A stretch of DNA of 64,000 bases from a virus. This document shows, one piece after another, positions 1-64,000 of this stretch (positions are counted from its first letter, which is position 1; every line of letters starts with the position of its first letter). The stretch lies in the IMG/VR virus record IMGVR_UViG_3300032307_000797; one strand, given 5' to 3'. The position numbers and the translations under genes were made by a program. The notes under the pieces are model-generated. The model was not told the DNA's origin. It searched no databases and was given only the letters and a program-made list of their open reading frames with translations.

Positions 1-3000
1 TAATACCATTACTTGTATTAAATGATGCACTTGTTGTGTAATAGTTTGTATCGGTAACAATCGACGCCAAATCAACACTACCACCAAACGCTGAACCAAC
101 TGCGGTAAACTCTAAAGTACTACCCGCCAATTGTACATTTGAAATATAATCATTTGTATCTGTTACAGTTTCGGTTGCCGACACAATACCTGTTACGTGA
201 CCATTTGAATCAAGTGTAATATCTTGAATATAAGTTCTACCTGAGTTGTTAACAGAAGATGCTGCTGAAATTGATGGGTGAGCGGTCAAGAATGAGGATG
301 CGTGATATCCATCAAGGGTATCGGCATCTAATCCACTTCCGCTTCCATCATTTGATGAGTGCCATACAGTTCCTCCGTTTACTGTTGCTGAACCACTTAC
401 CGCAAATGAACCACTCACAGTTGTTGTTGTACCACTAACCACAAGTGAATTCATTCCAAACGAACCCATCACAACTCTATCATCTGAGAATACCTCTAAT
501 ACAGGTAAACCTGAAATATCATTTACGGAGAATAATGAACCTGATAAACTATCTGTTACTGAGAATAACTGTCCAAGTGAACCTTGAACATCAAATACTA
601 AACTACCAGAACCATAAACTTGTAATGGAACTGTTGGTGTTGTTGTATCTGATTCACCATAACCAACTCTTACACCTCTAGCAACAGTTAAGTAACCGTT
701 GGTTGTAAGAGCCATCGCACCTTGTGCAGTGGAATGAGATGTATCTCCCCACCAAAAACCTCTATCGTCCTCATTATTGAATTGGAAGGTCATTGCGTAA
801 TCATTAAGACCACCATACGACACCCCACTTTCCATTCCTATAGTGTAGTTACTATCACTACCCCATAAACTTATTTTACTTCTTGTTGAAGAAGTTGTTG
901 TGTAATAAACCGGTGATGCAACCGCACTAAATGAAACACTATTTGATGTTCCTAAATCTTGGTTGATTGTGTATGAAGTAATATTACTTGCATTACCACT
1001 AATATTTCCGGTAATCTTTGAACCTGCAAGTGCGGTAATCCATGAAGGGTTACTATATGAACCGTTAGTGTAAACACCATTAGTTACAGTTGCCGAGTTT
1101 CCTGAGATATCAATACCCCAAGTACCACTTTCGTAAACATACTTAGCACCACCGCCGGTTTTTAGATAACCATCGGTTGCCAATAAGAATCTAACAGTAC
1201 CTGATTGTGAGAATTTAATTTCTTCATCATTATCATCTTGTGTGCCAATTTCTAAGTATGAACCTCCAGCCGCGTTACTTGTTGAAATGAATCTGATGAA
1301 TGCCGCGTCGGTGTTCAATCCCCATGTTAAACCTAAGTTTGAAGTTGCACCGAATGCAATATTACCGGTCATTGTACCTCCCGATAAAGGAAGTTTATTT
1401 CCGATTGATGTTGTTATGGTTGTTGCGAAGTTTGCATCATCACCTAACGCTGCCGCCAATTCATTTAAAGTATCAAGTGCGGTAGGTGCTCCATCAATTA
1501 AGTTCGTAATTTGTGTTTGAACGTAACCAGTGGTTGCATAACCTTGTGTTGCATGGTTACCCCAACCATATGCGGTATCCCAATTTGATTTGTTGTATCC
1601 AGTAATTGAAGTTGAACCTCCAAAGAAGGCACCAATTTCAGTTTCTGTATAATATCTACCATCAAGGGTTGATGAGTAGTTGTTTGTGTTTAAATATTGA
1701 TATTGAGTTGTATTTCCACCACCATAAATTTCACCTGTAGTGATGATACCGCCCGTTGAGTTGTTATCCAAATCAACTTGTGCCGGTGTTTCAGTCATTG
1801 CAGGGAAATTAGTTACATCTCCCGGGTCAACACCATCAGGTATCCAATCCTTAATAATCCATCCAGCATTTTGAATATCCTCAAGTAACCACGCTTTAAC
1901 TTGTGAGTTATCTAAATCAACATATACTTGAAGTAATGCACCATCATATGTTCCTCCATCTACAATACGAATGTATCTGAAAGGACTACCACCATAGAAT
2001 GAGTTAATTAAAACTGTAATATCCGAATAAGTACCAAAATGATGTGTTGCATAGAACACAGTCGATTGGTGATTACCACTTGATGTATCTCTCAATAAGA
2101 ATTTACCTGTTGCTCTATTCCCTGCGTTAACGGCAATTGTATACCAACCCGAATTTTTTGCAGTATCACTAGTTGCTTCGTATGGTAGATATCTGTCATC
2201 ATGGGTATGGTCGGTTGTTGAGAATCTACCGTCAATATCTACGGTGTATGTGTTACCATCATTACGAGAAAACGTAATTACACCGTTTGACGTATTAAAA
2301 GTTGCTCCCGTGGTGAAGTAATTTAAATAAGAACTAATGTAACCACTTGGGTTAGATGCTGCATAGAAATAACTTGAGTTATTACCATCTAAAGTATCGG
2401 CATCTAATCCCGAACCAGAACCATCAACTGTTAATAATTTTGATAGTACGTCGGCCGCAGTATATGAAGACGAATCTAAGTACTTACCGTCAATATCAAC
2501 AGTATATGTTCCTCCGTCATTTCTTGTATATGTTATAATTCCATTACTTGTATTAAACGTTGCACCTGTTGTGTAGTAATCGGTACTTGACGTTCCGTAT
2601 CTACCATCCAAATCAACAGTATATGTTCCTCCGTCATTTCTTGTGAAGGTAACAATACCATTTCCGGTATTGAATGTTGCACCTGTCGTGTAGTAGTTAG
2701 TGTTGTCAAGGAATGATGACAAATCAATATCACCCGTAAATGCACTACCTCCCGAACCTGTAAATCTAAGTGTTGAACCAACTAATTGTACATTATTGAT
2801 ATAATCATTGGTGTCAACAACTGTTTCAGTTGCGGTTGTTATTCCTGTAATATGTCCAAAACTATCTAATAGAATGTCTTGGATGTATGTTCTACCTGAG
2901 TTGTTTGAGGAACTTGCCGCGGTTACCGATGGGTGAGCCGTTAAGAAACGTCCGTCAATATCAACAGTATATGTTCCTCCGTCATTTCTTGTATACGTAA

Positions 3001-4965
3001 TAACACCATCAGATGTATTAAATGTTGCACCTGTGGTGTAGTAATCAGTGCTTGAGGTGCCATATCTACCATCCAAATCAACAGTGAATGTGTTACCATC
3101 ATTTCTTGTGAAAGTAACAACTCCATCACCCGTATTAAATGTCGCACCTGTTGTGTAATAGTTTGTGTCGGTCACAGTTTCACTTGCTGTGGTTATACCT
3201 GTAATATGACCAAAACTATCTAATAGAATATCTTGGATATAGGTACGTCCACTATTGTTAGAAGAAGATGCGGCAGATACTGATGGGTGAGCTGTTAACC
3301 ATCCGGGGTTGGTTGATACAGAACCGTCAGCCATTAAGAATTGTGATGATGTACCACCACTCTTAACGAATGAAGTTGCTCTCACGTTTCCGCTAACCGC
3401 CAATTTGTAACCCGATACTGGTACTATACCCATACCAATCTCACCTGTCGTTCCTAAGTAGAAATCATTTTGATTAAATCTACCCATTACCACGTGGTAA
3501 TCAGCAAATGCTTCGATAACAGGTAAACCTGAAATTGTATTAACCGAGAACAATGAGTTACTTAAATCATCGGTAACCGCAAATAATCTACCATTTGTAC
3601 CATCGACAGCGAATACCGTTGCCCCTGATACACTTTCGTAAACTGTTAATGTACCACCACTAATTGTAACATCGTTATTCGATGTTAAACCACTAACTGT
3701 AATTGATGTTGTAGTTGTGTTACCTCTTGCAGTAACTGTCGCAAGTGTGTCACTCTCAGAAGTTAGATATGAACCCGATGCTTGGTATCTACCATCCAAA
3801 TCAACAGTGAATGTGTTACCATCATTTCTTGTGAAAGTAACAACACCGTCTGAAGTATTGAACGTTGCGCCGGTTGTATAATTGTTTGTATCAACAACCG
3901 TTTCAGTTGCCGTTGTTATTCCCGTAATGTGTCCGTATTGGTCAAGTAGAATATCTTGGATATAAGTTCTACCTGAATTATTAGATGAACTTGCTGCTGT
4001 TACTGATGGGTGTGCAGTTAACCAACCCGGATTTGTAGAAACACTACCATCCGCCATTAAGAACTGTGTGGATAATCCACCTGTCTTAACGATTGTTGCA
4101 GCATTTAGAATTCCACCATTTTCAAAGTAAATTCTTGCAGTACCACCACCATCAACAAATTCTAATCTATCAAAACTTGTGTCTTTGTTGTAACGAATAG
4201 AATATCCGTTAAATGAACCACCACCACCAGCATACATTTGAATTGTTGTGAAACCGGTTGAGGTGTTGAGTTGACCTAATGTAAGTGTTGTATTGTTTTT
4301 ATATATGTTCAGGTCACCCGTCATGGTGTCTCCTGACTTAGAAACTTTGTTACCAATTGAAGTCGCAACGGTTGTTGCGAAGTTAGGGTCATCACCAAGT
4401 GCCGCTGCTAACTCATTAAGAGTATCTAATGTACTTGGAGCACTATCAATTAAATTGGTAATCTGTGTTTGGACATAACCGGTTGTGGCGTATCCATTTA
4501 ACGATGCACTTGTTAGGTATGTATTTGTGTCTAAAGAACCGTCACCTTTTAGGAACTGACTTGAGTTTCCTCCCGTAATAATAAATGAACGAGCTTCGAT
4601 GTCAGTTGTTGTCACATGACCTAAAGTTGTAACATCTTGTAAGGTTTGAGTTTCAGTATAACTTGTTAAGAAACGTCCATCAATATCAACTGTAACTGTG
4701 TTACCGTCATTTTTAGTTAATGTGATAATTCCATTACCGGTGTTGAAAGTTGCTCCCGTAACATACGTATTTGTATCAACAACCGTTTCAGTTGCTGTGG
4801 TCACACCTGTAACGTGACCGTTAGCATCTAATAAAATATCTTGAATGTAAGTTCTTCCTGAGTTGTTTGAAGAAGCTGCGGCAATAATAGTTGGGTGTTG
4901 TGTAAGGTATGTACTACCATCTAATGTACCATCCGCTTTAAGGAACTGATGTCCCGCACCACCTG
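1..4965 (-). repeat. Intragenic modular repeats of the giant fibre
   Basis: About 8 copies of YYTTGATFNTxxGvITFTRNDGxTxTVDxDGRY, 5 copies of HPSVxAASSxNNSGRTYIQDILLDxxGH and 2 copies of TLDTLxELAAALGDD. Exact DNA duplicates at 3063-3121/3786-3844 and 2487-2530/2952-2995. Confidence 0.9.
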
Positions 4966-6490
4966 TAACGATAAATGACCTTGCCGTAATATCGTTAGTT
5001 GTTACACTACCTAAAGTTGTTACATCTTGTAATGTTTGGGTTTCAGTGTAACCTGTTATAAATGAAGGTACGTTTGTTACGTAATTGTAATCAATTAAAC
5101 CTTGAATACCACCCGTAACCTTCAATGAACCAGTAATCTCGGTGTTACTAACGATTTTTACAACTGTTCCAGTATCATAGATGTTAGAGTTATCCAAGTG
5201 GTCACCCCCAACTGATTTTGGGATTCTTGTACTTGTTAAACCAACTTCTTGACCAAGAGAACCCGTGTTCCTTGGACCTGAAAGTAACATACCACCTGAG
5301 TAACTACTACCCGAAGCGTTCTGATAAATCCAGTGGTTATTTAAGGAATCCCATAGAAGGGATGCGGTTGCTAAGTGGGATTCTGAACCAGAATCAAATA
5401 CAACCAAACCACCAAATCTCTCAACCGGTTCAAATACGTTTGTATAAATGAACGGTCCTGTTAAGTTTAGGTTTGATGATGTTACATATACGAATGATGA
5501 GGTTCCAAGTACACTAATGTTTTGTGTAATCGTGATAGAACCACTAATAATTTGGTTACCGTTGATTGTTTGAGTACCAACAACATCCAATGAACCTGAT
5601 ACAACATAAGAACCACTAAGTGTGTTACTATTAACCCACTGACTTCCACTTCTAACAATTAAATTACTATCGGTAACCGAGGTGAAGTTTACATCATTCA
5701 ACTCACCTAAGAACTTATTAAGGTCGGGTCTGACCATAATGTCCACGTTGTTACCATATAATCTGGTTACCGCAGCAATTGTGACTTTAAGGTCGGGCGC
5801 TCCCGGTTCGGTAGATGTTAAACCACCAGGTCTTGTTGGGTCGGCATATAATAATGTACCTTCAAACCAAGTTTCTGCCGGGTCTTTAAGGTTGTTCGCC
5901 TCTAAATCTCCTGTATGTAAACCTCTAACCAAACCAAACCATGTGGCAAAACCAATATCATTTTGTCCAACATTTTCGGTTAAGATACCAACAAATAATT
6001 TTGATGGAACACTACCATCGGCAACCGCTCTAATAACATTTAATCTATCACCATGACTGACATCCAATGGGTCAACCATAACAACGGTACCATTGATTAA
6101 ATCAATACTATCTCCATTAAAAACAGGTGGGTAATATAATTCTTGTCCGATTTGTTGAGTGGAATTACCACCACCCATTCCTAAATCGAGAGTTCTTTCA
6201 TCAGGATTCCATGTTAATCTTCCAACTGCACCTACGATTGTGGAACCCGTATTAAAATCAATATAATCTGTACGCAGAGCACCCGTGAGTGAACCACTAA
6301 TAGAACCGGTAACTTTTAAACTACCTGTTACCGTATGGGTATCGGTTAATTGGTCACCAAGTTTGGCGTTCCCATGCACAGTTAATGAACCTGTCACGGT
6401 TTGAGAGCCGCTTACAGTAACTCCACCTTTAAAATTGGATGAACCCGATACGTGTAACGACCCCGTTACGTCTGCGTCAAATATTCTCAT
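1..6490 (-). CDS. Giant repetitive tail fibre/adhesin protein, partial (3' end beyond window), >2160 aa
   Basis: ATG at 6490 gives MRIFDADVTGSLHVSGSS...; the same frame reads DTNYYTTSASFNTSNGI at base 2. The ORF track lists nothing in this frame, consistent with no stop inside the window. Thr/Ser/Gly-rich with known fibre motifs (APSTLDTLNELAAALGDD, GSGLDADTLDG). Confidence 0.9.
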   Translation of the reverse strand, partial: MRIFDADVTGSLHVSGSSNFKGGVTVSGSQTVTGSLTVHGNAKLGDQLTDTHTVTGSLKVTGSISGSLTGALRTDYIDFNTGSTIVGAVGRLTWNPDERTLDLGMGGGNSTQQIGQELYYPPVFNGDSIDLINGTVVMVDPLDVSHGDRLNVIRAVADGSVPSKLFVGILTENVGQNDIGFATWFGLVRGLHTGDLEANNLKDPAETWFEGTLLYADPTRPGGLTSTEPGAPDLKVTIAAVTRLYGNNVDIMVRPDLNKFLGELNDVNFTSVTDSNLIVRSGSQWVNSNTLSGSYVVSGSLDVVGTQTINGNQIISGSITITQNISVLGTSSFVYVTSSNLNLTGPFIYTNVFEPVERFGGLVVFDSGSESHLATASLLWDSLNNHWIYQNASGSSYSGGMLLSGPRNTGSLGQEVGLTSTRIPKSVGGDHLDNSNIYDTGTVVKIVSNTEITGSLKVTGGIQGLIDYNYVTNVPSFITGYTETQTLQDVTTLGSVTTNDITARSFIVTGGAGHQFLKADGTLDGSTYLTQHPTIIAAASSNNSGRTYIQDILLDANGHVTGVTTATETVVDTNTYVTGATFNTGNGIITLTKNDGNTVTVDIDGRFLTSYTETQTLQDVTTLGHVTTTDIEARSFIITGGNSSQFLKGDGSLDTNTYLTSASLNGYATTGYVQTQITNLIDSAPSTLDTLNELAAALGDDPNFATTVATSIGNKVSKSGDTMTGDLNIYKNNTTLTLGQLNTSTGFTTIQMYAGGGGSFNGYSIRYNKDTSFDRLEFVDGGGTARIYFENGGILNAATIVKTGGLSTQFLMADGSVSTNPGWLTAHPSVTAASSSNNSGRTYIQDILLDQYGHITGITTATETVVDTNNYTTGATFNTSDGVVTFTRNDGNTFTVDLDGRYQASGSYLTSESDTLATVTARGNTTTTSITVSGLTSNNDVTISGGTLTVYESVSGATVFAVDGTNGRLFAVTDDLSNSLFSVNTISGLPVIEAFADYHVVMGRFNQNDFYLGTTGEIGMGIVPVSGYKLAVSGNVRATSFVKSGGTSSQFLMADGSVSTNPGWLTAHPSVSAASSSNNSGRTYIQDILLDSFGHITGITTASETVTDTNYYTTGATFNTGDGVVTFTRNDGNTFTVDLDGRYGTSSTDYYTTGATFNTSDGVITYTRNDGGTYTVDIDGRFLTAHPSVTAASSSNNSGRTYIQDILLDSFGHITGITTATETVVDTNDYINNVQLVGSTLRFTGSGGSAFTGDIDLSSFLDNTNYYTTGATFNTGNGIVTFTRNDGGTYTVDLDGRYGTSSTDYYTTGATFNTSNGIITYTRNDGGTYTVDIDGKYLDSSSYTAADVLSKLLTVDGSGSGLDADTLDGNNSSYFYAASNPSGYISSYLNYFTTGATFNTSNGVITFSRNDGNTYTVDIDGRFSTTDHTHDDRYLPYEATSDTAKNSGWYTIAVNAGNRATGKFLLRDTSSGNHQSTVFYATHHFGTYSDITVLINSFYGGSPFRYIRIVDGGTYDGALLQVYVDLDNSQVKAWLLEDIQNAGWIIKDWIPDGVDPGDVTNFPAMTETPAQVDLDNNSTGGIITTGEIYGGGNTTQYQYLNTNNYSSTLDGRYYTETEIGAFFGGSTSITGYNKSNWDTAYGWGNHATQGYATTGYVQTQITNLIDGAPTALDTLNELAAALGDDANFATTITTSIGNKLPLSGGTMTGNIAFGATSNLGLTWGLNTDAAFIRFISTSNAAGGSYLEIGTQDDNDEEIKFSQSGTVRFLLATDGYLKTGGGAKYVYESGTWGIDISGNSATVTNGVYTNGSYSNPSWITALAGSKITGNISGNASNITSYTINQDLGTSNSVSFSAVASPVYYTTTSSTRSKISLWGSDSNYTIGMESGVSYGGLNDYAMTFQFNNEDDRGFWWGDTSHSTAQGAMALTTNGYLTVARGVRVGYGESDTTTPTVPLQVYGSGSLVFDVQGSLGQLFSVTDSLSGSLFSVNDISGLPVLEVFSDDRVVMGSFGMNSLVVSGTTTTVSGSFAVSGSATVNGGTVWHSSNDGSGSGLDADTLDGYHASSFLTAHPSISAASSVNNSGRTYIQDITLDSNGHVTGIVSATETVTDTNDYISNVQLAGSTLEFTAVGSAFGGSVDLASIVTDTNYYTTSASFNTSNGI

Positions 6491-6514
6491 GTAAAGTTCT
6501 TATTATTTTTATAG

Positions 6515-6521
6515 ATAAATA
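6515..6521 (-). promoter_or_regulatory. Putative late promoter TATTTAT (one of ~14 copies)
   Basis: TATTTAT on the coding strand 25 nt upstream of the fibre ATG; recurs before many operon starts. Confidence 0.6.
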
Positions 6522-6585
6522 CTTCAAAACCCCAATCTTTATTCCTTTAAAAGTTATTTATTGATAGTATATTCTATAAATATGT

Positions 6586-7038
6586 ATGATACACTACGAG
6601 CTGTTCGAGAAGAACTTAAATCATATTGAAAATTCTGATGTTTTTGTAAAGGAGATTTTTGAGGTTACAGATTATGATATCCAAATCACAATCAATAACT
6701 TTAATTCACTTTACAAGTGGGATAAAATGTTCGATTTGGAAGAAACTGAAAGGAGATTGAAAGAGAATCACCGATTTTTTATCTTTTATCATAAAGATTT
6801 GGTGATTGGTCATTGCTGGGCTGACCCCGTATCAATGAACGAATCTAATATATACGTATATAATGTTTTTGTTGATAAAACAAAACATAATAAAGATGTG
6901 TGTGACAGTACCGTTTATTTTTCTAAACTTGCCACGATATTATTTTCTGAAGGTTATCAAGTAATTCATGCAGATGTTGATGATTGGCATAAAAAATCCC
7001 AATCATTTTGTTTGAGATTGGGATTTAAATCAATTTAG
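6586..7038 (+). CDS. GNAT-family N-acetyltransferase
   Basis: 150 aa; VIGHCW, YVYNVFVDK and the C-terminal DDWHKKSQSFCLRLGF pattern fit GNAT motifs; convergent overlap with the sulfotransferase. Confidence 0.7.
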   Translation: MIHYELFEKNLNHIENSDVFVKEIFEVTDYDIQITINNFNSLYKWDKMFDLEETERRLKENHRFFIFYHKDLVIGHCWADPVSMNESNIYVYNVFVDKTKHNKDVCDSTVYFSKLATILFSEGYQVIHADVDDWHKKSQSFCLRLGFKSI

Positions 7039-7654
7039 TATTTTTTGGTGGTTCAGGTAACCTGTATTTTTTGGTGTGATGAAATCTTTTTGAAATTATG
7101 TCAACATCAAACTCACATCCAACGTATTCACATAATTCTTTGAATGAATCGTTATCCCCATTATTCAAAATCAAATCTTCATATTTGAAGATTGGGTACC
7201 CATAATCAATTGAAATATTTTTAAGGGTTTTGTTCCATTCTATTATTTGATTTTGGTAATCGATAATTTTATCTTCGGTTACCGCGTCAATTTTATAGTA
7301 TTTTTGAGAATGCCAACCATATAAACTACCTAATTCAATATGGTAAACAAAGCTCTCTGCTTGTAATCTGGTGTTCTCTCGGTATAATAGAATGATTTTA
7401 TCGAATGTGGTAACATACCAATTCAATAATTCATCCATATCTTTAAACACGTTTGGTTTATGTTCTTTTAAGAACATGTCCTTTATTAATAGTTCGACAC
7501 TATTGGTGAAATCAATATTATTAAAATATCGATTTTTCCACATGTGTCGATTAAAGGGTTCGGCAATCGAATTTTTAATTTCTGTTAACTCCTTTAATGT
7601 GTAAAATAGATTGCTTGAGGATGTTCTTGGGTATGTCAGAATACATACCTTCAT
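7025..7654 (-). CDS. PAPS-dependent sulfotransferase (Stf0-like)
   Basis: 5'-PSB loop ILTYPRTSSSNL, EPFN, 3'-PB motif IILLYRENTRLQAES, and YEDL. Confidence 0.8.
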   Translation of the reverse strand: MKVCILTYPRTSSSNLFYTLKELTEIKNSIAEPFNRHMWKNRYFNNIDFTNSVELLIKDMFLKEHKPNVFKDMDELLNWYVTTFDKIILLYRENTRLQAESFVYHIELGSLYGWHSQKYYKIDAVTEDKIIDYQNQIIEWNKTLKNISIDYGYPIFKYEDLILNNGDNDSFKELCEYVGCEFDVDIISKRFHHTKKYRLPEPPKNTKLI

Positions 7655-7800
7655 TAACTCAAATGTTTATCCTTAATTTTTTGAATTACCGAATTAAACA
7701 AAGAATTAATTATTAATTTATCAGACACAGTTGTTTTTCTAACAATCGGCGTTCTTTCGGTTTCGGTATACGTTCTATTTTTATTTGTTTCTGTATTCAT
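7654..7800 (-). CDS. 48-aa hypothetical peptide (start moved to ATG 7800)
   Basis: MNTETNKNRTYTETERTP...; starts 11 nt after the upstream stop and is TAATG-coupled to the sulfotransferase. Confidence 0.6.
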   Translation of the reverse strand: MNTETNKNRTYTETERTPIVRKTTVSDKLIINSLFNSVIQKIKDKHLS

Positions 7801-7810
7801 ATCACTATTT

Positions 7811-9451
7811 TTATTTTTGTACTCTACAATCAGGACATTCTCCACCAAAAATCACTCCCACATCAGATTCTGGTTGAACAACACAACATACGAGTTCAGT
7901 ACAATAAAATGGGGGTAACCCCAATGACATACAATTGTCCATATCCCCACCGGTATATAATCCGCTAAAACCTAAACAGGGTTCCGCACATTGCCAGTAA
8001 TTAGGGAATCCCGAAAAATACCAGCATAAACATCTCGGGGCATTGTGTTGTATGATGAAAAATTCAGGAGTTTCTGTTGATTCATCCATTGTTAAATACA
8101 AATCAATATCCTCAACATCAATTGAGTATATATTTTCATTTGAAAACGTGTAAAAATTTGAGACAATTCCTCTGGTTTCAAATAAATTATTGTTTTTGTT
8201 TACTATGACTATTTCATCAGTATTTGTAATTTGATAAAAAGATTTGAATTTTAAGACACCATCTCTTTTTATTAAAAGTTTTGATTCATCGATGTCAGAA
8301 AATTTTAATCCATTATCCAATACGATATTTCTAAGCCACACATTCTCATTTTTGGTTGAAATAGATTGAATAGTTGTGGCGGAAATCGTACTCCCTGAAA
8401 ATACGTCTTCTGTGTTTCCGGTATACTGTGAAACATATGCTGCGGTATCGACATCATCTAACCCATATAGATTAATACTCATAAGAGAATCTCCGATTTC
8501 CAATTGTGATGGGGAAACCAAAGAACCGTCATTTTTAATAATTAAATTTGTACTATCGGAATTATATTCAATTCCAAGACTCTTTTTTTGATATTTCTGT
8601 AAATATTTTGGTCGTTCCCATGGTTGTATTTCTAAATTAGAGTCAACATCCACTGTTAAGTCAATACTACATGTATTTGTATGAATAAATGGGTCAATTA
8701 AATTTATTATATTTAATTCAGGACCACAAATTAAACCAACACTTCGATATGTTTTTAATTTACCATTTTCCAAATCGTTAGTGTTGATTACATATTCTTG
8801 TAATAACGTGTTAGGTGGTAAATTGGTTTTTAAATTACTCAATTGTTCTTGTGTATCTATCTTATACACTTTTGGGTATTCAGAATAATTTGTTGTTGGG
8901 AATCTTTGTTTTATAATATAATTTGGTAAATTACCATTATTCCTTACTGTGTCCCCAATCATATCAAAACCAAGTGATTCGTGATTTATATATGTTTTAG
9001 CGATTGCAGTGGGTGAGGAGTCATACAATAATTTTAAAAATTCAAAATTATCTTTGGCATATGTTTCATCAATCAAAGCCGTTGGGTCGTATGACTGTCT
9101 GATTATTAATTTATTTGGCGAATCAACGGTATTAGGGGTTACCTGATTTTCAAGTTCAACGACTTGTTTTGTAATTGTTAAACCACTATAATGTACATCA
9201 AAATATCTCCCAAACCCGAACAAGGTGTCATTTGGGTAATCAGGATTTATCGCCTTTACAGGACCCGTTGATAATAATATTAATTCAATTTCATTAATAT
9301 TATTTTCGGTAATAAAATTATCAAAATCAACTTTATTAAAGTATGGTTCGATTGAAATTGGGGCAGCAACGATACCAGTATTCAATTCCAATACTTTAAA
9401 GGAATTATCAACGTCTTTAACAAAATCAATCGCTATTAGTACACTTCTCAT
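7811..9451 (-). CDS. Circularly permuted ATP-grasp ligase + Hint (intein-like) domain + C-terminal Cys-rich peptide
   Basis: IDF...KVLELNT at residues 8-25, then YIIKQRFP and LLQEYV. Hint-like segment from IIKNDGSLVSPSQLEIGD to IYSIDVED...IIQHN (N470), followed by a 76-aa tail with 10 Cys. Confidence 0.75.
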   Translation of the reverse strand: MRSVLIAIDFVKDVDNSFKVLELNTGIVAAPISIEPYFNKVDFDNFITENNINEIELILLSTGPVKAINPDYPNDTLFGFGRYFDVHYSGLTITKQVVELENQVTPNTVDSPNKLIIRQSYDPTALIDETYAKDNFEFLKLLYDSSPTAIAKTYINHESLGFDMIGDTVRNNGNLPNYIIKQRFPTTNYSEYPKVYKIDTQEQLSNLKTNLPPNTLLQEYVINTNDLENGKLKTYRSVGLICGPELNIINLIDPFIHTNTCSIDLTVDVDSNLEIQPWERPKYLQKYQKKSLGIEYNSDSTNLIIKNDGSLVSPSQLEIGDSLMSINLYGLDDVDTAAYVSQYTGNTEDVFSGSTISATTIQSISTKNENVWLRNIVLDNGLKFSDIDESKLLIKRDGVLKFKSFYQITNTDEIVIVNKNNNLFETRGIVSNFYTFSNENIYSIDVEDIDLYLTMDESTETPEFFIIQHNAPRCLCWYFSGFPNYWQCAEPCLGFSGLYTGGDMDNCMSLGLPPFYCTELVCCVVQPESDVGVIFGGECPDCRVQK

Positions 9452-9720
9452 ATTAATGTTTTTTCACTCTTTGGTAAATATGTCTCACCATCTACTTCTA
9501 CCCATTTTTTTAATGGGCAGGGGTTATTTGATTTGGTGTAAACTTTTTTACCTATTGGACATCCACATTCCCCACAAAAAGCCGACCATTTTTGATTAAA
9601 AATCTTCTTCATCGAGGGACAAGTTTCACAAATAGATGTTCTTTTATCGGCCAACTCCGTTTCCTGTAATGTTGGGTTATATGATGAGACCCAAGCGGTT
9701 ACTATTTCTTTTACATCCAT
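9448..9720 (-). CDS. Small 6-Cys metal-binding protein (DUF6171-like)
   Basis: RxxICxxC, CxxCGC and CPxxKW pattern. Confidence 0.65.
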   Translation of the reverse strand: MDVKEIVTAWVSSYNPTLQETELADKRTSICETCPSMKKIFNQKWSAFCGECGCPIGKKVYTKSNNPCPLKKWVEVDGETYLPKSEKTLI

Positions 9721-9728
9721 ATCAATAT

Positions 9729-9735
9729 ATAAATA
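9729..9735 (-). promoter_or_regulatory. Putative late promoter TATTTAT for the 9720-7025 operon
   Basis: Motif lies 9 nt upstream of ATG 9720. Confidence 0.55.
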
Positions 9736-9736
9736 G

Positions 9737-9952
9737 TTAATCGGTCTTTTTGAGACCGTAGTTTATGTACTTATACCAAAACCGTTCATGGAAGAAATAA
9801 AGGATTGGTTTTAGTACTAATTCCCCTACACCAACCATTGCGGCCCATTTAACGGGTAATCCAGCACCGATGGTTAACCCCACGGTTGTTAGTGTACCTA
9901 ATATTCTATAAGTAATTGTTTTAGCTATGTGTCTCTTTACCAGTGGCATCAA
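9737..9952 (-). CDS. DUF2061-family small membrane protein
   Basis: RHIAKTITYRILGT...LYFFHERFW signature. Confidence 0.8.
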   Translation of the reverse strand: MMPLVKRHIAKTITYRILGTLTTVGLTIGAGLPVKWAAMVGVGELVLKPILYFFHERFWYKYINYGLKKTD

Positions 9953-10286
9953 TCTCTCCTTTTCTTATTTTGGTTCCACTTATCTCACCAATCTCAGTTG
10001 GTGGTTCGTGGTAAATTACATCATACCCAACACCTCTACCGTAATTAACGGATTCAACATCGGGGATAATTGATACAAATAGTTTATCCCAATTCTCCAT
10101 AAAGAATGGGGTATTCATCAAATCCATAAGGACTTGGTGTGGTGATTTTGGATTATTTTCATCAACCTGAACATCTCTAATCGCAACCCAACAGTTCTTT
10201 CCTTTGTCCATTTGTTGTCTGATAAGCCATTCATGACCAGAATGCCAATTCTGCCATCGTCCAATAAACATTGCATATTTTTTCAT
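9921..10286 (-). CDS. HxGH nucleotidyltransferase (cytidylyltransferase-like; candidate minimal ATP sulfurylase)
   Basis: FIGRWQNWHSGH and ISGTKIR motifs; coupled to APS kinase. Confidence 0.75.
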   Translation of the reverse strand: MKKYAMFIGRWQNWHSGHEWLIRQQMDKGKNCWVAIRDVQVDENNPKSPHQVLMDLMNTPFFMENWDKLFVSIIPDVESVNYGRGVGYDVIYHEPPTEIGEISGTKIRKGEIDATGKETHS

Positions 10287-10714
10287 GAGAATAGTTTTTT
10301 GTATAGTTCAGTTAATGTGTCGTTTATCATTCCGTTATTATCCAATTCAATAAAATTCTTCTCGGGTTCCTCAAAATTCTTCACATGGTATTGGATTTTT
10401 TCACCAACATCTTCTCTCCTAACCAATATTTCAATTACAGGATTTTCTGATTTGAATTGTTCTCTAAGTTCCCTATATGGACATACCATGGATATCACGA
10501 CATTGAAATTTTTTTCATTACAAAAACGTGCAATAGTAAATGCTCGTGAGATATTCTCAATGCGTCCTTTTTCGGAATAATCTGTATTAGGGAAAATCTC
10601 CCTCAATTCATCACCGTCAATCATGATGGTGCGATGGTGTCCAATAGTGGAGAGTAGTTTGTTTGCTATGGTTGTTTTACCCGAACCGGGTTGACCTATG
10701 AAAAGATATATCAT
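10283..10714 (-). CDS. cysC: Adenylyl-sulfate (APS) kinase
   Basis: P-loop GQPGSGKTT, IDGDELR, RIENISR, SMVCPY, FEEP. Confidence 0.8.
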   Translation of the reverse strand: MIYLFIGQPGSGKTTIANKLLSTIGHHRTIMIDGDELREIFPNTDYSEKGRIENISRAFTIARFCNEKNFNVVISMVCPYRELREQFKSENPVIEILVRREDVGEKIQYHVKNFEEPEKNFIELDNNGMINDTLTELYKKLFS

Positions 10715-10737
10715 AGGTAAAGTATAAAGAAAAAATA

Positions 10738-10857
10738 CTAATGATTGTAGATAAATGGGTCTCTTTTTTTAAGTTCCTCAAGTTTCTTCTTGAATCTCTT
10801 TTTCCTCTGTCTTTCTTCCCAAAGGTTCTTAAACCAATTAACGATTTTTTTAATCAT
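10738..10857 (-). CDS. 39-aa basic peptide ending KKRDPFIYNH (not in ORF track)
   Basis: ATGA overlap with the carbamoyltransferase stop; translates MIKKIVNWFKNLWEERQRKKRFKKKLEELKKRDPFIYNH. Confidence 0.7.
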   Translation of the reverse strand: MIKKIVNWFKNLWEERQRKKRFKKKLEELKKRDPFIYNH

Positions 10858-12524
10858 GACTTTCTTATTAAATAGTTCCCCATAACCAGTATGTCCATTT
10901 CTGTATCTAAAAATGTGTCCATTGCATCCTGTGGGGTTAATACCATTGTTTTATCCTTAACATTAAAAGATGTGTTCAATAAGATTGGGTAACCTGATTG
11001 ATTCTCATATTCTTTCAATAATCTATAGATTGGGTTAAATGGTGTAACAGATTGTATTCTTGCACTCCCGTCCACATGAGTAATTGATGGTAGTTTATCT
11101 CTATATTTTTCTTTTACTTTTACCACCTGATTCATATAGGGAACAAATCCACCGTATTCAAAATATTTCTTTTGGTCCTCAAAGGTCACCATCGGAGCGA
11201 ACGGACGGAATCCTTCTCTTTTTTTAATTACCTTATTGATTTTGTCCTTCATACCGGGTAATGTTGGGTTTGCCAATATTGACCTGTTACCTAATGCTCT
11301 AGCTCCAAATTCTATTTTCCCTTGGTACCACCCAATTACTTTACCTGATACTATCTCTTCGGAAACTTTCCTATTAAGATTATTTGTTAAATGATATTTT
11401 TTATATGTTATGTCCTTAGTTTTTGTAATTACTCTAAGGATATCAACTTCACTATAATCGGGACCGAGAAATGCGTCTGTATGAACTTTAACAGGACGAC
11501 CAACGGAGTGGAAATAATTCAGACATGCACCAATACAAGAACCAGCATCTGACGGTGCCGGTGGTATCCACAATCTTTTGAAATTCGTATTATCCAATAT
11601 CTTACCATTAGCCGTACCGTTATAAGCACATCCACCGGCTAGTGCGAGGTTTGTTGAATCGGTAAACAATTCAATATCTTTCAGGACTTCAAATAATATA
11701 GATTCGTATTTTTCCTGTACCGCAGCGGCAATATCCATGTGGTCCTGAGTAATCGGTTCTTCAGGTAACCTATTTTCAATACCCATTAATTCAATCAATT
11801 CCTCATTGAACATCAGACAATCTCTATCCCAAGAAAAGTAAACCATATTGGTTTTTAAAGATGCACAATTATGAACAATCAATTGATTAATTTTTTCACG
11901 GTATTTTTCGGGATTACCATAAGGAGCCAAACCCATCAGTTTATATTCACCTTCATTTGGTTTGAATCCGATAAAGGATGTCATTGCTGAGTAAAATAAA
12001 CCAACGGAATGTGGGTAAACAGATAACGGTACAATCTTAAAGTCCCCTTTATTAATGTAACCAACCGACATGGTTTCCCATTCACCGACACCATCTACCG
12101 ATAAGATAACCGCATCGTTAAATGGTGAAGAATAATATGAATAAAATATATGTGAATCGTGATGTTTCGAAAAAAATACTTTATCCGATATTTTCTTTAA
12201 TTCTTTTTTTAATTTCCAATGATTAATCTTTGTCTTGAATAAACTTTTTGATACCTCAGATGGACACTCTAAGAAGTTTTTGAAGAAAGTGTTGTTAACT
12301 CTATCAGATTTTAACTTTGGGTCCTCATAAAAACAAACGGTTTCAATCTCGTTTTTTTTAATTCTATATTTGTCAAAAATGTATTTTAATGCGTTTACCG
12401 GAAATCTATTATCATGTTTTATACCTGTGAATTTTTCTTCTTCGCAAGCAAAAATCAGTTGACCCTTTTTAAAGAGACAAACTGATGAGTCGTGATAATA
12501 TGCTGATATTCCAATTACGTACAT
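10854..12524 (-). CDS. O-carbamoyltransferase (NodU/CmcH family)
   Basis: YHDSS, HHDSH, DGVGE, EFGARALGNRS, KREGFRPFAP, HVDGSARIQ, LLNTSFN. Confidence 0.95.
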   Translation of the reverse strand: MYVIGISAYYHDSSVCLFKKGQLIFACEEEKFTGIKHDNRFPVNALKYIFDKYRIKKNEIETVCFYEDPKLKSDRVNNTFFKNFLECPSEVSKSLFKTKINHWKLKKELKKISDKVFFSKHHDSHIFYSYYSSPFNDAVILSVDGVGEWETMSVGYINKGDFKIVPLSVYPHSVGLFYSAMTSFIGFKPNEGEYKLMGLAPYGNPEKYREKINQLIVHNCASLKTNMVYFSWDRDCLMFNEELIELMGIENRLPEEPITQDHMDIAAAVQEKYESILFEVLKDIELFTDSTNLALAGGCAYNGTANGKILDNTNFKRLWIPPAPSDAGSCIGACLNYFHSVGRPVKVHTDAFLGPDYSEVDILRVITKTKDITYKKYHLTNNLNRKVSEEIVSGKVIGWYQGKIEFGARALGNRSILANPTLPGMKDKINKVIKKREGFRPFAPMVTFEDQKKYFEYGGFVPYMNQVVKVKEKYRDKLPSITHVDGSARIQSVTPFNPIYRLLKEYENQSGYPILLNTSFNVKDKTMVLTPQDAMDTFLDTEMDILVMGNYLIRKS

Positions 12525-13660
12525 TATTTCTTTGAACCATAGTAGATTGTGTCTTTATTAATTCTTTCTCTCCAAGGGTCCAAAACCACACTTCCACTCG
12601 GGAAGACAGTATCATTAAAAACATTTCTATGTCCTAATAAATAAATAGCAGGACCATTCATTTCATCGTACCTAACCTCATTAATGAAACTACCTATGAG
12701 AATGGAATATGACCCGTCAATATATTCGACACCGGGTTTATAGCTCTTACCCATAATAACCACAGGTAATCCATGTTCGATAGATAAATCGATTAATCGA
12801 TTGGCAATGTTTCTTGCTTGTTTTTCCCTTGAGGTCATGATTGCGTCAAATAAATCATAACCCAAACCCAATCTTTGTGCCATATATCTCAATGCTATAT
12901 TATCACGTGGGTGACAAGAACCTCCGTCTCCCATCCCTGCTTTCATATACGCAGGTCCCATGATTCTGTATGTACTTCTTTCAAGTGCACCGGTCACAAC
13001 ATCGGTGTTCATATTTCCATTTAGTTCTGCAACATCTTGAATCATATTGACAATTGAAATCTTTGCCGATATGAATGTGTTGTAGAATATTTTAATTGCC
13101 TCGGCGTCGTCCCATGTACCGATTTCATATCTTGTCCATGGTGATATAATTGTTTGATAGAAATCCTTTAAGATTTTGGCATCTGTTGTTTCAGAACCAT
13201 CTTTGGTTCCTATGATTACCATCTCGGGATTGACCATGTCGTGTTTAACCGTACCCATGGCAATCAAATATGGATTATAAATGAATCTATAATTCTGCAC
13301 CAATGGAATAAATTCTCTACGAGTTGTTCCGGGTAGTACAGTTGAGATTAACACAACTAACTGTTGTTTGTTAGTGTAATTGTTTACCTCAGAAAGAATG
13401 TTCTTAACAATTGTATAATCAAAATCCTTTGGTGGTAAATGCGATGTTGCCTGTTTACCATCATATAATGGGTCATGTGGGGTTGGGACCGCAATAAAGA
13501 TTAAATCCTTATCCTTACAAACCTCCTCAATTGTTTTTACCATTTTAAAATTTGATGGAGTCACTTCTTTAACGTCGTAACCCTCAACAAAGTATTTTTC
13601 CGCCATAACCTCAGCAACATCCTTACCAAGTTTACCGACACCAATAAATCCTATTTTCAT
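12524..13660 (-). CDS. ugd: UDP-glucose/GDP-mannose dehydrogenase family
   Basis: GVGKLG Rossmann motif, IAVPTP, STVLPGT, AEAIKIFYNTF, catalytic GGSCHPRD. Confidence 0.9.
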   Translation of the reverse strand: MKIGFIGVGKLGKDVAEVMAEKYFVEGYDVKEVTPSNFKMVKTIEEVCKDKDLIFIAVPTPHDPLYDGKQATSHLPPKDFDYTIVKNILSEVNNYTNKQQLVVLISTVLPGTTRREFIPLVQNYRFIYNPYLIAMGTVKHDMVNPEMVIIGTKDGSETTDAKILKDFYQTIISPWTRYEIGTWDDAEAIKIFYNTFISAKISIVNMIQDVAELNGNMNTDVVTGALERSTYRIMGPAYMKAGMGDGGSCHPRDNIALRYMAQRLGLGYDLFDAIMTSREKQARNIANRLIDLSIEHGLPVVIMGKSYKPGVEYIDGSYSILIGSFINEVRYDEMNGPAIYLLGHRNVFNDTVFPSGSVVLDPWRERINKDTIYYGSKK

Positions 13661-14331
13661 AATTTTTCTAAAATAATTTCTTTTAATTTAATATGACCAC
13701 CAAACCCCGGATGAGAATCAAAGTATTCATATTCATCGGGGAATTCATCAGATAATGTTAACTTATTTTCCAAAAAAAAGTCATGCATCGATAGATTATC
13801 TTTATTTGATGGAATTGGTAATTTAATTACATTTTCATTCACCATTGTGTATTCATTTAACATATATAATATGAAATATCTTATATTTTTTGTAGTCCTC
13901 AGGTGTTCTAATATATTTATTGTATTATCTAAATCATATTTCCACGTTTTAGGATGCCACTCGACAATATATTCAAGAAGGTTAGATAATTCATTTTTGG
14001 TAAATTTATTAAATGGGTCCTCATTCATTTTGTGGTCAATACCAAGTTGTGGTAACCCCGCACTTGAGAAATAACTATAAACATTATTATCTACAAAATG
14101 TCCAATTCTATCAAATGAACTAAATTGGAAAATGATTGTGTCATTCTCATTAATGTTACTTAGGTTATCTACTAATTCATAGAATAACATGTCATTTGAG
14201 CGACCCGGATTTGCTAAATTTTTAATCCCTAATCCTTTTTCTCTCGCAATTAAGTTACCGTATGAATTTTCTCTGGGCACGTTAAGGTATCCTGACGAAA
14301 AGGAACATCCAAAAATCCATAAATTTCTCAT
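13657..14331 (-). CDS. SGNH/GDSL-like protein
   Basis: IFGCSFS block I, NLANPGRSN, C-terminal DSHP. Confidence 0.7.
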   Translation of the reverse strand: MRNLWIFGCSFSSGYLNVPRENSYGNLIAREKGLGIKNLANPGRSNDMLFYELVDNLSNINENDTIIFQFSSFDRIGHFVDNNVYSYFSSAGLPQLGIDHKMNEDPFNKFTKNELSNLLEYIVEWHPKTWKYDLDNTINILEHLRTTKNIRYFILYMLNEYTMVNENVIKLPIPSNKDNLSMHDFFLENKLTLSDEFPDEYEYFDSHPGFGGHIKLKEIILEKL

Positions 14332-15065
14332 ATACTCTTATTTTTTATAAACGGAACAACCACTTCATTGGCAAATTTCTTATGGCCAAATTCTGTCGGA
14401 TGAATACCAACCACACCATTACCATCCGGCGGATTAAACCCACCGGTAAATTGGTAGTTCTCCTTAACCCACTCGTGGCACCCATTAATTGGTAAAAATG
14501 AATCAAAATTTATCATATCATATAGATATTTGACTTCAGGGTCGTTAACTAATATGTTTGCACCTTGGTAATTGAAGATGTCAAGGTATGATGTCATGAA
14601 ATATTTTATATTATGTTTCTCAAGGAACCATTGTGTCCTTAAAATATGTTCAATGGTTATCATCATCGCCCCAACATTTGTGTGTAGGTACTCATACCAA
14701 ACCTTTGCATGGGCATTCTTCCAGTGGATATTGGTAATTACCCAATTTTTTCTATTTTTTATAATCGATGTCGGGTTCTCAACCCATCCATTGATATTTT
14801 CAATATATGTCGGTCTTTCAATATGAAATTCATGTCTATCAAAACCACTCCACATAATACCTACCACAATATCTTCGGTTTTTCTTGTTTTTAATAACTC
14901 ATTGACATTGTAAATTATTTTTTTTGAAATTAAACCATTACCTGACGACGCCATTCCTACATTCAGTAAGTCCCAATTCATTTCGTTAGAAACAAATGTT
15001 GGCCAATTCCATGGTTCAAATGTGAAGCTACAACCGCTAGCTAAAAGTATTTTTTTAGTATCCAT
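14328..15065 (-). CDS. SGNH/GDSL-like protein
   Basis: ASGCSFT, GMASSGN, C-terminal IHPTEFGH. Confidence 0.7.
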   Translation of the reverse strand: MDTKKILLASGCSFTFEPWNWPTFVSNEMNWDLLNVGMASSGNGLISKKIIYNVNELLKTRKTEDIVVGIMWSGFDRHEFHIERPTYIENINGWVENPTSIIKNRKNWVITNIHWKNAHAKVWYEYLHTNVGAMMITIEHILRTQWFLEKHNIKYFMTSYLDIFNYQGANILVNDPEVKYLYDMINFDSFLPINGCHEWVKENYQFTGGFNPPDGNGVVGIHPTEFGHKKFANEVVVPFIKNKSI

Positions 15066-15993
15066 TTGATTTAAATTTATCTACGATTAACGCAGTTAAA
15101 AACCAATGACCTTGTTCATTTGGATGAAAATTGTTTAACATACTCTTACCCAAAAGACCAAGACCTTTATTTTGTTTATCGACCTCTTCTTCTAATGTTT
15201 TTGTGTCTACTTTTAAATTATATAATTCATGTAAATTTTCATAAAAAGTATGTTCCATGTTTTTAGATGGTTCAAAATCATAACCCGACATTTGAACAAC
15301 TAATCTCATGAATGGGTGTTCAATTACATTAAATGAAAATTGTTCTCTTTCTTTATAATGAAACTCATTGAAATTTTTCCAAACTACCGAGGATTTAAAT
15401 GGTATTCTTTTAACCTGTTCTTCAATTAAATTAAAATACGTTTTATCATATTCATGTTGCCAATCGTTATATTCTAAAACAGGATATTGATTTGGTGTTT
15501 TTGAAAACAAATGTTTTATTGGTTCGTCAACCATATTATTACGGTAATCTCTACCGGGTGATGTTAGTTGGAAGATTAGGAAGACCTCATCATATGAATC
15601 ATTTTCTTTGATTACATCGATGTACTCTCTTAAACGATAATAATGATTGATATTACAGTTACCGGGTTGTGAATTAAGTAGTAAATCTGATTTAAGATAT
15701 GTCGCAACTTTGCCAGCAAAAATGGTGGAAACTCTATATGGTATATTATCCTTATCTTCAACACATCTAACATGTGGTTTTAGATTGTCACCATACGTCC
15801 AACTCTCACCAATAACGACCAATAAGCGTTTACTCTCTGTTTTACAATATAATGTGACATTTTTATTGGCACCTTGACCAACATAGATTTCTTTTGTTTT
15901 ATTATAATAACATTCTTCATGTAAATTAACTTCGGATAATTCTTCCACTGAAGCAACATATTTTTCTAAACCTAAATGCTCATTTATATTCAT
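15055..15993 (-). CDS. SGNH/GDSL-like protein
   Basis: IGESWTYG, PGNCN, C-terminal FHPNEQGH. Confidence 0.65.
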   Translation of the reverse strand: MNINEHLGLEKYVASVEELSEVNLHEECYYNKTKEIYVGQGANKNVTLYCKTESKRLLVVIGESWTYGDNLKPHVRCVEDKDNIPYRVSTIFAGKVATYLKSDLLLNSQPGNCNINHYYRLREYIDVIKENDSYDEVFLIFQLTSPGRDYRNNMVDEPIKHLFSKTPNQYPVLEYNDWQHEYDKTYFNLIEEQVKRIPFKSSVVWKNFNEFHYKEREQFSFNVIEHPFMRLVVQMSGYDFEPSKNMEHTFYENLHELYNLKVDTKTLEEEVDKQNKGLGLLGKSMLNNFHPNEQGHWFLTALIVDKFKSNGY

Positions 15994-16781
15994 ATTAAAC
16001 CATCTTTTACAAATCTATTATACCACAATTCTGCCAGTTTTTCTTGGTTTTCTAATGAGGTGTGAAAACGGTATTTTACATTTTCTTTAACACCATTATA
16101 ATTCCACGGATTTAAATCAGAATTAAATTCTATCATATTATCACCGAATGTTTCAAACTCATGAGGATATAACATCGGGTTAATGCAATAAAATTTAATA
16201 CCCTCGTCCATCAACTTTTTCAAACCACCCTGTACTATCCAGCAATCTTGTTGATTTTTCCAATTAACATCATAAAAACGATTAAACCAATCTAAAAGAA
16301 TTTGTACTTCGTCTTTATTGAAAAGTTTTTCGTGGTGTCCGTCCCAAAATATATTATTTAATGTTTCACTAATCATTTTGGGGTATGTGTTATCAAATAA
16401 CGTATGTTCCGAACTCTTATCAGGAAACCCTTTATAATTGATGTTCTTTAACAAATCATCGGGTTGGTACATCTTATCTCTGTTTTCAGGTAGATACTTG
16501 TTAAAGTAACTGTCAACAGTTAAGTCACCTATCGGGAACTCAAATCTATCGGGAGATGTTAATCCAATTATTACACAATCCGGTTTAGTTCTAATAGCCT
16601 CTTCAATTTGTAATCTAATGGTTTGATTACCACAAGCAGAACGAGCAAAGGTCACCACTTCCCAATCTATTTTTCTACCTAAAATTTCAGTAAAATGTTT
16701 ATTAAAACCATTATCTAAATCATTTGTATCGTATGATAATGCGGACATGAAACTGTCACCACAAACAACTAATTTTTTCAT
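15990..16781 (-). CDS. SGNH/GDSL-like protein
   Basis: VCGDSFM, ARSACGN, C-terminal RFHTSLENQ. Confidence 0.65.
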   Translation of the reverse strand: MKKLVVCGDSFMSALSYDTNDLDNGFNKHFTEILGRKIDWEVVTFARSACGNQTIRLQIEEAIRTKPDCVIIGLTSPDRFEFPIGDLTVDSYFNKYLPENRDKMYQPDDLLKNINYKGFPDKSSEHTLFDNTYPKMISETLNNIFWDGHHEKLFNKDEVQILLDWFNRFYDVNWKNQQDCWIVQGGLKKLMDEGIKFYCINPMLYPHEFETFGDNMIEFNSDLNPWNYNGVKENVKYRFHTSLENQEKLAELWYNRFVKDGLI

Positions 16782-18214
16782 ATTAATCTATCTGTTTTTT
16801 CTTTATTAATTTCCAATGATTTAAATAATTTAATTACTTCATCATTACTAATCATAATATTAAAATTATGTTTTAAAGTTTCTTCCATTTCTTGTGTTAC
16901 TTGATAACGTTTATCAATATCCCAAGATGATATCTCCATCAAAGTATCGACAATTTTTTCAAATCTCTTAGTAAAGTTTTTTTCATTATCATAACTTTCG
17001 TCCCACCATTTATCAAATGTTTTAAAACCAAGTTCTTTTAGTTTTTTCAATGATAATGGATTACCAATTAATACAAATGGTTGTGCACAATATATTGGTT
17101 TGTATATCTTTTCAGAATAAAAAATCGACCTATCATCTATGAGTGATTCGGTAACAATATTCAAGAAGGTAACACTATGTGCTTGTTTATTTAAATTTGC
17201 CGCCTTATTATTCTCCAAATCACCTTCATCATAAACATAATGTTTTGATGCATCATAATTTAAATAAAATTCCAATAAACGTTTCTTAGAATGTTTATAA
17301 CTTTCATCTAAATTTGATGTGAGGATGTTAAAGAATTCTAATGGGTATTTGTTATGTGCCGCGCCTAACGACTTAATCGATTTATCTATCAATTTATCAT
17401 TAGTCATAAGTTCAGCAAATAACGCCAACCTATGTGGTTTTGTTACCCTATTAAATGCCAAAAAATGATATGGTTTTTTATTTAATTTGTTTTGTTCAAT
17501 GAACCAATTAAATGACCCTCTCATTTTATCTTTTGTGTGGTCAGTAATAATATGTCCACCTTCATGGAACCACAAACTGAATTGGAAATAGGAATATGGT
17601 AAAATTGTGAAATTATCCTCAATCATTCCCTTTTGAACCAGCTCAGGGAAAATGTCTGTAGTTAGGAAATTTGAAGTAATGACACATAAATTTTCTTTAT
17701 TGAATTCATATTTCTTAGATAGATTTGACATCCATATAAAGTCGTTATCATTCTGTCCGTAAAAACCTTCGGTTGCTTGTAAAAACACTACCTTAGCCCT
17801 ACCGTTTTTAACACATTCTACCACCCTTTCATCTAAATCTATCGTGTCATATTTGTAGAATAAATCATTATTATAGAGTACAACAGGATAAATAAATGAT
17901 TTATCCGTTTCATATATTTCATCCAATGCAAATACTGAGAAATTACCAAATGAATTATCCATTAATCCCTCAAAATTTTGACTATAAAACTTACATAGAT
18001 ATAATCTTAGTTCATTGGAATCTGATGGTAGTAATGTGTATGGAAACTTAACTCCACTTTCCTTTTCCAATAATGGTTTATTATTAAACTTGGCAGTGTG
18101 CCATGGGTGAATATCATATTCCGCAACATTTGAGTTGGGGTATAATATTCTACCATCTTCAGTATAAACTAAGATTTCAGAATACGCTATGTTTATTTTA
18201 ATATCATTTATCAT
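16778..18214 (-). CDS. Putative GT-B glycosyltransferase-like protein
   Basis: FNRVTKPHR and NIVTES...SEKIYKPI...PFVLIG, resembling the GT10-like nucleotide-binding C-terminus. Confidence 0.5.
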   Translation of the reverse strand: MINDIKINIAYSEILVYTEDGRILYPNSNVAEYDIHPWHTAKFNNKPLLEKESGVKFPYTLLPSDSNELRLYLCKFYSQNFEGLMDNSFGNFSVFALDEIYETDKSFIYPVVLYNNDLFYKYDTIDLDERVVECVKNGRAKVVFLQATEGFYGQNDNDFIWMSNLSKKYEFNKENLCVITSNFLTTDIFPELVQKGMIEDNFTILPYSYFQFSLWFHEGGHIITDHTKDKMRGSFNWFIEQNKLNKKPYHFLAFNRVTKPHRLALFAELMTNDKLIDKSIKSLGAAHNKYPLEFFNILTSNLDESYKHSKKRLLEFYLNYDASKHYVYDEGDLENNKAANLNKQAHSVTFLNIVTESLIDDRSIFYSEKIYKPIYCAQPFVLIGNPLSLKKLKELGFKTFDKWWDESYDNEKNFTKRFEKIVDTLMEISSWDIDKRYQVTQEMEETLKHNFNIMISNDEVIKLFKSLEINKEKTDRLI

Positions 18215-19611
18215 AATTGTATTGTCTTGCAGAAATTATAGAACTCTTCGTATTCAGGGAATGTCTTCACAAAATCGGTTCCTCTTCTTTTATCATGTTC
18301 ACTAAAGAATTTATAAAAGTCATATCGATTTACCATTTGTTGTTTAGTGTCCTGTGGTGAAATCATCCAATCATATATCCTCTTTATTTTAGGTATCTCC
18401 ATTTGTGTAAATCCATAACTAACACCTTCCTTATTCAAGCCCACATGAAATACTTCTTCATAACTCGTAGCTAAATCTGCATGACTTTTAACAGTTGAAG
18501 AAAAATCAAATGGTAACACTTGAACTGTTTGGTGTAATGGATATCTTAAATAAGAGGCATCTAAGGAAACCGGTGTTGTCCACGCTCTTTGTGTGGATGC
18601 ATATTCCCTTTTAAGGTCATAAACACCTGTGATTAATTTACCGTAACTTGGGACAGATAATGCATTGTATGTGCTCATAATTCCAATTGTAACTGTTGGA
18701 CATTTCATAAGTATTTTGTTTAAGTTATCCCAAAATTTGTTAAACACTAATCCATGTCGTCCATATTCTGCCTGTTCTCCCCAACCATCTACTGATGTGA
18801 AGATTACGAAATCTTTCACCCTTTGTTGGTCTTCGATTCTGTTTATCTTTTCTATGAATTTATCAATCAAATTATCAGGAACTCCCAAGTTAGAATTGAT
18901 TGCCAAGTGTAACTCTCTATTTGGATTTGATTGTTCGATGATGTAATCTAACACTCCCCAAGTATCTTTTGATAATAGTGGTTCTCCACCGGTAATTCTA
19001 AACGTATCTAAATCACGGTAAAGGTCTGGCCACCATTCCCAAAACGCATCAACATATGGATTTGGGTCAGTACCTTTAAATGGCATTTTACCCTCTTGTT
19101 TAAGGTAATCTAACCCATTAAAGTTACTAGTTGTTGGGTACGCACCATATCGTTCCGCTTCTTGGACCCATTGAGATGAAAATGATGGTCCACAATATGA
19201 ACATTTGAAATTACATGTATTAGAAAACGCAACCTCAACATATCTTGGGTTGAAGTCCTCTCTCCAATCAGAACTCTTAATGGTTTCCATATGTGGAAGT
19301 GACCACGGTTCAGATGATTTAAAAATTCTATCAGAATAATGTGATGAATTGTCTTCAACATTCCAACAATACGCACATTCTGTTGGTCGTTTACCTTCCA
19401 ACATTTCTTTTCTTTTTTCTTTTTTGAACTTGGTATTGTGAAGTGCGGATGGATTCCTTTTTAATTCACTTAATGGTATTGGATGTGTATCGGGGTGGTG
19501 ACAAGAGTGTGTTCTACCTAATTGTAAATGGATAGTTACCTGTGTCCATTTTGCCAAACAGAAACCACAACCAGTACTGTTGAGTTCTTCTCTTATTTTA
19601 TCTCGGTCCAT
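18211..19611 (-). CDS. Radical SAM enzyme with N-terminal SPASM/twitch-like Cys cluster
   Basis: CNFKCSYC, ITGGEP; N-terminal CLAKW...SCHH...CAYCW. Confidence 0.9.
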   Translation of the reverse strand: MDRDKIREELNSTGCGFCLAKWTQVTIHLQLGRTHSCHHPDTHPIPLSELKRNPSALHNTKFKKEKRKEMLEGKRPTECAYCWNVEDNSSHYSDRIFKSSEPWSLPHMETIKSSDWREDFNPRYVEVAFSNTCNFKCSYCGPSFSSQWVQEAERYGAYPTTSNFNGLDYLKQEGKMPFKGTDPNPYVDAFWEWWPDLYRDLDTFRITGGEPLLSKDTWGVLDYIIEQSNPNRELHLAINSNLGVPDNLIDKFIEKINRIEDQQRVKDFVIFTSVDGWGEQAEYGRHGLVFNKFWDNLNKILMKCPTVTIGIMSTYNALSVPSYGKLITGVYDLKREYASTQRAWTTPVSLDASYLRYPLHQTVQVLPFDFSSTVKSHADLATSYEEVFHVGLNKEGVSYGFTQMEIPKIKRIYDWMISPQDTKQQMVNRYDFYKFFSEHDKRRGTDFVKTFPEYEEFYNFCKTIQL

Positions 19612-20983
19612 TTGTTTTTACATTTATAAACATTACGTTATTTTCGTCCGTAATCGATTCAATTATTAAGTTTTCACTTACTTGATTAAAACCATCAGAT
19701 TTGTAATCAATCTTTCTTTGTTGCATCTCAGTAACAAATCTCTTTTCATTTTTTGCGGTTGTTGCACCTTTAGCCCAAGTACCATTCACAAAACCCTCAT
19801 CGGTATGTGATAAACAATAGAACGAACCTTCTCTTCTATATGGTAAGATGTTACCAATTACATTGATATCTTCGGTTCCAAATTCCACATTTTCGTGGTC
19901 AATTTCAAAGTATTCATTACTGTAATCGTAATCCATAACCAAATCATTCTCCTCGTTATAGATTTTAATTTCCGCAACTTTACCTTTAAAATATGTATTC
20001 TGATTCGGACAAAATCCAACAGTGAATGGCCTGACAGAATCAAAACTTTTCATATCTCCAATATAAATTGGTTCATTCTCTTTGATACCGTTGATGTTTG
20101 TTTCTAACTCATCATTTACGTAGAAATATAACTTACCGTTTGGTTTGTCATATTTGTATGTGACTCTCGTCCACAATCCTTCTTGTCTTTTTGCCCAATT
20201 GTATTTTACATCACCGGTTTTATCTGTTCCCAAGAACGTAACCGCCCTTGAATTATTAAAAGATAAACCCCAAGTATTTCCACCTTCTTTTCTAAGGATT
20301 GGGTATTCAATAAATTTCCTACTTGGGTCACCAACTAACCATATCGGTACTTTCTCATTTTGTTGTTCGGGATAGAACAATACACTAACCGTATGAGTGT
20401 TGTTTAATGCGGTACTAATCTCTCTATTACACCCTAATCTCAGTAGTGAATTCTCTCCGTTGAATTCAATATAACCTCGGTTTTTATGTTGTTCACTTAA
20501 TCGGTATTCAACATAGTTTTCAAAGTAACATCTCCAAAACAAATCATCATCTTCTTGACCCCAATCCCAATACTCATTTGAATAACCGTTTGTTTTTTCA
20601 ACGTGTTCTTTGGTAAATAAAACGACTCCACCAAAGTACTGGTCATAACCTAATCCGTAACTGTACTTTGATAGTTTAGTTGCTATATGTGTGGGATTCT
20701 CTTCAGGATATGAATAATCTGGTAAGGTATCCATATGTTTTGTGTATGCCAACATGTCTACATCATGCCAAGCGATATAATCGCATCCATCCTCAAATGC
20801 ATACTTGGCGGCAATATTCTTCATCATTCCTCTATTAAAGAGATTATCATCAACCTGATGTCCCACATAAAACTTGTGGTCAATCCCTCTTTCGTTTAGA
20901 TATGAAGATAGATGTGGAACCAATCTATCAAGATGTTCCTTTCTGTTTCTATATGGTATGCAAATTCCTAATTTATGTTTCAT
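19598..20983 (-). CDS. GT7 (beta-1,4-galactosyltransferase-like) with inserted LamG domain
   Basis: IPYRNR, FNRGMMKN, WHDVD, YFGGV, NGYSNEYWDWGQEDDD; then a LamG-like segment FNGENS...FKGKVAEIKIYN. Confidence 0.85.
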   Translation of the reverse strand: MKHKLGICIPYRNRKEHLDRLVPHLSSYLNERGIDHKFYVGHQVDDNLFNRGMMKNIAAKYAFEDGCDYIAWHDVDMLAYTKHMDTLPDYSYPEENPTHIATKLSKYSYGLGYDQYFGGVVLFTKEHVEKTNGYSNEYWDWGQEDDDLFWRCYFENYVEYRLSEQHKNRGYIEFNGENSLLRLGCNREISTALNNTHTVSVLFYPEQQNEKVPIWLVGDPSRKFIEYPILRKEGGNTWGLSFNNSRAVTFLGTDKTGDVKYNWAKRQEGLWTRVTYKYDKPNGKLYFYVNDELETNINGIKENEPIYIGDMKSFDSVRPFTVGFCPNQNTYFKGKVAEIKIYNEENDLVMDYDYSNEYFEIDHENVEFGTEDINVIGNILPYRREGSFYCLSHTDEGFVNGTWAKGATTAKNEKRFVTEMQQRKIDYKSDGFNQVSENLIIESITDENNVMFINVKTNGPR

Positions 20984-22389
20984 ATTCCTACTACTACATG
21001 TATTTGTTGTTTAACTTTTGAAAGAGAATGTTCAACAAAATCACAATTAGATAAACCATCTTCTTTTGTGTTTCTGTATCCTTTCTGTACCTCATTGTAA
21101 AACTTTAATTGATTATATCTTGTCATATCACTCTTCCATCCGGTCTTAACGAATCCATTCTCTTCATGGGTTAATAATTCAAATGTTGATTTTCTTCTAA
21201 ATGGAACATCGATTGTTTTTGATTCGGAATACGATTCACCAACAATTTCACAGTTATAAATTTCACCATCATTATCTCCACACAAGTCAATTAATTTATA
21301 ACCCCTAATGAATTTAGAATCGTAGTAAAGTATCAACGCGTGGTCAGATGAGTATCTTCCAAAACTTTGTGTTAAACCAAAGTATTTGTTATTCGATATC
21401 TCCCTGATTTCCGAATATGGTAATTCTTTATTGAATACTGCAAATGAACTAATCAAACCCCTGTAATAATTCTGGTCTCTTTTTCTTGTTGGGTCACCAA
21501 CACCTAAATAAAAGAATTCTTCCTTCTCATATTTGTGAAGAGTTCTATAACTCTCCTGTGAAACCAAATCACCGTCCTGATAAAATTTAATTAGGTTATC
21601 GTTTGGATTAATGGTAACCGCTACGTTAGTTCTGTAGTTTGTTTTAATGTTTGAATATTGGTAGATGATATTTCTTCCACCATCAAATATTTCCAATGTG
21701 TATCGAGCATAAGAATTATATGTTACCGTGAAATCATAACCCGCAATTGAGAATACTGAATATTTGTCATCCATTTTTTCGTGGTCACAAATAAACTCAT
21801 CAGGAAAGAATGAAATAAAAATGGTGAACTCCTCTCTTTGTTTGAAGAAGTTCTTACCTCTAACATACGCATCAATTCCGTTGAATTTAAGTGATGCGAC
21901 ATTACCTCCCTTCATTTCAATTTCTTTAACATCCAATGGGACGCCATTTATTTTACATCTGTGTAAAAGGTCAGTATCTTCATATCCCCATCCCCAATAA
22001 TCATTTGAATATCCATTGATATGTTCAAACATGGTAACAGGGAACATAGTTACACCACCGAAGTATTCATCAAACACGATTCTTTTTGTTTCACCAATAA
22101 AATCGGTTGCCATTTGAACTGGTACATCTGAATATGAATAATCAACATCAACCGGTATCATGTCCACATCATGAAATGCAACATAATCACATTTATTTTT
22201 CTTGGCGTATAGAAACCCCACATTCAACAGTTTACCTCTGTTAAATGCTTTACCGTTATCTTGTTCAACCACAATTAATTCAAAATCAATTCCCCTTTCA
22301 TTTAGATATGGGATGATTTTTTTCTTGAATGTTTGTAGATGTTCGAATCGGTCTCGATAGGGAACTATAACACCAAGTTTCTTATCCAT
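20980..22389 (-). CDS. GT7 (beta-1,4-galactosyltransferase-like) with inserted LamG domain
   Basis: VPYRDR, FNRGKLLNVG, FHDVD, YFGGV, NGYSNDYWGWGYEDTD; then a LamG-like segment LKFNGIDAY...FAVFNKEL. Confidence 0.88.
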   Translation of the reverse strand: MDKKLGVIVPYRDRFEHLQTFKKKIIPYLNERGIDFELIVVEQDNGKAFNRGKLLNVGFLYAKKNKCDYVAFHDVDMIPVDVDYSYSDVPVQMATDFIGETKRIVFDEYFGGVTMFPVTMFEHINGYSNDYWGWGYEDTDLLHRCKINGVPLDVKEIEMKGGNVASLKFNGIDAYVRGKNFFKQREEFTIFISFFPDEFICDHEKMDDKYSVFSIAGYDFTVTYNSYARYTLEIFDGGRNIIYQYSNIKTNYRTNVAVTINPNDNLIKFYQDGDLVSQESYRTLHKYEKEEFFYLGVGDPTRKRDQNYYRGLISSFAVFNKELPYSEIREISNNKYFGLTQSFGRYSSDHALILYYDSKFIRGYKLIDLCGDNDGEIYNCEIVGESYSESKTIDVPFRRKSTFELLTHEENGFVKTGWKSDMTRYNQLKFYNEVQKGYRNTKEDGLSNCDFVEHSLSKVKQQIHVVVGI

Positions 22390-22600
22390 TTATGGTTGGG
22401 TCCTTCGGTTTAATTGAATTATGCCATTCGGACAGATACCATTGGATTCTATCCCCCCACTCTTTCTTATCTACCTCTTCAAACCACACGGTTAATGCAT
22501 CCAAAGAGTTGGCAATCTTCTCAAGAGCTTTAACTTTTCTTTGTTCAAGAAGTAAGAACTCATTTTGTTCTTCTGAATTGGTTGTTTTTCTTCCACTCAT
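22382..22600 (-). CDS. Hypothetical protein
   Basis: 72-aa ORF overlapping both neighbours in operon fashion. Confidence 0.7.
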   Translation of the reverse strand: MSGRKTTNSEEQNEFLLLEQRKVKALEKIANSLDALTVWFEEVDKKEWGDRIQWYLSEWHNSIKPKDPTING

Positions 22601-23454
22601 ATTGTTATGATTTTTTTAATTAATTTATTCCATTGTTTATATCTCATGTATTCAGGCTTAATCAAACCCTTTTCAAACATAAACTCCGGGTCATCCAAAT
22701 TGAGTTGTCCTCTTGTTTTGGATACTTCTTTATACATTTTTCTGTATTCTTCAGAAAATGCGTACTCCTGATTAATAGATGCAACATTTCTCATACGTTG
22801 AGTTGATGTTGAATCCCATTTAAAGTGATGTACTTGGACGGTATGTGATGGTACCGGAGCAATTAATGGATGATTCCACCCTTGCCATCTCCAAGTAGTA
22901 TGGTTAAGTATTTTTGCGTAGTGCTGACCGTTGGTGATTTCAACATATCCCTTAACAACACAAATTTTGTTTGGGCACGCATCACTCATCGGGTATCTAA
23001 AAAATCCCGCATTTGGGAATTGTTTCCAAAGTGAATCTTTTTGATTTATTTCGGGGAATGTACCATCAGGACCGATTCTATCTATGAAACCGCCTCTCAC
23101 AATGTCCCAATTATTGGCTTCACAATCGATAATCAACTGTCTTAAATCATCTTCAGGGTAAAGATGTAACTCATCAATGTCAGCAATTACCCACCAATCG
23201 TTTGGGTGTTCTCTTTTAACGTAATTGTATAGTTGTGTAACCTTCTCCCAATCAAAAATCCTATCATATACGGTTTTGACAACCTTTACATTGGGATACT
23301 CGCGAATAATCTCACTAACTTCATTAGCCAGCTCTCTGTATAAATCAGATTCATATACCACGAGATTAATTTCGTCCACATATCTTTGATAATGTTCAAT
23401 ATAATGTTTAAGGAGATTAGTTCCATGTCCAATTACACTTAATGCTCGTATCAT
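22597..23454 (-). CDS. GT-A glycosyltransferase (GT2-like)
   Basis: LKHYIEHY and DWWVIADIDE (DxD) motif; VHHFKW. Confidence 0.75.
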   Translation of the reverse strand: MIRALSVIGHGTNLLKHYIEHYQRYVDEINLVVYESDLYRELANEVSEIIREYPNVKVVKTVYDRIFDWEKVTQLYNYVKREHPNDWWVIADIDELHLYPEDDLRQLIIDCEANNWDIVRGGFIDRIGPDGTFPEINQKDSLWKQFPNAGFFRYPMSDACPNKICVVKGYVEITNGQHYAKILNHTTWRWQGWNHPLIAPVPSHTVQVHHFKWDSTSTQRMRNVASINQEYAFSEEYRKMYKEVSKTRGQLNLDDPEFMFEKGLIKPEYMRYKQWNKLIKKIITI

Positions 23455-24179
23455 TTTTTTCTATTAATAATCGTAATTCCAGTTGATGATGGCTTTGAAG
23501 GAATTATACGAAAATTGAATAGATTTATCAAGTTCCAATCGGGATTTTCTTGAATTTCTTTTATGAATTTTGGTGGACCGTCGAACTTATGGTAATCTTT
23601 CTTAGCATCTTCAGAAACGATTAGATTATTTTCATAATTCTCATCGGTATCGTGGATTACAATGACACCATTCTCCGTTAATAACTTGGAATAGAGTTCG
23701 AAGTCCTTTTTCACTCCTTCATAAGTATGGTCACCGTCAATAAAGAGAAAATCAATTTTTATATCTTGTAAAGTAAAAAAGTTATAATACGCGTTTTCTG
23801 AGGTATTTTTAATAAATCGTGGGTAAAACGTTTTTCTATAGAAAGAATCTTCGTTATCTAAATCAGTTTGTCCGCCAATTCCATTACATGCATCGACCAC
23901 ATAGGTTACGCCAATGTCACCCCAATTATAATCGGGATTACCCTCAAAAATACCTTGTTTGTGGAGGTCAATACGTGCTTGGGTAATGATACGAGGAATG
24001 AACCCACCACCAGAACCGATACATACACAGTTCTTTGCCCTTAATTGTTGGATAAGGGCATAAACAACAATCCCGTCACCTATATGGAAGTCGGTTGCAC
24101 CGTGCGTCCAACGATAGGGAACGGGATTATCTCCGTTGTTTGTTATAAACTGCTTAATAAAGTCACTATTGGTAATCAC
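23451..24179 (-). CDS. Class I SAM-dependent methyltransferase (Methyltransf_24-like)
   Basis: CIGSGGG, IDFLFIDGDHTYEGVKKDF, VIHD; GTG start. Confidence 0.85.
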   Translation of the reverse strand: MITNSDFIKQFITNNGDNPVPYRWTHGATDFHIGDGIVVYALIQQLRAKNCVCIGSGGGFIPRIITQARIDLHKQGIFEGNPDYNWGDIGVTYVVDACNGIGGQTDLDNEDSFYRKTFYPRFIKNTSENAYYNFFTLQDIKIDFLFIDGDHTYEGVKKDFELYSKLLTENGVIVIHDTDENYENNLIVSEDAKKDYHKFDGPPKFIKEIQENPDWNLINLFNFRIIPSKPSSTGITIINRKK

Positions 24180-24201
24180 AATAGTGATAATTTACGAAAA
24201 A

Positions 24202-24564
24202 TTATTCAGGTTGTGAAGGGGCTGACGGTGAATTTTCGTCAATGGGTCTTGTCCACTCCTCAGTCGCCAACAATACTAAGATTTCTTCGTGATTATACTC
24301 AGGGAATACACCATTGTAAATTGATGGTCTTCCATAGATACCAGCGGCAATCGTCGATGTCACTTCCTCCATTGTTTCGGGGTTAATGAACGTATTAGTG
24401 ATATCATTCTCAACGATATTAACCTCATACTTAATAAATGTTTTGGTTCCGTCAACGGAATAACGAAGTGTTTCAGGTGAATTTTCATGTACCTGATTAA
24501 AATCTACGTTTTCTACTTCTGTAGTTGGGATTACCAACCATCTTCTGTTTGGAAAATTGCTCAT
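24202..24564 (-). CDS. Hypothetical, probably virion-associated (start moved to ATG 24564)
   Basis: MSNFPNRRWLVIP...; TATTTAT and an A-rich leader lie just upstream. Confidence 0.7.
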   Translation of the reverse strand: MSNFPNRRWLVIPTTEVENVDFNQVHENSPETLRYSVDGTKTFIKYEVNIVENDITNTFINPETMEEVTSTIAAGIYGRPSIYNGVFPEYNHEEILVLLATEEWTRPIDENSPSAPSQPE

Positions 24565-24601
24565 ATTGTTTTTTTTTATTTTATAAATATTTGTTTTATT
24601 G

Positions 24602-26458
24602 TTAACGGACCCATGTAGTATATCCTTGAGAGTCACTCGCCGAAGAATCTGTGTTATACCATCCTTCATATGAACCCTCACTGGTACCATGACCTAAATA
24701 GCACCCATCTGATGGGTCACCACTTGAACTATATAATCCCGCAGCTCCAATAGTTGATTGGTTACTATTCGCATTAAATGACGCGTCATTTTGAACCGCA
24801 TCCAATACAAAATATCCTGCATTTGATGCAACCGAACCACTTCCACCAATTGTGACATTGGCTCGAGCAACTTTTTCAGTGTATCTTGAATTACCTGTAG
24901 TTGTTAAACTCCATTCTGCGGTTACATGTATCCCTAAATTACTTGGGTAGGTATATGTACCGTTGGTTGATGCAAATCCCCAGCCGATTATTTTTACTTT
25001 ACTAAATTCTAAACTGTCCATCATCGAACCAATGATATAATCCCCATTTGGGTCAGGTAAACCTAATACTCCACTTCTATTAAGATAATAACTTGAACTA
25101 TTTCTTGAAGTACCTCCCGGTATTGTAGTGACGGACGCATTGTTTGATGCGACCATCATCCATCCACCATTTGCGTCGAAATCACAATATACTTCTTGTG
25201 CTGAACCGCCATAACTTGTTGGTTTAATCCAATAAGTTCCTCTTGCTCTAATACCTAAATTATAAAGATGTTGAGCATTAGGTGCAGCCAACGCCGCAGA
25301 ACTACCATCTTTAATTGCCGGTAAACTATAACGTGGTCTGAAATGTTCATATATGTCAAACATTTCTGATTGAGTTATCGCTCTGTTAAAAACCATATTA
25401 ACAGGTATCTTCCCGTTATAGTTATAATCATATCCTGAATTTCTTTGGGACAACATCCCAATACGTGCCAATCCACTACCATTATTGACATATCCACCAG
25501 CCGCAGTTGTTGATGTAACTAATGCGCCATTTGAATATAATTTTAAGGTTGTTCCATCATATGTTATTGAGTGCATACCCCACGTGTTATTACTCATTCC
25601 ATGTCCCGCCATGGAACCGTCTGTACCATTATGTCTCCATAATATTGTGGACCCATCAGAACCCATGTGATGCCAAAATCCATACGGATACGTATTATAT
25701 TGAGGGAAAGAATATTCCATATTTGCTAAATCGGTGGGTCTCATAACAGTAACCAACGTATATGGTGAACTGGATGATAACACATCTTGACTTACTTGAA
25801 TATATGTGTTGGTTCCGTCAAAGTTTAATTCATTTCCACTAAATGGACTGTTGACCACTTCAAGAGTGGAATTACCTGAGATATCAATTAAAGATTGTGT
25901 TGAGCTTCTTGAGCCATTAACAAATGGTGTTGCTATCGAACCCGCCTCAACTTGGGGCATTGTCACTTCCCAAGAATTATTATCACCACCGTAAGTACCT
26001 CCATATGAAATTAAATAAAATGTTATACTTGTTGTAGTATATGTTCTTGTCATCGTCACTCTTGTCCATTCACCCGGACAACATTTTCCATGACCCTCCG
26101 CGGTGTCGCTAATTCCACCCCCGCTCGTATAGATGACACCTCCATTATTTCCGGAACCACCTCCTAAATATCTAAAATATGCAGATAACGTATATGTTCC
26201 AGTACTTGGGAGCGATATTCCACGGTATAAACCATTCCATGAACCCCTATTATACATTTTATATCCGGTGGTTCCAAATTCGGTGATGAATGTACCGTCA
26301 TTGCCGTTATCATAGGTTGACCATCCGGACATTGTTGATGCATTGGATACTAAATTAGTGGTTGGTTTTCCTTTAAAAGATGTGTCGGTATCACCAGTAT
26401 CATAAAATAATTTTAACCCCGATGTTGGTAGTTTTCCATATCCTGTTCTTGAAGCCAT
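24602..26458 (-). CDS. LamG lectin + inserted CBM-like domain + C-terminal fibrinogen-like domain
   Basis: GLKLFYD...GKPTTN, FDGTNTYI, FNRAIT; GTYWIKP...VYCDFDANGGWMMV. Confidence 0.8.
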   Translation of the reverse strand: MASRTGYGKLPTSGLKLFYDTGDTDTSFKGKPTTNLVSNASTMSGWSTYDNGNDGTFITEFGTTGYKMYNRGSWNGLYRGISLPSTGTYTLSAYFRYLGGGSGNNGGVIYTSGGGISDTAEGHGKCCPGEWTRVTMTRTYTTTSITFYLISYGGTYGGDNNSWEVTMPQVEAGSIATPFVNGSRSSTQSLIDISGNSTLEVVNSPFSGNELNFDGTNTYIQVSQDVLSSSSPYTLVTVMRPTDLANMEYSFPQYNTYPYGFWHHMGSDGSTILWRHNGTDGSMAGHGMSNNTWGMHSITYDGTTLKLYSNGALVTSTTAAGGYVNNGSGLARIGMLSQRNSGYDYNYNGKIPVNMVFNRAITQSEMFDIYEHFRPRYSLPAIKDGSSAALAAPNAQHLYNLGIRARGTYWIKPTSYGGSAQEVYCDFDANGGWMMVASNNASVTTIPGGTSRNSSSYYLNRSGVLGLPDPNGDYIIGSMMDSLEFSKVKIIGWGFASTNGTYTYPSNLGIHVTAEWSLTTTGNSRYTEKVARANVTIGGSGSVASNAGYFVLDAVQNDASFNANSNQSTIGAAGLYSSSGDPSDGCYLGHGTSEGSYEGWYNTDSSASDSQGYTTWVR

Positions 26459-27654
26459 TATATTCCGAATCGTTTTTTATAGTTATTATAATTCATCAAC
26501 ACATCTGATGCAGATAGTTGTTTATTATAAATTTTAACCGCATTTATTTTCTTTGATGTGAATTCACTTGACCATCCCCAACCGATTCTCATTTGTTGAG
26601 TGGAGAAGTCACCGGTAAACCCCGCAACTGAACCCTTCAAAACACCGTTTAAATAACAATACGCGGTTGTCCCATCTCTTACCATTACCACGTGATTCCA
26701 TGTATTTAATGATAACGTCCATCCAGGTGTACTCCCATATGTTGTAAATGATGGGTTATAATAATAAATTGCCCCATCATTTACGTTTGCTTTAAGAGTA
26801 AAAATACTTTGGTCAGGTAACGACACCATGTGAGTATAATTCGAAAATGATTGTGGATAAATCATTACCTCAATCGTAAATGGACCCGTACCAAATGCGT
26901 AGTTTGAACTCGATGATACGTTAATGTAATCATCGGTTCCGTCAAATTGTATCATACCATTTGAATCGTATGATACGTTTGCCAAATTGATTGTATTATT
27001 ATTCACAATATCAATCAATCCTTGTGTTGTACTTCTTGTACCGGCAACAAGTGGGGTTACGTGGTCCTTTTCTTCAACTTGGTGACCAAAATACCATACT
27101 TTGTCTCCCACATATGTACCAATATAATTACTAATATAAACCCCATCTTCATTTGATGCCACAGTACCTGTCGCACTAATTCTAATCCATTGATTAACCG
27201 GCCATGTTGATGAATCGGTATTCCCATTATATGCTAAATTCGCTAATCCGACATTTGTTATGTTTGTTCTTAGATATGGTTGGGAAGCACCTGCTCTGTT
27301 TTGTCGATACCACACCGAAACTGTATACGTTCTTGATGGGGAAATATATGTAAACCCACAACCAAAATGGACACTACCTCCTGCGGTTGTGTTTCTTCCA
27401 CTTTGAATTCTAAGATTAGTGGTATTGACACCGGGTATTGATGGTTTAGGAACATCGGTTTCATTATCATTATGAACCCAAGAACCCGCATTAACCCACG
27501 ATATTACTGACGATAGATATTCACTACCTCCCTGACCATTATTATAAGATAGGTTTGTGGTTGGTTCTCCTTTAAATGAATTGGCGGTATCCGATGTATC
27601 ATAACCGAAAACCAAACCGAATCTATCTGTATATGGACCAATTGATTGTGACAT
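26458..27654 (-). CDS. LamG (ConA-like) virion lectin with insert
   Basis: GLVFGYD, GEPTTN, FDGTDDYI, WNHVVMVR, KIYNKQL. Confidence 0.85.
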   Translation of the reverse strand: MSQSIGPYTDRFGLVFGYDTSDTANSFKGEPTTNLSYNNGQGGSEYLSSVISWVNAGSWVHNDNETDVPKPSIPGVNTTNLRIQSGRNTTAGGSVHFGCGFTYISPSRTYTVSVWYRQNRAGASQPYLRTNITNVGLANLAYNGNTDSSTWPVNQWIRISATGTVASNEDGVYISNYIGTYVGDKVWYFGHQVEEKDHVTPLVAGTRSTTQGLIDIVNNNTINLANVSYDSNGMIQFDGTDDYINVSSSSNYAFGTGPFTIEVMIYPQSFSNYTHMVSLPDQSIFTLKANVNDGAIYYYNPSFTTYGSTPGWTLSLNTWNHVVMVRDGTTAYCYLNGVLKGSVAGFTGDFSTQQMRIGWGWSSEFTSKKINAVKIYNKQLSASDVLMNYNNYKKRFGI

Positions 27655-28373
27655 TAAAATCTCTTGATTAAATTATTATGTATTGATATTATCTCATTAT
27701 TTCCCAATGCTCTTGTGTATATACTAAAATTGTAGATTTTTCCACCAAATGAAAACCCTTCGTTACCTCCCCAAGTACCATATGGATAAAGTGTTCCTAA
27801 TGTAACTCCATTAAAATCACCATATTGATTTGTGGTGGTATTAATTCCGTGACTCGCAGTTGTTAACAACACCCCATCTAAAAAAATTCTAATTTCCGTT
27901 AACCCAAATGCAAATGAGAATACATGGGTATCGTTTAAACTAAAAGATGATGTGTTATATCCATAACTATTTGATGAATCACCCAATAAATTAAGTCCGA
28001 TATATGGTGACCCACTATTGTATTGATATACTATTTGATAATTATATTGTCCCGAACCGTTCCATGGTCTGGACACTATTCTACCCTCACCTCTTTCAGT
28101 TGTTGCCCTAAAACAAACAGTAAATGTTCTTAACGCCCCATAATATACTTTTTGGTTATCATCATTTTGTGCATAATATAACATATCGTTTGAACCATCA
28201 AATTCAACCGAATTTGTTCCTACCGTTGGTGTGTTATATGCTTGAAAATATTTTGTTGGGTTCACAATGTTATAGAATACATCACCAGTACCGGGATAGC
28301 ATAATTTATCACCCGGGTCCCATAAAACCGCTAATGAATCTGTTGGTATTCTACTACTAAAATGTAACGCCAT
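27654..28373 (-). CDS. LamG (ConA-like) virion lectin, no insert
   Basis: FDGSNDML, IFLDG, FGGKIYNFSIYTRAL. Confidence 0.85.
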   Translation of the reverse strand: MALHFSSRIPTDSLAVLWDPGDKLCYPGTGDVFYNIVNPTKYFQAYNTPTVGTNSVEFDGSNDMLYYAQNDDNQKVYYGALRTFTVCFRATTERGEGRIVSRPWNGSGQYNYQIVYQYNSGSPYIGLNLLGDSSNSYGYNTSSFSLNDTHVFSFAFGLTEIRIFLDGVLLTTASHGINTTTNQYGDFNGVTLGTLYPYGTWGGNEGFSFGGKIYNFSIYTRALGNNEIISIHNNLIKRF

Positions 28374-28404
28374 ATTTTAATTCTCTATATTTTATAAATA
28401 CCTT

Positions 28405-29694
28405 TTAGGTCAAACCATATTGACGTTTATATTTTAAGTAATTGTTTGAGATTTCTGTAGATGTTAACACTCTATTATAAATTTTAACAACGGGTATTGT
28501 ACCATTAAATTCTCCCGGTACCCCCATACTATTATATATGTCACCTATTCGTAAAATACCCAATCCATGATTCCATGTGGTTCCAATACCGTTTGCGGTG
28601 GTCTCTAAAATACCGTTAAAGTATATTTTTAATTGACCCAAATTACTCCATGTAATTACCGCATGAAAATATTGACCAATGGGGATGTTTGTTGTGGATG
28701 TCACTATTGCCCCAACACAATACCCCCTAAACTCTAATTTATTGTCGGAACCACCTCTTTTAATTCCAAATCCCGTACCTGCGGGTCCAACATAATCACC
28801 CATAATACCCGAATAACCAGTTAAGTTATTTGCCATTGCCACAATTTCAAATGAAATTTCTGTTGGTGTTGGTCCAACAATGTCAGTCAGGTATCCAACA
28901 GGTAAGTAGTCATCCGTTCCGTCAAATACAATTTGTGAAGCACTATTAAATGAAACATTAGATAAATCCGTTTCAATGTTTCCAGTTAAATCCAATAATC
29001 CTTGGGTATTTGAACGGGTACCTGAAACCCATCTCACGGGTCCCGATGGAAATGTTACATGTTCGGTAACTGTTAAATTTGCGAAATACCCTTCCCCTTG
29101 TGTTGCTGCGTCCAAATAAATGTATAAAGCAGAGATACTTGACGGAGTTTTATCGTCTCTTATATCAACAATTAAAGATATTTTTTGCCAATATCCCATT
29201 CTATTGATGTCATTGTTCCAATCGTCTCCTGAACCTGAAGTATATGTTAAATTCCAACCATATGTGTCGGTAGTACTATCAGTTGAGGTAATCCCCAAAT
29301 AACCATTTAATCCAGTACCTGAATTACTATGTCTAACATAGGGCGTCACTCCATAATAATCAAAACTAATTTGTATGTATTCGGTATTCGCATTTAATGC
29401 CTGAAAAACCATTGACCCTTTATTAAGTCCTGCGTTGTTGTAATAGGTACCTGTATTTGATTGTGCGGGATTTGTCACATAATTTCTATAAACAATACCC
29501 GAATCTATCACTTTACCTAAAAAATAATTTGTTTGTATAATTTCCAACCCGCTTCCATGACCATTAGGGTTACCCGATAAAAATATATTTGTTGCAGGTT
29601 GTCCTTTGAAGGAATTTGTGATATCTTTTAAATCAAAAGCAAATACCAACGATTCCGAACCCGAAACTTTACCATATCCGTCTTGAACTGCCAT
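28405..29694 (-). CDS. LamG virion lectin with insert
   Basis: LVFAFD, GQPATN, FDGTDDYL, KIYNRVL. Confidence 0.85.
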   Translation of the reverse strand: MAVQDGYGKVSGSESLVFAFDLKDITNSFKGQPATNIFLSGNPNGHGSGLEIIQTNYFLGKVIDSGIVYRNYVTNPAQSNTGTYYNNAGLNKGSMVFQALNANTEYIQISFDYYGVTPYVRHSNSGTGLNGYLGITSTDSTTDTYGWNLTYTSGSGDDWNNDINRMGYWQKISLIVDIRDDKTPSSISALYIYLDAATQGEGYFANLTVTEHVTFPSGPVRWVSGTRSNTQGLLDLTGNIETDLSNVSFNSASQIVFDGTDDYLPVGYLTDIVGPTPTEISFEIVAMANNLTGYSGIMGDYVGPAGTGFGIKRGGSDNKLEFRGYCVGAIVTSTTNIPIGQYFHAVITWSNLGQLKIYFNGILETTANGIGTTWNHGLGILRIGDIYNSMGVPGEFNGTIPVVKIYNRVLTSTEISNNYLKYKRQYGLT

Positions 29695-30911
29695 TATATT
29701 CCGTATTTTCTTTTAATGTTGTTATAGTTGTTTATCACTTCAGATGACGAAAACGACCTATTGTATAATTTAACTAATGGTATTTCCCCCGTTGTTGCAG
29801 CAAATCCGTCCACTCTCCAACCAATTCTAATGTCTGAGGTACTTTGTATTCTATTTGTTATTGTTCCTGTTGATTTTTGTTCGCCGTTCACGTACACTGT
29901 CGCGGTATTACCTGCAACCGTTGCTATTATATGATGATAGGTATTTAATACTGAAATATTTCCAGTAGTAATATAATTAGCACTAGCATTTCCCTGTTGG
30001 CCCATAATAAAATTTATATAACTATTACTACCTCTCATATCCTGTAATAACCAATACTCTTGATAATAATCGTTGCCCGAACCTTTTTGTATTATACAAT
30101 TTGCAGTATTTGCCGTCGGATAGATTACAGCTTCGATAGTAAAATCTCCGGTGAAACTTTGATTGTTATTGTGTGGTACAATAATATAATCATTAGTACC
30201 ATCAAATGACACATTTCCATTATTGTTAAAAGAAGTGTTTGTTAAATCAATTGTGGATGACCCAACACTATCAATTAAACCATTTGATTTCTCAACTCGA
30301 TAAACTCTCAAATACTCCATCTCAACCATCGCATCGGCGGAGGAACAACCAAAAGTTAGGTATCTATTATTGGCGCCATAATCAGTTCCCGATGCACCGT
30401 TAAAACGATATCTTATTGTTTTATATGTTTTACCGATTTGATTGTATTCTATTGTTTTGAAACTGTTATATGCCCTTCCTAAATAGATAACCGGATTAGT
30501 TGAACCATTACCTGTTCTCGAAACATAAACAAATCTAACTTTTAGTTCTACAATATATTCTTCGCTTGAATTAAAAGTGGTTGGTAAAATGTCATAGGTA
30601 ATCCAATTACCACCGGTACTCCCAAGTGCACCTCCATTCCACGACCTTAATCCAGGTTGGGATACGTAATAATTAGATAAGTCTCCACCAATAAATCTAA
30701 ATGTACCACCCGTCATGTAACTTTGTGTAAATTGACCTAAATAATATCCTGAGGTGTAACATGAGTGTCCTGTTGGCTTTGTTCCACTTGGGTTAAATTC
30801 GGGATTAGGGGATAGTTGGGTTAGTGTCCATCCATATGGAAAATTATTGGTATCATAACCAAAAACTAAATTTTCTTCTCCCGATAAATTAGGTCCTGTT
30901 GATGTTGGCAT
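29694..30911 (-). CDS. LamG virion lectin with insert
   Basis: LVFGYD, FDGTNDYI, VYVNG, KLYNRSF. Confidence 0.85.
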   Translation of the reverse strand: MPTSTGPNLSGEENLVFGYDTNNFPYGWTLTQLSPNPEFNPSGTKPTGHSCYTSGYYLGQFTQSYMTGGTFRFIGGDLSNYYVSQPGLRSWNGGALGSTGGNWITYDILPTTFNSSEEYIVELKVRFVYVSRTGNGSTNPVIYLGRAYNSFKTIEYNQIGKTYKTIRYRFNGASGTDYGANNRYLTFGCSSADAMVEMEYLRVYRVEKSNGLIDSVGSSTIDLTNTSFNNNGNVSFDGTNDYIIVPHNNNQSFTGDFTIEAVIYPTANTANCIIQKGSGNDYYQEYWLLQDMRGSNSYINFIMGQQGNASANYITTGNISVLNTYHHIIATVAGNTATVYVNGEQKSTGTITNRIQSTSDIRIGWRVDGFAATTGEIPLVKLYNRSFSSSEVINNYNNIKRKYGI

Positions 30912-31567
30912 TATATTCCGAATCTTGATTTATGTGCGTTATAGTTCTGTAGAACTTCTGAGGGCGATAAACCTCTATTGTACATTTTTATTGACGACAT
31001 TTCACCTATACTCGCCCAACTAGAATCCCAATTACCAAAATATACATCCGCAGCACCTGACGGAGTTGAACCTAACGCGGTCCCTAATAATGAACCGTTA
31101 ACGTATGCAAATTTTCCATCAGGTCCATTTATACCAACAATATGAACCCATTGATTTAAAGATAAAGTAGTGGTAATTCCGAATATATCTAAATTCGTCG
31201 AGTTTGCGTCAGTCCCCGTCCCAACAAATATGTATTGTTGCCAATAGTAATTAAAAACACCTTGATAATATGTTGGTTGTCCCGCACCGCCCGTACCATT
31301 ATTATTTATATCGGTTCTCTTAAAAAATAAATCAACAGTATATGCTCGTAATGTCGTGAAATTATAATTTCCTGCGCGTAAATAATCATATCTATCATAT
31401 GTTTTTACTGTACCATTTGAAATATTGGCACCGTTACCCATAGTACCATTATAACCATTACCACTCAAATCATAGAGGGTGTTACCACTCGATGAGTTTG
31501 GAGCTTTGGGGTCATAATATGTAATAAGACCGTCTGTAACTATTTTTGAGGAATACTCTAATGCCAT
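30911..31567 (-). CDS. LamG virion lectin, no insert (start moved to ATG 31567)
   Basis: MALEYSSKIVTDGLITYYD, DLSGNG, WVHIVG, MYNRGL. Confidence 0.85.
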   Translation of the reverse strand: MALEYSSKIVTDGLITYYDPKAPNSSSGNTLYDLSGNGYNGTMGNGANISNGTVKTYDRYDYLRAGNYNFTTLRAYTVDLFFKRTDINNNGTGGAGQPTYYQGVFNYYWQQYIFVGTGTDANSTNLDIFGITTTLSLNQWVHIVGINGPDGKFAYVNGSLLGTALGSTPSGAADVYFGNWDSSWASIGEMSSIKMYNRGLSPSEVLQNYNAHKSRFGI

Positions 31568-31587
31568 ACCAATAAATACCAAAAACC

Positions 31588-32283
31588 TCAGTTATTTGGT
31601 TTCAATTTTTCAGCAATCAAATTAAAGAGTGTATTGTCCTTTTGAATGTCGGTTCCTGATAGTTTGGATGCAATGGATATGGAGATTCCCTCACCAGCAC
31701 CACCGACAAGTTTGTTTAAATGTAAATCAGAGAAATCCTTACAGAGTTGTAGTTTTTCGTAATGTTCAAAGAATCGTTCTTGATTGAATCCAACTTTATT
31801 AAAAATAAGGATGTATTCCCATATGGTTTCAAGTTCCCCATATGACGGGTAAACCTTTTCAACATACATCTTGTATGAGTTCCATTCACCGTGGTTAACA
31901 ACTACCTCTTTTACCCATTCTTTTCCATTCTGGTGACCTTTTAGGTTCTCCAAGTACGAAATACCGTATTTGAATACATAACGTTTTAAATCGTTTAAAA
32001 AGGACCAATCTTGTATTTCCAAATCGGCATCTAATATAACAGAAATATCATGATATTTTGTCATATGTTTTACCAAAATGAGTTTGTCGTGATAAGATTT
32101 TACCGACCTTAAATAAGGAATTACTTTAACAAAGATTGGTGAATATCTTTCCTCGAAATATTTGGGTTTATCGGTTAAAACATAAACGTTATAACCATTA
32201 GCAAGAATGTTGTTTAATTTTATTGTTGTTTGTTCAAAATATTTCTCATCACCAAAACATAATATCCCTATTCCAATCCTCAT
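31588..32283 (-). CDS. Putative GT-A glycosyltransferase
   Basis: IGILCFG...YVLTD...SYHDK...VILDAD (DxD). Confidence 0.55.
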   Translation of the reverse strand: MRIGIGILCFGDEKYFEQTTIKLNNILANGYNVYVLTDKPKYFEERYSPIFVKVIPYLRSVKSYHDKLILVKHMTKYHDISVILDADLEIQDWSFLNDLKRYVFKYGISYLENLKGHQNGKEWVKEVVVNHGEWNSYKMYVEKVYPSYGELETIWEYILIFNKVGFNQERFFEHYEKLQLCKDFSDLHLNKLVGGAGEGISISIASKLSGTDIQKDNTLFNLIAEKLKPNN

Positions 32284-33053
32284 ATATCAAATCTTGGTTT
32301 AAAAATCTCCCAATGTCTTCCTACTTCGGTATCCGAGAGTTGTTTTGAATGAACCATAACAATACCTATTTGACCATTCCACATATAACCGTAACTATCA
32401 CTACCCGGACCATAACTATCGGACATACAAGCCCCCCAAGTACCGCTAATACTTCTTATTGAGGGACTTACCGAACCAACTAACGTGGTATCATCAACTA
32501 AATTATTATCAATATACATTTTAATGTTGGTATCTTGAACTGCCCATACTAAATAATGCCAGTTTCCGTCATTTATTCCGCCAACAGAACTATCAATTGT
32601 TTGCCACGGTGCAGTATAATAAATCATTCTCATGTATCCATTATAAACGGCCGCGGCAAAGTTTACAGGACCACCATTACACCAAGATATTATACCTAAT
32701 TGACCACTCGCAGATGTTTTAACCCAAGCGGACACTGTGAATCGTGTTCCGGCATAAAAACCACCACTACTGATGTAAGCAAAATCGTTTACTCCATCAA
32801 ATGTAAATTCACCACCTTTGACTTTTGTAAATGACGGTGCTTGTGGTGGGTTAGTAGAATATGTTGTTCCACCTAATGTATAGAAATTCATATCTCGTCC
32901 ATTACCACTTAAATCTCTCCAAACGTATCCACCATTTGGATATGAATAATATCTCGCAGCATCGTAATAACATTGAAGTGATTCTGTTACAACACCACTG
33001 ACATTACTGTTGTTATTGATTGAATTATCCGGACCTGTTACTACTGTTGACAT
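32280..33053 (-). CDS. LamG virion lectin, no insert
   Basis: LQCYYDA, WRDLSGNG, FDGVNDF, DGNWHYL. Confidence 0.85.
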   Translation of the reverse strand: MSTVVTGPDNSINNNSNVSGVVTESLQCYYDAARYYSYPNGGYVWRDLSGNGRDMNFYTLGGTTYSTNPPQAPSFTKVKGGEFTFDGVNDFAYISSGGFYAGTRFTVSAWVKTSASGQLGIISWCNGGPVNFAAAVYNGYMRMIYYTAPWQTIDSSVGGINDGNWHYLVWAVQDTNIKMYIDNNLVDDTTLVGSVSPSIRSISGTWGACMSDSYGPGSDSYGYMWNGQIGIVMVHSKQLSDTEVGRHWEIFKPRFDI

Positions 33054-33054
33054 A

Positions 33055-34398
33055 TTATAAATTATAACGACCTCTTATTGTGTTAAAATTAGATTTAACC
33101 TCTTGTTCTGTTAGTGCAGCATTATAAATTCTCATCAAATCTAATTCTCCATTCATTTTTCTACCATCTCCTTGTCCAATTGTTATTGCCGATGAATTTT
33201 GATAAGGAATATTTGTCAAAGTAGTACTATTATGTAGTTCTCCATTTATATAAAGTTTCCAATTATATGAACTATCAAATGTAGCAACTATATGATACCA
33301 TGTTCCATTTGTTATGGTAATTGCCGAACCCAATGTATTTTGACTTGCAGCCTGATTATCATAACAAATCATGGTATATATCTGACCCAAATCATTCGCC
33401 CTCAATCCATAAACCGCGCCGCCACTATAACCTCCTTCTTTTTGGAATAATACGTGGAATCCACCAGATGGTGTACCGGTCGGTTTAAATACCGCCTCTA
33501 AAGTATGGGTGGTTAACATATTCCAACTTGATGCGGGTAAATCAATATAATCATCAGTACCATCAAAAATTATTTTACCGTTTGAATTATATGATACAGT
33601 TGAAGAGTTTATTGATGGAACATTTCTTGTTCTATCAAATAACCCCTGTGTTGAACTTCTTGTAAGTGTGGGACTGAATTTTGTTGGGTGGTCTTTTAAT
33701 TCTAATTGTACATCAGAAATTCTTAAATGATTGCTCGACGCCCCTCCATTATAGAAATAAACGTTACTGTCGGGATTATTCAAATCTCTACTACCTGAAA
33801 CGGTAAATGTGTGGTACATTCTTTCCCATGTATGTGTTCTTGTGTTTATTGTAGTTACAGAACCCGATGATAAACCATCCCAAAAATTCCAATTGTTTGT
33901 TAAGTCCTTACTATAAAAACCAACATTCGCATATTTTGATGTGCTCGTTGTCCATTGTAACCACGATATCGTGTATTTTGAACCGGCGGTCAATCCGTAA
34001 CTACTCCAAGCACTCATGTTTGACCCCAAATACTTTGCTTGCCATGTACCAACAGTGTCGTAAATCTGTACAACAGGTTTTTTTAAATCATTGTCATATA
34101 TCCAATATGCGTGTCTTGCATATTCCCATGCAACACCTGAATTGGCAACACTAATACCTGTATTCAAATAATATGAAATATCACTGTTATCAGTGTTGTA
34201 TACTCTAATTGCTTGTGGATGATTTACCGCAATTGTACCTTGAGCACTTTCGGGCATGTATGATGTATATGTACCATCGATTCTTGGATTTTGATGATAG
34301 ATATAATTTGTTGTTGGTTCACCCGCAAATGATTTTCCATCACTTAAATCGTAGTGAAAAACTAATCCATCTCTTATTATTTTTGGTCCACTACTCAT
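33055..34398 (-). CDS. LamG virion lectin with insert
   Basis: GPKIIRDGLVFHYD, GEPTTN, FDGTDDYI, RIYNAAL. Confidence 0.85.
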   Translation of the reverse strand: MSSGPKIIRDGLVFHYDLSDGKSFAGEPTTNYIYHQNPRIDGTYTSYMPESAQGTIAVNHPQAIRVYNTDNSDISYYLNTGISVANSGVAWEYARHAYWIYDNDLKKPVVQIYDTVGTWQAKYLGSNMSAWSSYGLTAGSKYTISWLQWTTSTSKYANVGFYSKDLTNNWNFWDGLSSGSVTTINTRTHTWERMYHTFTVSGSRDLNNPDSNVYFYNGGASSNHLRISDVQLELKDHPTKFSPTLTRSSTQGLFDRTRNVPSINSSTVSYNSNGKIIFDGTDDYIDLPASSWNMLTTHTLEAVFKPTGTPSGGFHVLFQKEGGYSGGAVYGLRANDLGQIYTMICYDNQAASQNTLGSAITITNGTWYHIVATFDSSYNWKLYINGELHNSTTLTNIPYQNSSAITIGQGDGRKMNGELDLMRIYNAALTEQEVKSNFNTIRGRYNL

Positions 34399-35564
34399 TA
34401 TAATCCAAATCTTCTTTTTGATGCATTATAGTTTTGGTAAACCTCTTCTGCGGTTAATGCTCTATTATAAATCTTAGCAACGGGGATGTAACCATGAAAA
34501 TTATGTGTATCATCCACGATTGTACCACCATAAGTTCCGATATAGTATGTGGCACTTGGTATTGTGCCCGTTAATGATGCGTTCCACACCTCAACACCAT
34601 TTATATAAGCTCTACTAACACTTCCGTTATAAGTCCCAACTAAGTGTGTCCATTGATTTCTTGGTATTTGTCCATTAGTATTACTTGGTCGTGCCCCTGT
34701 GGATGTTTGAACCGCCCAATGTGAACCAAATGTTGTTCCACCATCTGCAGAATCAAAAATACCCAAATACATACTATTTGTACTTGAGATTACTCCTCCT
34801 CTGATTGTGCCAGGTGTAACCAAATCTTGTGGATTAATCCACGCTTCACATGTAATATAATTCGTTGGTTGGGTAAATGAAGTTAGTTGTATGTAATCAT
34901 TTGTTCCATCGAAATTCAACATTGCATTTGAATCAAATGATGCATTTGCCACGGTCATAACACTTCTCTTGGATAAATCTAAAAGAGCTTGGGTATTTGA
35001 ACGAGTACCGGGGGTAAATGGTGTAAAATGTGATTTTTGTTCAACCTGAACACCCTTTAATTCAAATGTGTGATTATAGGTTGTATAATCATCACCATCT
35101 TGCATGAACCATAAAACTCTGTCGGTATTTGCCGGTGTTGTAATTGTATATGACGCGGTTTGCCAACCATCAATATCCAATATTCCAATCTGAGCGGTGG
35201 TTGGAAAATACGATGTGATATATGAACCTCCGTTATATGGTTGGATTTGATATCTTAATGTTGGTACTCCACTTATTTTTTTAAATCTTACCGAAAAAGT
35301 ATATGTGGTGTTTGGTGATAAACCATAAACCCATTCACTTTGTCTTGTATTTGAATTCACGTCAACAATTCTACAATGATATTCATCTATCATCGTTCTT
35401 GTTCCGATACTACCTTGTCCTGAACCGTCAATACTCCACGCCGATTCCCAACGAGCATCAACAAGATTTGTTGTTGGTTCCCCAACAAAAGACTTTTCAT
35501 TACCTGTGTCGTAATGAAAAACTAAATCTTGTGTTATTGTTTTTGGTCCTCTGTGATGTGACAT
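34398..35564 (-). CDS. LamG virion lectin with CBM4/9-like insert
   Basis: GPKTITQDLVFHYD, GEPTTN, LSPNTTYTFS, FDGTNDYI, KIYNRAL. Confidence 0.85.
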   Translation of the reverse strand: MSHHRGPKTITQDLVFHYDTGNEKSFVGEPTTNLVDARWESAWSIDGSGQGSIGTRTMIDEYHCRIVDVNSNTRQSEWVYGLSPNTTYTFSVRFKKISGVPTLRYQIQPYNGGSYITSYFPTTAQIGILDIDGWQTASYTITTPANTDRVLWFMQDGDDYTTYNHTFELKGVQVEQKSHFTPFTPGTRSNTQALLDLSKRSVMTVANASFDSNAMLNFDGTNDYIQLTSFTQPTNYITCEAWINPQDLVTPGTIRGGVISSTNSMYLGIFDSADGGTTFGSHWAVQTSTGARPSNTNGQIPRNQWTHLVGTYNGSVSRAYINGVEVWNASLTGTIPSATYYIGTYGGTIVDDTHNFHGYIPVAKIYNRALTAEEVYQNYNASKRRFGL

Positions 35565-35573
35565 AATATTTTT

Positions 35574-36713
35574 TTATCCTAGATATGCTACTGAGAAATT
35601 ATCATTCGCATCAAATGAGATTGCACCCACGGCAACAACCATTTTAAGAGTATCGCCCGCATTTAATTTACATATTGTACTACCACCTGTATGGTTCATG
35701 GTGGTATTTGCACCAAATTCAATCATTATTTGTGGAGTTCCGGTTGTTCCTCCTGTATTATTTTTAAACACTATAAGTTGAGATATTGTGCCTAAACTAT
35801 TTGAATTTGTTCTTACCACAACATTTACTTGGTATAACCCTGTTATTGGGGCAGTAAATGTACCGTTTGTATTGTTCCAACCACTACCTTGTTGGTAATC
35901 AACATTTAAATAACTACCTGATAGGGTTGTGACGGCACCCATCGGTCCACCCGCACCTGTCACTCTAAATGCCGGTCTGTCAGTCATTACCATCGTACCA
36001 TTTACAGTTAATGAACCTGTTATAATAGTATCACTCGTAACATTAAGAGAACCTGTGATAGTTTGATTACCATTAAATGAGTTTGAACCTGTGGTCGCGA
36101 ATCCCATATCTGTTATAGTATTCCAACTTGCACCAACCCCATCTGTTTGTAAAATTCTTCCATCATATGAAGAACTTATTGCGGGTAAACCTCCACCAAC
36201 TGTTGCGGTTGCGAACCCCGATTGTGCCATAGAAAATGTAATAACGGCAGTATTCTCACTAAACATCTCAATAGATGACGGAATTACCACAAAACCATTA
36301 CTATCATAAACTTGAATTACCGGATATGTTTCACCCAAATTGTGGTTAAAATACCAAGTTGTGGAAGGAGTTGTGACTTCCAATAACTGTGTTGAACCAG
36401 GTACAGATTCGATAGTGAACGCTAATCCCGCATATGAGGATGTAACAGCATATGATGACGAAACAATATTTGTGAGTCCCGAACCGTCACCATTAAAATA
36501 TGATGCGGTAATTGAACCAATTAAATTAATCGAACCCGTGTTAACCGTATTGGTTGAAATCAATTCTTCAATTGATGGTCCGTCTGAACCTGATTTAGCA
36601 AGGAATACCTTACCATCAGTTGTGTTAATTGCTAATTCTCCGAGCAGTAGATTCGAGTTCGTGGGTTTTTGACCCGTAACCGCACTTCTACGCAGTTTGA
36701 CTATTTGAGCCAT
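35574..36713 (-). CDS. Tail fibre with C-terminal C1q (gC1q/TNF-fold) domain
   Basis: N-terminal LRRS...GELAINTTDGK fibre anchor; TWYFNHNLG; PAFRV...GTFTAPITGLYQV...LNAGD...FSVAYL. Confidence 0.8.
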   Translation of the reverse strand: MAQIVKLRRSAVTGQKPTNSNLLLGELAINTTDGKVFLAKSGSDGPSIEELISTNTVNTGSINLIGSITASYFNGDGSGLTNIVSSSYAVTSSYAGLAFTIESVPGSTQLLEVTTPSTTWYFNHNLGETYPVIQVYDSNGFVVIPSSIEMFSENTAVITFSMAQSGFATATVGGGLPAISSSYDGRILQTDGVGASWNTITDMGFATTGSNSFNGNQTITGSLNVTSDTIITGSLTVNGTMVMTDRPAFRVTGAGGPMGAVTTLSGSYLNVDYQQGSGWNNTNGTFTAPITGLYQVNVVVRTNSNSLGTISQLIVFKNNTGGTTGTPQIMIEFGANTTMNHTGGSTICKLNAGDTLKMVVAVGAISFDANDNFSVAYLG

Positions 36714-36735
36714 ATCTTTATTTTCCTTCTAAATC

Positions 36736-36767
36736 TTGGTATATACCAAATTATAACCTATATAGGT
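36736..36767. promoter_or_regulatory. Two perfect palindromes in the 5' leader of the C1q fibre gene
   Basis: TTGGTATATACCAA (36736-36749) and ACCTATATAGGT (36756-36767). Confidence 0.5.
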
Positions 36768-36793
36768 CTAATAATAAATACTTCTTCACGTAA

Positions 36794-36822
36794 ATAAAAA
36801 AACCCCGATTTCTCGGGGTTTT
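36794..36822 (-). terminator. Rho-independent terminator
   Basis: Minus strand AAAACCCCGA-GAAA-TCGGGGTTTTTTT just after gene 36843-38825. Confidence 0.85.
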
Positions 36823-36842
36823 AATGTTTGTGTTTGGTTAAG

Positions 36843-38825
36843 TTAGTAAGTACCTCCGTCGATTACGGTTGAGAATACCAAAGCACCGTTTGAATTTTTA
36901 TAACCTAATATTCCATCAAGAACATCAGTAGTTTCAGTTGTTGAAACATAACCAACAACGTTGGTACTATTTCTGAACATAATTGCTGATGATTTTGAGT
37001 TACCGTCAGCACCACCTGAAGAACTTAATGTCACGTTACCAGCAATCAAGGTTGCTCCGTTACTTGCGGTTACTGTAAATTTATTTGTATTGTAAGCCAA
37101 TGTTGTACCGTTATCGGTAAGTAAACTATCTCCGATATTGTTTGGACCTGTTGCCTTTGTAATTGTATTGGTCGTTAAACTAACTTCAGAACCATAAGTT
37201 CCTGCTGTTGTACCAACCAATTTACTTGATTGTCCACTTGATGATACAAACATCCAATAATCACTCTGAGAATCCCAAACAAGTGATGCCGATACCCCTG
37301 AAGAACCCGAATCGATAACTTCAAAACCAGCATATCTTTCAAATGGTGAGTATGCATTTAATCTGATAATATTGTCATCAAGTTCAACAACTGACGATGA
37401 GATATGTACCTGAGTTGCACTACCCAATAGATTTAAATTACCACTAATATTAACATCACCACTGAAACCGGTGTTTCCTGTGATTGTCATTGTACCACCT
37501 GTGATATTTGTTGATACTAAATTTGTTGTAGTTGCACTTGTTGAAACAAATGAAGAGTTGGAACCTAAATCTACTGTTGAAGGTAAACTTACGGTCCATG
37601 TTCTATCTCCTGTTAAGTTTTGTGCACCGCCTGTAACTGTTACTTGGTTTGTTGTTCCTGTAATAGTTAAACTTCTATCAGCTCTAACCGCCCCTGATGT
37701 GGTGGTTGCTTGTGAACTTAAAGTAAATTGATTGAAGGTCGGTGTTGCACCTGTTCTAATATCTTGAGCTAAATCATATTGAACTGTGTTTGTTCCGTTG
37801 TTAAATGATGTGGTTAAACCTTTAGCAGCAACACCAGCAAATGTGATTGTTTCGGTTTTAAGGGATACATCACCTAATGTGGTGGTTGTTCCATCAGAAC
37901 CTGTAACATATAAAGTAGAAACGATTCCTGTTAATTGTGAACCATCACCAATAAATGAACCTGTAAATGCAGATGCACTAACCGCACCCGTAATATTCAT
38001 TGAACCTTGTTGGTGGAATGAACCAGTAATAACAACTTGGTCGGACGATTCATTACCTAATGTTGTATTTCCAATAATTGTTAAATCGTCACCGAAATTA
38101 CTACCATTACCTAGCGTGATTCCCGCAACATATATTGAACCACTGAAGTATCCATTTCTCCATGCTTTACTTGTGGTACCTAAATCGAATGAATTGTTAA
38201 CGTCAGGAATAATAGAAGAAGAAACCTCAGCACCGAATGAGATATAATCGGTATCACCGTCACCAACTATGATATTACCACCCAAAGTGATATTACCATC
38301 GATAACCGCATTACCTGTTAATTTTAAATTTGAACCTGTGATGTTACCTGTGAATTGAGAGTCACCAATCACCGTTAAGTTGTTAGCAACTCTTACGTGT
38401 GAACCTGTCAATGATGTTGTAAAGTTACCGGTACCTCCCGTAACATTTGTTACGTTTGCATTTGTACCTGTTAAACTTGTTACCGTCACATTGGCAATGG
38501 TATTACCTTCAATGTTACCCGTTAAATCAATTTTTCTGTTCCCACCTGAAGCCAATATGAATAATGCTTCGTCAGTTGATGAGTAGAAAGGTGTACCATC
38601 GACAGTTGTACCGTATGAACCAGCACCAATTGTTGGAACGGTGGCTCCCTCATAGATTTTTGAAACGGGTTTATAACCACCAGCGATTTCGTCAGAACCA
38701 ATGAATACCCATGGACCGTTCATCGTTCCAATGGAACCCGTAGCAACGACCATTTCACCAGCTCTAGCGGTAACATCTTTAAGTTGTGTGATACTACCCC
38801 TTCTGTGCTTAATTATTTGTGCCAT
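36843..38825 (-). CDS. Tail fibre protein
   Basis: MAQIIKHRRG...GEMVVA anchor, many TGS repeats, ends IDGGTY. Confidence 0.8.
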   Translation of the reverse strand: MAQIIKHRRGSITQLKDVTARAGEMVVATGSIGTMNGPWVFIGSDEIAGGYKPVSKIYEGATVPTIGAGSYGTTVDGTPFYSSTDEALFILASGGNRKIDLTGNIEGNTIANVTVTSLTGTNANVTNVTGGTGNFTTSLTGSHVRVANNLTVIGDSQFTGNITGSNLKLTGNAVIDGNITLGGNIIVGDGDTDYISFGAEVSSSIIPDVNNSFDLGTTSKAWRNGYFSGSIYVAGITLGNGSNFGDDLTIIGNTTLGNESSDQVVITGSFHQQGSMNITGAVSASAFTGSFIGDGSQLTGIVSTLYVTGSDGTTTTLGDVSLKTETITFAGVAAKGLTTSFNNGTNTVQYDLAQDIRTGATPTFNQFTLSSQATTTSGAVRADRSLTITGTTNQVTVTGGAQNLTGDRTWTVSLPSTVDLGSNSSFVSTSATTTNLVSTNITGGTMTITGNTGFSGDVNISGNLNLLGSATQVHISSSVVELDDNIIRLNAYSPFERYAGFEVIDSGSSGVSASLVWDSQSDYWMFVSSSGQSSKLVGTTAGTYGSEVSLTTNTITKATGPNNIGDSLLTDNGTTLAYNTNKFTVTASNGATLIAGNVTLSSSGGADGNSKSSAIMFRNSTNVVGYVSTTETTDVLDGILGYKNSNGALVFSTVIDGGTY

Positions 38826-38872
38826 GTTTGTTTATAATTTTTCTTCTTTTATATAAATACTTAATTTTTCCT

Positions 38873-39559
38873 TTAAAAGAACCCTCCCAGGTCGATTTCG
38901 GCGTTTGCCGTCGGACTTGAAAGTGTCCCTAAACCAGAGATATTCAATGATGCGGAAATTATTTGTGAATTAATTAAGTTTTCAACGATTTTCATTGCCC
39001 CTGAAACAATTAATGTTTCTGAGTCGGGGTCACCCGTTTGTACTAATATGGTCTTACCCTCAACAATTAAATCACCTTTAATTGTGGTTGCTCCACTAAT
39101 GGTAATCATCGAACCGTCATCGATAATCCTTGAATCCTCAAGGGTATTGCCATTACCATTTAATTTTTGTAGGTGATAAGTTGTACCTGAAGTACTACCC
39201 ATTAAAAAAATAGATTCGGAACCTGAAGGTCCACCAATCCATCTATCATTTGATGAGTCCCATAAAAGACTTCCCGAGACAAGATTTGGAGATGTTGGGT
39301 CGTTTACAATTAAACCCGCCAAAGAACCCGCAATACCATTTAATTCGATGATATTGTCACCTAAACTAATTGTACTTGATTCAATTATTGTGGTGGTTCC
39401 TTGCACCGTAAGATTACCTCCAATAACAAGGGAACCCGATAAATCCAAATTGTTTACATATATCCCTTCTAATGGTGAGGTTTCACTACCCAAAACGACG
39501 GTACTACCCGAAGGTGGAACAGTGTCAATTTGGGTCCAATTAATCTTTTGTAATGCCAT
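38873..39559 (-). CDS. Tail fibre-related structural protein
   Basis: Shares the GNLTVxG...DNIIELN...SLLWDS module with the neighbouring fibres; ends IDLGGFF. Confidence 0.7.
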   Translation of the reverse strand: MALQKINWTQIDTVPPSGSTVVLGSETSPLEGIYVNNLDLSGSLVIGGNLTVQGTTTIIESSTISLGDNIIELNGIAGSLAGLIVNDPTSPNLVSGSLLWDSSNDRWIGGPSGSESIFLMGSTSGTTYHLQKLNGNGNTLEDSRIIDDGSMITISGATTIKGDLIVEGKTILVQTGDPDSETLIVSGAMKIVENLINSQIISASLNISGLGTLSSPTANAEIDLGGFF

Positions 39560-39606
39560 GTAAAAGTAAAGTCTTTTACATAAATATTTTATATTCGTTT
39601 ATGTGC

Positions 39607-39636
39607 AAAAAAAAAGAGGATTTTACTCCTCTTTTT
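39607..39636 (-). terminator. Rho-independent terminator overlapping the glutaredoxin stop
   Basis: Minus strand AAAAAGAGGA-GTAAAA-TCCTCTTTTTTTTT. Confidence 0.7.
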
Positions 39637-39913
39637 CTTCAATCATGTATTCTTTTATAATATTTATTGCCTCTTCTTCCCCATGAAAATCCCTTGTGGG
39701 ACAGAAAACAGGCCCTGTATTGGTCCCTTCTTGTCTAATAAAGAATGTAGGTAGATAATCTAATTTTGTTTGTTCGAGTACTTGGTCCCATAGTTTTTTA
39801 TTACTGTTGACCTCATATTCTGTAAACGGAATTGATTCTTTACCCAAACGAGTTTTCAAACTTTTACAAGCTCCACAACCATCAAGGGTAAATAGGATTA
39901 GTTTATTAGCCAT
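39623..39913 (-). CDS. Glutaredoxin-like protein
   Basis: LFTLDGCGAC active site, LPTFF. Confidence 0.8.
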   Translation of the reverse strand: MANKLILFTLDGCGACKSLKTRLGKESIPFTEYEVNSNKKLWDQVLEQTKLDYLPTFFIRQEGTNTGPVFCPTRDFHGEEEAINIIKEYMIEEKEE

Positions 39914-40217
39914 TTAATTGAGTTAAGTATTTTTTATAAAAATCATCGGGTTGTGCACCTGCAGATTGACCAATTAATGATGACCCTTCAAAGAACATTA
40001 CGGTCGGTACTGAACGGATACCCATATCCATTGAGAACTCTCTATTGTGGTCAACATTTAACTTGACAAATTTTACATCGGGGTACTGTTCTTCCATTCT
40101 TTCTAATCTTGGTATTAACATCTTACAGGGTCCACACCAATCTGCATAAAAGTCCACTAATAATTTTTCTCCGTGGAGTTTCATTTGTTCTAATTCTTCG
40201 CTTGTTACGTTTTGCAT
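39906..40217 (-). CDS. trxA: Thioredoxin
   Basis: VDFYADWCGPCK, IRSVPT. Confidence 0.95.
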   Translation of the reverse strand: MQNVTSEELEQMKLHGEKLLVDFYADWCGPCKMLIPRLERMEEQYPDVKFVKLNVDHNREFSMDMGIRSVPTVMFFEGSSLIGQSAGAQPDDFYKKYLTQLNG

Positions 40218-40221
40218 GTTT

Positions 40222-41298
40222 TTAATTATTAAATCCTATTGTTGTTTTATTTTCTGATTTATAGATTTCTTCATCTATATTGTAAATATCCGCTAAAGTC
40301 ATCCCTTTGTCAACCCTTTTTTCTTTTCCGAGGAATTCTAACAGATTATTTGTTTCTTCCACATTCAATTTTTCAAACTTGTGTTCCGCAATCAATCTAC
40401 CCTTACGAAGTAACGCTTGGTCTATTTTTTCACGTTTCATATTGAATGTTGCGATTATTTGGATGTTCAAACAATCACCGAGAATACCGTCGGTTAAGTT
40501 TAAGATGTTTGAGACCCCTACTGATGAACCATTACCCTCTCTATCGGCAATAACTCTCTCAGCATCCTCTACAATCAAGATTGAATTTTTGTGTTCCATA
40601 AGAAATGGAATGATTGCAGGTTCAGATAATGATTCTGCCATTGCCGGTGGGATAAATAAAATTTCCTTATCGGTAATTAATCGAGTAAGGTATTTGATAT
40701 AAGAAGTTTTACCTGTACCCGGGTCGCCATGGAAAAGAATGATACCCTTATCCATCGGCTTGTTTAATCGTTGGATGATGACTTCGTGAATCTTTAAGAA
40801 CTTCTCACCGTAATTCAACTTCAAATCCATATCGGGAACATTCATCTCATACTCTTCAGTATCTAAATGACCCATTTCAGATTTGACCAAGTTGATGCCC
40901 GACTTCTTTATTTCAATCTCAAATTCAGATAACTTGTAATTTTCAGCCAACACTGTTGGTGATTGTTTCAGTGAATCATAATACAAAACCACGTCATAAT
41001 ACATTCCGTGTGTTTTATCGATTGTACTTTTCAAAACAATCATCACACCATCTTTTTTACTTACCATAAGGTGAGTGTTCGATGGTTTATCATAACGTCT
41101 TCCAGTGATAATTAATTCACAATCATTGGTGAATTCTTGACCAATTAAATGAGAATACAATTCTGAACTGTAATTCTTTTTTGAATTAATCATCTTCGAT
41201 GGTAATGTATCGAACATGTGAATAAAATATTGCTCCACCGGCAATTCGTTTCCGTAACCTATCTCGTGTAGTGGGTATTTCTCAGGTAATCTATTCAT
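40222..41298 (-). CDS. AAA+ ATPase
   Basis: Walker A GDPGTGKT, Walker B ILIVEDAE, IDQALLRKGR. Confidence 0.9.
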   Translation of the reverse strand: MNRLPEKYPLHEIGYGNELPVEQYFIHMFDTLPSKMINSKKNYSSELYSHLIGQEFTNDCELIITGRRYDKPSNTHLMVSKKDGVMIVLKSTIDKTHGMYYDVVLYYDSLKQSPTVLAENYKLSEFEIEIKKSGINLVKSEMGHLDTEEYEMNVPDMDLKLNYGEKFLKIHEVIIQRLNKPMDKGIILFHGDPGTGKTSYIKYLTRLITDKEILFIPPAMAESLSEPAIIPFLMEHKNSILIVEDAERVIADREGNGSSVGVSNILNLTDGILGDCLNIQIIATFNMKREKIDQALLRKGRLIAEHKFEKLNVEETNNLLEFLGKEKRVDKGMTLADIYNIDEEIYKSENKTTIGFNN

Positions 41299-41300
41299 CT

Positions 41301-41585
41301 CTACTTTAAATAAAAATTTATATTCTTAGGAATGTATTCATAAATTGAATCATCTTCCTTTTCTGCTTCTTTAAATGCTCTTAACGTTATTCGAATCAAT
41401 TCGAATTGTTCTTTTGTTAGTTGTGGTTCTCCCCTCTTTTCATAATTTACCTTGGCAACATCAATTACCAATTCAAAAAACGATTCCTCATCATTATCAC
41501 CAATAAAATAATCCCTTGCCCCTGAATTGTTTTCAAGGTATGTCTTTACGTTTTGTATGTAAACCAGAACATCGGGATGTATCAT
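41301..41585 (-). CDS. Hypothetical protein
   Basis: 94-aa ORF in operon. Confidence 0.75.
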   Translation of the reverse strand: MIHPDVLVYIQNVKTYLENNSGARDYFIGDNDEESFFELVIDVAKVNYEKRGEPQLTKEQFELIRITLRAFKEAEKEDDSIYEYIPKNINFYLK

Positions 41586-41587
41586 TC

Positions 41588-42475
41588 TTAGTAATTCATT
41601 ATTAATAACTCAATTCCTTCATTTTGTGTACCGTCTTTTTTGGAACCTGCAGCTTTTTTAAATGTTCGTGATTCCCATCTGTATCCTCGAGCAAACAACG
41701 ACATTTGTCCATTTTCATCAACTCCATTTGAATATCTTGGGAACCATTCATTTAATTGTGGAAACTCATAGTATGATAAACTAAATTTTCCTTGTGCTGC
41801 TTTCAATGTGTCTGCCAATCTCTTGTGGTCATCAGCATCGAAATCGTGATTGGAATAATAGTTCTCAGTTTTCCAATACGGTGGGTCCATATAGAAATAA
41901 GTTGTTGGTGAATCGTACTTCTCCACAACTTTTTGGAAATCCATATTCTCAACAAAGGTTATCCTTTCAAGATGTGCACGATATTCGGGATGTCTTAGTT
42001 TGTCCATGAATATCAAAACCTTACAACGATATTTCCCCTTGTAATCAGTATAATTTGATGATTCGGGTTTTGAACCTGAGAATACTTGTGTCAACACATA
42101 AACATACTTGGCGGCAGCTTCGAAATTCGGGTCATCACCAATAACAAAATCAGGAGCAAAAACTTCCTTCTGATATTGTTTGAACATCTGTTCGTATTCC
42201 GGTGGTGTTTCCTCCACACCTAATTGTTGACATGGGTATTTTGATAACTCTTCCCATAATCTTTCATAGTGTTTGGCGCATCGAAATAAATTTGTGTTTA
42301 ATTTGTTGAAGTCGTTGTACACCACTGTTTTCAGGTTAGGGTATTTCTTCAAATCCATATTAAAGAACACCCAGAACATTCCTGAGAATCCCTCAACGTA
42401 TGTTTCAATGTCCGTTGGGATGAATGGGACAATCCACTTTCCAATCCGTGCCTTACCACCAATATATGATATCAT
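41588..42475 (-). CDS. dam: DNA adenine methyltransferase (Dam/D12 class)
   Basis: YIGGK, YVEGFSG, NDFN, catalytic DPPY, ELLIMNY. Confidence 0.9.
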   Translation of the reverse strand: MISYIGGKARIGKWIVPFIPTDIETYVEGFSGMFWVFFNMDLKKYPNLKTVVYNDFNKLNTNLFRCAKHYERLWEELSKYPCQQLGVEETPPEYEQMFKQYQKEVFAPDFVIGDDPNFEAAAKYVYVLTQVFSGSKPESSNYTDYKGKYRCKVLIFMDKLRHPEYRAHLERITFVENMDFQKVVEKYDSPTTYFYMDPPYWKTENYYSNHDFDADDHKRLADTLKAAQGKFSLSYYEFPQLNEWFPRYSNGVDENGQMSLFARGYRWESRTFKKAAGSKKDGTQNEGIELLIMNY

Positions 42476-42598
42476 ATTTAAAAGCTTTCTTAAATGTTAT
42501 GTTGATACATTTAAAAATATAAGTAAAAAAAACCGAAAAAAGAAGGGGGTGAGTAAAGTTCTTTACTAACAATTATTTATTTCGTATATTGTTTTATT

Positions 42599-42751
42599 AT
42601 GGGATGTTCAGAATGTAAAAAGAAACAAACAATGAAAGAAGAAATGCTTGAGAGTTCTAAATTCGTGAGCAACGCTGTTGTTTGGTTTGTTGTGGTATGG
42701 AGTGGGTTCGCCATTTATGGTATCTATACCCTCATCAGTAAATTAATATGA
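42599..42751 (+). CDS. 50-aa CxxC + single-TM peptide (not in ORF track)
   Basis: MGCSECKKKQ...VVWFVVVWSGFAIYGIYTLISKLI; ATGA overlap with 42748; CGTATATT motif upstream. Confidence 0.7.
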   Translation: MGCSECKKKQTMKEEMLESSKFVSNAVVWFVVVWSGFAIYGIYTLISKLI

Positions 42752-43386
42752 AAAATGGGAAGTACTTCATAGTTCTTTTTTGTAATAAGAAAAAGATAAA
42801 AATGTTATATCGTTGCCAAAAATTGACAACGGTGTATGAACATTGGCGTGAGTACAAAACCCAAAAACAACCTCGATTTTTAAAAATACAAGGAGGAAAG
42901 CGAAAACAAGAGTTAGTTTATGAACTTGCACTAATCTTTCCTAACAATAGGTGGTCAACCAAAACATTCGTTAGAGATAGTTTAGGTAGAACCATTGAAG
43001 CAAAAATGGAAGATGAGAAATTCCGCATCAAAGAGATTATTCCTTATTGGAAGGAGGAGTTGATTTACGATTTCCAAAAGAAAGAACACGTCAGATATCA
43101 CATAATGTTAGAAGAAATTATGGGTATCAGTGAGATAGGACAAATTTTTACTTTAAATAATAAACTATTTGTTCAAAATGAAAACGACATCCGTTTATAT
43201 GGTAATAAAAACATAAAGGATGCGGAAAGATTATTCGATTTAGTGAGGGAAGACCTACTAAAAAAGAAAAAGAGTAACTTCATCTTTGTTAAGGATGTTA
43301 CCACCGCACAAAGGAAATTACTCTATACTTTATTGGAGTCAAAAGGGTTTAAGAGGACCGAACTTTTTCGTCATTACTCTTATTAA
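42748..43386 (+). CDS. Hypothetical basic protein
   Basis: 212-aa plus-strand ORF with no competing minus-strand gene. Confidence 0.75.
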   Translation: MKNGKYFIVLFCNKKKIKMLYRCQKLTTVYEHWREYKTQKQPRFLKIQGGKRKQELVYELALIFPNNRWSTKTFVRDSLGRTIEAKMEDEKFRIKEIIPYWKEELIYDFQKKEHVRYHIMLEEIMGISEIGQIFTLNNKLFVQNENDIRLYGNKNIKDAERLFDLVREDLLKKKKSNFIFVKDVTTAQRKLLYTLLESKGFKRTELFRHYSY

Positions 43387-43606
43387 AAACAATATCAACT
43401 TCACCTAACTTTATTGTAAACGTCTTACCGGCAGAAGTTGCTCGTCTGTTTTGTTTTTTACAGATATAATCGTAAACTTTTTGATATTCTGATTCGGGAA
43501 CTTCAAGCACGATGGTGCTCGAATCTGATTTAAGATTTAATTTTTCAACTAAGTCACTAATAATTGCCAGTTGGTTTAATAAATCACCCTTTTTTTCCAT
43601 AACCAA
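43349..43606 (-). CDS. Hypothetical protein
   Basis: 85-aa ORF in operon. Confidence 0.65.
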   Translation of the reverse strand: MVMEKKGDLLNQLAIISDLVEKLNLKSDSSTIVLEVPESEYQKVYDYICKKQNRRATSAGKTFTIKLGEVDIVFNKSNDEKVRSS

Positions 43607-43796
43607 ATATCTTCAATATCTTTTTAAATATACTCGTTTTTTCCTTTTCGGGAACTTTAAACATTTCTTCTTTATTGAGTTGCTTGATTTCGTCAATCAT
43701 CCTCCTCTTGTGATTCGCTATCTCCTTCTGGTCCTTCTCCGTTTCCTTCTTCAACCAATTTAATCCCTGTTGGAGATTCTTGTTCTGTTTTTGCAT
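43584..43796 (-). CDS. Hypothetical basic protein
   Basis: 70 aa; overlaps the upstream gene by ~100 nt and fills the gap to 43606. Confidence 0.55.
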   Translation of the reverse strand: MQKQNKNLQQGLNWLKKETEKDQKEIANHKRRMIDEIKQLNKEEMFKVPEKEKTSIFKKILKIFGYGKKG

Positions 43797-44154
43797 TTTC
43801 GATAAAACTTAGGTCTTTTAATTTATCCAAAGATTCGTGTTGGAATAAGATTTGTAGTTCCTTGATTTTTGCCTGTAACAAACGTTCCTTTTCCTCCATC
43901 TCTTTGTTTGTTTCAATCACATCTTTTGCACACGCAAACGCGGTTTCATATCCTGTATATGTCGCTTGGGCAATGATTGATAAAAGAGTGAACTTCTCGT
44001 TCTTATCCTGTACTTTAAATTTTATTGACTTGTATGGTGCAACGATTTGTTCAAACTTCCATGTGATTGGTAGTTTAATGTCCAAACTTACGTTACTGTC
44101 GATTTCTCTTAGAGAGAAAAAATATGGTCTTAGATGTTTTATTGATTCAAACAC
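43693..44154 (-). CDS. Hypothetical protein (coiled coil, acidic tail)
   Basis: 153 aa, GTG start. Confidence 0.75.
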   Translation of the reverse strand: MFESIKHLRPYFFSLREIDSNVSLDIKLPITWKFEQIVAPYKSIKFKVQDKNEKFTLLSIIAQATYTGYETAFACAKDVIETNKEMEEKERLLQAKIKELQILFQHESLDKLKDLSFIENAKTEQESPTGIKLVEEGNGEGPEGDSESQEEDD

Positions 44155-44158
44155 GTTC

Positions 44159-44338
44159 TTAAATTATTATATATGTTATTATATATGAAATAGCAAGGTA
44201 AATGAAGACCTCTTTAACAGAGTTCACCTCCATTGGTTGTGGTTCTTCCTGAAATAGTTTTACAATAAACTCAATGACAAATCTTAAAGTGAACACTAAT
44301 GACAGGATGAACAAAAAAAGTTTAATTTGTTCAATCAT
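44159..44338 (-). CDS. 59-aa two-TM membrane protein (not in ORF track)
   Basis: MIEQIKLFLFILSLVFTLRFVIEFIVKLF...VFIYLAISYIITYIII; overlaps the upstream stop. Confidence 0.65.
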   Translation of the reverse strand: MIEQIKLFLFILSLVFTLRFVIEFIVKLFQEEPQPMEVNSVKEVFIYLAISYIITYIII

Positions 44339-44510
44339 GTCGTTTAATCTCCTCTAATATTTCTTTTCTGTAGTTAGCAATGAGTGTTTTGATTTCTTGT
44401 GCATATTTTCTTGCACGGATTGAAGCACTCCTATTCCCCTTTTCATACACTTTAGTGGTATCTACAGACATTTTCTCCACCAAGTCTTTTATTTTCTTTA
44501 GTGTTTCCAT
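44331..44510 (-). CDS. Histone H1-like Hc1-family nucleoid protein, 59 aa (not in ORF track)
   Basis: METLKKIKDLVEKMSVDTTKVYEKGNRSASIRARKYAQEIK...; matches the GNxxAxxRARK Hc1 signature. Confidence 0.75.
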   Translation of the reverse strand: METLKKIKDLVEKMSVDTTKVYEKGNRSASIRARKYAQEIKTLIANYRKEILEEIKRHD

Positions 44511-44548
44511 AATTATTCCGTTTTTATTATTAATATACGGAAAAAAAT

Positions 44549-45016
44549 CTACTTTTTCAAGTTTTGCTCTAACAATTTATAAACTTCGGTGAGCATGTCA
44601 AGTTCAGACCTTGACTTTCGGTGTTTGAAATCGAATAGTTTAAAAAAGTATTCCCCGATTCTTGGGTTACCCTCATCCATTTTGACACTATAATATGCCT
44701 CATGGAAGAAGTTCCAAAAATACTCGTAATGGCTTCCCTTTTCTTTGAAATAGATTTTTTCTTTGGAGAAATTAGATAGGATTCTATCCCAACACCAATT
44801 GAAGTGATTGTGTTGGTCAATTTCCTTATATAGGACATCGGTACCTAAAAAGGTGGTGTCCACCAATTCATATAATGATGATAGGAAATCGTAAAAAAGT
44901 TCTATTTTTTCACGATGTATATTATATGCTCTGTACCAAACGTCGATTTGATGTCTGTATTTTTCAGTGGCTTGCGACTCCATATATTCTTCTCTCTTTT
45001 CCATATCCCTTATCAT
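44549..45016 (-). CDS. Hypothetical protein
   Basis: 155-aa aromatic-rich ORF. Confidence 0.75.
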   Translation of the reverse strand: MIRDMEKREEYMESQATEKYRHQIDVWYRAYNIHREKIELFYDFLSSLYELVDTTFLGTDVLYKEIDQHNHFNWCWDRILSNFSKEKIYFKEKGSHYEYFWNFFHEAYYSVKMDEGNPRIGEYFFKLFDFKHRKSRSELDMLTEVYKLLEQNLKK

Positions 45017-45054
45017 ATTGAAAATATAAGGAAAGAAAAGGACAAAAAGAAGAA

Positions 45055-46314
45055 TTACTGAGTTCTTTCGTCGTATCCTAAAATTTTCTTCATTCTCTTG
45101 ATTTCTTCCTCAAGAACTGAAGACATACTAGGTTTTTCAGATTCGTTAACCACGTTAACTTTCTCAGGTTCTTTCCAACTGTGACCCCAACTAACTTGAG
45201 GTTCTTTAGAAATCTTCTTAGCCTTTCTTTCAGTTTTTACTTTGATTTTCTTTCCTGTTTCTGTTTTAACAACATTCGCAGCATCTTGAGAATTACCCAT
45301 AGTTGAGTCCCCCTCCAATGCTTTCTTTAATCTTTCTTTGAATCTTTCAGATGGTTCGTAATCGTAGTTTAAATCTTCAAGTCCACCACCTCTATAATCT
45401 TCGATATTTTCATTTTCTTCGTCAGTTGTTCTCTGAGCTACGGTTTCTCCTTTACCAATTGCTTTAGGAAACTCAGGATTATCGTTACCGTTAAATGATG
45501 AAACATCTTTTAATTTTTTCTCAACATCATTCATATGTGATTTAGATTCTTCACCAGAACCTTTTTGTGCTTTCTTAGTAATCTCTAAACCCGGTACCGC
45601 TTCGTTTACCATTTTGGAAATTAAAGAAACCAATTCACTTTCTGTAAGTCTTAAAGTGTTTCCTGTTGATTCGTTCATAGGTGAACCACACTCAGAACAC
45701 ATACCTTCCTCATTTAACATAGAACCACATTCATTACAAGAACCCATTCCTTCAGAAACATCTTCTTTCTTACCTGCTCTTAAATCAGCTAAGTCGTCAG
45801 CACCAATGTCACCGTCTTTGTCAACGTCAAGTTTATGTTGGTCTCCGGTAAGTTCTTCTTCCATCTCACCACACTCAGCACACATTTCCTCTTCTTCAAG
45901 TTGTTTGTAACACTCGTCAACATTATAAGTTTCTTCTCCAACTTTAAATTCTTTTAGACCCTTTTCTTTAGCATCTAAAACGGCTTGTGCCAAATTCTTA
46001 ACCTTTACAGTCTTTTTTTCCATGGTTTTTGTTTCTTTAACTTCAAGTTCTTCTCCTAAATCTTCCATTTTATCAATCATTTCTGAATAGGAGTTATATT
46101 TTGTTTTTTCTATTATGAATTCTTTTTCAGGATGTTTTTTCTTATAAATATTCAAATGTGCCATTGCATCATCCTCAGTCTTAAAAGTATCAACGGGTTC
46201 TCCCTCACATGTGATGTGAAAAACCTCGTGACCTTCTTCTCCTTCCTTTAGAATGGTATTTCTTACCTCGTCTGCCAAGGACTCATTAATAATATTTTGA
46301 ATATCTGAAATCAT
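45055..46314 (-). CDS. Acidic putative internal head protein (CxECG repeats, EF-hand-like loop)
   Basis: CAECG, CNECG, CSECG; DVDKDGDIGADD; many hydrophobic-x-Glu motifs; TATTTAT upstream. Confidence 0.6.
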   Translation of the reverse strand: MISDIQNIINESLADEVRNTILKEGEEGHEVFHITCEGEPVDTFKTEDDAMAHLNIYKKKHPEKEFIIEKTKYNSYSEMIDKMEDLGEELEVKETKTMEKKTVKVKNLAQAVLDAKEKGLKEFKVGEETYNVDECYKQLEEEEMCAECGEMEEELTGDQHKLDVDKDGDIGADDLADLRAGKKEDVSEGMGSCNECGSMLNEEGMCSECGSPMNESTGNTLRLTESELVSLISKMVNEAVPGLEITKKAQKGSGEESKSHMNDVEKKLKDVSSFNGNDNPEFPKAIGKGETVAQRTTDEENENIEDYRGGGLEDLNYDYEPSERFKERLKKALEGDSTMGNSQDAANVVKTETGKKIKVKTERKAKKISKEPQVSWGHSWKEPEKVNVVNESEKPSMSSVLEEEIKRMKKILGYDERTQ

Positions 46315-46315
46315 C

Positions 46316-47116
46316 TTACTTTATAAATATCTTGTTTATCTCATTTAATACTACTTTCTCCATTTCTGAATATGGAATACCGTAAGTTTTTGATGCGTTC
46401 TCGATAGCTTCTTTAAGACCCGCAATCTCCAATTGTTCAATTGCTTTGATGTCACCCTGATTACAATAGGGAAATTTCTTACACTTATCTTTAATTTTAA
46501 TAAAGATTCCACCGGGTCCACCGTACTTCGGGAATTTTTTATCCTTAACTGCCCTACTCTTTTTAATACTATCGGGACCACTAATCTTTAATGGATTTTT
46601 ACTCCCATCACCAAAAGGAACGTCATAAGCACCTGATGCATCTGCTGCCATCGCCTCCTTTAAATTGTGGATAATATCGATTTTTCTTTTAATCGGTTGT
46701 GAACTAAGTGCTGCAACAAAAGAACCTGCAGAATCCGCACCCATTGATTCGTTTGCCTCAATCTTACTTAGTTTGTCATAGTATTTTGGGTCCTCAGATA
46801 AATGGTCCATAGCAATTTCTTTTGCCATGGATTCATCTTTTGTATGTTCCTTCTCGACTTTAATCCCTTTATCTAACTGTTTTTTCAAGAACTTAACCAT
46901 ATCATCAATATGGTAATATCCTTTCTTGTCATGTTTCTTCGCGATATCTTCTAAAGACATCTTATCAGAAAGACCGCCTTTTAATTTTTCTTCGTCAACT
47001 TTTTTCTTACCCTGACAATGTGCTCTTTGTGAAAAACCTTTTGGGTTCGAGCAATCAATGGAGTCTTTATATTTTTGTGACCACTTTTCTTCTACGTATT
47101 TTCTAACGTTTAACAT
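46316..47116 (-). CDS. DUF5661-like putative internal head protein
   Basis: QLDKGIKVEKEHT...EIAMDHLSEDPKYYDKL; N-terminal KWSQKYKDSIDCSNPKGFSQRAHC module. Confidence 0.65.
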   Translation of the reverse strand: MLNVRKYVEEKWSQKYKDSIDCSNPKGFSQRAHCQGKKKVDEEKLKGGLSDKMSLEDIAKKHDKKGYYHIDDMVKFLKKQLDKGIKVEKEHTKDESMAKEIAMDHLSEDPKYYDKLSKIEANESMGADSAGSFVAALSSQPIKRKIDIIHNLKEAMAADASGAYDVPFGDGSKNPLKISGPDSIKKSRAVKDKKFPKYGGPGGIFIKIKDKCKKFPYCNQGDIKAIEQLEIAGLKEAIENASKTYGIPYSEMEKVVLNEINKIFIK

Positions 47117-47355
47117 TACTTAACACTTTTTAAGGATGTCTCCCAGAATGATTTACGTTGCCATAATGTTTTAAACAATTCGACAACCACCTTAGTGGAG
47201 AGGTCAACAATTTTATCGTCGATATTTCGAGTACCAAGTTCCTTTTGAATCATTTTAACCACAATGTTATGTGCTTGCGTGGTCTCAAGGAAATCTTTCA
47301 TCTCTTTCCTTGAAATTCTCTCAATCTCTTTAATATCTGCGTTAGTTAGTGCCAT
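47116..47355 (-). CDS. Hypothetical protein
   Basis: 79 aa, TAATG-coupled. Confidence 0.75.
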   Translation of the reverse strand: MALTNADIKEIERISRKEMKDFLETTQAHNIVVKMIQKELGTRNIDDKIVDLSTKVVVELFKTLWQRKSFWETSLKSVK

Positions 47356-47356
47356 A

Positions 47357-47914
47357 TTACGTTGTTCTTCTATCTCTTAACATTGGTTCCATTGCTGAGA
47401 TAAATGTTGGTTTAAACTTAACTAGTTTATCAAACATTTCTAATGTCTCATTTTCAATTGGTAACATGTCTGAATTAATATATAAACCGCTTTCGTTTCC
47501 TGCAATCATTACAAAATTGATATCTAAATCGGTGATTGACCCATCTAATCTAATTTGTTGTTCGTCAATCGTAAAACCCGGATTTAAATCCGATAATTGA
47601 GCAACTTGTTGTCTGAATGAATCGATTAACTGACTGATACTGTTTTTCTCGTCATCTTTTAGTTTTGTGTCCTCTTGGTCGGTTGAGATTAATTTTACCT
47701 CAACTTCATTAACTACCTCAACATTATCAAATTTCTCTTGGTATGATTCAGGACTTGGAACGTCATCTCCCGGTTCTGAAGGTTGTGGTTCTGATGGTTG
47801 CACGTCTTCAGTTAAGATTGACGTATTCTTGGATAGTTTTGATTCATTAAGGTTTCTCATTGTACTGAGCATTCCCTTAATCTCATCATAAGCTGTTTGT
47901 TTCTTTGTATTCAT
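47357..47914 (-). CDS. Hypothetical, probably virion protein
   Basis: 185 aa, acidic; NLNES and ILTED motifs. Confidence 0.7.
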   Translation of the reverse strand: MNTKKQTAYDEIKGMLSTMRNLNESKLSKNTSILTEDVQPSEPQPSEPGDDVPSPESYQEKFDNVEVVNEVEVKLISTDQEDTKLKDDEKNSISQLIDSFRQQVAQLSDLNPGFTIDEQQIRLDGSITDLDINFVMIAGNESGLYINSDMLPIENETLEMFDKLVKFKPTFISAMEPMLRDRRTT

Positions 47915-48509
47915 CTTTTAAAAATATTCTAAAATTAAACGAAGGGTTTATATCTGTATAAATATTTGAAAAATTGGATTTACAGACAACTCCGTGGAAT
48001 TTTAAGACATTTTCCAAATATCCTTGGGATGGTACGGTTTGGTAGGGGATATCATGAGTATCGCATAGATACTCACACAACTTAGTAATTGACTCCATTT
48101 GGGAATCACTGTATCTGTCCCAGAAGTAATAATTTCTCCAATTACGAGCAAATGGTTCTGACCTATATGGGTCCCCAATCCAATTATTCATGAATCCCGT
48201 TATAGTATTCTTATGTAACCAACCGAGATTCTCTATAGCAATTTTGATGAATTGTTTGTCAATTTTAGGTTCATCAAAAGTATTCGAATAGTGTTTAGTA
48301 TCGAATAGTTGATATATGGTACCTAATTTGGTGATAACAAAGTGTGGGACTTCGTCGTACTTGCCGTTTCTTCTGTGTCTAATTTTATTTAAAAAATCAT
48401 CGGCTCTACGTCCCGTATCGTATAAGAATATTTGTGTTTTCTTGGATTTCCTCTTAGTAATATTAAGAGTTTTACTATCTAAACCTTCTACGTTGTGTAT
48501 TTCCAACAT
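47886..48509 (-). CDS. N-acetylmuramoyl-L-alanine amidase-like (Amidase_2 fold), degenerate Zn site
   Basis: PHFVITKLGTIYQLFD, IAIENLG, YSDSQMES...L, TDINP; but YDT replaces HHT. Confidence 0.7.
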   Translation of the reverse strand: MLEIHNVEGLDSKTLNITKRKSKKTQIFLYDTGRRADDFLNKIRHRRNGKYDEVPHFVITKLGTIYQLFDTKHYSNTFDEPKIDKQFIKIAIENLGWLHKNTITGFMNNWIGDPYRSEPFARNWRNYYFWDRYSDSQMESITKLCEYLCDTHDIPYQTVPSQGYLENVLKFHGVVCKSNFSNIYTDINPSFNFRIFLKDEYKETNSL

Positions 48510-48690
48510 TCCTCGTTATAATTTTTCTCATCGGGGCTTGTCTAATTGTTGGTGTTTCATCAATCGTTTGTTCCCCCGTATTATCGTCACTTTCCCAATA
48601 AATTGAATCACTATTAGTAGAAACCTCTTCTTCCAAACCATAATTTGGAGTATCTTGATTGGAGGGGACTTCTGCTTCTACTACTTTTTT
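48475..48690 (-). other. Candidate -1 frameshift site (A AAA AAG in an A10 run) and 69-codon extension
   Basis: GAA AAA AAA AAG TAG TAG; the -1 frame is open VVEAEVPS...TQRRRFR to TAG at 48477-48475. Confidence 0.6.
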
Positions 48691-50030
48691 TTTTCTTCCT
48701 CAGATTCATCCGTCGGAAGTGGTGTTTCAATTATTTCTGATGTTGGTTCTTCAATTATCGGTGTTGGTTCAATTTCTACGGGCTCCTCGATAACCTCATC
48801 AACCGGTTCTTCTATTTCCTCAACAATCGGTGTTGGGGTTGGTTCAGGGGTTTGTATTTGATTAAGAGCGTTGTCCAACTCTTCGGTATATTCAAACCCA
48901 TATGGTTTTTCAGGTTCGTTAATTTCTTCTTCAATAACAGGGGTCGGAGTCTCAACAATTTCTTCATTAACTATTAGTGTGGGAGTTTCCATAATTTCCT
49001 CCTCAATTACAGGAGTTGGGGTCTCGATAACTTCTTCAACAACAATCGGTGTTTCAGTTATTTCGACAATATTTTCCTCTGTTATGAAACCATCATATCC
49101 ATCTAATGCAACTTCTTCAGGAACCACATCAACTTGTGGCGTTTCGATTACAGGTTGTTCTTCCGTCTTTACATCATCGGTTGAGTATCCGTAATCCTCT
49201 CTTTCTTCATATTGTTCTTTAATTGAATCAAGAGTTTCATTTGTTATTTGCGGCGTATTGTTGTTATCGGTAAGGTCCCAAAAATTCTCATTGATTATTT
49301 TCATGAACTCTTCGGGAACATCTTTAGTTGAGATGTTAAATTCCTCTTTAACTTTTGGAGTTTCTTCAGGGGTGGATTGTGGTGTCTTGTTTAATAACTT
49401 TTCAAGTGCCATTAAATCTTCTTCAGACAAACGGATTCTTGATACTTCCCCCACAATATCTTTAGCGTCAACAGTTGGGATTTCTTCTTTGATTGGTTCC
49501 TCAACCACATTATCGTTTGATTGAACGATATTTTCTTTTATCGGTTCATTTGACGATATTTCTTTATTCTCCTGTGTGAATTTAACTAACATGTGAAGGA
49601 ATGATAACGAAATTAACGGTAACATACCTCCCGAGAAAAATGCAAGGAATCTTTTATGTCCCACCAAATCTGTTGGCTCCACACCAATGAATTCAATTAG
49701 TGGTGAAACAAGTTCGACCCATGAAGTAAATGATGGACTATTGATGTCAATGTATGAATATGCAAAATAGATATTACCAATAAATTGTACCAAGGTCACA
49801 ATACCAAATGGGAAGTAAACCTTCTTACCCATATTTGCCGAAATTGCGGCAAGTGCTGATAAAGCAGCAATCTCAACACCAATGGAAAGGTATACCGCCC
49901 AAGTTAATGGGTTAGATATACCATACCATTTAGTAACGTGTGAAATCGATACAATTGCGACAGTTATAATCGGAATTAAAAATGCCGATATAATAAGTGT
50001 CTTGTAATTTCTATTAAACCAATTCTTCAT
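48681..50030 (-). CDS. Four-TM membrane protein with long acidic Pro/Glu-rich tail
   Basis: Four hydrophobic segments in the first ~150 aa; EExxETPTPVI repeats. Confidence 0.8.
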   Translation of the reverse strand: MKNWFNRNYKTLIISAFLIPIITVAIVSISHVTKWYGISNPLTWAVYLSIGVEIAALSALAAISANMGKKVYFPFGIVTLVQFIGNIYFAYSYIDINSPSFTSWVELVSPLIEFIGVEPTDLVGHKRFLAFFSGGMLPLISLSFLHMLVKFTQENKEISSNEPIKENIVQSNDNVVEEPIKEEIPTVDAKDIVGEVSRIRLSEEDLMALEKLLNKTPQSTPEETPKVKEEFNISTKDVPEEFMKIINENFWDLTDNNNTPQITNETLDSIKEQYEEREDYGYSTDDVKTEEQPVIETPQVDVVPEEVALDGYDGFITEENIVEITETPIVVEEVIETPTPVIEEEIMETPTLIVNEEIVETPTPVIEEEINEPEKPYGFEYTEELDNALNQIQTPEPTPTPIVEEIEEPVDEVIEEPVEIEPTPIIEEPTSEIIETPLPTDESEEEKKK

Positions 50031-50317
50031 TAATTCAACTTACCTTCTAATGTCTTTATTTCATTGTCGATTTGAGTTTGTCTGTTGACATCTAAGATTT
50101 TTCTATCTGTTGATTGAATCATTCTCTTCTCTGCCTTCAAACCTTCAATCTGTAAACGAAGATTTAACTCTTCTTTTGTGTAGGTGGAATCTTTAATCGT
50201 TTGAACTTCTTTTCTCATTTTAGATAGTTCTCTTCCATCACCACAGCTCTTGAAAAACCCAAGTAGGGCAATAGCAAGAACAATTACTGTAAAGTTATTT
50301 TGTACGAACTTTTTCAT
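50030..50317 (-). CDS. Putative lipoprotein/spanin-like coiled-coil protein
   Basis: Hydrophobic N-terminus ending FFKSC, followed by a coiled coil. Confidence 0.55.
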   Translation of the reverse strand: MKKFVQNNFTVIVLAIALLGFFKSCGDGRELSKMRKEVQTIKDSTYTKEELNLRLQIEGLKAEKRMIQSTDRKILDVNRQTQIDNEIKTLEGKLN

Positions 50318-50328
50318 AATTTTTTATT

Positions 50329-51138
50329 TTATAAATAGTTTAGTAATCCATAACTATCGTTTCTCAGCTTTTTAAGTGCCTTGTCACGTAGTTGTCTGAT
50401 TCGTTCTTTGGTACATCCAAATTGTTCTCCAAGGTCCTCGAGATTCATCTCCACTCCCGTCAAACCATATGATTTTTCAATAATCACTTTTTCTCTATCA
50501 TCTAAGATTGACAACATCATATCAACTCTCTTCTTTACCTCAGCAGGAGTATTGAGTAGTGCTTCAGGGTCATCAGCGTCTCTATTAATGATAATGTCAA
50601 TTAGAGTATCTCCCTCTTCATTGATTTCATCACTTAGGTTTACACAGTGAGGTAAAACAAACTCTCGGCCAGTATCATCGTAGTTAATGAAGAATTGGTC
50701 ATCCTTTGGTTGTTCATTTTTCTGTTTCTTCTGATTTTCCTGAATGATGTTTGATGGTAACCGAATCATTCTAGCATTCTCGTTTAAAGATGCCATGATT
50801 GATTGTTTCACCCACCACACTGCATAGGAAATAAATTTAAACCCACTTTTGGGGTCAAATCTTTCTGCTGCTTTCATAAGACCAATATTACCCTCAGATA
50901 TCAAATCCATGATATCCATACCTTGTCCTTGGTATAATTTGGCAACGGTGATTACAAAACGAAGATTACCCACAACGAGTTCGTCGAGTAACTTCTGTTT
51001 TTCTGTTTTGGTAATGTCTTTTCGGATTAACTCCTTAAAAATCTCATCTTGTCTTTCGTGTGAGATTACCTTGATTTTACGGATGTCTTTGATGTACTGT
51101 TGTATCTCCTCCGTATTAATGAGAATAGATTTTGCCAT
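50329..51138 (-). CDS. Sigma-70 family RNA polymerase sigma factor (RpoD-like, no region 1.1)
   Basis: NLRFVITVAK, DLISEGNIGLMKAAERFD, KFISYAVWW, TKERIRQL. Confidence 0.95.
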   Translation of the reverse strand: MAKSILINTEEIQQYIKDIRKIKVISHERQDEIFKELIRKDITKTEKQKLLDELVVGNLRFVITVAKLYQGQGMDIMDLISEGNIGLMKAAERFDPKSGFKFISYAVWWVKQSIMASLNENARMIRLPSNIIQENQKKQKNEQPKDDQFFINYDDTGREFVLPHCVNLSDEINEEGDTLIDIIINRDADDPEALLNTPAEVKKRVDMMLSILDDREKVIIEKSYGLTGVEMNLEDLGEQFGCTKERIRQLRDKALKKLRNDSYGLLNYL

Positions 51139-51180
51139 TATATAGTTGTTTCGGTTTACTATAAAGGTAACAAAAATATT

Positions 51181-51645
51181 CTAATTTTCAAAGTTATCCA
51201 AGAACTTTTTTTCATCCTCGGTTAAACTTTCAATACCGTACTGTTCAATCTTCTCTAAAATGACATCAAGGTCTAAGTCAGAAGTCATGACTCTATCCTC
51301 CGCAACATCCTGTTTTTCGTACTCTATACGTAATGATGTGCGGTCTTCTTTAGGTTTGAAAATAAAATCTTTCATCTGCACCGGTAAATTGGCGCTGTAG
51401 ATAGATTCTTTCTCAAAAAGAAAATAAAACTTCACAATATCACTAGTTAGGATACTGTGAAGTTCTTCAGATAATTCTCTTCGAGCCAAATCTGACTCAA
51501 ATATAACAATTATATTTTTATTATTTTCAATAACAAAACGAACCGATTTAACTGCGGGACTGTTACCGAGGATTTCGGAACAAAAAAAATCTACATCCTC
51601 ATGGTCTTCAAATATTCCGTATAAAAATAATAAAAATGTCTTCAC
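51181..51645 (-). CDS. Hypothetical protein with DUF6576-like C-terminus
   Basis: LDVILEKIEQYGIESLTEDEKKFL. Confidence 0.6.
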   Translation of the reverse strand: MKTFLLFLYGIFEDHEDVDFFCSEILGNSPAVKSVRFVIENNKNIIVIFESDLARRELSEELHSILTSDIVKFYFLFEKESIYSANLPVQMKDFIFKPKEDRTSLRIEYEKQDVAEDRVMTSDLDLDVILEKIEQYGIESLTEDEKKFLDNFEN

Positions 51646-51647
51646 TA

Positions 51648-52076
51648 TTACTTAATAATTAATAAGGTTGTTAAAGCTAAAATTGCGGTACCACCAAGGA
51701 AACTCTTGAATTTGTTTTTTACTTTTTCCTTCTTGAGTTGAAGTTCTACCGACTTCGTATAATTTTCTAAAACCCCAAACTTTTGTTCATGTGCAACAAT
51801 GATAGTTTTGTAATTTTCTTCCTTTTGTTGCATGGTTACGATTACACTATCCTTCAATGCAACTTTCTCTTCTAATTTAGAAATTTCTTCGTTTGCTAAT
51901 TTTAGTTCTGCCATTGCGGAATCACCTTTTAGAAGGTCTTGTGCGATTTTCTTAAAGGTTGAGACAGGTAAACATTTTACCGGTTCAGGAGTTGGTTCTT
52001 TCTTACTTGTATCTGTCTGAGAAAAAGCCGTCAAGCTCAGGTTCAGTAAAATTGCCAGCGCGATTAATTTTTTCAT
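51648..52076 (-). CDS. Secreted coiled-coil protein with C-terminal TM (spanin-like)
   Basis: Signal peptide ...LTAFS/QTD, long heptad region, C-terminal FLGGTAILALTTLLIIK; overlaps the upstream gene by 74 nt. Confidence 0.55.
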   Translation of the reverse strand: MKKLIALAILLNLSLTAFSQTDTSKKEPTPEPVKCLPVSTFKKIAQDLLKGDSAMAELKLANEEISKLEEKVALKDSVIVTMQQKEENYKTIIVAHEQKFGVLENYTKSVELQLKKEKVKNKFKSFLGGTAILALTTLLIIK

Positions 52077-52395
52077 GATAAATTTCTTTTACAACTGTTT
52101 TTTGTCCTTTTATCTTGTCAATGTCTTTATCGACCTCAACAATCTCTTCGTTAATACCATCGATTTTATCATCCAAAATTTGTTGATTTTTGTTCATTTC
52201 CATAATCAACACATTTAATGAATCAATCTTAGCTTTCTCCTCTACTGACATATTCATTTTCGGAGTTAAAACGAACATCATCCAATACAATACAAATAAA
52301 CCAAACAATACTGAAAGGATTATTTTGTAATGTTTTACTACAAAAGAACCCGTGTTTTTTAGGTTCTCAGAAGCGTTTTTTACTTTGTCATTCAT
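52003..52395 (-). CDS. Single-TM coiled-coil protein (i-spanin-like)
   Basis: IILSVLFGLFVLYWMMFVL followed by a coiled coil. Confidence 0.55.
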   Translation of the reverse strand: MNDKVKNASENLKNTGSFVVKHYKIILSVLFGLFVLYWMMFVLTPKMNMSVEEKAKIDSLNVLIMEMNKNQQILDDKIDGINEEIVEVDKDIDKIKGQKTVVKEIYHEKINRAGNFTEPELDGFFSDRYK

Positions 52396-52418
52396 AATTT
52401 TATTTTATTATAAATATG

Positions 52419-52445
52419 ACAAAAGGGGGTTAATTCACCCCCTTA
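52419..52445 (-). terminator. Rho-independent terminator after clpP
   Basis: Minus strand AAGGGGGT-GAATTA-ACCCCCTTTTGT. Confidence 0.7.
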
Positions 52446-52447
52446 AA

Positions 52448-53110
52448 TTACTTCTTCTTACGGACAATCTCGTCGATAATACCATAGTTTAGAGCATCTT
52501 CAGCAGATAACCAAAGGTCTCGAGACGCGTCATTTTTGACTTGTTCTGCGGATTTTCCACAATACCCACCAAGTAATTCAAAAAGGATATCGTTCAGTTT
52601 TTTCCACTCAACCATATCAATTTCTGCATCTTGGATATTACCTCTGAAACCACCTGAAGATTGGTGTAACATCGTTCTTGAGAAACGAAGTGAACATCTC
52701 TTACCCTTAGTACCTGCACCAAGTAGGATAGAACCCATTGATGCAGCCATTCCTGTGTTAACCGTTCTAATATCTGAATTGATGTAATCCATAACATCAA
52801 CCATAGATAAACCTGATTTAACTGAACCACCGGGACTGTCGATATGCATGGTGATATCGTTGTTATCAATACTATCCAAGAACATAAGTTGTGCTTGAAC
52901 AACTGTTGACATTGAATCGTTCACCTCACCGGCAACCCATATGATTCTTTCCATCATCAAACGTGAGAACACATCCATTGCGGTCACATTAAGTTGTCTC
53001 TCCTCAAGGATATATGGTGTCATACTATCTTCAATACGTTGATTGTAGTAGTGTAAATTCATTCCGCTAATACCTCTGTCCTTAGCAAATAATTTGAAAT
53101 CTCTATTCAT
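52448..53110 (-). CDS. clpP: ATP-dependent Clp protease proteolytic subunit
   Basis: MDVFSRL, IDSPGGSV, GMAASMG, MLHQ, RDLWLSA. Confidence 0.95.
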   Translation of the reverse strand: MNRDFKLFAKDRGISGMNLHYYNQRIEDSMTPYILEERQLNVTAMDVFSRLMMERIIWVAGEVNDSMSTVVQAQLMFLDSIDNNDITMHIDSPGGSVKSGLSMVDVMDYINSDIRTVNTGMAASMGSILLGAGTKGKRCSLRFSRTMLHQSSGGFRGNIQDAEIDMVEWKKLNDILFELLGGYCGKSAEQVKNDASRDLWLSAEDALNYGIIDEIVRKKK

Positions 53111-53148
53111 GTGTATGGTTTTTTTAAAAATACGAAAATTATGTCTTA

Positions 53149-55491
53149 TTACGAAATCTTGGGTGTGATAAAATCGATTGAACTTACGTTATCCTCTTTC
53201 TTAACCATCACCAAATTATCAGACCAGTTTCTGATTAATGTGTTGTGTGAGATAACAAAGATGTGGTCAAAGTATGATTTAATCTTTTTGAAGAACTCTC
53301 CAACCATTTCCAAGTTTTCATCGGCAATTTTACCGAACACTTCATCCATTACCACAATGTTTGGTTTAGGTAATGATGAAATTTTACTCAGTACACTTCT
53401 AAGTGCCAATGATGAGATTGTTCTCTCATATCCTGAACCTGAATTCAATGGTTTAACCACCCTTGTCTCAGTATCAATCATTACAAATTCTACTTCGTTC
53501 TTCTCAGTTACATTCAACTCTAAGATAAAGTAACAACTATCAACCAATAAACGATAAAGCTCCTGATTGATAAGTGGAACCATATTCTTTAAGATGACTT
53601 TTGAAATACCATTCTTACCAAACACAGTTAGATACACTTTAAAGATTGCTTGTGCTTCATTCTCCGCTTTAATTTTCTTGATTAAATCCTGATTGATTTT
53701 AATCTTGTCATTTAAAACGATGATATTACTCTTTAATCTTTCAATACTTGTATTGGTCACACGGATGTTTGCATTTGCCGTTTCAATCTGAGTTTTCAAA
53801 GCAGTAATCTCAGAATCGATTCTTACGTTCTCGTCCAATCTCTGTTTGTTACGGTCATAGTTATCCAACTTAACTTGGATTTTGTCGATTTCCGTTTGTT
53901 TTTGCTCCGCTTCAAGTTCGTATCGTGCCTTCTTTAATTTGTTCTTCTCATACTCATCGTACTCTCTTTTCAAATTTGAAAACACTTTTTCTCGTTCATT
54001 TACTTCGGTAAGTTTGTTTTCATTTTGTTTTTGAATTTCTTTGAGTTTTACAATCTCATCTTTAATCTTATTGATTTCCTCAGTGTGGTCAACTTGGTCC
54101 AATGCGCGATTACAAGTTGGGCAGATAGAACCTTTTTCTAATTGTTCTACCAGATTTTCTTGTCTTCTAATTGTATCAGCATTAACTCGACCTTCAACGA
54201 TTATTCCGTTTACCTCTGATTTAACCTTTTCGTGGTCTTCTTCAAGATAATATTGTGAAGGTTCTTTTACGTCCACCAAATTAGCGGCACTTACCGACGT
54301 ATTCTTTGCGTTGGTGAGTGTCTCAATGTCCCTTCTTAATTGGTCGGGATTTGTTCTAATAAGTTCTTGGTCAATATCGTTGTTCCTCCTTCTTAAAGCA
54401 TCTTCCTTTTTAGATTCGAGTTCTTTAAGACTTGTTTCGTTTGTCTTTAATATCCCCTCTTGGGTTATGATTTGATTTTCAGAATCTGTGATTTGTTCTG
54501 TAAAGGTTTCAATCTCCGTTTCCAACTGAATGGTGTTGTATTGGTTAGAAACGAGTTTCTTACTCCATTCACTTTGTATGTTTTTACAAATCTCTTCTTT
54601 TTGTTTTAGTGTTTCTAAACCTAAGAACTTGGTTAAGATTTGACCTCTCGCAGTTGGTTTGGATTCTATCAATTCCTCCAAGTTATATCCGGTGGTTAAG
54701 ATGGTTGATAAGAAATCTTCTTTATCACCAATAGCGGATGATATGAATACTTCTGTTTCTCTTCTTTGTTCACCATTTAAGTTCTCAACTGTACCATCAG
54801 GATTTACTCTATAGAATTCAAGAGAGTTAGTTACATTGTAATCTCCACTCTTGGTTTTCTTACGTACACACTTTCTTTCAATAACATAATCATCACCATC
54901 AATTGTTACATAACCTTTTACGTGTATTGTATCAACATCAGTGAATCTATTGAATATCTCAATATTAGTTTTTGTCTTTGTTGTTTCATTAAAAAATAGG
55001 AACATCAACAAGTCCACAGTTGCGGTTGATTTACCACCAAAATTCTTGGGTGTTGATTCCACCACAGTAATACCGGGTAAATCTGTAAAATCAATTACAT
55101 TGTTTTCGCCATAAGATAAAAAGTTAGAGAACTCAATTTTCTTAACATACCATTTGTTATATCTAACCTTACTACCACTCTTACTCAATAAATCCTCGTT
55201 AACTTTATTATCAAGTTTGTCAATACGGTCCCAACTAATGTCAATACCATTCTCTTCGATGAATTCTTTCATCAAAGTTTTTTGGTAATCGAAATCTGAA
55301 ATATTCTCAGCAATATCCAATGACTTTAATTTGGTTTGTTCCGTATTTGAAACAACCTTCGTTACAATTTGAACATGCTTAGTGTTATACTTCTTTTGGA
55401 AGTACGATTTAACTCTACTGATTTTCTCTGAGGTAAAATTCTCAGGTGTGTCTTGCCAAGTGACCTTGATGTATGGATTAACGTATGCCAT
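53149..55491 (-). CDS. sbcC: SbcC/Rad50/gp46-like ATPase with extra N-terminal domain
   Basis: FSNFLSYG, NFGGKST, zinc hook CPTC, SGSGYE signature, VMDEVFG, ISH. Confidence 0.9.
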   Translation of the reverse strand: MAYVNPYIKVTWQDTPENFTSEKISRVKSYFQKKYNTKHVQIVTKVVSNTEQTKLKSLDIAENISDFDYQKTLMKEFIEENGIDISWDRIDKLDNKVNEDLLSKSGSKVRYNKWYVKKIEFSNFLSYGENNVIDFTDLPGITVVESTPKNFGGKSTATVDLLMFLFFNETTKTKTNIEIFNRFTDVDTIHVKGYVTIDGDDYVIERKCVRKKTKSGDYNVTNSLEFYRVNPDGTVENLNGEQRRETEVFISSAIGDKEDFLSTILTTGYNLEELIESKPTARGQILTKFLGLETLKQKEEICKNIQSEWSKKLVSNQYNTIQLETEIETFTEQITDSENQIITQEGILKTNETSLKELESKKEDALRRRNNDIDQELIRTNPDQLRRDIETLTNAKNTSVSAANLVDVKEPSQYYLEEDHEKVKSEVNGIIVEGRVNADTIRRQENLVEQLEKGSICPTCNRALDQVDHTEEINKIKDEIVKLKEIQKQNENKLTEVNEREKVFSNLKREYDEYEKNKLKKARYELEAEQKQTEIDKIQVKLDNYDRNKQRLDENVRIDSEITALKTQIETANANIRVTNTSIERLKSNIIVLNDKIKINQDLIKKIKAENEAQAIFKVYLTVFGKNGISKVILKNMVPLINQELYRLLVDSCYFILELNVTEKNEVEFVMIDTETRVVKPLNSGSGYERTISSLALRSVLSKISSLPKPNIVVMDEVFGKIADENLEMVGEFFKKIKSYFDHIFVISHNTLIRNWSDNLVMVKKEDNVSSIDFITPKIS

Positions 55492-56003
55492 TATTTCTTT
55501 TTCTTTTGTAAAACCCAGTTGTTTTCAACTAAGTCATAGGTTTGTACATCTTTTTCTTTGAAGGACATCCATCTTTCAACTTCGGTGCTGTTGTTTGGTT
55601 GGAATGTCGTCCACATGATTTTGTTTCTGTTTTTTACTGTTGTTGGTTTTATCACAATCGCCTGTGTAAAATCTTTGTTGGTACGAATAAACAAATTTTT
55701 TTTCTTATTTGGTAATAAAACTTCATTTATTTTATCATACCAGTATTTTGTCTTTCTGATTGGGATGTTTATTGTTCTGACTCCAAGATTACTAATTAAA
55801 GAATACTTTTCGTTGGACCAAAAGTCACCTTCCCATCCACCACCTTCCATTTCGGCTCCGAAATTGGGGTCATCAGGACTAATAAGGTCAATTGCCGTCT
55901 TATTTGGGTGTGAAATAAATTCGTAACCGAATACTTCTTTACTAAACTTGATACCGAATTCTCTAACAGGTGTGTCATCAAAATTTCTTCTAATAAAAGC
56001 CAT
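55491..56003 (-). CDS. Hypothetical protein, possibly PD-(D/E)XK nuclease-like
   Basis: E...IDL...AEME spacing; ATG at 56003. Confidence 0.45.
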   Translation of the reverse strand: MAFIRRNFDDTPVREFGIKFSKEVFGYEFISHPNKTAIDLISPDDPNFGAEMEGGGWEGDFWSNEKYSLISNLGVRTINIPIRKTKYWYDKINEVLLPNKKKNLFIRTNKDFTQAIVIKPTTVKNRNKIMWTTFQPNNSTEVERWMSFKEKDVQTYDLVENNWVLQKKKK

Positions 56004-56037
56004 TAACAATAAAATATACTATCCACTCTTAGGTGGT

Positions 56038-56346
56038 TTATTTGAGTCTGCTCTCTTCGAAGAACTCAATTATGGCGTTTATCGCCCAAACTGCACCCGC
56101 AGTAAACATTCCGTCAAAGAAAATTGCCGGTAACCAGTGTATCCCATATGATGTTGTCAATCCACCTAAGAAAATTGACATAAAGAAACCAACCCAAGTA
56201 GATGTACACAAAGTACAACTAATCAATTCTCCAAAGAATTTTGATTTAGTTTTAATCCATTGTCGTTGGTTCTCAAAAATGGAACCCCAAACTAAAATCG
56301 ATGTCATTCCATATCCAATGAATGACCATAAAATAATTGATGCCAT
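56038..56346 (-). CDS. DUF1360-like membrane protein
   Basis: GELISCTLCTSTWVG motif, three hydrophobic segments. Confidence 0.7.
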   Translation of the reverse strand: MASIILWSFIGYGMTSILVWGSIFENQRQWIKTKSKFFGELISCTLCTSTWVGFFMSIFLGGLTTSYGIHWLPAIFFDGMFTAGAVWAINAIIEFFEESRLK

Positions 56347-56394
56347 ATAAAAACGTTTTATAAAAATATACGAAAAAAAAATGATGATTCCAAA

Positions 56395-57000
56395 TTAATC
56401 ATCATACAGTGATGACATATCACTATTACGCATCATTCTACCTTTTTTACCAAACGCTTCGAGAGATTTTGTGATTGTGTCGAGTTGTTCCTTTAGATTT
56501 TTATTCTCTTCGGATAAACGATTTATTTCATCGTTATTGATTACTTCTTTAATCACCTCAACAGGTACCTGAACTTCCTTTATGATTTCAACGGGTACCT
56601 CGACTTTAACTTCTTTAATTACTTCTTTGGTTATTACTTGAGTTTTGCCCTTGATTTCAATTGGGACTTCTTTAACCACTTCAACGGGGACCTCTTTAAT
56701 AACTTCTTTAATGATTTCGACGGGAACTTCTTTGACAACCTCTTTGATAACTTCGACAGGTACTTCAACCTTTTTCTCCACGATTTTTTCAACCTCTTTA
56801 ATAATCTCTTTTTCAACTATAATTTCCTTTTCAATTATTTTAGGTTCCGATTTTGCACCTGTCGGTGTCTCCCCAAACTTCAATAACGAAAACCCCCTAT
56901 CGAAAACTTGTTTAGCAAGTTTCTCGGGGTCTTTAATTTCATTCAGTTCACAATACTGAAGAAACTCGTTATCTAACGTTAAGGAGGTTTTCTTCTTCAT
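56395..57000 (-). CDS. Charged-repeat (KEVIKEVPVE) protein
   Basis: About 100 aa made of K/E/V/I/P repeats. Confidence 0.8.
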   Translation of the reverse strand: MKKKTSLTLDNEFLQYCELNEIKDPEKLAKQVFDRGFSLLKFGETPTGAKSEPKIIEKEIIVEKEIIKEVEKIVEKKVEVPVEVIKEVVKEVPVEIIKEVIKEVPVEVVKEVPIEIKGKTQVITKEVIKEVKVEVPVEIIKEVQVPVEVIKEVINNDEINRLSEENKNLKEQLDTITKSLEAFGKKGRMMRNSDMSSLYDD

Positions 57001-57772
57001 TTTCTATGTCTGAGATATCAGATATTGAGAAGTGTAAAAATGGTTGTTCGTTCTTTATGTCATGAGTGGTGTATTCATTTGTTTCCACATCGTACATACC
57101 ATATCCATGGTAGTTTACCGTTTCACCAAAGTTTTGTTGGATTAGTGAACCAATCATAACCGCTTTACCTCCACCGGGTAATTCAAACATTTGTCTTTTA
57201 TGGATATCACCACAAAGAAGTAAATCCAAATCAACAAAGTTTAATGGTGAGAACGCATTATCAAATTCAAATCCCAAATCGGTTGATAAACCTTGAATTG
57301 GTCCATGGAATAACCCAACGTAAAATCCTTCTCCTTTGGTGTATTCAGGTTTTTGATTATGTTCATATAAGGAGTATACTACCCAATTGATATTGTCGTC
57401 TTCATATACACCACTGTTTTTATAGTACTTGATATCCTCATGGTTTAATAATTCAACCACGGGAGTAATACTATCTAAACGTTGTACGTTATTTTCCAAG
57501 AAATCGTGGTTACCGGGAATGATAACTACCTTACCAATAATATCCGCAAGTTCTTTAATGAACCAAGAGGTTAACATCATTTGTTCATTAGAGATATTAA
57601 TCTTTTGATGCGCAATGTCACCAGCGATTACCACTCTTATCTCACGATAATCATAATCCAAAACTTGTTTCTTTAAATCCTCTAAAAGCAATTCAAATTG
57701 TCTTCTGTACATATCATGATACTGATAGGTACGAATGTGTAAATCGGCAATGTGTATAATTTTTTTTATCAT
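56969..57772 (-). CDS. sbcD: SbcD/Mre11/gp47-like metallophosphoesterase nuclease (short)
   Basis: ADLH, AGDI, PGNHD, FHG, GDIHK, GSLIQQNFGE. Confidence 0.9.
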   Translation of the reverse strand: MIKKIIHIADLHIRTYQYHDMYRRQFELLLEDLKKQVLDYDYREIRVVIAGDIAHQKINISNEQMMLTSWFIKELADIIGKVVIIPGNHDFLENNVQRLDSITPVVELLNHEDIKYYKNSGVYEDDNINWVVYSLYEHNQKPEYTKGEGFYVGLFHGPIQGLSTDLGFEFDNAFSPLNFVDLDLLLCGDIHKRQMFELPGGGKAVMIGSLIQQNFGETVNYHGYGMYDVETNEYTTHDIKNEQPFLHFSISDISDIENEEENLLNVR

Positions 57773-58626
57773 TTCTTCATGTATTTTTTAATGTCCATTT
57801 TTAAAATTGCTTGGGTAACTTCATACGGTACTTTATATTCTTCAAATGTACCATCATCTTTTAATAATACAACAACACAACCTAATAATTTTAAATCACT
57901 AAATTTTGTACCTTGTAACATCTTCGTTAATAGTTTACCATATAATGGTAATTGTAAGTAATAGTGACCAAGTGCAGTGTCGTGATAATTCTCAAATGGG
58001 TGTAACATTCTACCAGTGTATGGTTGAATTTTAAAATTTTTTGGTTGATTTGTTTTCCAATCAGTAATCACAATTCCGAAACCATCTTGTAGTTTATTCA
58101 TCATCAACCAAATCTTATCAGGTTGCCCTGTGTAACCCAATTCAGGGTCACCTAACACCATTTCGGTGTCAAGTAAGATTGCGTTTCTTTCAACCATTAA
58201 ATCAAGAAATTTACTTCCCGCTTCAATCATCTTATCACTCTTAACAATCTGAGTATGGTCACATTCAAAGATGGGTTCCCTCACATCTTTATATGAACCA
58301 TAACGAGCAATTGTTTCTGTCTCCAACAAATAGTGAACTCTACTACCCATGTTGGTCGAGTATTCGCCTGACTTCTTCCATTGTTCAAGAAGTGCTTGTT
58401 GTTTCTCCACATTTCCTTTCGACATCTCCAATGCTTTACCTTCGGCATCAAATGGGGTGTAGAAATTTTTTATGACTTTTGAAACCGATGGAAAGTTATT
58501 TCTTAATTTTCCATCTGTGTCCCTCATATAATATATGTGGTCCTCCTCAATGAAGGTTAATTCAAGTTCCTGTCTCTTAACGTCAAGTACTTCTCTTATT
58601 TCTTCTGAAATTTTCGCTAAATCCAT
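57769..58626 (-). CDS. PD-(D/E)XK exonuclease
   Basis: GSRVH, GQPDK, ITDWKT, LQLPLY. Confidence 0.8.
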   Translation of the reverse strand: MDLAKISEEIREVLDVKRQELELTFIEEDHIYYMRDTDGKLRNNFPSVSKVIKNFYTPFDAEGKALEMSKGNVEKQQALLEQWKKSGEYSTNMGSRVHYLLETETIARYGSYKDVREPIFECDHTQIVKSDKMIEAGSKFLDLMVERNAILLDTEMVLGDPELGYTGQPDKIWLMMNKLQDGFGIVITDWKTNQPKNFKIQPYTGRMLHPFENYHDTALGHYYLQLPLYGKLLTKMLQGTKFSDLKLLGCVVVLLKDDGTFEEYKVPYEVTQAILKMDIKKYMKK

Positions 58627-58633
58627 TATATTT

Positions 58634-59575
58634 TTAATCAAGTTTAAATTCTGGGTAATCGTCTAATTTCCCCTGTAAATCCGCAATATCCTTATCTTTC
58701 GGTAATCTAACCACACTAATTTTACCCATTAACTTACCACAGTTAATTTTGTGATATAAACGCTCGGTATCATCCCACGCATCACCATCCAAAATTATTG
58801 TCACGTCCTTAGCAGTTTCATATATCTTTTTGAACAATAAATCACTGATATATTTTCCCAACATTGGAATTGAATTTGGTAAGAATATTGAATCAAATAC
58901 ACCCTCAACCAAGTATATTTTTTTGTCCCATTCTAATAGGTGTTCATTCCAAATTATTGTTTCTTTTTGTACATCGGGATTCTTATACTTCATCTTAGTT
59001 CTCGACAAATATGAACGAGCAATGAAGTAATTTACTTTACCATTTATGTCATATGACGGTATTATGATTCTGTTTGCGTATGGTCCGTCATAACAAAAAC
59101 CAATGTTGTACTTACGAATTAAATCCTCGCCGATGTTTCTACTTTTTAAGTAGTTCATTGCTTGTCTGTAATGGTGAGTAAGTTTTAATCCTGCACTTGC
59201 TTGTAGTATTGGAATGAACTCTTTTGGGAGTTTCACATCTTTCTTCGGTGCGGGTCCACCAAATTCTTGGTCATCGGGTCTTAATAGTTCATAACGTTTA
59301 AGATGTTTAGGTAATCCATACTTCTTTATTAGTTTGTATAGCGACCCGTGGGTTTCATGAGTTTCGGCACATGACCAACATTTATATACCCCTCTAATGT
59401 AGTTAACTTCTAGGTTTCCTTTTCCGTCACCGGTGTCTAAACCCTTAATGTCATATGAACAAACAGGACAGTCAAAAGATATCTGACCCTTATAATCATT
59501 ATGCATTCGGTAGTCACCGAGGATATCCTCAATTATCTCAACTATTGGTTCATATTCCACAGAAACTACTGACAT
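58634..59575 (-). CDS. dnaG: DNA primase (Zn finger + TOPRIM)
   Basis: CPVC...CWSC, YLKSRNI, RIIIP, KYKNP, LVEGVFD, LDGDA. Confidence 0.9.
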   Translation of the reverse strand: MSVVSVEYEPIVEIIEDILGDYRMHNDYKGQISFDCPVCSYDIKGLDTGDGKGNLEVNYIRGVYKCWSCAETHETHGSLYKLIKKYGLPKHLKRYELLRPDDQEFGGPAPKKDVKLPKEFIPILQASAGLKLTHHYRQAMNYLKSRNIGEDLIRKYNIGFCYDGPYANRIIIPSYDINGKVNYFIARSYLSRTKMKYKNPDVQKETIIWNEHLLEWDKKIYLVEGVFDSIFLPNSIPMLGKYISDLLFKKIYETAKDVTIILDGDAWDDTERLYHKINCGKLMGKISVVRLPKDKDIADLQGKLDDYPEFKLD

Positions 59576-59618
59576 ATGGATTAATATAAGAAATAAAAAT
59601 CAAAAAACCAAATGAGCA

Positions 59619-59690
59619 TAAAAAAGGACGGAGGTCACACCACAACCCCCGTCCGTACCAACCACGTATATTACTATACGTCCCGTACAT
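59619..59690 (-). ncRNA. Candidate structured RNA/attenuator ending in a terminator
   Basis: ACGTATA-GTAA-TATACGT hairpin followed by a GGACGG...CCGTCC hairpin and T6; GC-rich island in an AT-rich intergenic region. Confidence 0.45.
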
Positions 59691-59720
59691 TTATAATAAT
59701 AACTAAAAAAACTTTAAAAA

Positions 59721-60329
59721 TCAATCTTTTGTTACAGATTTGTTCATATTAACAAATCCAATAACCGCAGTTGCAGCATCACTCATATCATAATTCTCCT
59801 TTTTAAGAGCACCGGTCTTACCGTATAACCACTTTACTTCAGGACAAACCGCGTTAACGTGTTCCCAAATAACATGTTTTTTATCAATATCTTTTGGTAA
59901 TCCACCAAATAGAACATTTTTACCTTTATCATTTTTACCCACCAACGAAGGGAATGCAAATTTTCTAGCATTGTATGTGGAGATAAAGGTTGGTAGGACA
60001 CCTAACACATCGTAACACGCTCTAAGAATGAGTGTATTATATCTTAAAAGAGTTCCAACCGTGTAAATGTTATTTGATTGTAGCAACGGTTCTTCAATTA
60101 CCACTTTGGTAATTCCAATGTCTTTGTAACTCTCCAAGTGTTTTTTAAATCCATCCGCCTTTTTAATAAGTTCTTCAATCTTATCCTCAGGTTGTGGTTT
60201 AATCTTTGGAGAGAAATGGGTCAATTCTAATAATTTAGAAGATGAGATATCAAATAAAGCAAACCCTATGGTTTTTGTTGATATATCCAAGCCCAAAATC
60301 TTTGGGGCATTTTTTAATTTTATACTCAT
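59721..60329 (-). CDS. RuvC-like Holliday junction resolvase (RNase H fold)
   Basis: ILGLDISTKTIG, VIEEP, DMSDA. Confidence 0.75.
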   Translation of the reverse strand: MSIKLKNAPKILGLDISTKTIGFALFDISSSKLLELTHFSPKIKPQPEDKIEELIKKADGFKKHLESYKDIGITKVVIEEPLLQSNNIYTVGTLLRYNTLILRACYDVLGVLPTFISTYNARKFAFPSLVGKNDKGKNVLFGGLPKDIDKKHVIWEHVNAVCPEVKWLYGKTGALKKENYDMSDAATAVIGFVNMNKSVTKD

Positions 60330-60368
60330 ATAAAAATATATAAGGAATATTCTGGAAAATGTAAAGCT

Positions 60369-62516
60369 TTAGAAATCCAGATTTACAGAAAATACTTGTG
60401 TACCCGTTCTTTTAACAGGATTTGCGGTTTTTGCTACCACCAATACTTCTTTATTACTATTCAATAATGCAACCTCTGTAATTCTTTTGTCCATACCTGT
60501 TACATAGGTTGGATTCTGACTTACATTGAATTGTGAAGTGGGAAGGTTAACCAAGAAACTCATTCTTTCAATATCGGTAGCTCTTACTAATCTGATACTA
60601 CCGGGGAATGGTTGTTCATCACCGAATTGTGGTAATGAAGATGGTTCGTCAGGAACACTGCCCAAGAATGTTTCAATATCATATGGTGTTGCCCCTGTAT
60701 ACATCGGATTTGTAATAATAATTGAATTCGCAGTTAAATCTGATGGGTCAATCAATTGTCCGACTGTATGACCTGAAATGTATGGTGTGTAATCAATTAA
60801 TTTCCAACCATCATGTGTTGGTAATTCATTTGTATCGGTAATCTGAATTAATACTTGGAATTGGTTCGCAATGTGTCCTTCTACCGCACCTGTGCATAGA
60901 TTACTATTTTCCATGAATGGGAAACTACCATCTTCAAAATTGATATACAATTGTGATGGACGAACTAAACATGGGTCGTCTGCTGCAACTTCAACTTTTG
61001 AATAATAGTTACAAGGTAATCCGTTTAATGCAGTGTCACCGGTGTAATTAAACATGTATGTTACCCATACAGTTTGACCTGATGTTGTTCCTGTAAAGAA
61101 TGATTGTGATGCACTTACATCACTTGGAATCAATGCAACTTTAGGTGCCGGTAATGTATATTTTCTATTTGATTTATAATCAAGTATAGCAACCAACTCT
61201 TGGTCATCAAATACTACAGTTTTATTATTTACGAATACTTTACCAACTCTATAACCTTGTTCATCTAAAAGATATCTAAACTTTAAAAGTTGGTTTGCGT
61301 TTTTCAATGATTTCATGAAATAATCGGTGGTATCCATGGTAAACATTGCACCAATAGTTGTCCCTGTATTTCTATGATATTGTACAAATGGAATGTATAC
61401 CTCAAAATAATCTAAATCAGTAATTGAATTCTCATCAATGTCTTCTAACAAAGCTTCACCAATTACATTATTTGTACTGATGTAATCATCGTACTTGAAA
61501 AATCTTTCAGGGTCATTTTTTAAATCACCTAATTCAGAGTAGTGAATGATTGCGATAGTTCTTTGTTCTTCAGGGGTAACAATAATTTGTTCGTCAAATG
61601 AATTATAGTAAGATGTAACACCGGTGATTGTTCCACCCGTTGTGTTTACCCAAGTTTGTCCACTCGATGTTGTGTAACCCAAGAATTGTTTTGTTGATAC
61701 GTGTTTGTTTGATGTAAAACCGGTTAAGTTCTCATCAGATGATGGAACATCAAAACCAATTGGTTTTTTATCCCAAACAATATTCATTGCCCATGAATTA
61801 AGTTGTTGAGATGGGTCAATTTCTTCAGGTTTACAATTTGAATTTAATGGGGAAACAGGATATTCATTTTCACATGAATTACATATCACTTGAGCATTTC
61901 CACTACAACCTGAGAAATTTGGTAGATTTCTATCTACAGTAATGGTATTACCACTAACACTCATTACTTGATAAATTAAACTTGATGATTGTCCCGATAT
62001 AACAGGGTGAAGTGGGTCAGTACCATTGAATGTAGTAAACGCCACTGTGATAAATTCACAATCATTAAAACTAGCACCTGTTAGTACCACTAATGAAGTG
62101 GTTCCTGTGATTCCTGATAATGGAATCAACTGTGTTGTACATTCAATTGTTGTTCCTGTACATTCAACCGCATCGTATTCTTTGTAATCAGAAACAAAAC
62201 CCGCAGGTCCCATTACATTTCTAAGAGTTTCTGTTGTTGATACTTCTACAGGAATACCATATGTGGTTGAACCACTTGTTGAATCTAATTGATATGGGTA
62301 TTTTACTCCACCTTCTTTATCAAAAGGTGAAAAAACTGACTGATGAGGTACACCAGCCAAACCCGTTAATCCTGTAAATGGTGAAGTGTAATCAAATTCG
62401 GAATCTCCGATTTGGAAATAAGAGATAACAAAATTACCCTTAGCGATAGAATTTCTACCCTTTTGGGTTATTCTCGCCGATAAAAACTCCGAATTATTAT
62501 TACTTAGAAAACTCAT
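60369..62516 (-). CDS. Baseplate/tail structural protein
   Basis: ITQKGR...YFQIGDSE at the N-terminus and ITEVALLN...LVVAK..P at the C-terminus resemble a tail-collar/gpH N-terminal domain. Confidence 0.6.
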   Translation of the reverse strand: MSFLSNNNSEFLSARITQKGRNSIAKGNFVISYFQIGDSEFDYTSPFTGLTGLAGVPHQSVFSPFDKEGGVKYPYQLDSTSGSTTYGIPVEVSTTETLRNVMGPAGFVSDYKEYDAVECTGTTIECTTQLIPLSGITGTTSLVVLTGASFNDCEFITVAFTTFNGTDPLHPVISGQSSSLIYQVMSVSGNTITVDRNLPNFSGCSGNAQVICNSCENEYPVSPLNSNCKPEEIDPSQQLNSWAMNIVWDKKPIGFDVPSSDENLTGFTSNKHVSTKQFLGYTTSSGQTWVNTTGGTITGVTSYYNSFDEQIIVTPEEQRTIAIIHYSELGDLKNDPERFFKYDDYISTNNVIGEALLEDIDENSITDLDYFEVYIPFVQYHRNTGTTIGAMFTMDTTDYFMKSLKNANQLLKFRYLLDEQGYRVGKVFVNNKTVVFDDQELVAILDYKSNRKYTLPAPKVALIPSDVSASQSFFTGTTSGQTVWVTYMFNYTGDTALNGLPCNYYSKVEVAADDPCLVRPSQLYINFEDGSFPFMENSNLCTGAVEGHIANQFQVLIQITDTNELPTHDGWKLIDYTPYISGHTVGQLIDPSDLTANSIIITNPMYTGATPYDIETFLGSVPDEPSSLPQFGDEQPFPGSIRLVRATDIERMSFLVNLPTSQFNVSQNPTYVTGMDKRITEVALLNSNKEVLVVAKTANPVKRTGTQVFSVNLDF

Positions 62517-62543
62517 ATTATATAAATACCTTTATTTCATTTA

Positions 62544-63452
62544 TTAACAAGGACCACCTAAAGCACAAACGAATGTAACTGATGAACCTCCTGAATTATA
62601 TATATTTGGATTTACACCAGGTTGGTAAGTGAAATCTCCAGTGAACGGTTTTGTGAATGTAGGTCCCTCATAAATTGCCGTGGATTCATCTAATAAATCT
62701 GTAACATCACATGTGGTGTATACAGTTTGTATTGTACTTCCTTCACAAAAACAAATTCCTCCTTGACAGAAACCGGTAGTACAAACCGCAACAGTCCATT
62801 CTCTAAATGCACATGTTTCTGTTGGGGTCGGGGTGGTGGTTAATGTCGGGGTTGAAGTTGAAGTTATTGTTGGTGTGGGCGTTGCAGTTGCACTTGAACA
62901 ACCTGAAGAGATTACTGAAACACTTATATCACACGATGCCGTTGGGGTACTACATGAACATAAATCTAATACCTCACCATTTGGAAAAGCAGGGGTTCCA
63001 TATCCGAAATATGTTGCTTGTTCTGACATTGGTGTACCATCGCAATCGGTCCATACCAATGGTTCTCCACAATTATTATTAAATGTTATTCTATACGTAT
63101 CACACTCACAAGCGGAAGGTGCCGATGTGGTAGGTGTGTTAGTTGGTGTGCTTGTGAGTGTCGGGGTTGGTGTGTTTGTGGAAACAGGAACATAATTACA
63201 ACAATCATCCAAGTTTACTCTGAATATTTGTTCACAACATCCAATGCAAACCATTTTAACAAATATTTCCATTAATGTTGGGTCAATTCCCGTAATATTA
63301 ATTGTACCACCTGTCACTGACGTAAATGACGTTGTTCCGGCAATAGAATTCTCACTTGTTCCAGTAAAAACAGAACAATTGGTATAATCTGAACCTGAAT
63401 TTAAATTAATTAATACACCTTTTGGTGTTACTGTGTCGTTTACGCAACTCAT
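62544..63452 (-). CDS. Cys-rich protein with PT linkers, probably virion surface
   Basis: 23 Cys in 302 aa, two TPTPT linkers, TATTTAT upstream. Confidence 0.7.
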   Translation of the reverse strand: MSCVNDTVTPKGVLINLNSGSDYTNCSVFTGTSENSIAGTTSFTSVTGGTINITGIDPTLMEIFVKMVCIGCCEQIFRVNLDDCCNYVPVSTNTPTPTLTSTPTNTPTTSAPSACECDTYRITFNNNCGEPLVWTDCDGTPMSEQATYFGYGTPAFPNGEVLDLCSCSTPTASCDISVSVISSGCSSATATPTPTITSTSTPTLTTTPTPTETCAFREWTVAVCTTGFCQGGICFCEGSTIQTVYTTCDVTDLLDESTAIYEGPTFTKPFTGDFTYQPGVNPNIYNSGGSSVTFVCALGGPC

Positions 63453-63502
63453 TGTTTACATAATATATCCAATAAATATTATATTGTAAATTTTATATTC
63501 AA

Positions 63503-64000
63503 TTAACTACACTCCCCATTAGAAGTACATGGTACTAAACCTAACACAACAGAAGAACTACTAGGTACGGTCTGAAGTCCACTAATTAATACGTAATATG
63601 AAGATATTGATTGTGCACAAGGCCCTAAAACTGTTCCATACATACCTAATGTGTAAATTTGAGATTGACCCGAACAATCTATGTATTGGATATATAGATT
63701 TCCATCATCAGAGTTACCATAATCGGCCTCAGTGTAATCTATGTTCATACAATAACATTCCGTTGGTGGAGGTCCTTGTGGACATTGGCAATCAACACAT
63801 GGGTCAGAACCAGCTTGAGTAATTGAACACAAATCACTAATTATCGTATGTGTACAGAATGAATAAACACTACCTCCAATTACATTGTATATAGTTGGGT
63901 TATTAGTTGCACAATCAATATATTCAATTTCACAATCTTCTTGTCCCTCACTATTATCGGCTGTGTAACAATAAATCGTTGGTGCCAATGTTGCCGTTAG
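63503..64000 (-). CDS. Cys-rich repeat protein, partial (start beyond window)
   Basis: Frame is open to 64000 (LTATLAPTIYC...); two YIDC modules, 14 Cys. Confidence 0.75.
   Translation of the reverse strand, partial: LTATLAPTIYCYTADNSEGQEDCEIEYIDCATNNPTIYNVIGGSVYSFCTHTIISDLCSITQAGSDPCVDCQCPQGPPPTECYCMNIDYTEADYGNSDDGNLYIQYIDCSGQSQIYTLGMYGTVLGPCAQSISSYYVLISGLQTVPSSSSVVLGLVPCTSNGECS

Follow-up and report, generated by a model that had tools for sequence, protein, structure and literature searches.

A phage fusion of an ATP-grasp ligase, a Hint domain and a Cys-rich peptide at the centre of an island of tag-sharing enzymes

Organization of the locus

The window, that is, the whole stretch of 64,000 nucleotides analyzed here, is DNA of an uncultured jumbo phage. 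All the features that an earlier note on this DNA had claimed for positions 6586–9735 were found in the sequence where it had placed them; together with some neighboring genes, they are listed below.

6586–7038, plus strand: 150-aa GNAT ORF, convergent; a clade-limited neighbor
7025–7654, minus strand: 209-aa sulfotransferase-like ORF, tagged C-terminus ...K-N-T-K-L-I; accessory, not core
7654–7800, minus strand: 48-aa small protein ORF, basic (pI 9.9), C-terminus I-K-D-K-H-L-S
7811–9451, minus strand: 546-aa ORF, ligase–Hint–tail fusion (stop codon 7811–7813)
7814–8041, minus strand: tail of the 546-aa protein, residues 471–546; 76 aa, 10 Cys, 4 Tyr, ending ...C-R-V-Q-K
8042–8563, minus strand: Hint domain, residues 297–470, predicted to retain only the C-terminal (Asn-cyclization) catalytic end
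8576–9451, minus strand: ATP-grasp domain, residues 1–292, circularly permuted as modeled
9448–9720, minus strand: 90-aa 6-Cys ORF, zinc-ribbon-like partner, C-terminus ...S-E-K-T-L-I-COOH
9728–9735, minus strand: promoter-like box TATTTATA, immediately upstream of the 90-aa gene
9737–9952, minus strand: DUF2061 membrane protein (Pfam DUF2061, E 1.8e-11)
9921–10286, minus strand: 121-aa cytidylyltransferase-like protein (a relative matches CTP_transf_like, 2.2e-6)
10283–10714, minus strand: APS kinase (Pfam APS_kinase, E 5.4e-13)
15990–18214, minus strand: two further island genes (263 and 478 aa) with a loose form of the tag at their C-termini

The 90-aa ORF and the start of the 546-aa ORF overlap by ATGA. 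The ORF lister starts the 48-aa ORF at an upstream TTG, which makes it 64 aa long; the relatives agree with the ATG start. The operon had been credited with its own TATTTAT element: TATTTATA is indeed present, and most of ~40 distinct related loci have an 'atatttata' box 20–40 nt ahead of the module, but TATTTAT is not enriched within the AT-rich window (27 matches versus 23.7 expected).

The 546-aa protein is a previously undescribed fusion of a predicted ATP-driven amide-bond ligase, a presumably self-cutting Hint domain and a Cys-rich peptide. Its family amounts to 245 clusters at 50% identity, with 255 IMG/VR hits; it is absent from cultured phages, and we found no paper describing it.

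The N-terminal ligase domain

The 546-aa protein carries the motifs D9, E22-x-N24, Y178-I-I-K181, Q218-E-Y220 and H469-N470. A sequence profile of the ligase gave no significant match in Pfam or the PDB. When the AF2 model of the ATP-grasp domain (pLDDT 93) was compared by VIA-align with 48,161 chains, the top 12 belonged nearly all to the permuted GspS/GS class, led by YgiC (Z 8.6, rmsd 4.1, 203 aligned), GSS22 (8.5), GspS (8.1) and GS. Z-scores of this size (~8.6) are moderate. The permuted-class matches span residues 1–285 (residues 310–608 of GspS 2io7 against 1–288 of the model), whereas classical ATP-grasps could be aligned only from residue ~52. Foldseek returned YjfC (E 1e-5). Weaker fold matches included LysX/ArgX–LysW complexes (Z 5.6–5.9), and matches to biotin carboxylase motifs were weak and reversed in order.

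Among 238 full-length relatives, D9 is conserved in 235, and E22, N24, R118, D128, K181 and R236 in 237 each. Fold and conservation show the N-terminal 290 residues to be an intact carboxylate–amine ligase; as modeled, residues 1–292 are a circularly permuted ATP-grasp of the GspS/YgiC/eukaryotic glutathione-synthetase class, the type that the earlier note had proposed. Enzymes of the GspS/YgiC/YjfC/eukaryotic-GS class phosphorylate a C-terminal alpha-carboxylate and couple it to a primary amine. The motifs are beyond chance, because they are (near-)invariant in the 238 relatives and because structure prediction and fold search arrived independently at both the ATP-grasp and the Hint fold, a check that had been suggested from the outset.

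The Hint domain and the Cys-rich tail

Residues 297–470 matched a Hedgehog Hint module (6tyy; Z 17.0, rmsd 2.0 Å, 141 aligned), the NpuDnaB intein (Z 16.8) and BIL domains (Z 15–16), bearing out the Hint-like domain ending in HN that had been read from the sequence; Pfam PT-HINT did not match this domain. In the model, residue 297 pairs with intein residue 1 and residue 470 with the terminal Asn. The terminal His-Asn is retained (Asn470 in 235 of 238 relatives, H469 in 221), and the N-terminal nucleophile and the TxxH block are missing: position 297 is H, K, G, N, T or Q across the same relatives, and never a conserved Cys, Ser or Thr. At the position matched by eye to His F:13, 193 of the 238 have Asp.

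Near-invariance of the Asn and His, while other Hint residues drift, is a signature of retained Asn-lyase chemistry. Judging from the model, the domain would be capable of C-cleavage only, and a cut after Asn470 is the only possible one, because there is no N-terminal nucleophile and the terminal Asn is near-invariant. In most inteins, Asn cyclization without a prior branched intermediate is slow (PMC4031507), which counts against the proposed cleavage.

The tail contains its 76 residues, 10 Cys and 4 Tyr as claimed. It is acidic (8.38 kDa, pI 4.1), with 13% Cys, paired Cys, and a composition rich in Gly, Tyr and Pro. The anticipated contrast between a conserved enzyme core and a hypervariable tail was observed: mean pairwise identity is 48% for the ATP-grasp domain, 32% for the Hint domain and 19% for the tail, which evolves fastest (13% identity at non-Cys positions). 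Of 186 Cys-rich tails, 181 have an even number of Cys, with counts of 6 and 10 being common (25 and 73, respectively). An even count is equally compatible with paired metal ligands. The last Lys lies at most 5 residues from the C-terminus in 151 of the 186 (Lys makes up 2.7% of tail residues), and the remaining 35, such as those ending ...C-Q-P-V-C, have no near-terminal Lys. The first Cys occurs at +1 to +6 after the Hint domain, with no fixed +1 Cys.

About 4% of the relatives have a tail of only 1–7 aa, and in about 13% one to three canonical Hint domains replace the Cys-rich peptide; where Pfam PT-HINT does match, it is to such additional canonical domains in distant relatives. Because of such tails, the core function cannot depend on a released Cys-rich peptide, and the idea that an enzyme and its RiPP precursor are made as one polypeptide is not the whole story. 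In one subclass, the Cys-rich segment has C-N-x-x-K as its end and is followed immediately by Peptidase_S74 (found in 8 of 10 members, best E 2.1e-7, S-D-x-x-x-K conserved). This domain is itself self-cleaving, so the segment sits between two autoprocessing domains.

A small protein predicted to clasp the ligase

A homologous ORF of 25–50 aa begins at most 60 nt downstream in 78 of 80 IMG/VR loci, and it is retained whatever the type of tail; homologues of the 48-aa ORF also occur in the related loci L001, L003, L005 and L007. Prediction of the complex between the 48-aa protein and the ligase gave an ipSAE of 0.85, against 0.02 for the best control. Among 80 solved complexes, 58 came up to this mark, as did 2 of the 110 mismatched pairs; these counts apply only roughly, as our complex prediction used its own alignments and three chains; the score covers the 48-aa partner only, not the 6-Cys protein or the tag. 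The runs agreed in at least 97% of contacts, with a partner pLDDT of at least 89. In the prediction, the 48-aa protein is wrapped around the ligase domain and also contacts the Hint domain. It is thus probably a clasp subunit rather than a precursor or a second peptide product.

The 6-Cys partner and a shared C-terminal tag

The 6-Cys protein (phrog_13558, E 3.4e-9) is a near-universal partner of the ligase: its gene adjoins the ligase gene or lies within 2 kb of it in at least 71 of 79 IMG/VR loci. Together with the small ORF, this agrees with the conserved neighborhood that the earlier note had called for. Across 36 sequences, C31, C34, C49, C52, C54, C68, R27, K59 and W73 do not vary, and the protein always bears a basic-hydrophobic C-terminal tag.

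This tag, K-x-K-[S/T]-Φ-Φ-COOH, terminates 26–41% of the island ORFs, from 212 (strict pattern) to 338 (loose) of 830 distinct ones, and is encoded by varied codons across unrelated enzyme families. The loose form ends the 263-aa (...V-K-D-G-L-I) and 478-aa (...K-T-D-R-L-I) proteins of the window, in which no tag was found outside 7–19 kb, including the remaining 46 kb (20–64 kb). The regions examined in Pelagibacter phage HTVC008M and in P-SSM2, two phages that lack the module, contain homologous 2OG oxygenases and a Trp halogenase; there, K-x(0-3)-Φ-Φ-COOH ended 0 of 25 and 0 of 19 products, respectively. A relative with a tail of only 7 aa is still located in a tag-rich island. The fusion protein forms the centre of this conserved island, whose modifying enzymes share the tag. 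Separately, the tag presumably resembles MuA-type ClpX recognition ends; the ligase may not read it at all.

Sulfotransferases, GNAT and PAPS supply

The 209-aa protein had no match in Pfam or PHROG. Its family profile, with a conserved P-R-S-G-S-T loop, weakly matched CurM ST (E 0.0076) and NodH (E 0.25), as well as OLS ST, and its language-model Atlas neighbors are sulfotransferase clusters (score 0.97). The sulfotransferase label given earlier is based on these weak matches and neighbors. Sulfotransferases of two families recur in 51 of 63 related loci, but the gene itself, with homologues in 25 of the 63, is absent from the closest relatives (L001 and L003). It forms, with the APS kinase, 121-aa and DUF2061 genes, an insertion that those relatives do not have. 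The last three genes, which recur in 14–18 of the 63 loci, are a PAPS-supply set inserted next to the module.

The convergent GNAT was confirmed by Pfam (Acetyltransf_1, E 1.7e-4, 22.3 bits versus a cut-off of 20.7) and by PHROG (phrog_3810), but its conservation is confined to the closest jumbo-phage clade: it is present and convergent in L001 and L003, and only 6 of the 830 distinct ORFs of 80 loci are homologues. New here are the predicted 48-aa subunit, the 6-Cys partner, the recurrence of sulfotransferases, the clade-limited GNAT and the shared tag.

A possible mechanism and its alternatives

We consider the evidence evenly balanced on the idea of a phage post-translational ligation module with the 546-aa protein as its hub. 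Such a hub would probably act only once per molecule. Asn470 would cyclize to a succinimide, cutting the Asn470–Ala471 bond and leaving the ligase–Hint part in one piece; the fast-evolving, disulfide-type peptide set free in this way (8.4 kDa) would gain a new alpha-amine and carry its conserved Lys at the C-terminal end. Less certainly, the ligase might form an ATP-dependent amide bond on the tethered or docked tail. The chemistry that we prefer, by analogy with glutathione and spermidine in GspS, would join the C-terminal carboxylate of a tag-bearing partner (the 6-Cys protein, or island enzymes with the tag, being the candidates) to the epsilon-amine of the terminal Lys of the tail, and the conjugate would then be released through Hint cleavage. 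As a second choice, the freed peptide might be closed head-to-tail. The earlier note had also envisaged sulfation and acetylation of the tail, beside its ligation or cyclization; all of these are putative steps. Alternatively, the tag may be a docking peptide only, bringing tailoring enzymes (sulfotransferases, 2OG oxygenases, Trp halogenase, SGNH hydrolases, SET, GNAT) to the hub.

In a carrier-protein or Pup-like system, which we regard as unlikely, the tail would be incidental. The ligase would work on the 6-Cys protein in the way that LysX works on LysW, or else on every tagged protein, activating the C-terminal carboxylate and coupling it to an amino acid or a small-molecule amine; the C-terminus would be capped or extended, serving for example as a metabolite tether or to mask a C-terminal degron, and Hint and tail would only regulate or localize the ligase. 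C-terminal alpha-carboxylates are indeed the targets of GspS/GS-class chemistry, LysX/ArgX–LysW are among the fold matches, the near-universal 6-Cys partner is always tagged, and in the three-chain model its residue 89 touches the clasp peptide on the ligase; the confinement of the tag to module-bearing phages and its persistence around the 7-aa tail point the same way. However, the conservation of the terminal Asn would be left unexplained, as would the hypervariability, even Cys counts and Lys end of the tail; moreover, the LysX-like matches are weaker than the GspS-like ones, and a small-molecule pathway is not evident.

Quite unlikely, in our opinion, is a polymorphic effector of the PT-HINT type, whose Hint domain would just free a variable C-terminal toxin, adhesin or signaling peptide, the ATP-grasp having an unrelated job (metabolic auxiliary thiol/polyamine conjugation, for instance, or a role in delivery or anchoring). 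The gene is not followed by a variable immunity gene: what lies downstream is the conserved ORF of the predicted ligase binder. Nor does PT-HINT match the Hint domain or any secretion or trafficking domain appear, and the family-wide retention of the ligase–Hint fusion argues for joint working. These points have to be set against a layout typical of polymorphic toxins (conserved N-terminal part, Hint, hypervariable C-terminal part), a tail composition like that of secreted disulfide-rich peptides, the S74 tail-fibre chaperone of some relatives and the giant structural-type genes adjoining the 546-aa gene.

That nothing is processed at all, the Hint being degenerate and structural only and the tail a metal-binding domain of a multidomain enzyme acting on a sugar or small molecule of the neighboring glycan/sulfation island, is very unlikely: the lost N-terminal Hint machinery, island genes typical of glycan tailoring (UDP-glucose dehydrogenase, carbamoyltransferase, glycosyltransferase-LamG, HS-2-O-sulfotransferase-like) and Cys counts of 8 and 12, which would suit zinc sites, face a terminal Asn/His kept amid Hint drift, the common counts of 6 and 10, and tails swapped wholesale for other self-cleaving domains.

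Comparison with known systems

As modeled, the phage ligase has the fold and permuted strand order of GspS, E. coli YgiC/YjfC and eukaryotic GS, and, as in GspS, YgiC and GS, the Mg-binding D...E-x-N hairpin is N-terminal, before the nucleotide-binding Lys and the Q-E-Y hinge. Unlike those enzymes, it is viral and part of a fusion with a Hint domain and a peptide, has no Pfam match and no detectable sequence-family membership, and has a separate predicted 48-aa clasp. It also lacks the first ~95–145 residues of GspS and YgiC (YgiC aligns from 94, GspS from 310).

The Hint domain shares its predicted fold with BIL domains (among them those of Tetrahymena BUBL) and with Hedgehog Hint modules (Z 15–17), and has, like them, a terminal His-Asn suited to C-terminal cleavage, suggesting autoprocessing rather than splicing. 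BILs have no C-extein +1 nucleophile (PMC4031507), and neither does the phage Hint. It lacks, however, the N-terminal Cys/Ser of BILs, Hedgehog and class 1 inteins, the block F Cys of class 3 inteins and the fixed +1 Cys of class 2, and so can act at one junction only. Polymorphic toxins with a pre-toxin HINT have the same layout, a conserved N-terminal region being linked through Hint to a hypervariable C-terminal module, but here the N-terminal region is an enzyme, with no immunity gene and no trafficking domain.

Graspetides (microviridin-type) likewise couple an ATP-grasp genetically to a possibly Lys-cross-linked peptide, with tailoring enzymes nearby. Theirs is another ATP-grasp class (RiPP-associated 7mgv scores Z 4.3 and aligns from residue 52), whereas the phage peptide is fused via a self-cleaving domain, has no leader and lacks the conserved Thr/Ser-Asp/Glu core motif. 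In LysW/LysX and Pup/PafA, too, a small protein (here Cys-rich, of zinc-ribbon type) with a conserved C-terminal tail stands beside a carboxylate–amine ligase, and by analogy acyl-phosphate chemistry on a protein C-terminus is conceivable in the phage module. Yet the phage tag is basic-hydrophobic (K-x-K-S/T-Φ-Φ), rather than acidic, and is carried by many unrelated enzymes; the phage ligase is GspS-like and neither RimK/LysX-like nor GS-like.

Finally, RaxX of Xanthomonas is a sulfated RiPP encoded together with its sulfotransferase (RaxST) and PAPS-supply genes (RaxPQ). The phage sulfotransferases, in contrast to RaxST, resemble the CurM/NodH and heparan-sulfate 2-O-sulfotransferase types, whose usual substrates are small molecules or sugars; the likeness to RaxX lies in the gene set of the window, where a Tyr-containing peptide has as neighbors a sulfotransferase, an APS kinase and what may be a minimal sulfurylase.

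Gene layout and source phage

The window, a stretch of the genome of an uncultured jumbo phage, carries genes for a sigma factor, a primase and an SbcC-like protein, and nearly all of its genes lie on the minus strand; megablast of its first 20 kb against phages gave no match. A 318-kb contig encodes a protein identical to the 546-aa protein. The module and its immediate neighbors are arranged as follows:

9728-9735, minus strand: TATTTATA box, directly upstream of the 90-aa gene
9448-9720, minus strand: 90-aa 6-Cys gene
7811-9451, minus strand: 546-aa gene, whose start shares an ATGA overlap with the 90-aa gene
7654-7800, minus strand: 48-aa ORF
7025-7654, minus strand: 209-aa sulfotransferase-like gene
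6586-7038, plus strand: GNAT gene (150 aa), convergent

In most related IMG/VR loci (L009-L088), the module is preceded by a conserved 'atatttata' box, probably a phage promoter, 20-40 nt ahead of either the ligase gene or the 6-Cys gene. The residues on which the earlier note had built its reading (D9, E22-x-N24, YIIK181, Q218-E-Y and H469-N470) are all present in the 546-aa protein, as are the 76-aa length, 10 Cys and 4 Tyr that it gave for the tail.

Directly beyond the GNAT gene, all close relatives carry a giant ORF (window 2-6490, minus strand) that exceeds 2163 aa in the window and reaches 3359-4057 aa in the relatives; it contains zero Cys and 15% Thr.

The N-terminal domain resembles permuted ATP-grasp ligases

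Neither Pfam nor PHROGs gave a family for the 546-aa protein, and at E ≤ 0.1 in Pfam it fell outside GSP_synth and GSH_synth_ATP, the sequence families of the permuted class. AlphaFold2 gave a pLDDT of 83 for the whole protein (33-sequence alignment) and of 93 for residues 1-292 alone (50 sequences), and the N-domain model was compared exhaustively with 48,161 PDB representatives.

The best fold match was YgiC (Z 8.6), next came GSS22 (8.5) and GspS (8.1), and further permuted matches were the plant, yeast and trypanosome glutathione synthetases, trypanothione synthetase and the E-64 ligase Cp1B. These Z-scores are moderate and the match list, with more than 40 ATP-grasp enzymes, is homogeneous; Foldseek returned YjfC (E 1e-5). 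Permuted enzymes align from model residue 1, whereas the classical ATP-grasps (LysX/ArgX, RimK, TTL/TTLL, Ddl, PurK) reach Z 4-6 in alignments that begin only at residue ~52. A RiPP-associated ATP-grasp, 7mgv, scored Z 4.3, behind the GspS class. The permuted ATP-grasp claimed in the earlier note from the order of motifs is thus borne out by a fold search that ranks YgiC, GSS22 and GspS first, all aligned from residue 1.

The features that define the ATP-grasp superfamily are all found, namely the Mg-binding acidic-E-x-N strand pair, the phosphate-binding Lys strand and the adenine hinge, and the chain runs from the E-x-N hairpin to the nucleotide-binding lobes, as in the permuted class. At least 235 of 238 full-length relatives retain each of D9, E22, N24, K181, R118, D128 and R236, and Q218-E219-Y220 is largely kept among them. 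Sequence profiles against the PDB gave sub-significant matches only (BIL2, E 0.08; biotin carboxylase motifs, E ~1). The biotin carboxylase strand pair 'EFI...EMNTR' fell on residues 9-35 (E ~1, not significant alone) and its hinge 'LLEKYI' on residues 204-219; the reversed order of these motifs is direct evidence for permutation.

Since the model covers only YgiC 94-378 and GspS 310-608 (the latter matched by model residues 1-288), the N-terminal substrate-binding subdomain is absent, and nothing in the ligase domain corresponds to the first ~95-145 residues of the structurally related enzymes. As modeled, residues 1-292 form an active-looking carboxylate-amine ligase with an intact permuted ATP-grasp.

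The Hint domain appears limited to C-terminal cleavage

The model of residues 297-470 superposes with Z 15-17 and an rmsd of ~2 Å on Hedgehog, on mini-inteins and on BIL domains. The match to Hedgehog 6tyy had Z 17.0 and an rmsd of 2.0 Å over 141 of 146 residues, that to the NpuDnaB intein had Z 16.8, and Foldseek gave E 7e-7 for the region, which thus has the Hint beta-fold. In the superposition, intein residue 1 corresponds to residue 297 and the terminal intein Asn to residue 470. [quoted passage not shown] The Hint domain ending in HN that had been proposed for this segment therefore stands.

The remaining catalytic positions are not those of an intein. Position 297, Asn in the window protein, is H/K/G/N/T/Q among relatives, conservation of the TxxH block is lost, the residue following Asn470 is A/P/K/G with the first Cys at +1 to +6, and the block F position holds Asp or His. 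Class 1 inteins use an N-terminal Cys/Ser nucleophile, class 2 inteins have Ala1 with attack by a fixed Cys+1, and class 3 inteins depend on a block F Cys; to these is added a +1 Cys/Ser/Thr (PMC4031507). The domain has no N-terminal Cys/Ser and lacks both a fixed +1 Cys and the block F Cys, so it belongs to none of the three. Nor is it a typical BIL: the +1 nucleophile is absent as in BILs, but so is the N-terminal one. From these residues we infer that the sole remaining chemistry would be cleavage of the Asn470-Ala471 bond via succinimide formation.

The features of a polymorphic toxin of the PT-HINT kind (PT-HINT domain, C-terminal toxin domain and a cognate immunity gene downstream) are not found either. 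Pfam found no PT-HINT match in the 546-aa protein and no family for its tail, and the downstream ORF is kept irrespective of tail type.

The tail is the fastest-evolving part of the protein

Mean pairwise identity among relatives falls from 48% in the ATP-grasp to 32% in the Hint domain and 19% in the tail (13% outside Cys); to the closest relative, the respective values are 87%, 76% and 53%. The tail is thus the fastest-evolving part of the protein, and the suggestion that homologues would combine a conserved ATP-grasp/Hint core with a hypervariable tail agrees with these figures. Four tail types occur.

Tail types among the 238 full-length relatives of the 546-aa protein
Type 1, 186/238: short, Cys-rich
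Type 2, 32/238: one to three canonical Hint domains (CF...HN), ending in HN-K
Type 3, 11/238: Cys-rich segment ending in C-N-x-x-K, then a Peptidase_S74 self-cleaving chaperone domain
Type 4, 9/238: 1-7 residues only

The number of Cys is even (6, 8, 10 or 12) in 181 of the 186 Cys-rich tails, implying that Cys are gained or lost pairwise, as in disulfide-rich peptides. Lys makes up 2.7% of the residues in these tails, and the last Lys lies within 5 residues of the C-terminus in 151 of 186; a terminal Lys is also found on short and Hint-type tails. The S74 domain (C-terminal S-D-x-x-x-K, self-cleaving) is absent from the window protein and confined to a subclass of relatives (11/238 by motif; 8 of 10 scanned tails by Pfam).

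In some distant relatives (P0195, P0240, P0206 and L005:1939-4305), two or three tandem canonical Hint/intein-like domains follow the degenerate Hint; they may be parasitic mini-inteins or functional release modules.

Two presumed virion proteins (window 62544-63988, minus strand) contain 23 and 14 Cys and Thr/Pro stalks, so the phage displays Cys-rich modules on further genes. BLAST of the tail against the Cys-rich modules of these proteins at 62.5-64 kb gave nothing significant.

Two small partner proteins

The counts that follow come from 80 IMG/VR loci (255 matches). A homologous 25-50-aa ORF starts no more than 60 nt downstream of the ligase gene in 78 of the 80, and the 6-Cys protein, with its invariant pattern C-x-x-C...C-x-x-C-G-C...C, adjoins the ligase gene or lies within 2 kb of it in at least 71 of 79.

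In a three-chain complex prediction, the 48-aa protein scored 0.85 and the best control 0.02. Among solved complexes 58 of 80 reached this mark, and among mismatched pairs 2 of 110 did; these counts are only roughly valid here because our own alignments and three chains were used. The runs shared at least 97% of contacts, with a pLDDT of at least 89 for the 48-aa partner. Nearly the entire peptide was placed on ligase residues 6-23, 65-71, 126-149 and 228-285, where a beta-strand pairs with residues 254-260, and it also touched Hint residues 433-437. This near-total predicted contact leads us to read the 48-aa protein as a putative clasp subunit of the ligase rather than as a precursor. The earlier note had listed this ORF as a 48-aa peptide of the operon; we set aside a role as a RiPP precursor, as nearly all its residues are modeled touching the ligase.

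A shared C-terminal tag

Many products of the surrounding island carry a C-terminal tag, K-x-K-[S/T]-Φ-Φ-COOH. A strict form, K-x(0-2)-[S/T/N]-Φ-Φ-COOH, ends 212 of the 830 distinct ORFs of related loci, and a looser one, K-x(0-3)-Φ-Φ-COOH, ends 338. The bearers include the 6-Cys protein, 55 of 74 2OG oxygenases, 29 of 30 members of a 213-aa family, sulfotransferases, SGNH proteins, a halogenase and, in the short-tail relative's locus L091, a SET protein. In the window, the tag is absent from the products of the other 46 kb; all tagged ones lie within 7-19 kb:

7025-7654: 209 aa
9448-9720: 90 aa
15990-16781: 263 aa
16778-18214: 478 aa

An LI-stop created as a by-product of ATGA start/stop overlaps does not account for the tag, which also occurs before 25-50-nt spacers, at convergent ends and with many codons. 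Its codons are highly varied and genes without overlap bear it too, so selection acts on the protein sequence of the tag. Pelagibacter phage HTVC008M and Prochlorococcus phage P-SSM2, neither of which has the ligase-Hint gene, encode homologous 2OG oxygenases and halogenases without it. The island of a relative with a 7-aa tail (HN-KPKQPKK) is still tag-rich, and hence the tag tracks the ligase-Hint core, not the Cys-rich peptide. It presumably resembles the MuA-type ClpX recognition end, and it may simply be a docking peptide or degron.

Every member of a run of LamG-domain paralogues (window 26458-35564, minus strand) ends in another motif, K/R-x-R-[F/Y]-G-[I/L] (e.g., ...NYKKRFGI, ...NIKRKYGI, ...SKRRFGL), which may serve the attachment or assembly of fiber-like proteins.

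Modifying enzymes around the module

The 209-aa protein had no Pfam match. Its family profile gave three matches in the PDB at E ≤ 1 (CurM ST, 0.0076; 4gox, 0.1; NodH, 0.25), all taken as sulfotransferase chains; we assume that the 4gox polyketide-synthase chain is an ST domain. P-R-S-G-S-T, R92 and S101 are conserved in the family, and the Atlas neighbors of the protein are sulfotransferase clusters.

Sulfotransferase-like proteins occur in 51 of 63 non-redundant loci, in two supported families (CurM/NodH-like, and heparan-sulfate 2-O-sulfotransferase-like with E 1.8e-6) and a third labeled by its N-terminal motif only. 2OG oxygenases occur in 47/63 loci, and other frequent members of the island are APS kinase, carbamoyltransferase, SGNH-like proteins and a Trp halogenase (E 2.7e-83).

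In 14-18 of 63 loci, APS kinase and DUF2061 co-occur by the module with a ~120-aa cytidylyltransferase-like protein that may be a minimal ATP sulfurylase (window 9737-10714, minus strand; L091:3851-4649). Their position beside the module points to phage-supplied PAPS for the recurrent sulfotransferases. The L091 island also encodes the tagged SET-domain protein (L091:8159-8536) and an 85-aa biotin/lipoyl-attachment-like domain (L091:10916-11173), a hint that the island's targets may be proteins rather than sugars.

The two closest jumbo-phage relatives (L001, L003) lack the 209-aa gene, APS kinase, the 121-aa cytidylyltransferase-like gene and DUF2061. The GNAT proposed as a further partner is genuine (Pfam Acetyltransf_1, 22.3 bits against a gathering cut-off of 20.7, E 1.7e-4) and convergent in both of these relatives; elsewhere it is rare.

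Distribution of the family

A word-indexed search found at least 140 metagenomic relatives of the 546-aa protein and an exhaustive one 245 clusters at 50% identity; with these and the 255 IMG/VR matches, the family is abundant in uncultured aquatic phages. By tblastn, three family members and the 6-Cys protein had no homologue in 50,697 cultured-phage records, the only matches being made by the canonical intein parts of one distant relative. Among 185,579 genomes searched for cellular homologues only two loci were found, each on a MAG contig of viral or mis-binned appearance. The sole long cellular-bin contig with the family (CBFHJJ010000001.1, 248 kb) belongs to a Flavobacteriaceae MAG; this contig may stem from a jumbo phage that was co-binned, which makes it a weak hint of the host.

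Proposed mechanism and comparison with known systems

In the model that we propose, the 546-aa protein would be the hub of the island: its ligase would make an amide bond on the tail, and cyclization of Asn470 would free the 8.38-kDa tail. We see the arguments for and against this model as evenly balanced. Given the hub, our tentative choice is that the C-terminal carboxylate of a tagged protein is joined to the terminal Lys of the tail before Hint release. Head-to-tail or other ligation inside the peptide seems less likely; capping of the carboxylate of the tail or of the tags with a small amine is unlikely, and some other ligase chemistry equally so.

Extended to the whole enzyme set, our tentative choice would amount to conjugation free of E1, E2 and E3, which we think improbable. 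The GspS-like ligase would phosphorylate the C-terminal carboxylate of any K-x-K-[S/T]-Φ-Φ protein (6-Cys protein, sulfotransferases, 2OG oxygenases, halogenases, SGNH hydrolases, SET) and join it to the terminal Lys of its own tail, and the Hint domain would then cut the conjugate free. One disulfide-rich, fast-evolving 'address label' would thereby be put post-translationally on the whole set.

The family appears to organize an island of enzymes for sulfation, hydroxylation, halogenation and methylation; what phages use such enzymes for has long been a puzzle. With the common tag, experiments can ask directly which proteins are part of the system. Practical yields could be a Hint domain capable of C-cleavage only, a minimal ATP-grasp ligase of two subunits and, as a natural library, small scaffolds rich in disulfides.

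The component domains belong to known superfamilies. Full-text literature searches found no description of this architecture, and we could not find a precedent for the combination of permuted ATP-grasp, one-sided Hint, polymorphic peptide, clasp subunit, zinc-ribbon partner and tag-addressed island. Graspetide systems pair an ATP-grasp of the MdnB/MdnC type with a leader-bearing precursor that has omega-ester/amide core motifs, and no leader/core architecture of this kind was seen for the 546-aa protein. Joining a tagged carboxylate to the terminal Lys of the tail would follow the same logic as the GspS reaction of GSH with spermidine. If the model is true, this would be the first ligase whose chain also contains its peptide substrate and, as a 'release catch', a one-sided Hint domain, a new logic of peptide and protein maturation between RiPPs, Hedgehog/BIL autoprocessing and ubiquitin-like tagging.

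What the first reader, a model, noticed from the sequence alone, without database searches (positions are those of the whole stretch)
7811..8566. Hint domain appears wired for C-terminal cleavage only
Seen: block A reads YNSDSTNLIIKNDG with no Cys at position 1. The block B region (GLKFSDIDESKLLI) has no TxxH. Block F (IYSIDVED) and the terminal His-Asn (8047-8042) are intact, and the +1 residue is Ala. Known: His-Asn drives Asn cyclisation and C-terminal cleavage, while splicing needs residue-1 and +1 nucleophiles; polymorphic-toxin Hint domains release C-terminal effectors. Inference: the product is the free peptide APRCLCW...CPDCRVQK (10 Cys, up to 5 disulfides or a metal cluster) with a new N-terminal amine that the ATP-grasp or GNAT could use.
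Basis: partly seen in the sequence, partly recalled or inferred. Interest (0 to 1): 0.8.

Follow-up and report, generated by a model that had tools for sequence, protein, structure and literature searches.

The report
Phage ligase-Hint fusion, cleavage-only Hint
An uncultured large phage encodes one protein that joins an ATP-dependent amide ligase, an intein-like (Hint) domain that has kept only the residues needed to cut at its own C-terminal end, and a fast-changing ten-cysteine tail ending in a conserved lysine; I found no paper describing this layout, and it may be a new way for viruses to release or attach small peptides.

Summary
Window 7811-9451 (-) is one 546-aa gene. Residues 296-470 fold as a Hint domain whose first and last residues superpose on residue 1 and the terminal Asn of solved inteins. 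The parts needed for N-terminal chemistry and splicing are missing across the family: Cys1, block B Thr/His, block F Asp and a +1 nucleophile. His469 (220/238) and Asn470 (234/238) are the only columns at 90% or more outside the N-terminal ligase domain. That domain (1-290) is a permuted ATP-grasp fold like YgiC, glutathionylspermidine synthetase and eukaryotic glutathione synthetase.

After His-Asn, relatives carry Cys-rich tails, tails of 3-7 residues, tails capped by a Peptidase_S74 domain, or canonical Hint domains. The one shared feature is a lysine near the end (185/234). So the lysine, probably a ligase substrate site, looks more important than the peptide as an effector.

The gene sits in a conserved triad with a 90-aa six-Cys protein and a 48-aa peptide ending KHL. 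Cleavage itself is inferred, not shown.

This scan has met the same family in at least eight other genomes, with concordant follow-up readings. I found no paper on it.

The parts
8582..9451 (-). N-terminal permuted ATP-grasp-like amide ligase domain (residues 1-290)
   Evidence: AF2 model of the domain has pLDDT 91.5 and pTM 0.88. Foldseek gives probability 1.0 to YjfC/YgiC, homoglutathione and glutathione synthetases and glutathionylspermidine synthetase. VIA Z is 8.4-7.3 to the same set, aligned from residue 1; classical ATP-grasp enzymes (RimK, LysX/ArgX, TTLL, Ddl) align only from about residue 50. D9, E22, N24, R118, D128, K181 and R236 are each kept in 235-237 of 238.
8567..8581 (-). linker between the ligase and Hint domains (residues 291-295; low confidence over 287-293)
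   Evidence: pLDDT is under 50 for residues 287-293. The columns are variable and gapped.
8042..8566 (-). degenerate Hint domain (residues 296-470) with Tyr at position 1
   Evidence: See for the fold. HHalign against canonical Hint domains found at the C-termini of distant family members gives probability 98%, E 2.6e-13. There is no Cys in 288-470 of the window protein.
8042..8047 (-). His469-Asn470, predicted Asn-cyclisation site; the scissile bond is N470|A471
   Evidence: His in 220/238 and Asn in 234/238. These are the only columns at 90% or more outside the ligase domain. N470 superposes on the terminal Asn of solved inteins.
8102..8128 (-). block F equivalent YSIDVEDID (residues 442-450)
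   Evidence: E447 is kept in 200/238. D450 is Asp in 191/238 and His in 25. By my alignment to the canonical V-Y-N-I-S-V-E-D-T-H-N-Y motif of family members, D450 falls at the block F His and S443 (variable) at the block F Asp.
7814..8041 (-). Cys-rich tail (residues 471-546; 10 Cys; ends RVQK); the stop codon is 7811-7813
   Evidence: Identity between relatives drops much faster here than in the core. Short tails have an even Cys count in 164 of 174 cases, and a Lys lies in the last four residues in 185 of 234.
9448..9720 (-). 90-aa six-Cys (zinc-ribbon-like) partner gene; its stop overlaps the target start (ATGA)
   Evidence: phrog_13558, E 3.4e-9. A homologue lies next to the target in 58 of 60 loci, upstream or downstream. 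C31, C34, C49, C52, C54 and C68 are invariant, and the C-terminus is conserved as K-(T/S)-(L/I/F)-(I/L/V).
7654..7800 (-). 48-aa small protein ending IKDKHLS, 10 nt after the target's stop codon
   Evidence: A homologue lies directly after the target in 49 of 60 loci. Consensus: M..E.NKN..Y....K....K.KHL.
7025..7654 (-). 209-aa gene, possibly sulfotransferase-like (weak)
   Evidence: No Pfam hit for the window copy. The gene in the same position next to distant homologue P0139 carries a faint Sulfotransfer_2 hit. An APS-kinase gene lies at 10283-10714.
6586..7038 (+). GNAT acetyltransferase, opposite strand
   Evidence: PF00583, E 1.7e-4, 22.3 bits against a cutoff of 20.7. It is present in the closer relatives' loci L005, L060 and L061 but not in L001, L006 or L007.

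Best explanation
The gene encodes a self-processing three-part phage protein.

(1) Residues 1-290 are an ATP-grasp amide ligase of the permuted glutathione-synthetase / glutathionylspermidine-synthetase type, with its metal- and phosphate-binding residues intact.

(2) Residues 296-470 are a Hint domain that can no longer make an N-terminal (thio)ester or splice. It has Tyr at position 1, no block B Thr/His, no block F Asp, no Cys and no +1 nucleophile. It keeps the step-3 set: the terminal Asn, the penultimate His, and an acidic or His residue at the block F His position. I infer that Asn470 cyclises to a succinimide and breaks the N470|A471 bond once per molecule. The ligase stays joined to the Hint domain and the tail is freed.

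(3) The tail is a swappable module, here 76 residues with 10 Cys, most likely disulfide-paired. Its only family-wide feature is a lysine near the C-terminus. I infer that this lysine (or the nearby C-terminal carboxylate) is where the fused ligase acts, and that Hint cleavage then releases the modified tail.

The 90-aa six-Cys protein and the 48-aa KHL peptide, always encoded next to the gene, are probable partners or co-substrates.

Shown: folds, residue conservation, architecture variants and gene linkage. Inferred: cleavage, ligase substrate and biological role.
For: Hint fold and boundaries:
- Foldseek probability 1.0.
- VIA Z 15-16.6, rmsd about 2 A. Model 296..470 aligns to 1..440 of the Mtu RecA intein, 1..172 of the RadA intein and 1..159 of the DnaE intein.
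- HHalign to canonical Hints gives 98%.

Loss of steps 1-2 residues:
- Position 296 is Y in 149/238 and never a conserved nucleophile.
- The block B Thr column (387) is V/L/I/T/G and the block B His column (390) is S/A/T/G, with no His.
- The block F Asp column (443) is variable.
- +1 is A 49, P 46, K 25 and so on.

Retention of step-3 residues:
- H469 220/238, N470 234/238, D450 191 Asp plus 25 His.
- H469 and N470 are as conserved as the ligase catalytic columns.
- The review PMC4031507 names His F:13, His G:6 and Asn G:7 as the step-3 residues, and Cys1, Thr B:7, His B:10 and Asp F:4 as the N-terminal set.
- A-type BIL domains with His-Asn cleave their C-terminus without ligation (PMC7765530).

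Ligase:
- The E22-x-N24 and D9 pattern matches the residues (R139, D141, E163, N165) reported as conserved around the ATP-binding site of the structural neighbour Cp1B, where alanine substitutions abolished or attenuated activity (PMC12568646).

Tail:
- 183 short Cys-rich forms, 10 with S74, 31 with canonical Hint and 10 other, including tails of 3-7 aa.
- Lys lies in the last four residues in 185/234, against 1.5% Lys elsewhere in the tails.
- In S74 forms the Lys sits just before the S74 'SD' start.

Module:
- Gene orders Z-T-P in 23 loci, T-P-Z in 24, T-Z in 11 and T-P in 2, out of 60.
Against: - No experiment or proteomic datum shows cleavage.
- The block F His is Asp in most members, and its competence in Asn cyclisation is untested.
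- In many inteins, Asn cyclisation is slow unless the N-terminal steps have happened (PMC4031507).
- The AF2 model gives the tail moderate confidence (pLDDT 59-82), so it could be a permanently attached domain.
- S74 domains usually cap trimeric fibres that stay intact upstream.
- The ligase substrate is unknown, and no conserved acidic partner for the lysine exists inside the tail.
Confidence: 0.6

Rival explanations
1. Released bioactive peptide. The Hint domain frees the 76-residue disulfide-rich peptide, which acts on its own as a toxin, bacteriocin-like factor, metal binder or signal, as pretoxin-HINT domains free toxin modules.
For: - A constant core carries highly variable C-terminal modules that are exchanged by recombination. 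Against P0002 the core has 0 nonsynonymous and 3 synonymous codon changes in 470 codons, while the tail has 10 and 8 in 76, and the locus is a mosaic.
- Cys counts are even.
- The Hint domain lies directly before the variable module, as in polymorphic toxins (PMC3113570; PMC3482391).
Against: - Members with tails of 3-7 residues, or with only canonical Hint domains after His-Asn, keep the same core.
- No toxin family or immunity-like gene was noted in the conserved triad.
- There is no export signal logic for a C-terminal fragment made in the cytoplasm.
- The fused ligase and the conserved lysine are left unexplained.
Confidence: 0.2
2. No cleavage. The Hint domain is a structural spacer or docking module, His-Asn is kept for folding or binding, and the whole 546-aa protein works intact, for example as a virion-associated or assembly enzyme with a Cys-rich anchoring domain.
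For: - All N-terminal catalytic residues are gone, so decay of activity is plausible.
- The tail is modelled as a small folded unit.
- S74-capped relatives resemble fibre proteins.
- The gene lies beside giant fibre genes in the window (2..6490), L005 and L003.
Against: - In a domain with about 30% mean identity, His-Asn at the exact structural C-terminus are the only two columns at 90% or more.
- Hedgehog Hint domains fold without a terminal His-Asn, so the pair is not a fold requirement (established knowledge; PMC4031507).
- The tail, not the Hint domain, is what recombines.
Confidence: 0.15
3. Atypical splicing intein (class 2 or class 3) or a mobile intein remnant.
For: Class 2 and class 3 inteins also lack a position-1 nucleophile (PMC2807308; PMC4031507).
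Against: - Class 3 needs a block F Cys, and class 2 needs a +1 Cys plus Thr B:7, His B:10 and Asp F:4. The window Hint has no Cys at all and +1 is Ala.
- The domain does not interrupt a conserved host protein. It links two different modules in every member.
Confidence: 0.02

Closest known systems
A-type bacterial intein-like (BIL) domains (Amitai et al. 2003; Dassa et al. 2004; summarised in PMC7765530)
   Same: Hint fold: the C. thermocellum BIL 2lwy matches at Z 15.1, rmsd 2.1 A. Both have a conserved C-terminal His-Asn, cleave the C-terminus by Asn without needing a +1 nucleophile, and sit next to hypervariable protein regions.
   Different: A-type BILs keep the position-1 Cys and block B residues and also cleave or rearrange at the N-terminus. 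Here these are lost family-wide, and the upstream partner is an ATP-grasp ligase. No BIL or Hint Pfam model detects the window domain.
Pretoxin-HINT (PF07591) modules of bacterial polymorphic toxins (PMC3113570, PMC3482391)
   Same: The Hint domain is placed directly before a variable C-terminal module that is exchanged by recombination, with predicted autoproteolytic release.
   Different: There is no toxin domain, no immunity gene, no secretion or stalk module and a phage context. Tails can be 3-7 residues. PF07591 matches only the extra canonical Hints of distant relatives, not this domain.
Tetrahymena BUBL BIL-ubiquitin-like loci (PDB 6tmm/6y75; PMC8616854)
   Same: The BIL2 fold matches at Z 15.1. 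Hint chemistry is used there to dispense a small domain and form a Lys isopeptide. Relatives with degenerate Hint, Cys-rich module and canonical Cys1 Hint (P0139, P0156, P0165) mirror a layout of a small module flanked by Hint domains.
   Different: BUBL is ATP-independent and uses Cys1 thioesters. The window protein has no Cys1 Hint and carries an ATP-grasp ligase instead. Conjugation here is only a hypothesis.
YgiC/YjfC peptide-spermidine ligases, glutathionylspermidine synthetase and eukaryotic (homo)glutathione synthetases; ligase Cp1B of E-64 biosynthesis
   Same: These are the best structural neighbours of residues 1-290. They share the strand order starting with the E-x-N strand, and they join a carboxylate (often a peptide C-terminus) to an amine via an acyl phosphate (PMC12568646).
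   Different: At 290 residues the domain is much smaller than these 370-600-aa enzymes. Sequence identity is about 10%, TM about 0.45 and Z about 8. It is fused to a Hint domain, and its substrates are unknown.
RiPP ATP-grasp systems (graspetides/microviridins) and carrier-protein ligases (LysX/ArgX with LysW)
   Same: An ATP-grasp enzyme is encoded with small peptides or small zinc-ribbon proteins whose termini are conserved. LysX/ArgX and a RiPP ATP-grasp appear among weaker structural matches (Z 5.7-4.5).
   Different: Here the candidate substrate is fused to the enzyme through a self-cleaving domain. There is no leader-core logic, and the tail has no conserved Asp/Glu-Lys/Thr pairs.

Membership tests
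Hint (Hedgehog/intein) superfamily | Hint beta-fold with N- and C-termini brought together | tested here: met
   Foldseek probability 1.0, TM up to 0.81. VIA Z 16.6, rmsd 1.9 A over 141 aligned residues to 6tyy; 104 chains reach Z >= 8.
Hint (Hedgehog/intein) superfamily | Sequence-profile similarity to recognised Hint domains | tested here: met
   HHalign of the family's 288-473 profile against canonical Hints from distant family members gives probability 98%, E 2.6e-13. Those canonical Hints pass Pfam Intein_splicing/PT-HINT cut-offs. Pfam itself finds nothing in the window protein.
Splicing intein, class 1 | Cys/Ser/Thr at position 1 | tested here: not met
   Y296. The column is Y 149, P 17, F 12, G 12 and so on of 238.
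Splicing intein, class 1 | Block B Thr-x-x-His | tested here: not met
   The aligned columns are I387 (V/L/I/T/G) and S390 (S 134, A, T, G; no His).
Splicing intein, class 1 | Cys/Ser/Thr at +1 | tested here: not met
   A471. Family counts: A 49, P 46, K 25, Y 14, V 14, and C only 10 (those being Cys1 of a following Hint).
Splicing intein, class 1 | Penultimate His and terminal Asn (block G) | tested here: met
   H469 220/238 and N470 234/238. N470 aligns with the terminal Asn of solved inteins.
Splicing intein, classes 2 and 3 | +1 Cys with intact block B and F:4 Asp (class 2), or block F Cys with the W-C-T motif (class 3) | tested here: not met
   There is no Cys in 288-470. The F:4 column (443) is S/T/E/K/N, and +1 is Ala.
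A-type BIL domain | N-terminal Cys/Ser nucleophile together with C-terminal His-Asn | tested here: not met
   His-Asn is present but the N-terminal nucleophile is absent. Hence 'works like the C-terminal half-reaction of an A-type BIL', not a member.
Pretoxin-HINT / polymorphic toxin | PF07591 match, C-terminal toxin domain and adjacent immunity gene | tested here: not met
   No Pfam match at E <= 1. The tail matches no family. The conserved neighbours are a six-Cys protein and a 48-aa peptide present regardless of tail type. Whether either acts as an immunity protein was not tested.
ATP-grasp superfamily (glutathione-synthetase / GspS-like permuted branch) | ATP-grasp fold with permuted strand order | tested here: met
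   Foldseek probability 1.0 to 7uk6, 3kaj, 2ioa, 7uk8 and 1m0w. VIA Z is 8.4-7.3 for these from residue 1, while classical ATP-grasps align from about residue 50 at Z 5-6.6. Z about 8 is moderate, but the top rows are nearly all ATP-grasp enzymes.
ATP-grasp superfamily (glutathione-synthetase / GspS-like permuted branch) | Mg/ATP-binding E-x-N motif and conserved Lys/Arg | tested here: met
   E22 and N24 are kept in 237/238, D9 in 235, and R118, K181 and R236 in 237. The assignment to ligand contacts is by analogy with Cp1B and was not modelled.
ATP-grasp superfamily (glutathione-synthetase / GspS-like permuted branch) | ATP-dependent carboxylate-amine ligation | not testable with these tools
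   Needs an enzyme assay.
Graspetide-type RiPP | Leader-core precursor with conserved Lys/Thr/Ser-Asp/Glu pairs cross-linked by the ATP-grasp | tested here: not met
   The invariant tail columns are only Cys and the terminal Lys. There is no conserved acidic column.
Peptidase_S74 intramolecular chaperone | C-terminal S74 domain | tested here: not met
   Absent from the window protein. It is present in relatives such as P0131 (23.2 bits against a cutoff of 22) and weakly in P0243.

The most novel reading that the evidence does not exclude
A single-use, self-delivering tagging enzyme. The fused ATP-grasp ligase joins a carboxylate to the conserved lysine (or C-terminus) of its own tail. Candidate carboxylates are the conserved C-terminus of the 48-aa KHL peptide, of the six-Cys protein, of the K-x-L-I-ended enzymes of the neighbouring glycan island, or of a virion protein. 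Asn cyclisation in the crippled Hint domain then cuts the conjugate free. This would be a phage-encoded, ubiquitin-like or carrier-peptide-like ligation system in which enzyme, release switch and tag are one polypeptide. In relatives, the S74 or Cys1-Hint caps would be alternative ways of exposing or activating the same end.
Probability: 0.15. Interest if true: 0.9.

Novelty: new variant of a known kind. Interest (0 to 1): 0.72.

Why it matters
Natural Hint domains are known to splice, to transfer cholesterol, or to cleave at both ends (BILs). This family seems to have been pared down to the Asn-lyase half-reaction alone and wired between an ATP-dependent ligase and an exchangeable peptide module.

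It is large: 245 clusters at 50% identity. It looks essentially phage-restricted and carries no informative annotation (only 'hypothetical protein'). If cleavage and ligation are confirmed, three things would follow:
- a new logic for making or attaching small disulfide-rich peptides in viruses;
- a natural, nucleophile-free C-terminal-cleavage Hint scaffold of interest for protein engineering;
- a handle on the function of two ubiquitous small phage proteins that travel with it.

Tried and rejected
- Pfam, NCBIfam, PHROGs and PDB sequence searches of the whole protein found nothing meaningful.
- tblastn against 50,697 deposited phage genomes found no match, so no cultured relative is on hand.
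- No whole genome is held for the window.
- A GTDB genome scan gave only three MAG contigs, so there is no clear cellular or prophage home.
- BFVD Foldseek found phage Hint proteins but, judging only from low whole-model TM scores, none that looked like the same ligase-Hint layout.
- Complex prediction of the full protein with the 90-aa six-Cys neighbour gave no verdict (scores 0.01 and 0.20, mark 0.32). It says nothing either way.
- Diversity-generating retroelement idea for the variable tail: blastn found no template-like repeat of the tail DNA anywhere in the 64-kb window. The tail shows raised synonymous as well as nonsynonymous change, which points to recombination rather than targeted mutagenesis.
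- Zinc-cluster reading of the tail: His is 0.4% of tail residues, and Cys counts of 6 and 10 (97 of 174 short tails) are not multiples of four. Disulfides are therefore the better guess, but this was not tested.
- Alignment A4 was too divergent for the search for related loci; A1 worked.
- Four literature searches on this topic, two of them aimed at the ligase-Hint combination itself, found no description of it.
- I could not measure distances between D450, H469 and N470, because model coordinates are not exposed.
Full report
THE GENE. Window 7811..9451 on the minus strand is a single 546-aa ORF. It lies in a long run of tightly packed same-strand genes. Those genes include an SbcC-like nuclease (phrog_77), a virion structural protein hit, LamG-type proteins, a carbamoyltransferase, a UDP-sugar dehydrogenase, an APS-kinase and an open-ended ORF of more than 2,160 aa at 2..6490. 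No whole genome is held for the window. The same protein is recorded on a 318-kb contig, and its relatives sit on IMG/VR viral contigs of up to 310 kb. I read the source as an uncultured large tailed phage.

CHECK OF THE OBSERVATION.
- YNSDSTNLIIKNDG begins at Y296 (window 8566).
- GLKFSDIDESKLLI begins at 381.
- IYSIDVED begins at 441.
- H469-N470 are encoded at 8047-8042.
- A471 is the +1 residue.
- The last 76 residues hold 10 Cys.

An AF2 model built on 25 homologues (pLDDT 80) matches solved Hint domains:
- Foldseek gives probability 1.0.
- VIA-align gives Z 16.6, rmsd 1.9 A over 141 residues to the Hedgehog Hint domain.
- VIA-align gives Z 15-16 to mini-inteins and to a bacterial intein-like domain.
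- Model 296..470 aligns to residues 1..440 of the Mtu RecA intein, 1..172 of the RadA intein and 1..159 of the DnaE intein. So Y296 occupies intein position 1 and N470 the terminal Asn.

Independently, a profile of this region aligns with canonical Hint domains found at the C-termini of distant family members at 98% probability, E 2.6e-13.

WHICH CATALYTIC RESIDUES SURVIVE. The family is large. It has 140 clusters at 90% identity and 245 at 50% identity; those that carry any source name are called 'hypothetical protein'. I aligned 238 members of at least 440 aa. The review PMC4031507 lists two residue sets. Cys/Ser1, Thr B:7, His B:10, Asp F:4 and a +1 Cys/Ser/Thr serve the acyl shift and transesterification. 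His F:13, His G:6 and Asn G:7 serve Asn cyclisation. The family compares as follows:

| Position | Window residue | Family column |
|---|---|---|
| 1 | Y296 | Tyr 149/238, otherwise P, F, G, L |
| B:7 | I387 | V/L/I/T/G |
| B:10 | S390 | S/A/T/G, no His |
| F:4 | S443 | S/T/E/K/N |
| +1 | A471 | A 49, P 46, K 25 and other, mostly non-nucleophilic residues |
| F:13 | D450 | Asp 191, His 25 |
| G:6 | H469 | His 220/238 |
| G:7 | N470 | Asn 234/238 |

The window's Hint domain has no Cys at all. Across the whole alignment, the columns at 90% or more are 16 in the N-terminal domain (besides the start Met) plus H469 and N470, and nothing else.

His own refutation criterion (His-Asn not conserved) is not met. 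Class 2 and class 3 splicing are excluded because they need a +1 Cys or a block F Cys. Cleavage itself remains an inference. One caveat from the same review: in many inteins, Asn cyclisation is slow until the N-terminal steps have occurred.

THE N-TERMINAL DOMAIN. Folded alone with 38 homologues, residues 1-290 give pLDDT 91.5.
- Foldseek's best matches (probability 1.0) are E. coli YjfC and YgiC, homoglutathione and glutathione synthetases and glutathionylspermidine synthetase.
- A Foldseek-independent scan gives the same set at Z 8.4-7.3, aligned from residue 1.
- Classical ATP-grasp enzymes (TTLL, LysX/ArgX, RimK, Ddl) align only from about residue 50, at Z 5-6.6.

This fits the sequence. 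The protein opens with the strand that carries the E-x-N motif (FKVLELNT, E22/N24), which in ordinary ATP-grasp enzymes lies near the C-terminus. D9, E22, N24, R118, D128, K181 and R236 are kept in 235-237 of 238 members. They resemble the R/D...E-x-N set reported as conserved around the ATP-binding site of the structural neighbour Cp1B, where alanine substitutions abolished or attenuated activity (PMC12568646). I conclude that this is a probably active amide ligase of the permuted branch. Its known members join a carboxylate, often a peptide C-terminus, to an amine. Z about 8 and TM about 0.45 are moderate, so the branch assignment is less firm than the superfamily assignment.

THE TAIL, AND WHY THE PEPTIDE-EFFECTOR READING IS TOO NARROW. 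What follows His-Asn differs widely between members that share the same core:
- 183 have short Cys-rich tails of 21-95 residues.
- 10 have a Cys-rich stretch followed by a Peptidase_S74 intramolecular-chaperone domain.
- 31 have one to three canonical Cys1 Hint domains that pass Pfam cut-offs. In several of these the Cys1 comes directly after His-Asn.
- A few have tails of only 3-7 residues (YKA, RCAYK, AKEEV, KPKQPKK, PAPPPKL).

Short tails are 15% Cys, and the Cys count is even in 164 of 174 cases. His is 0.4% of tail residues. This favours disulfides over zinc sites and suggests a role outside the reducing cytoplasm.

The only feature common to all tail classes is a lysine near the end. It lies within the last four residues in 185 of 234 members, against 1.5% Lys elsewhere in the tails. 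In the S74 forms it sits immediately before the 'SD' that starts the S74 domain. Most canonical-Hint forms end ...HNK. A system that keeps its core while the "cargo" shrinks to three residues is hard to explain as a toxin releaser. It is easier to explain if the lysine-bearing end is a substrate site for the fused ligase and the Hint cut releases the product. That step is my inference.

TAIL EVOLUTION. Identity to the window protein falls much faster in the tail than in the core. Examples are 88/76/53% and 77/68/46% for the ligase, Hint and tail parts. Against the closest relative with DNA on hand (L060), the 470 core codons show 3 synonymous and 0 nonsynonymous changes. The 76 tail codons show 8 synonymous and 10 nonsynonymous changes. 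Mismatch density along 6 kb shows a mosaic of blocks at about 0% and about 10% divergence, with one boundary just after the His-Asn codons. There is no template-like repeat of the tail in the window. The tail is therefore exchanged by recombination rather than diversified by a retroelement. This rests on one pair.

CONSERVED GENE MODULE. In 60 loci (some near-duplicates), a 90-110-aa protein lies next to the gene in 58. It has six invariant Cys (C-x2-C...C-x2-C-x-C...C-P) and a conserved K-(T/S)-(L/I/F)-(I/L/V) C-terminus. A 37-50-aa peptide ending K-H-(L/M/T/S) follows the gene in 49 loci. Two gene orders occur: Z-T-P in 23 loci and T-P-Z in 24. In 11 further loci (T-Z) a gap separates target and Z (about 126-182 nt in eight of them, 1,248 nt in three); the short gaps could hold a divergent copy of the peptide gene. 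Adjacency kept through rearrangement argues for a functional link. A complex prediction with the six-Cys protein gave no verdict and is not evidence either way. The APS-kinase, carbamoyltransferase and possible sulfotransferase recur near a 32%-identical homologue (L003). They are absent from other loci. The GNAT gene is limited to the closer relatives. These are clade-specific neighbours, not part of the core module.

COMPARISON WITH KNOWN SYSTEMS.
- The Hint part works like the C-terminal half-reaction of A-type BIL domains (His-Asn, cleavage without ligation; PMC7765530).
- It is placed like pretoxin-HINT domains (PMC3113570, PMC3482391).
- It fails defining features of both: no N-terminal nucleophile, no PF07591 match, no toxin or immunity pair.
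- Relatives with degenerate Hint, Cys-rich module and Cys1 Hint recall the Tetrahymena BUBL arrangement, in which BIL domains dispense a small domain onto lysines (PMC8616854).

I found no paper on a ligase-Hint fusion. The family has no hit in deposited phage genomes and only three MAG contigs among 185,579 species genomes.

EARLIER NOTES OF THIS SCAN. The same family has been reported from at least eight other genomes, with follow-up verdicts that match mine: ligase, C-terminal-only Hint, and a fast-evolving Cys peptide with one lysine. I reached the fold, conservation and lysine results before reading them. One of those notes mentioned tagged modifying enzymes, which led me to look at C-termini in the neighbouring island.

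VERDICT. Best reading, confidence 0.6: a self-cleaving ligase-Hint-tail protein that cuts at N470|A471, whose conserved tail lysine is the likely ligase target. Interest is 0.72. I class it as a new variant of known kinds (Hint autoprocessing and ATP-grasp ligation) in an undescribed combination.

Noticed in passing
window 7025-18214 (-): Several proteins of the adjoining modification island end in a similar C-terminal motif...NTKLI (7025-7654)...EKTLI (9448-9720)...KNKSI (14328-15065)...KDGLI (15990-16781) and ...TDRLI (16778-18214). Four ORFs end in -LI here, and none of the other roughly 60 minus-strand ORFs I listed ends that way. It may be a shared C-terminal tag.
   Followed up: partly
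window 2..6490 (-): An open-ended ORF of more than 2,160 aa with no Pfam hit in its last 1,000 residues, directly downstream of the module. L005 has a >4,000-aa ORF in the same position, and L003 has a >1,300-aa Peptidase_S74 protein nearby. These are probably giant fibres.
   Followed up: no
window 9737-10714 (-): A DUF2061-like 71-aa membrane protein, a 121-aa protein with no Pfam hit and a short APS-kinase (143 aa, PF01583 E 5e-13) recur in the same order beside the 32%-identical homologue in L003. This could be a phage PAPS-supply set.
   Followed up: partly
P0097-P0115 (about 680 aa; e.g. L007:8001-10046): A subgroup carries an insert of about 130 residues inside the Hint domain, after block A and before block B (alignment columns about 390-550). 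Its nature is unknown.
   Followed up: no
P0021 (672 aa): One close relative has a roughly 125-residue extra segment inside the Cys-rich tail (…YFYVSNSGASAYTINGAS…FHGSMQGEIIV…), with no Pfam hit.
   Followed up: no
window 6466-12451 versus L060: The two near-identical phage genomes form a mosaic of blocks at about 0% and about 10% divergence. The divergent blocks are the carbamoyltransferase at 10950-12000, the tail at 7800-8000 and the 6600-7650 region.
   Followed up: partly
L001:1562-4966, L006:12141-12533: Relatives' loci encode HSP20, Cpn10 and Cpn60 chaperones and a SAM synthetase close to the module.
   Followed up: no
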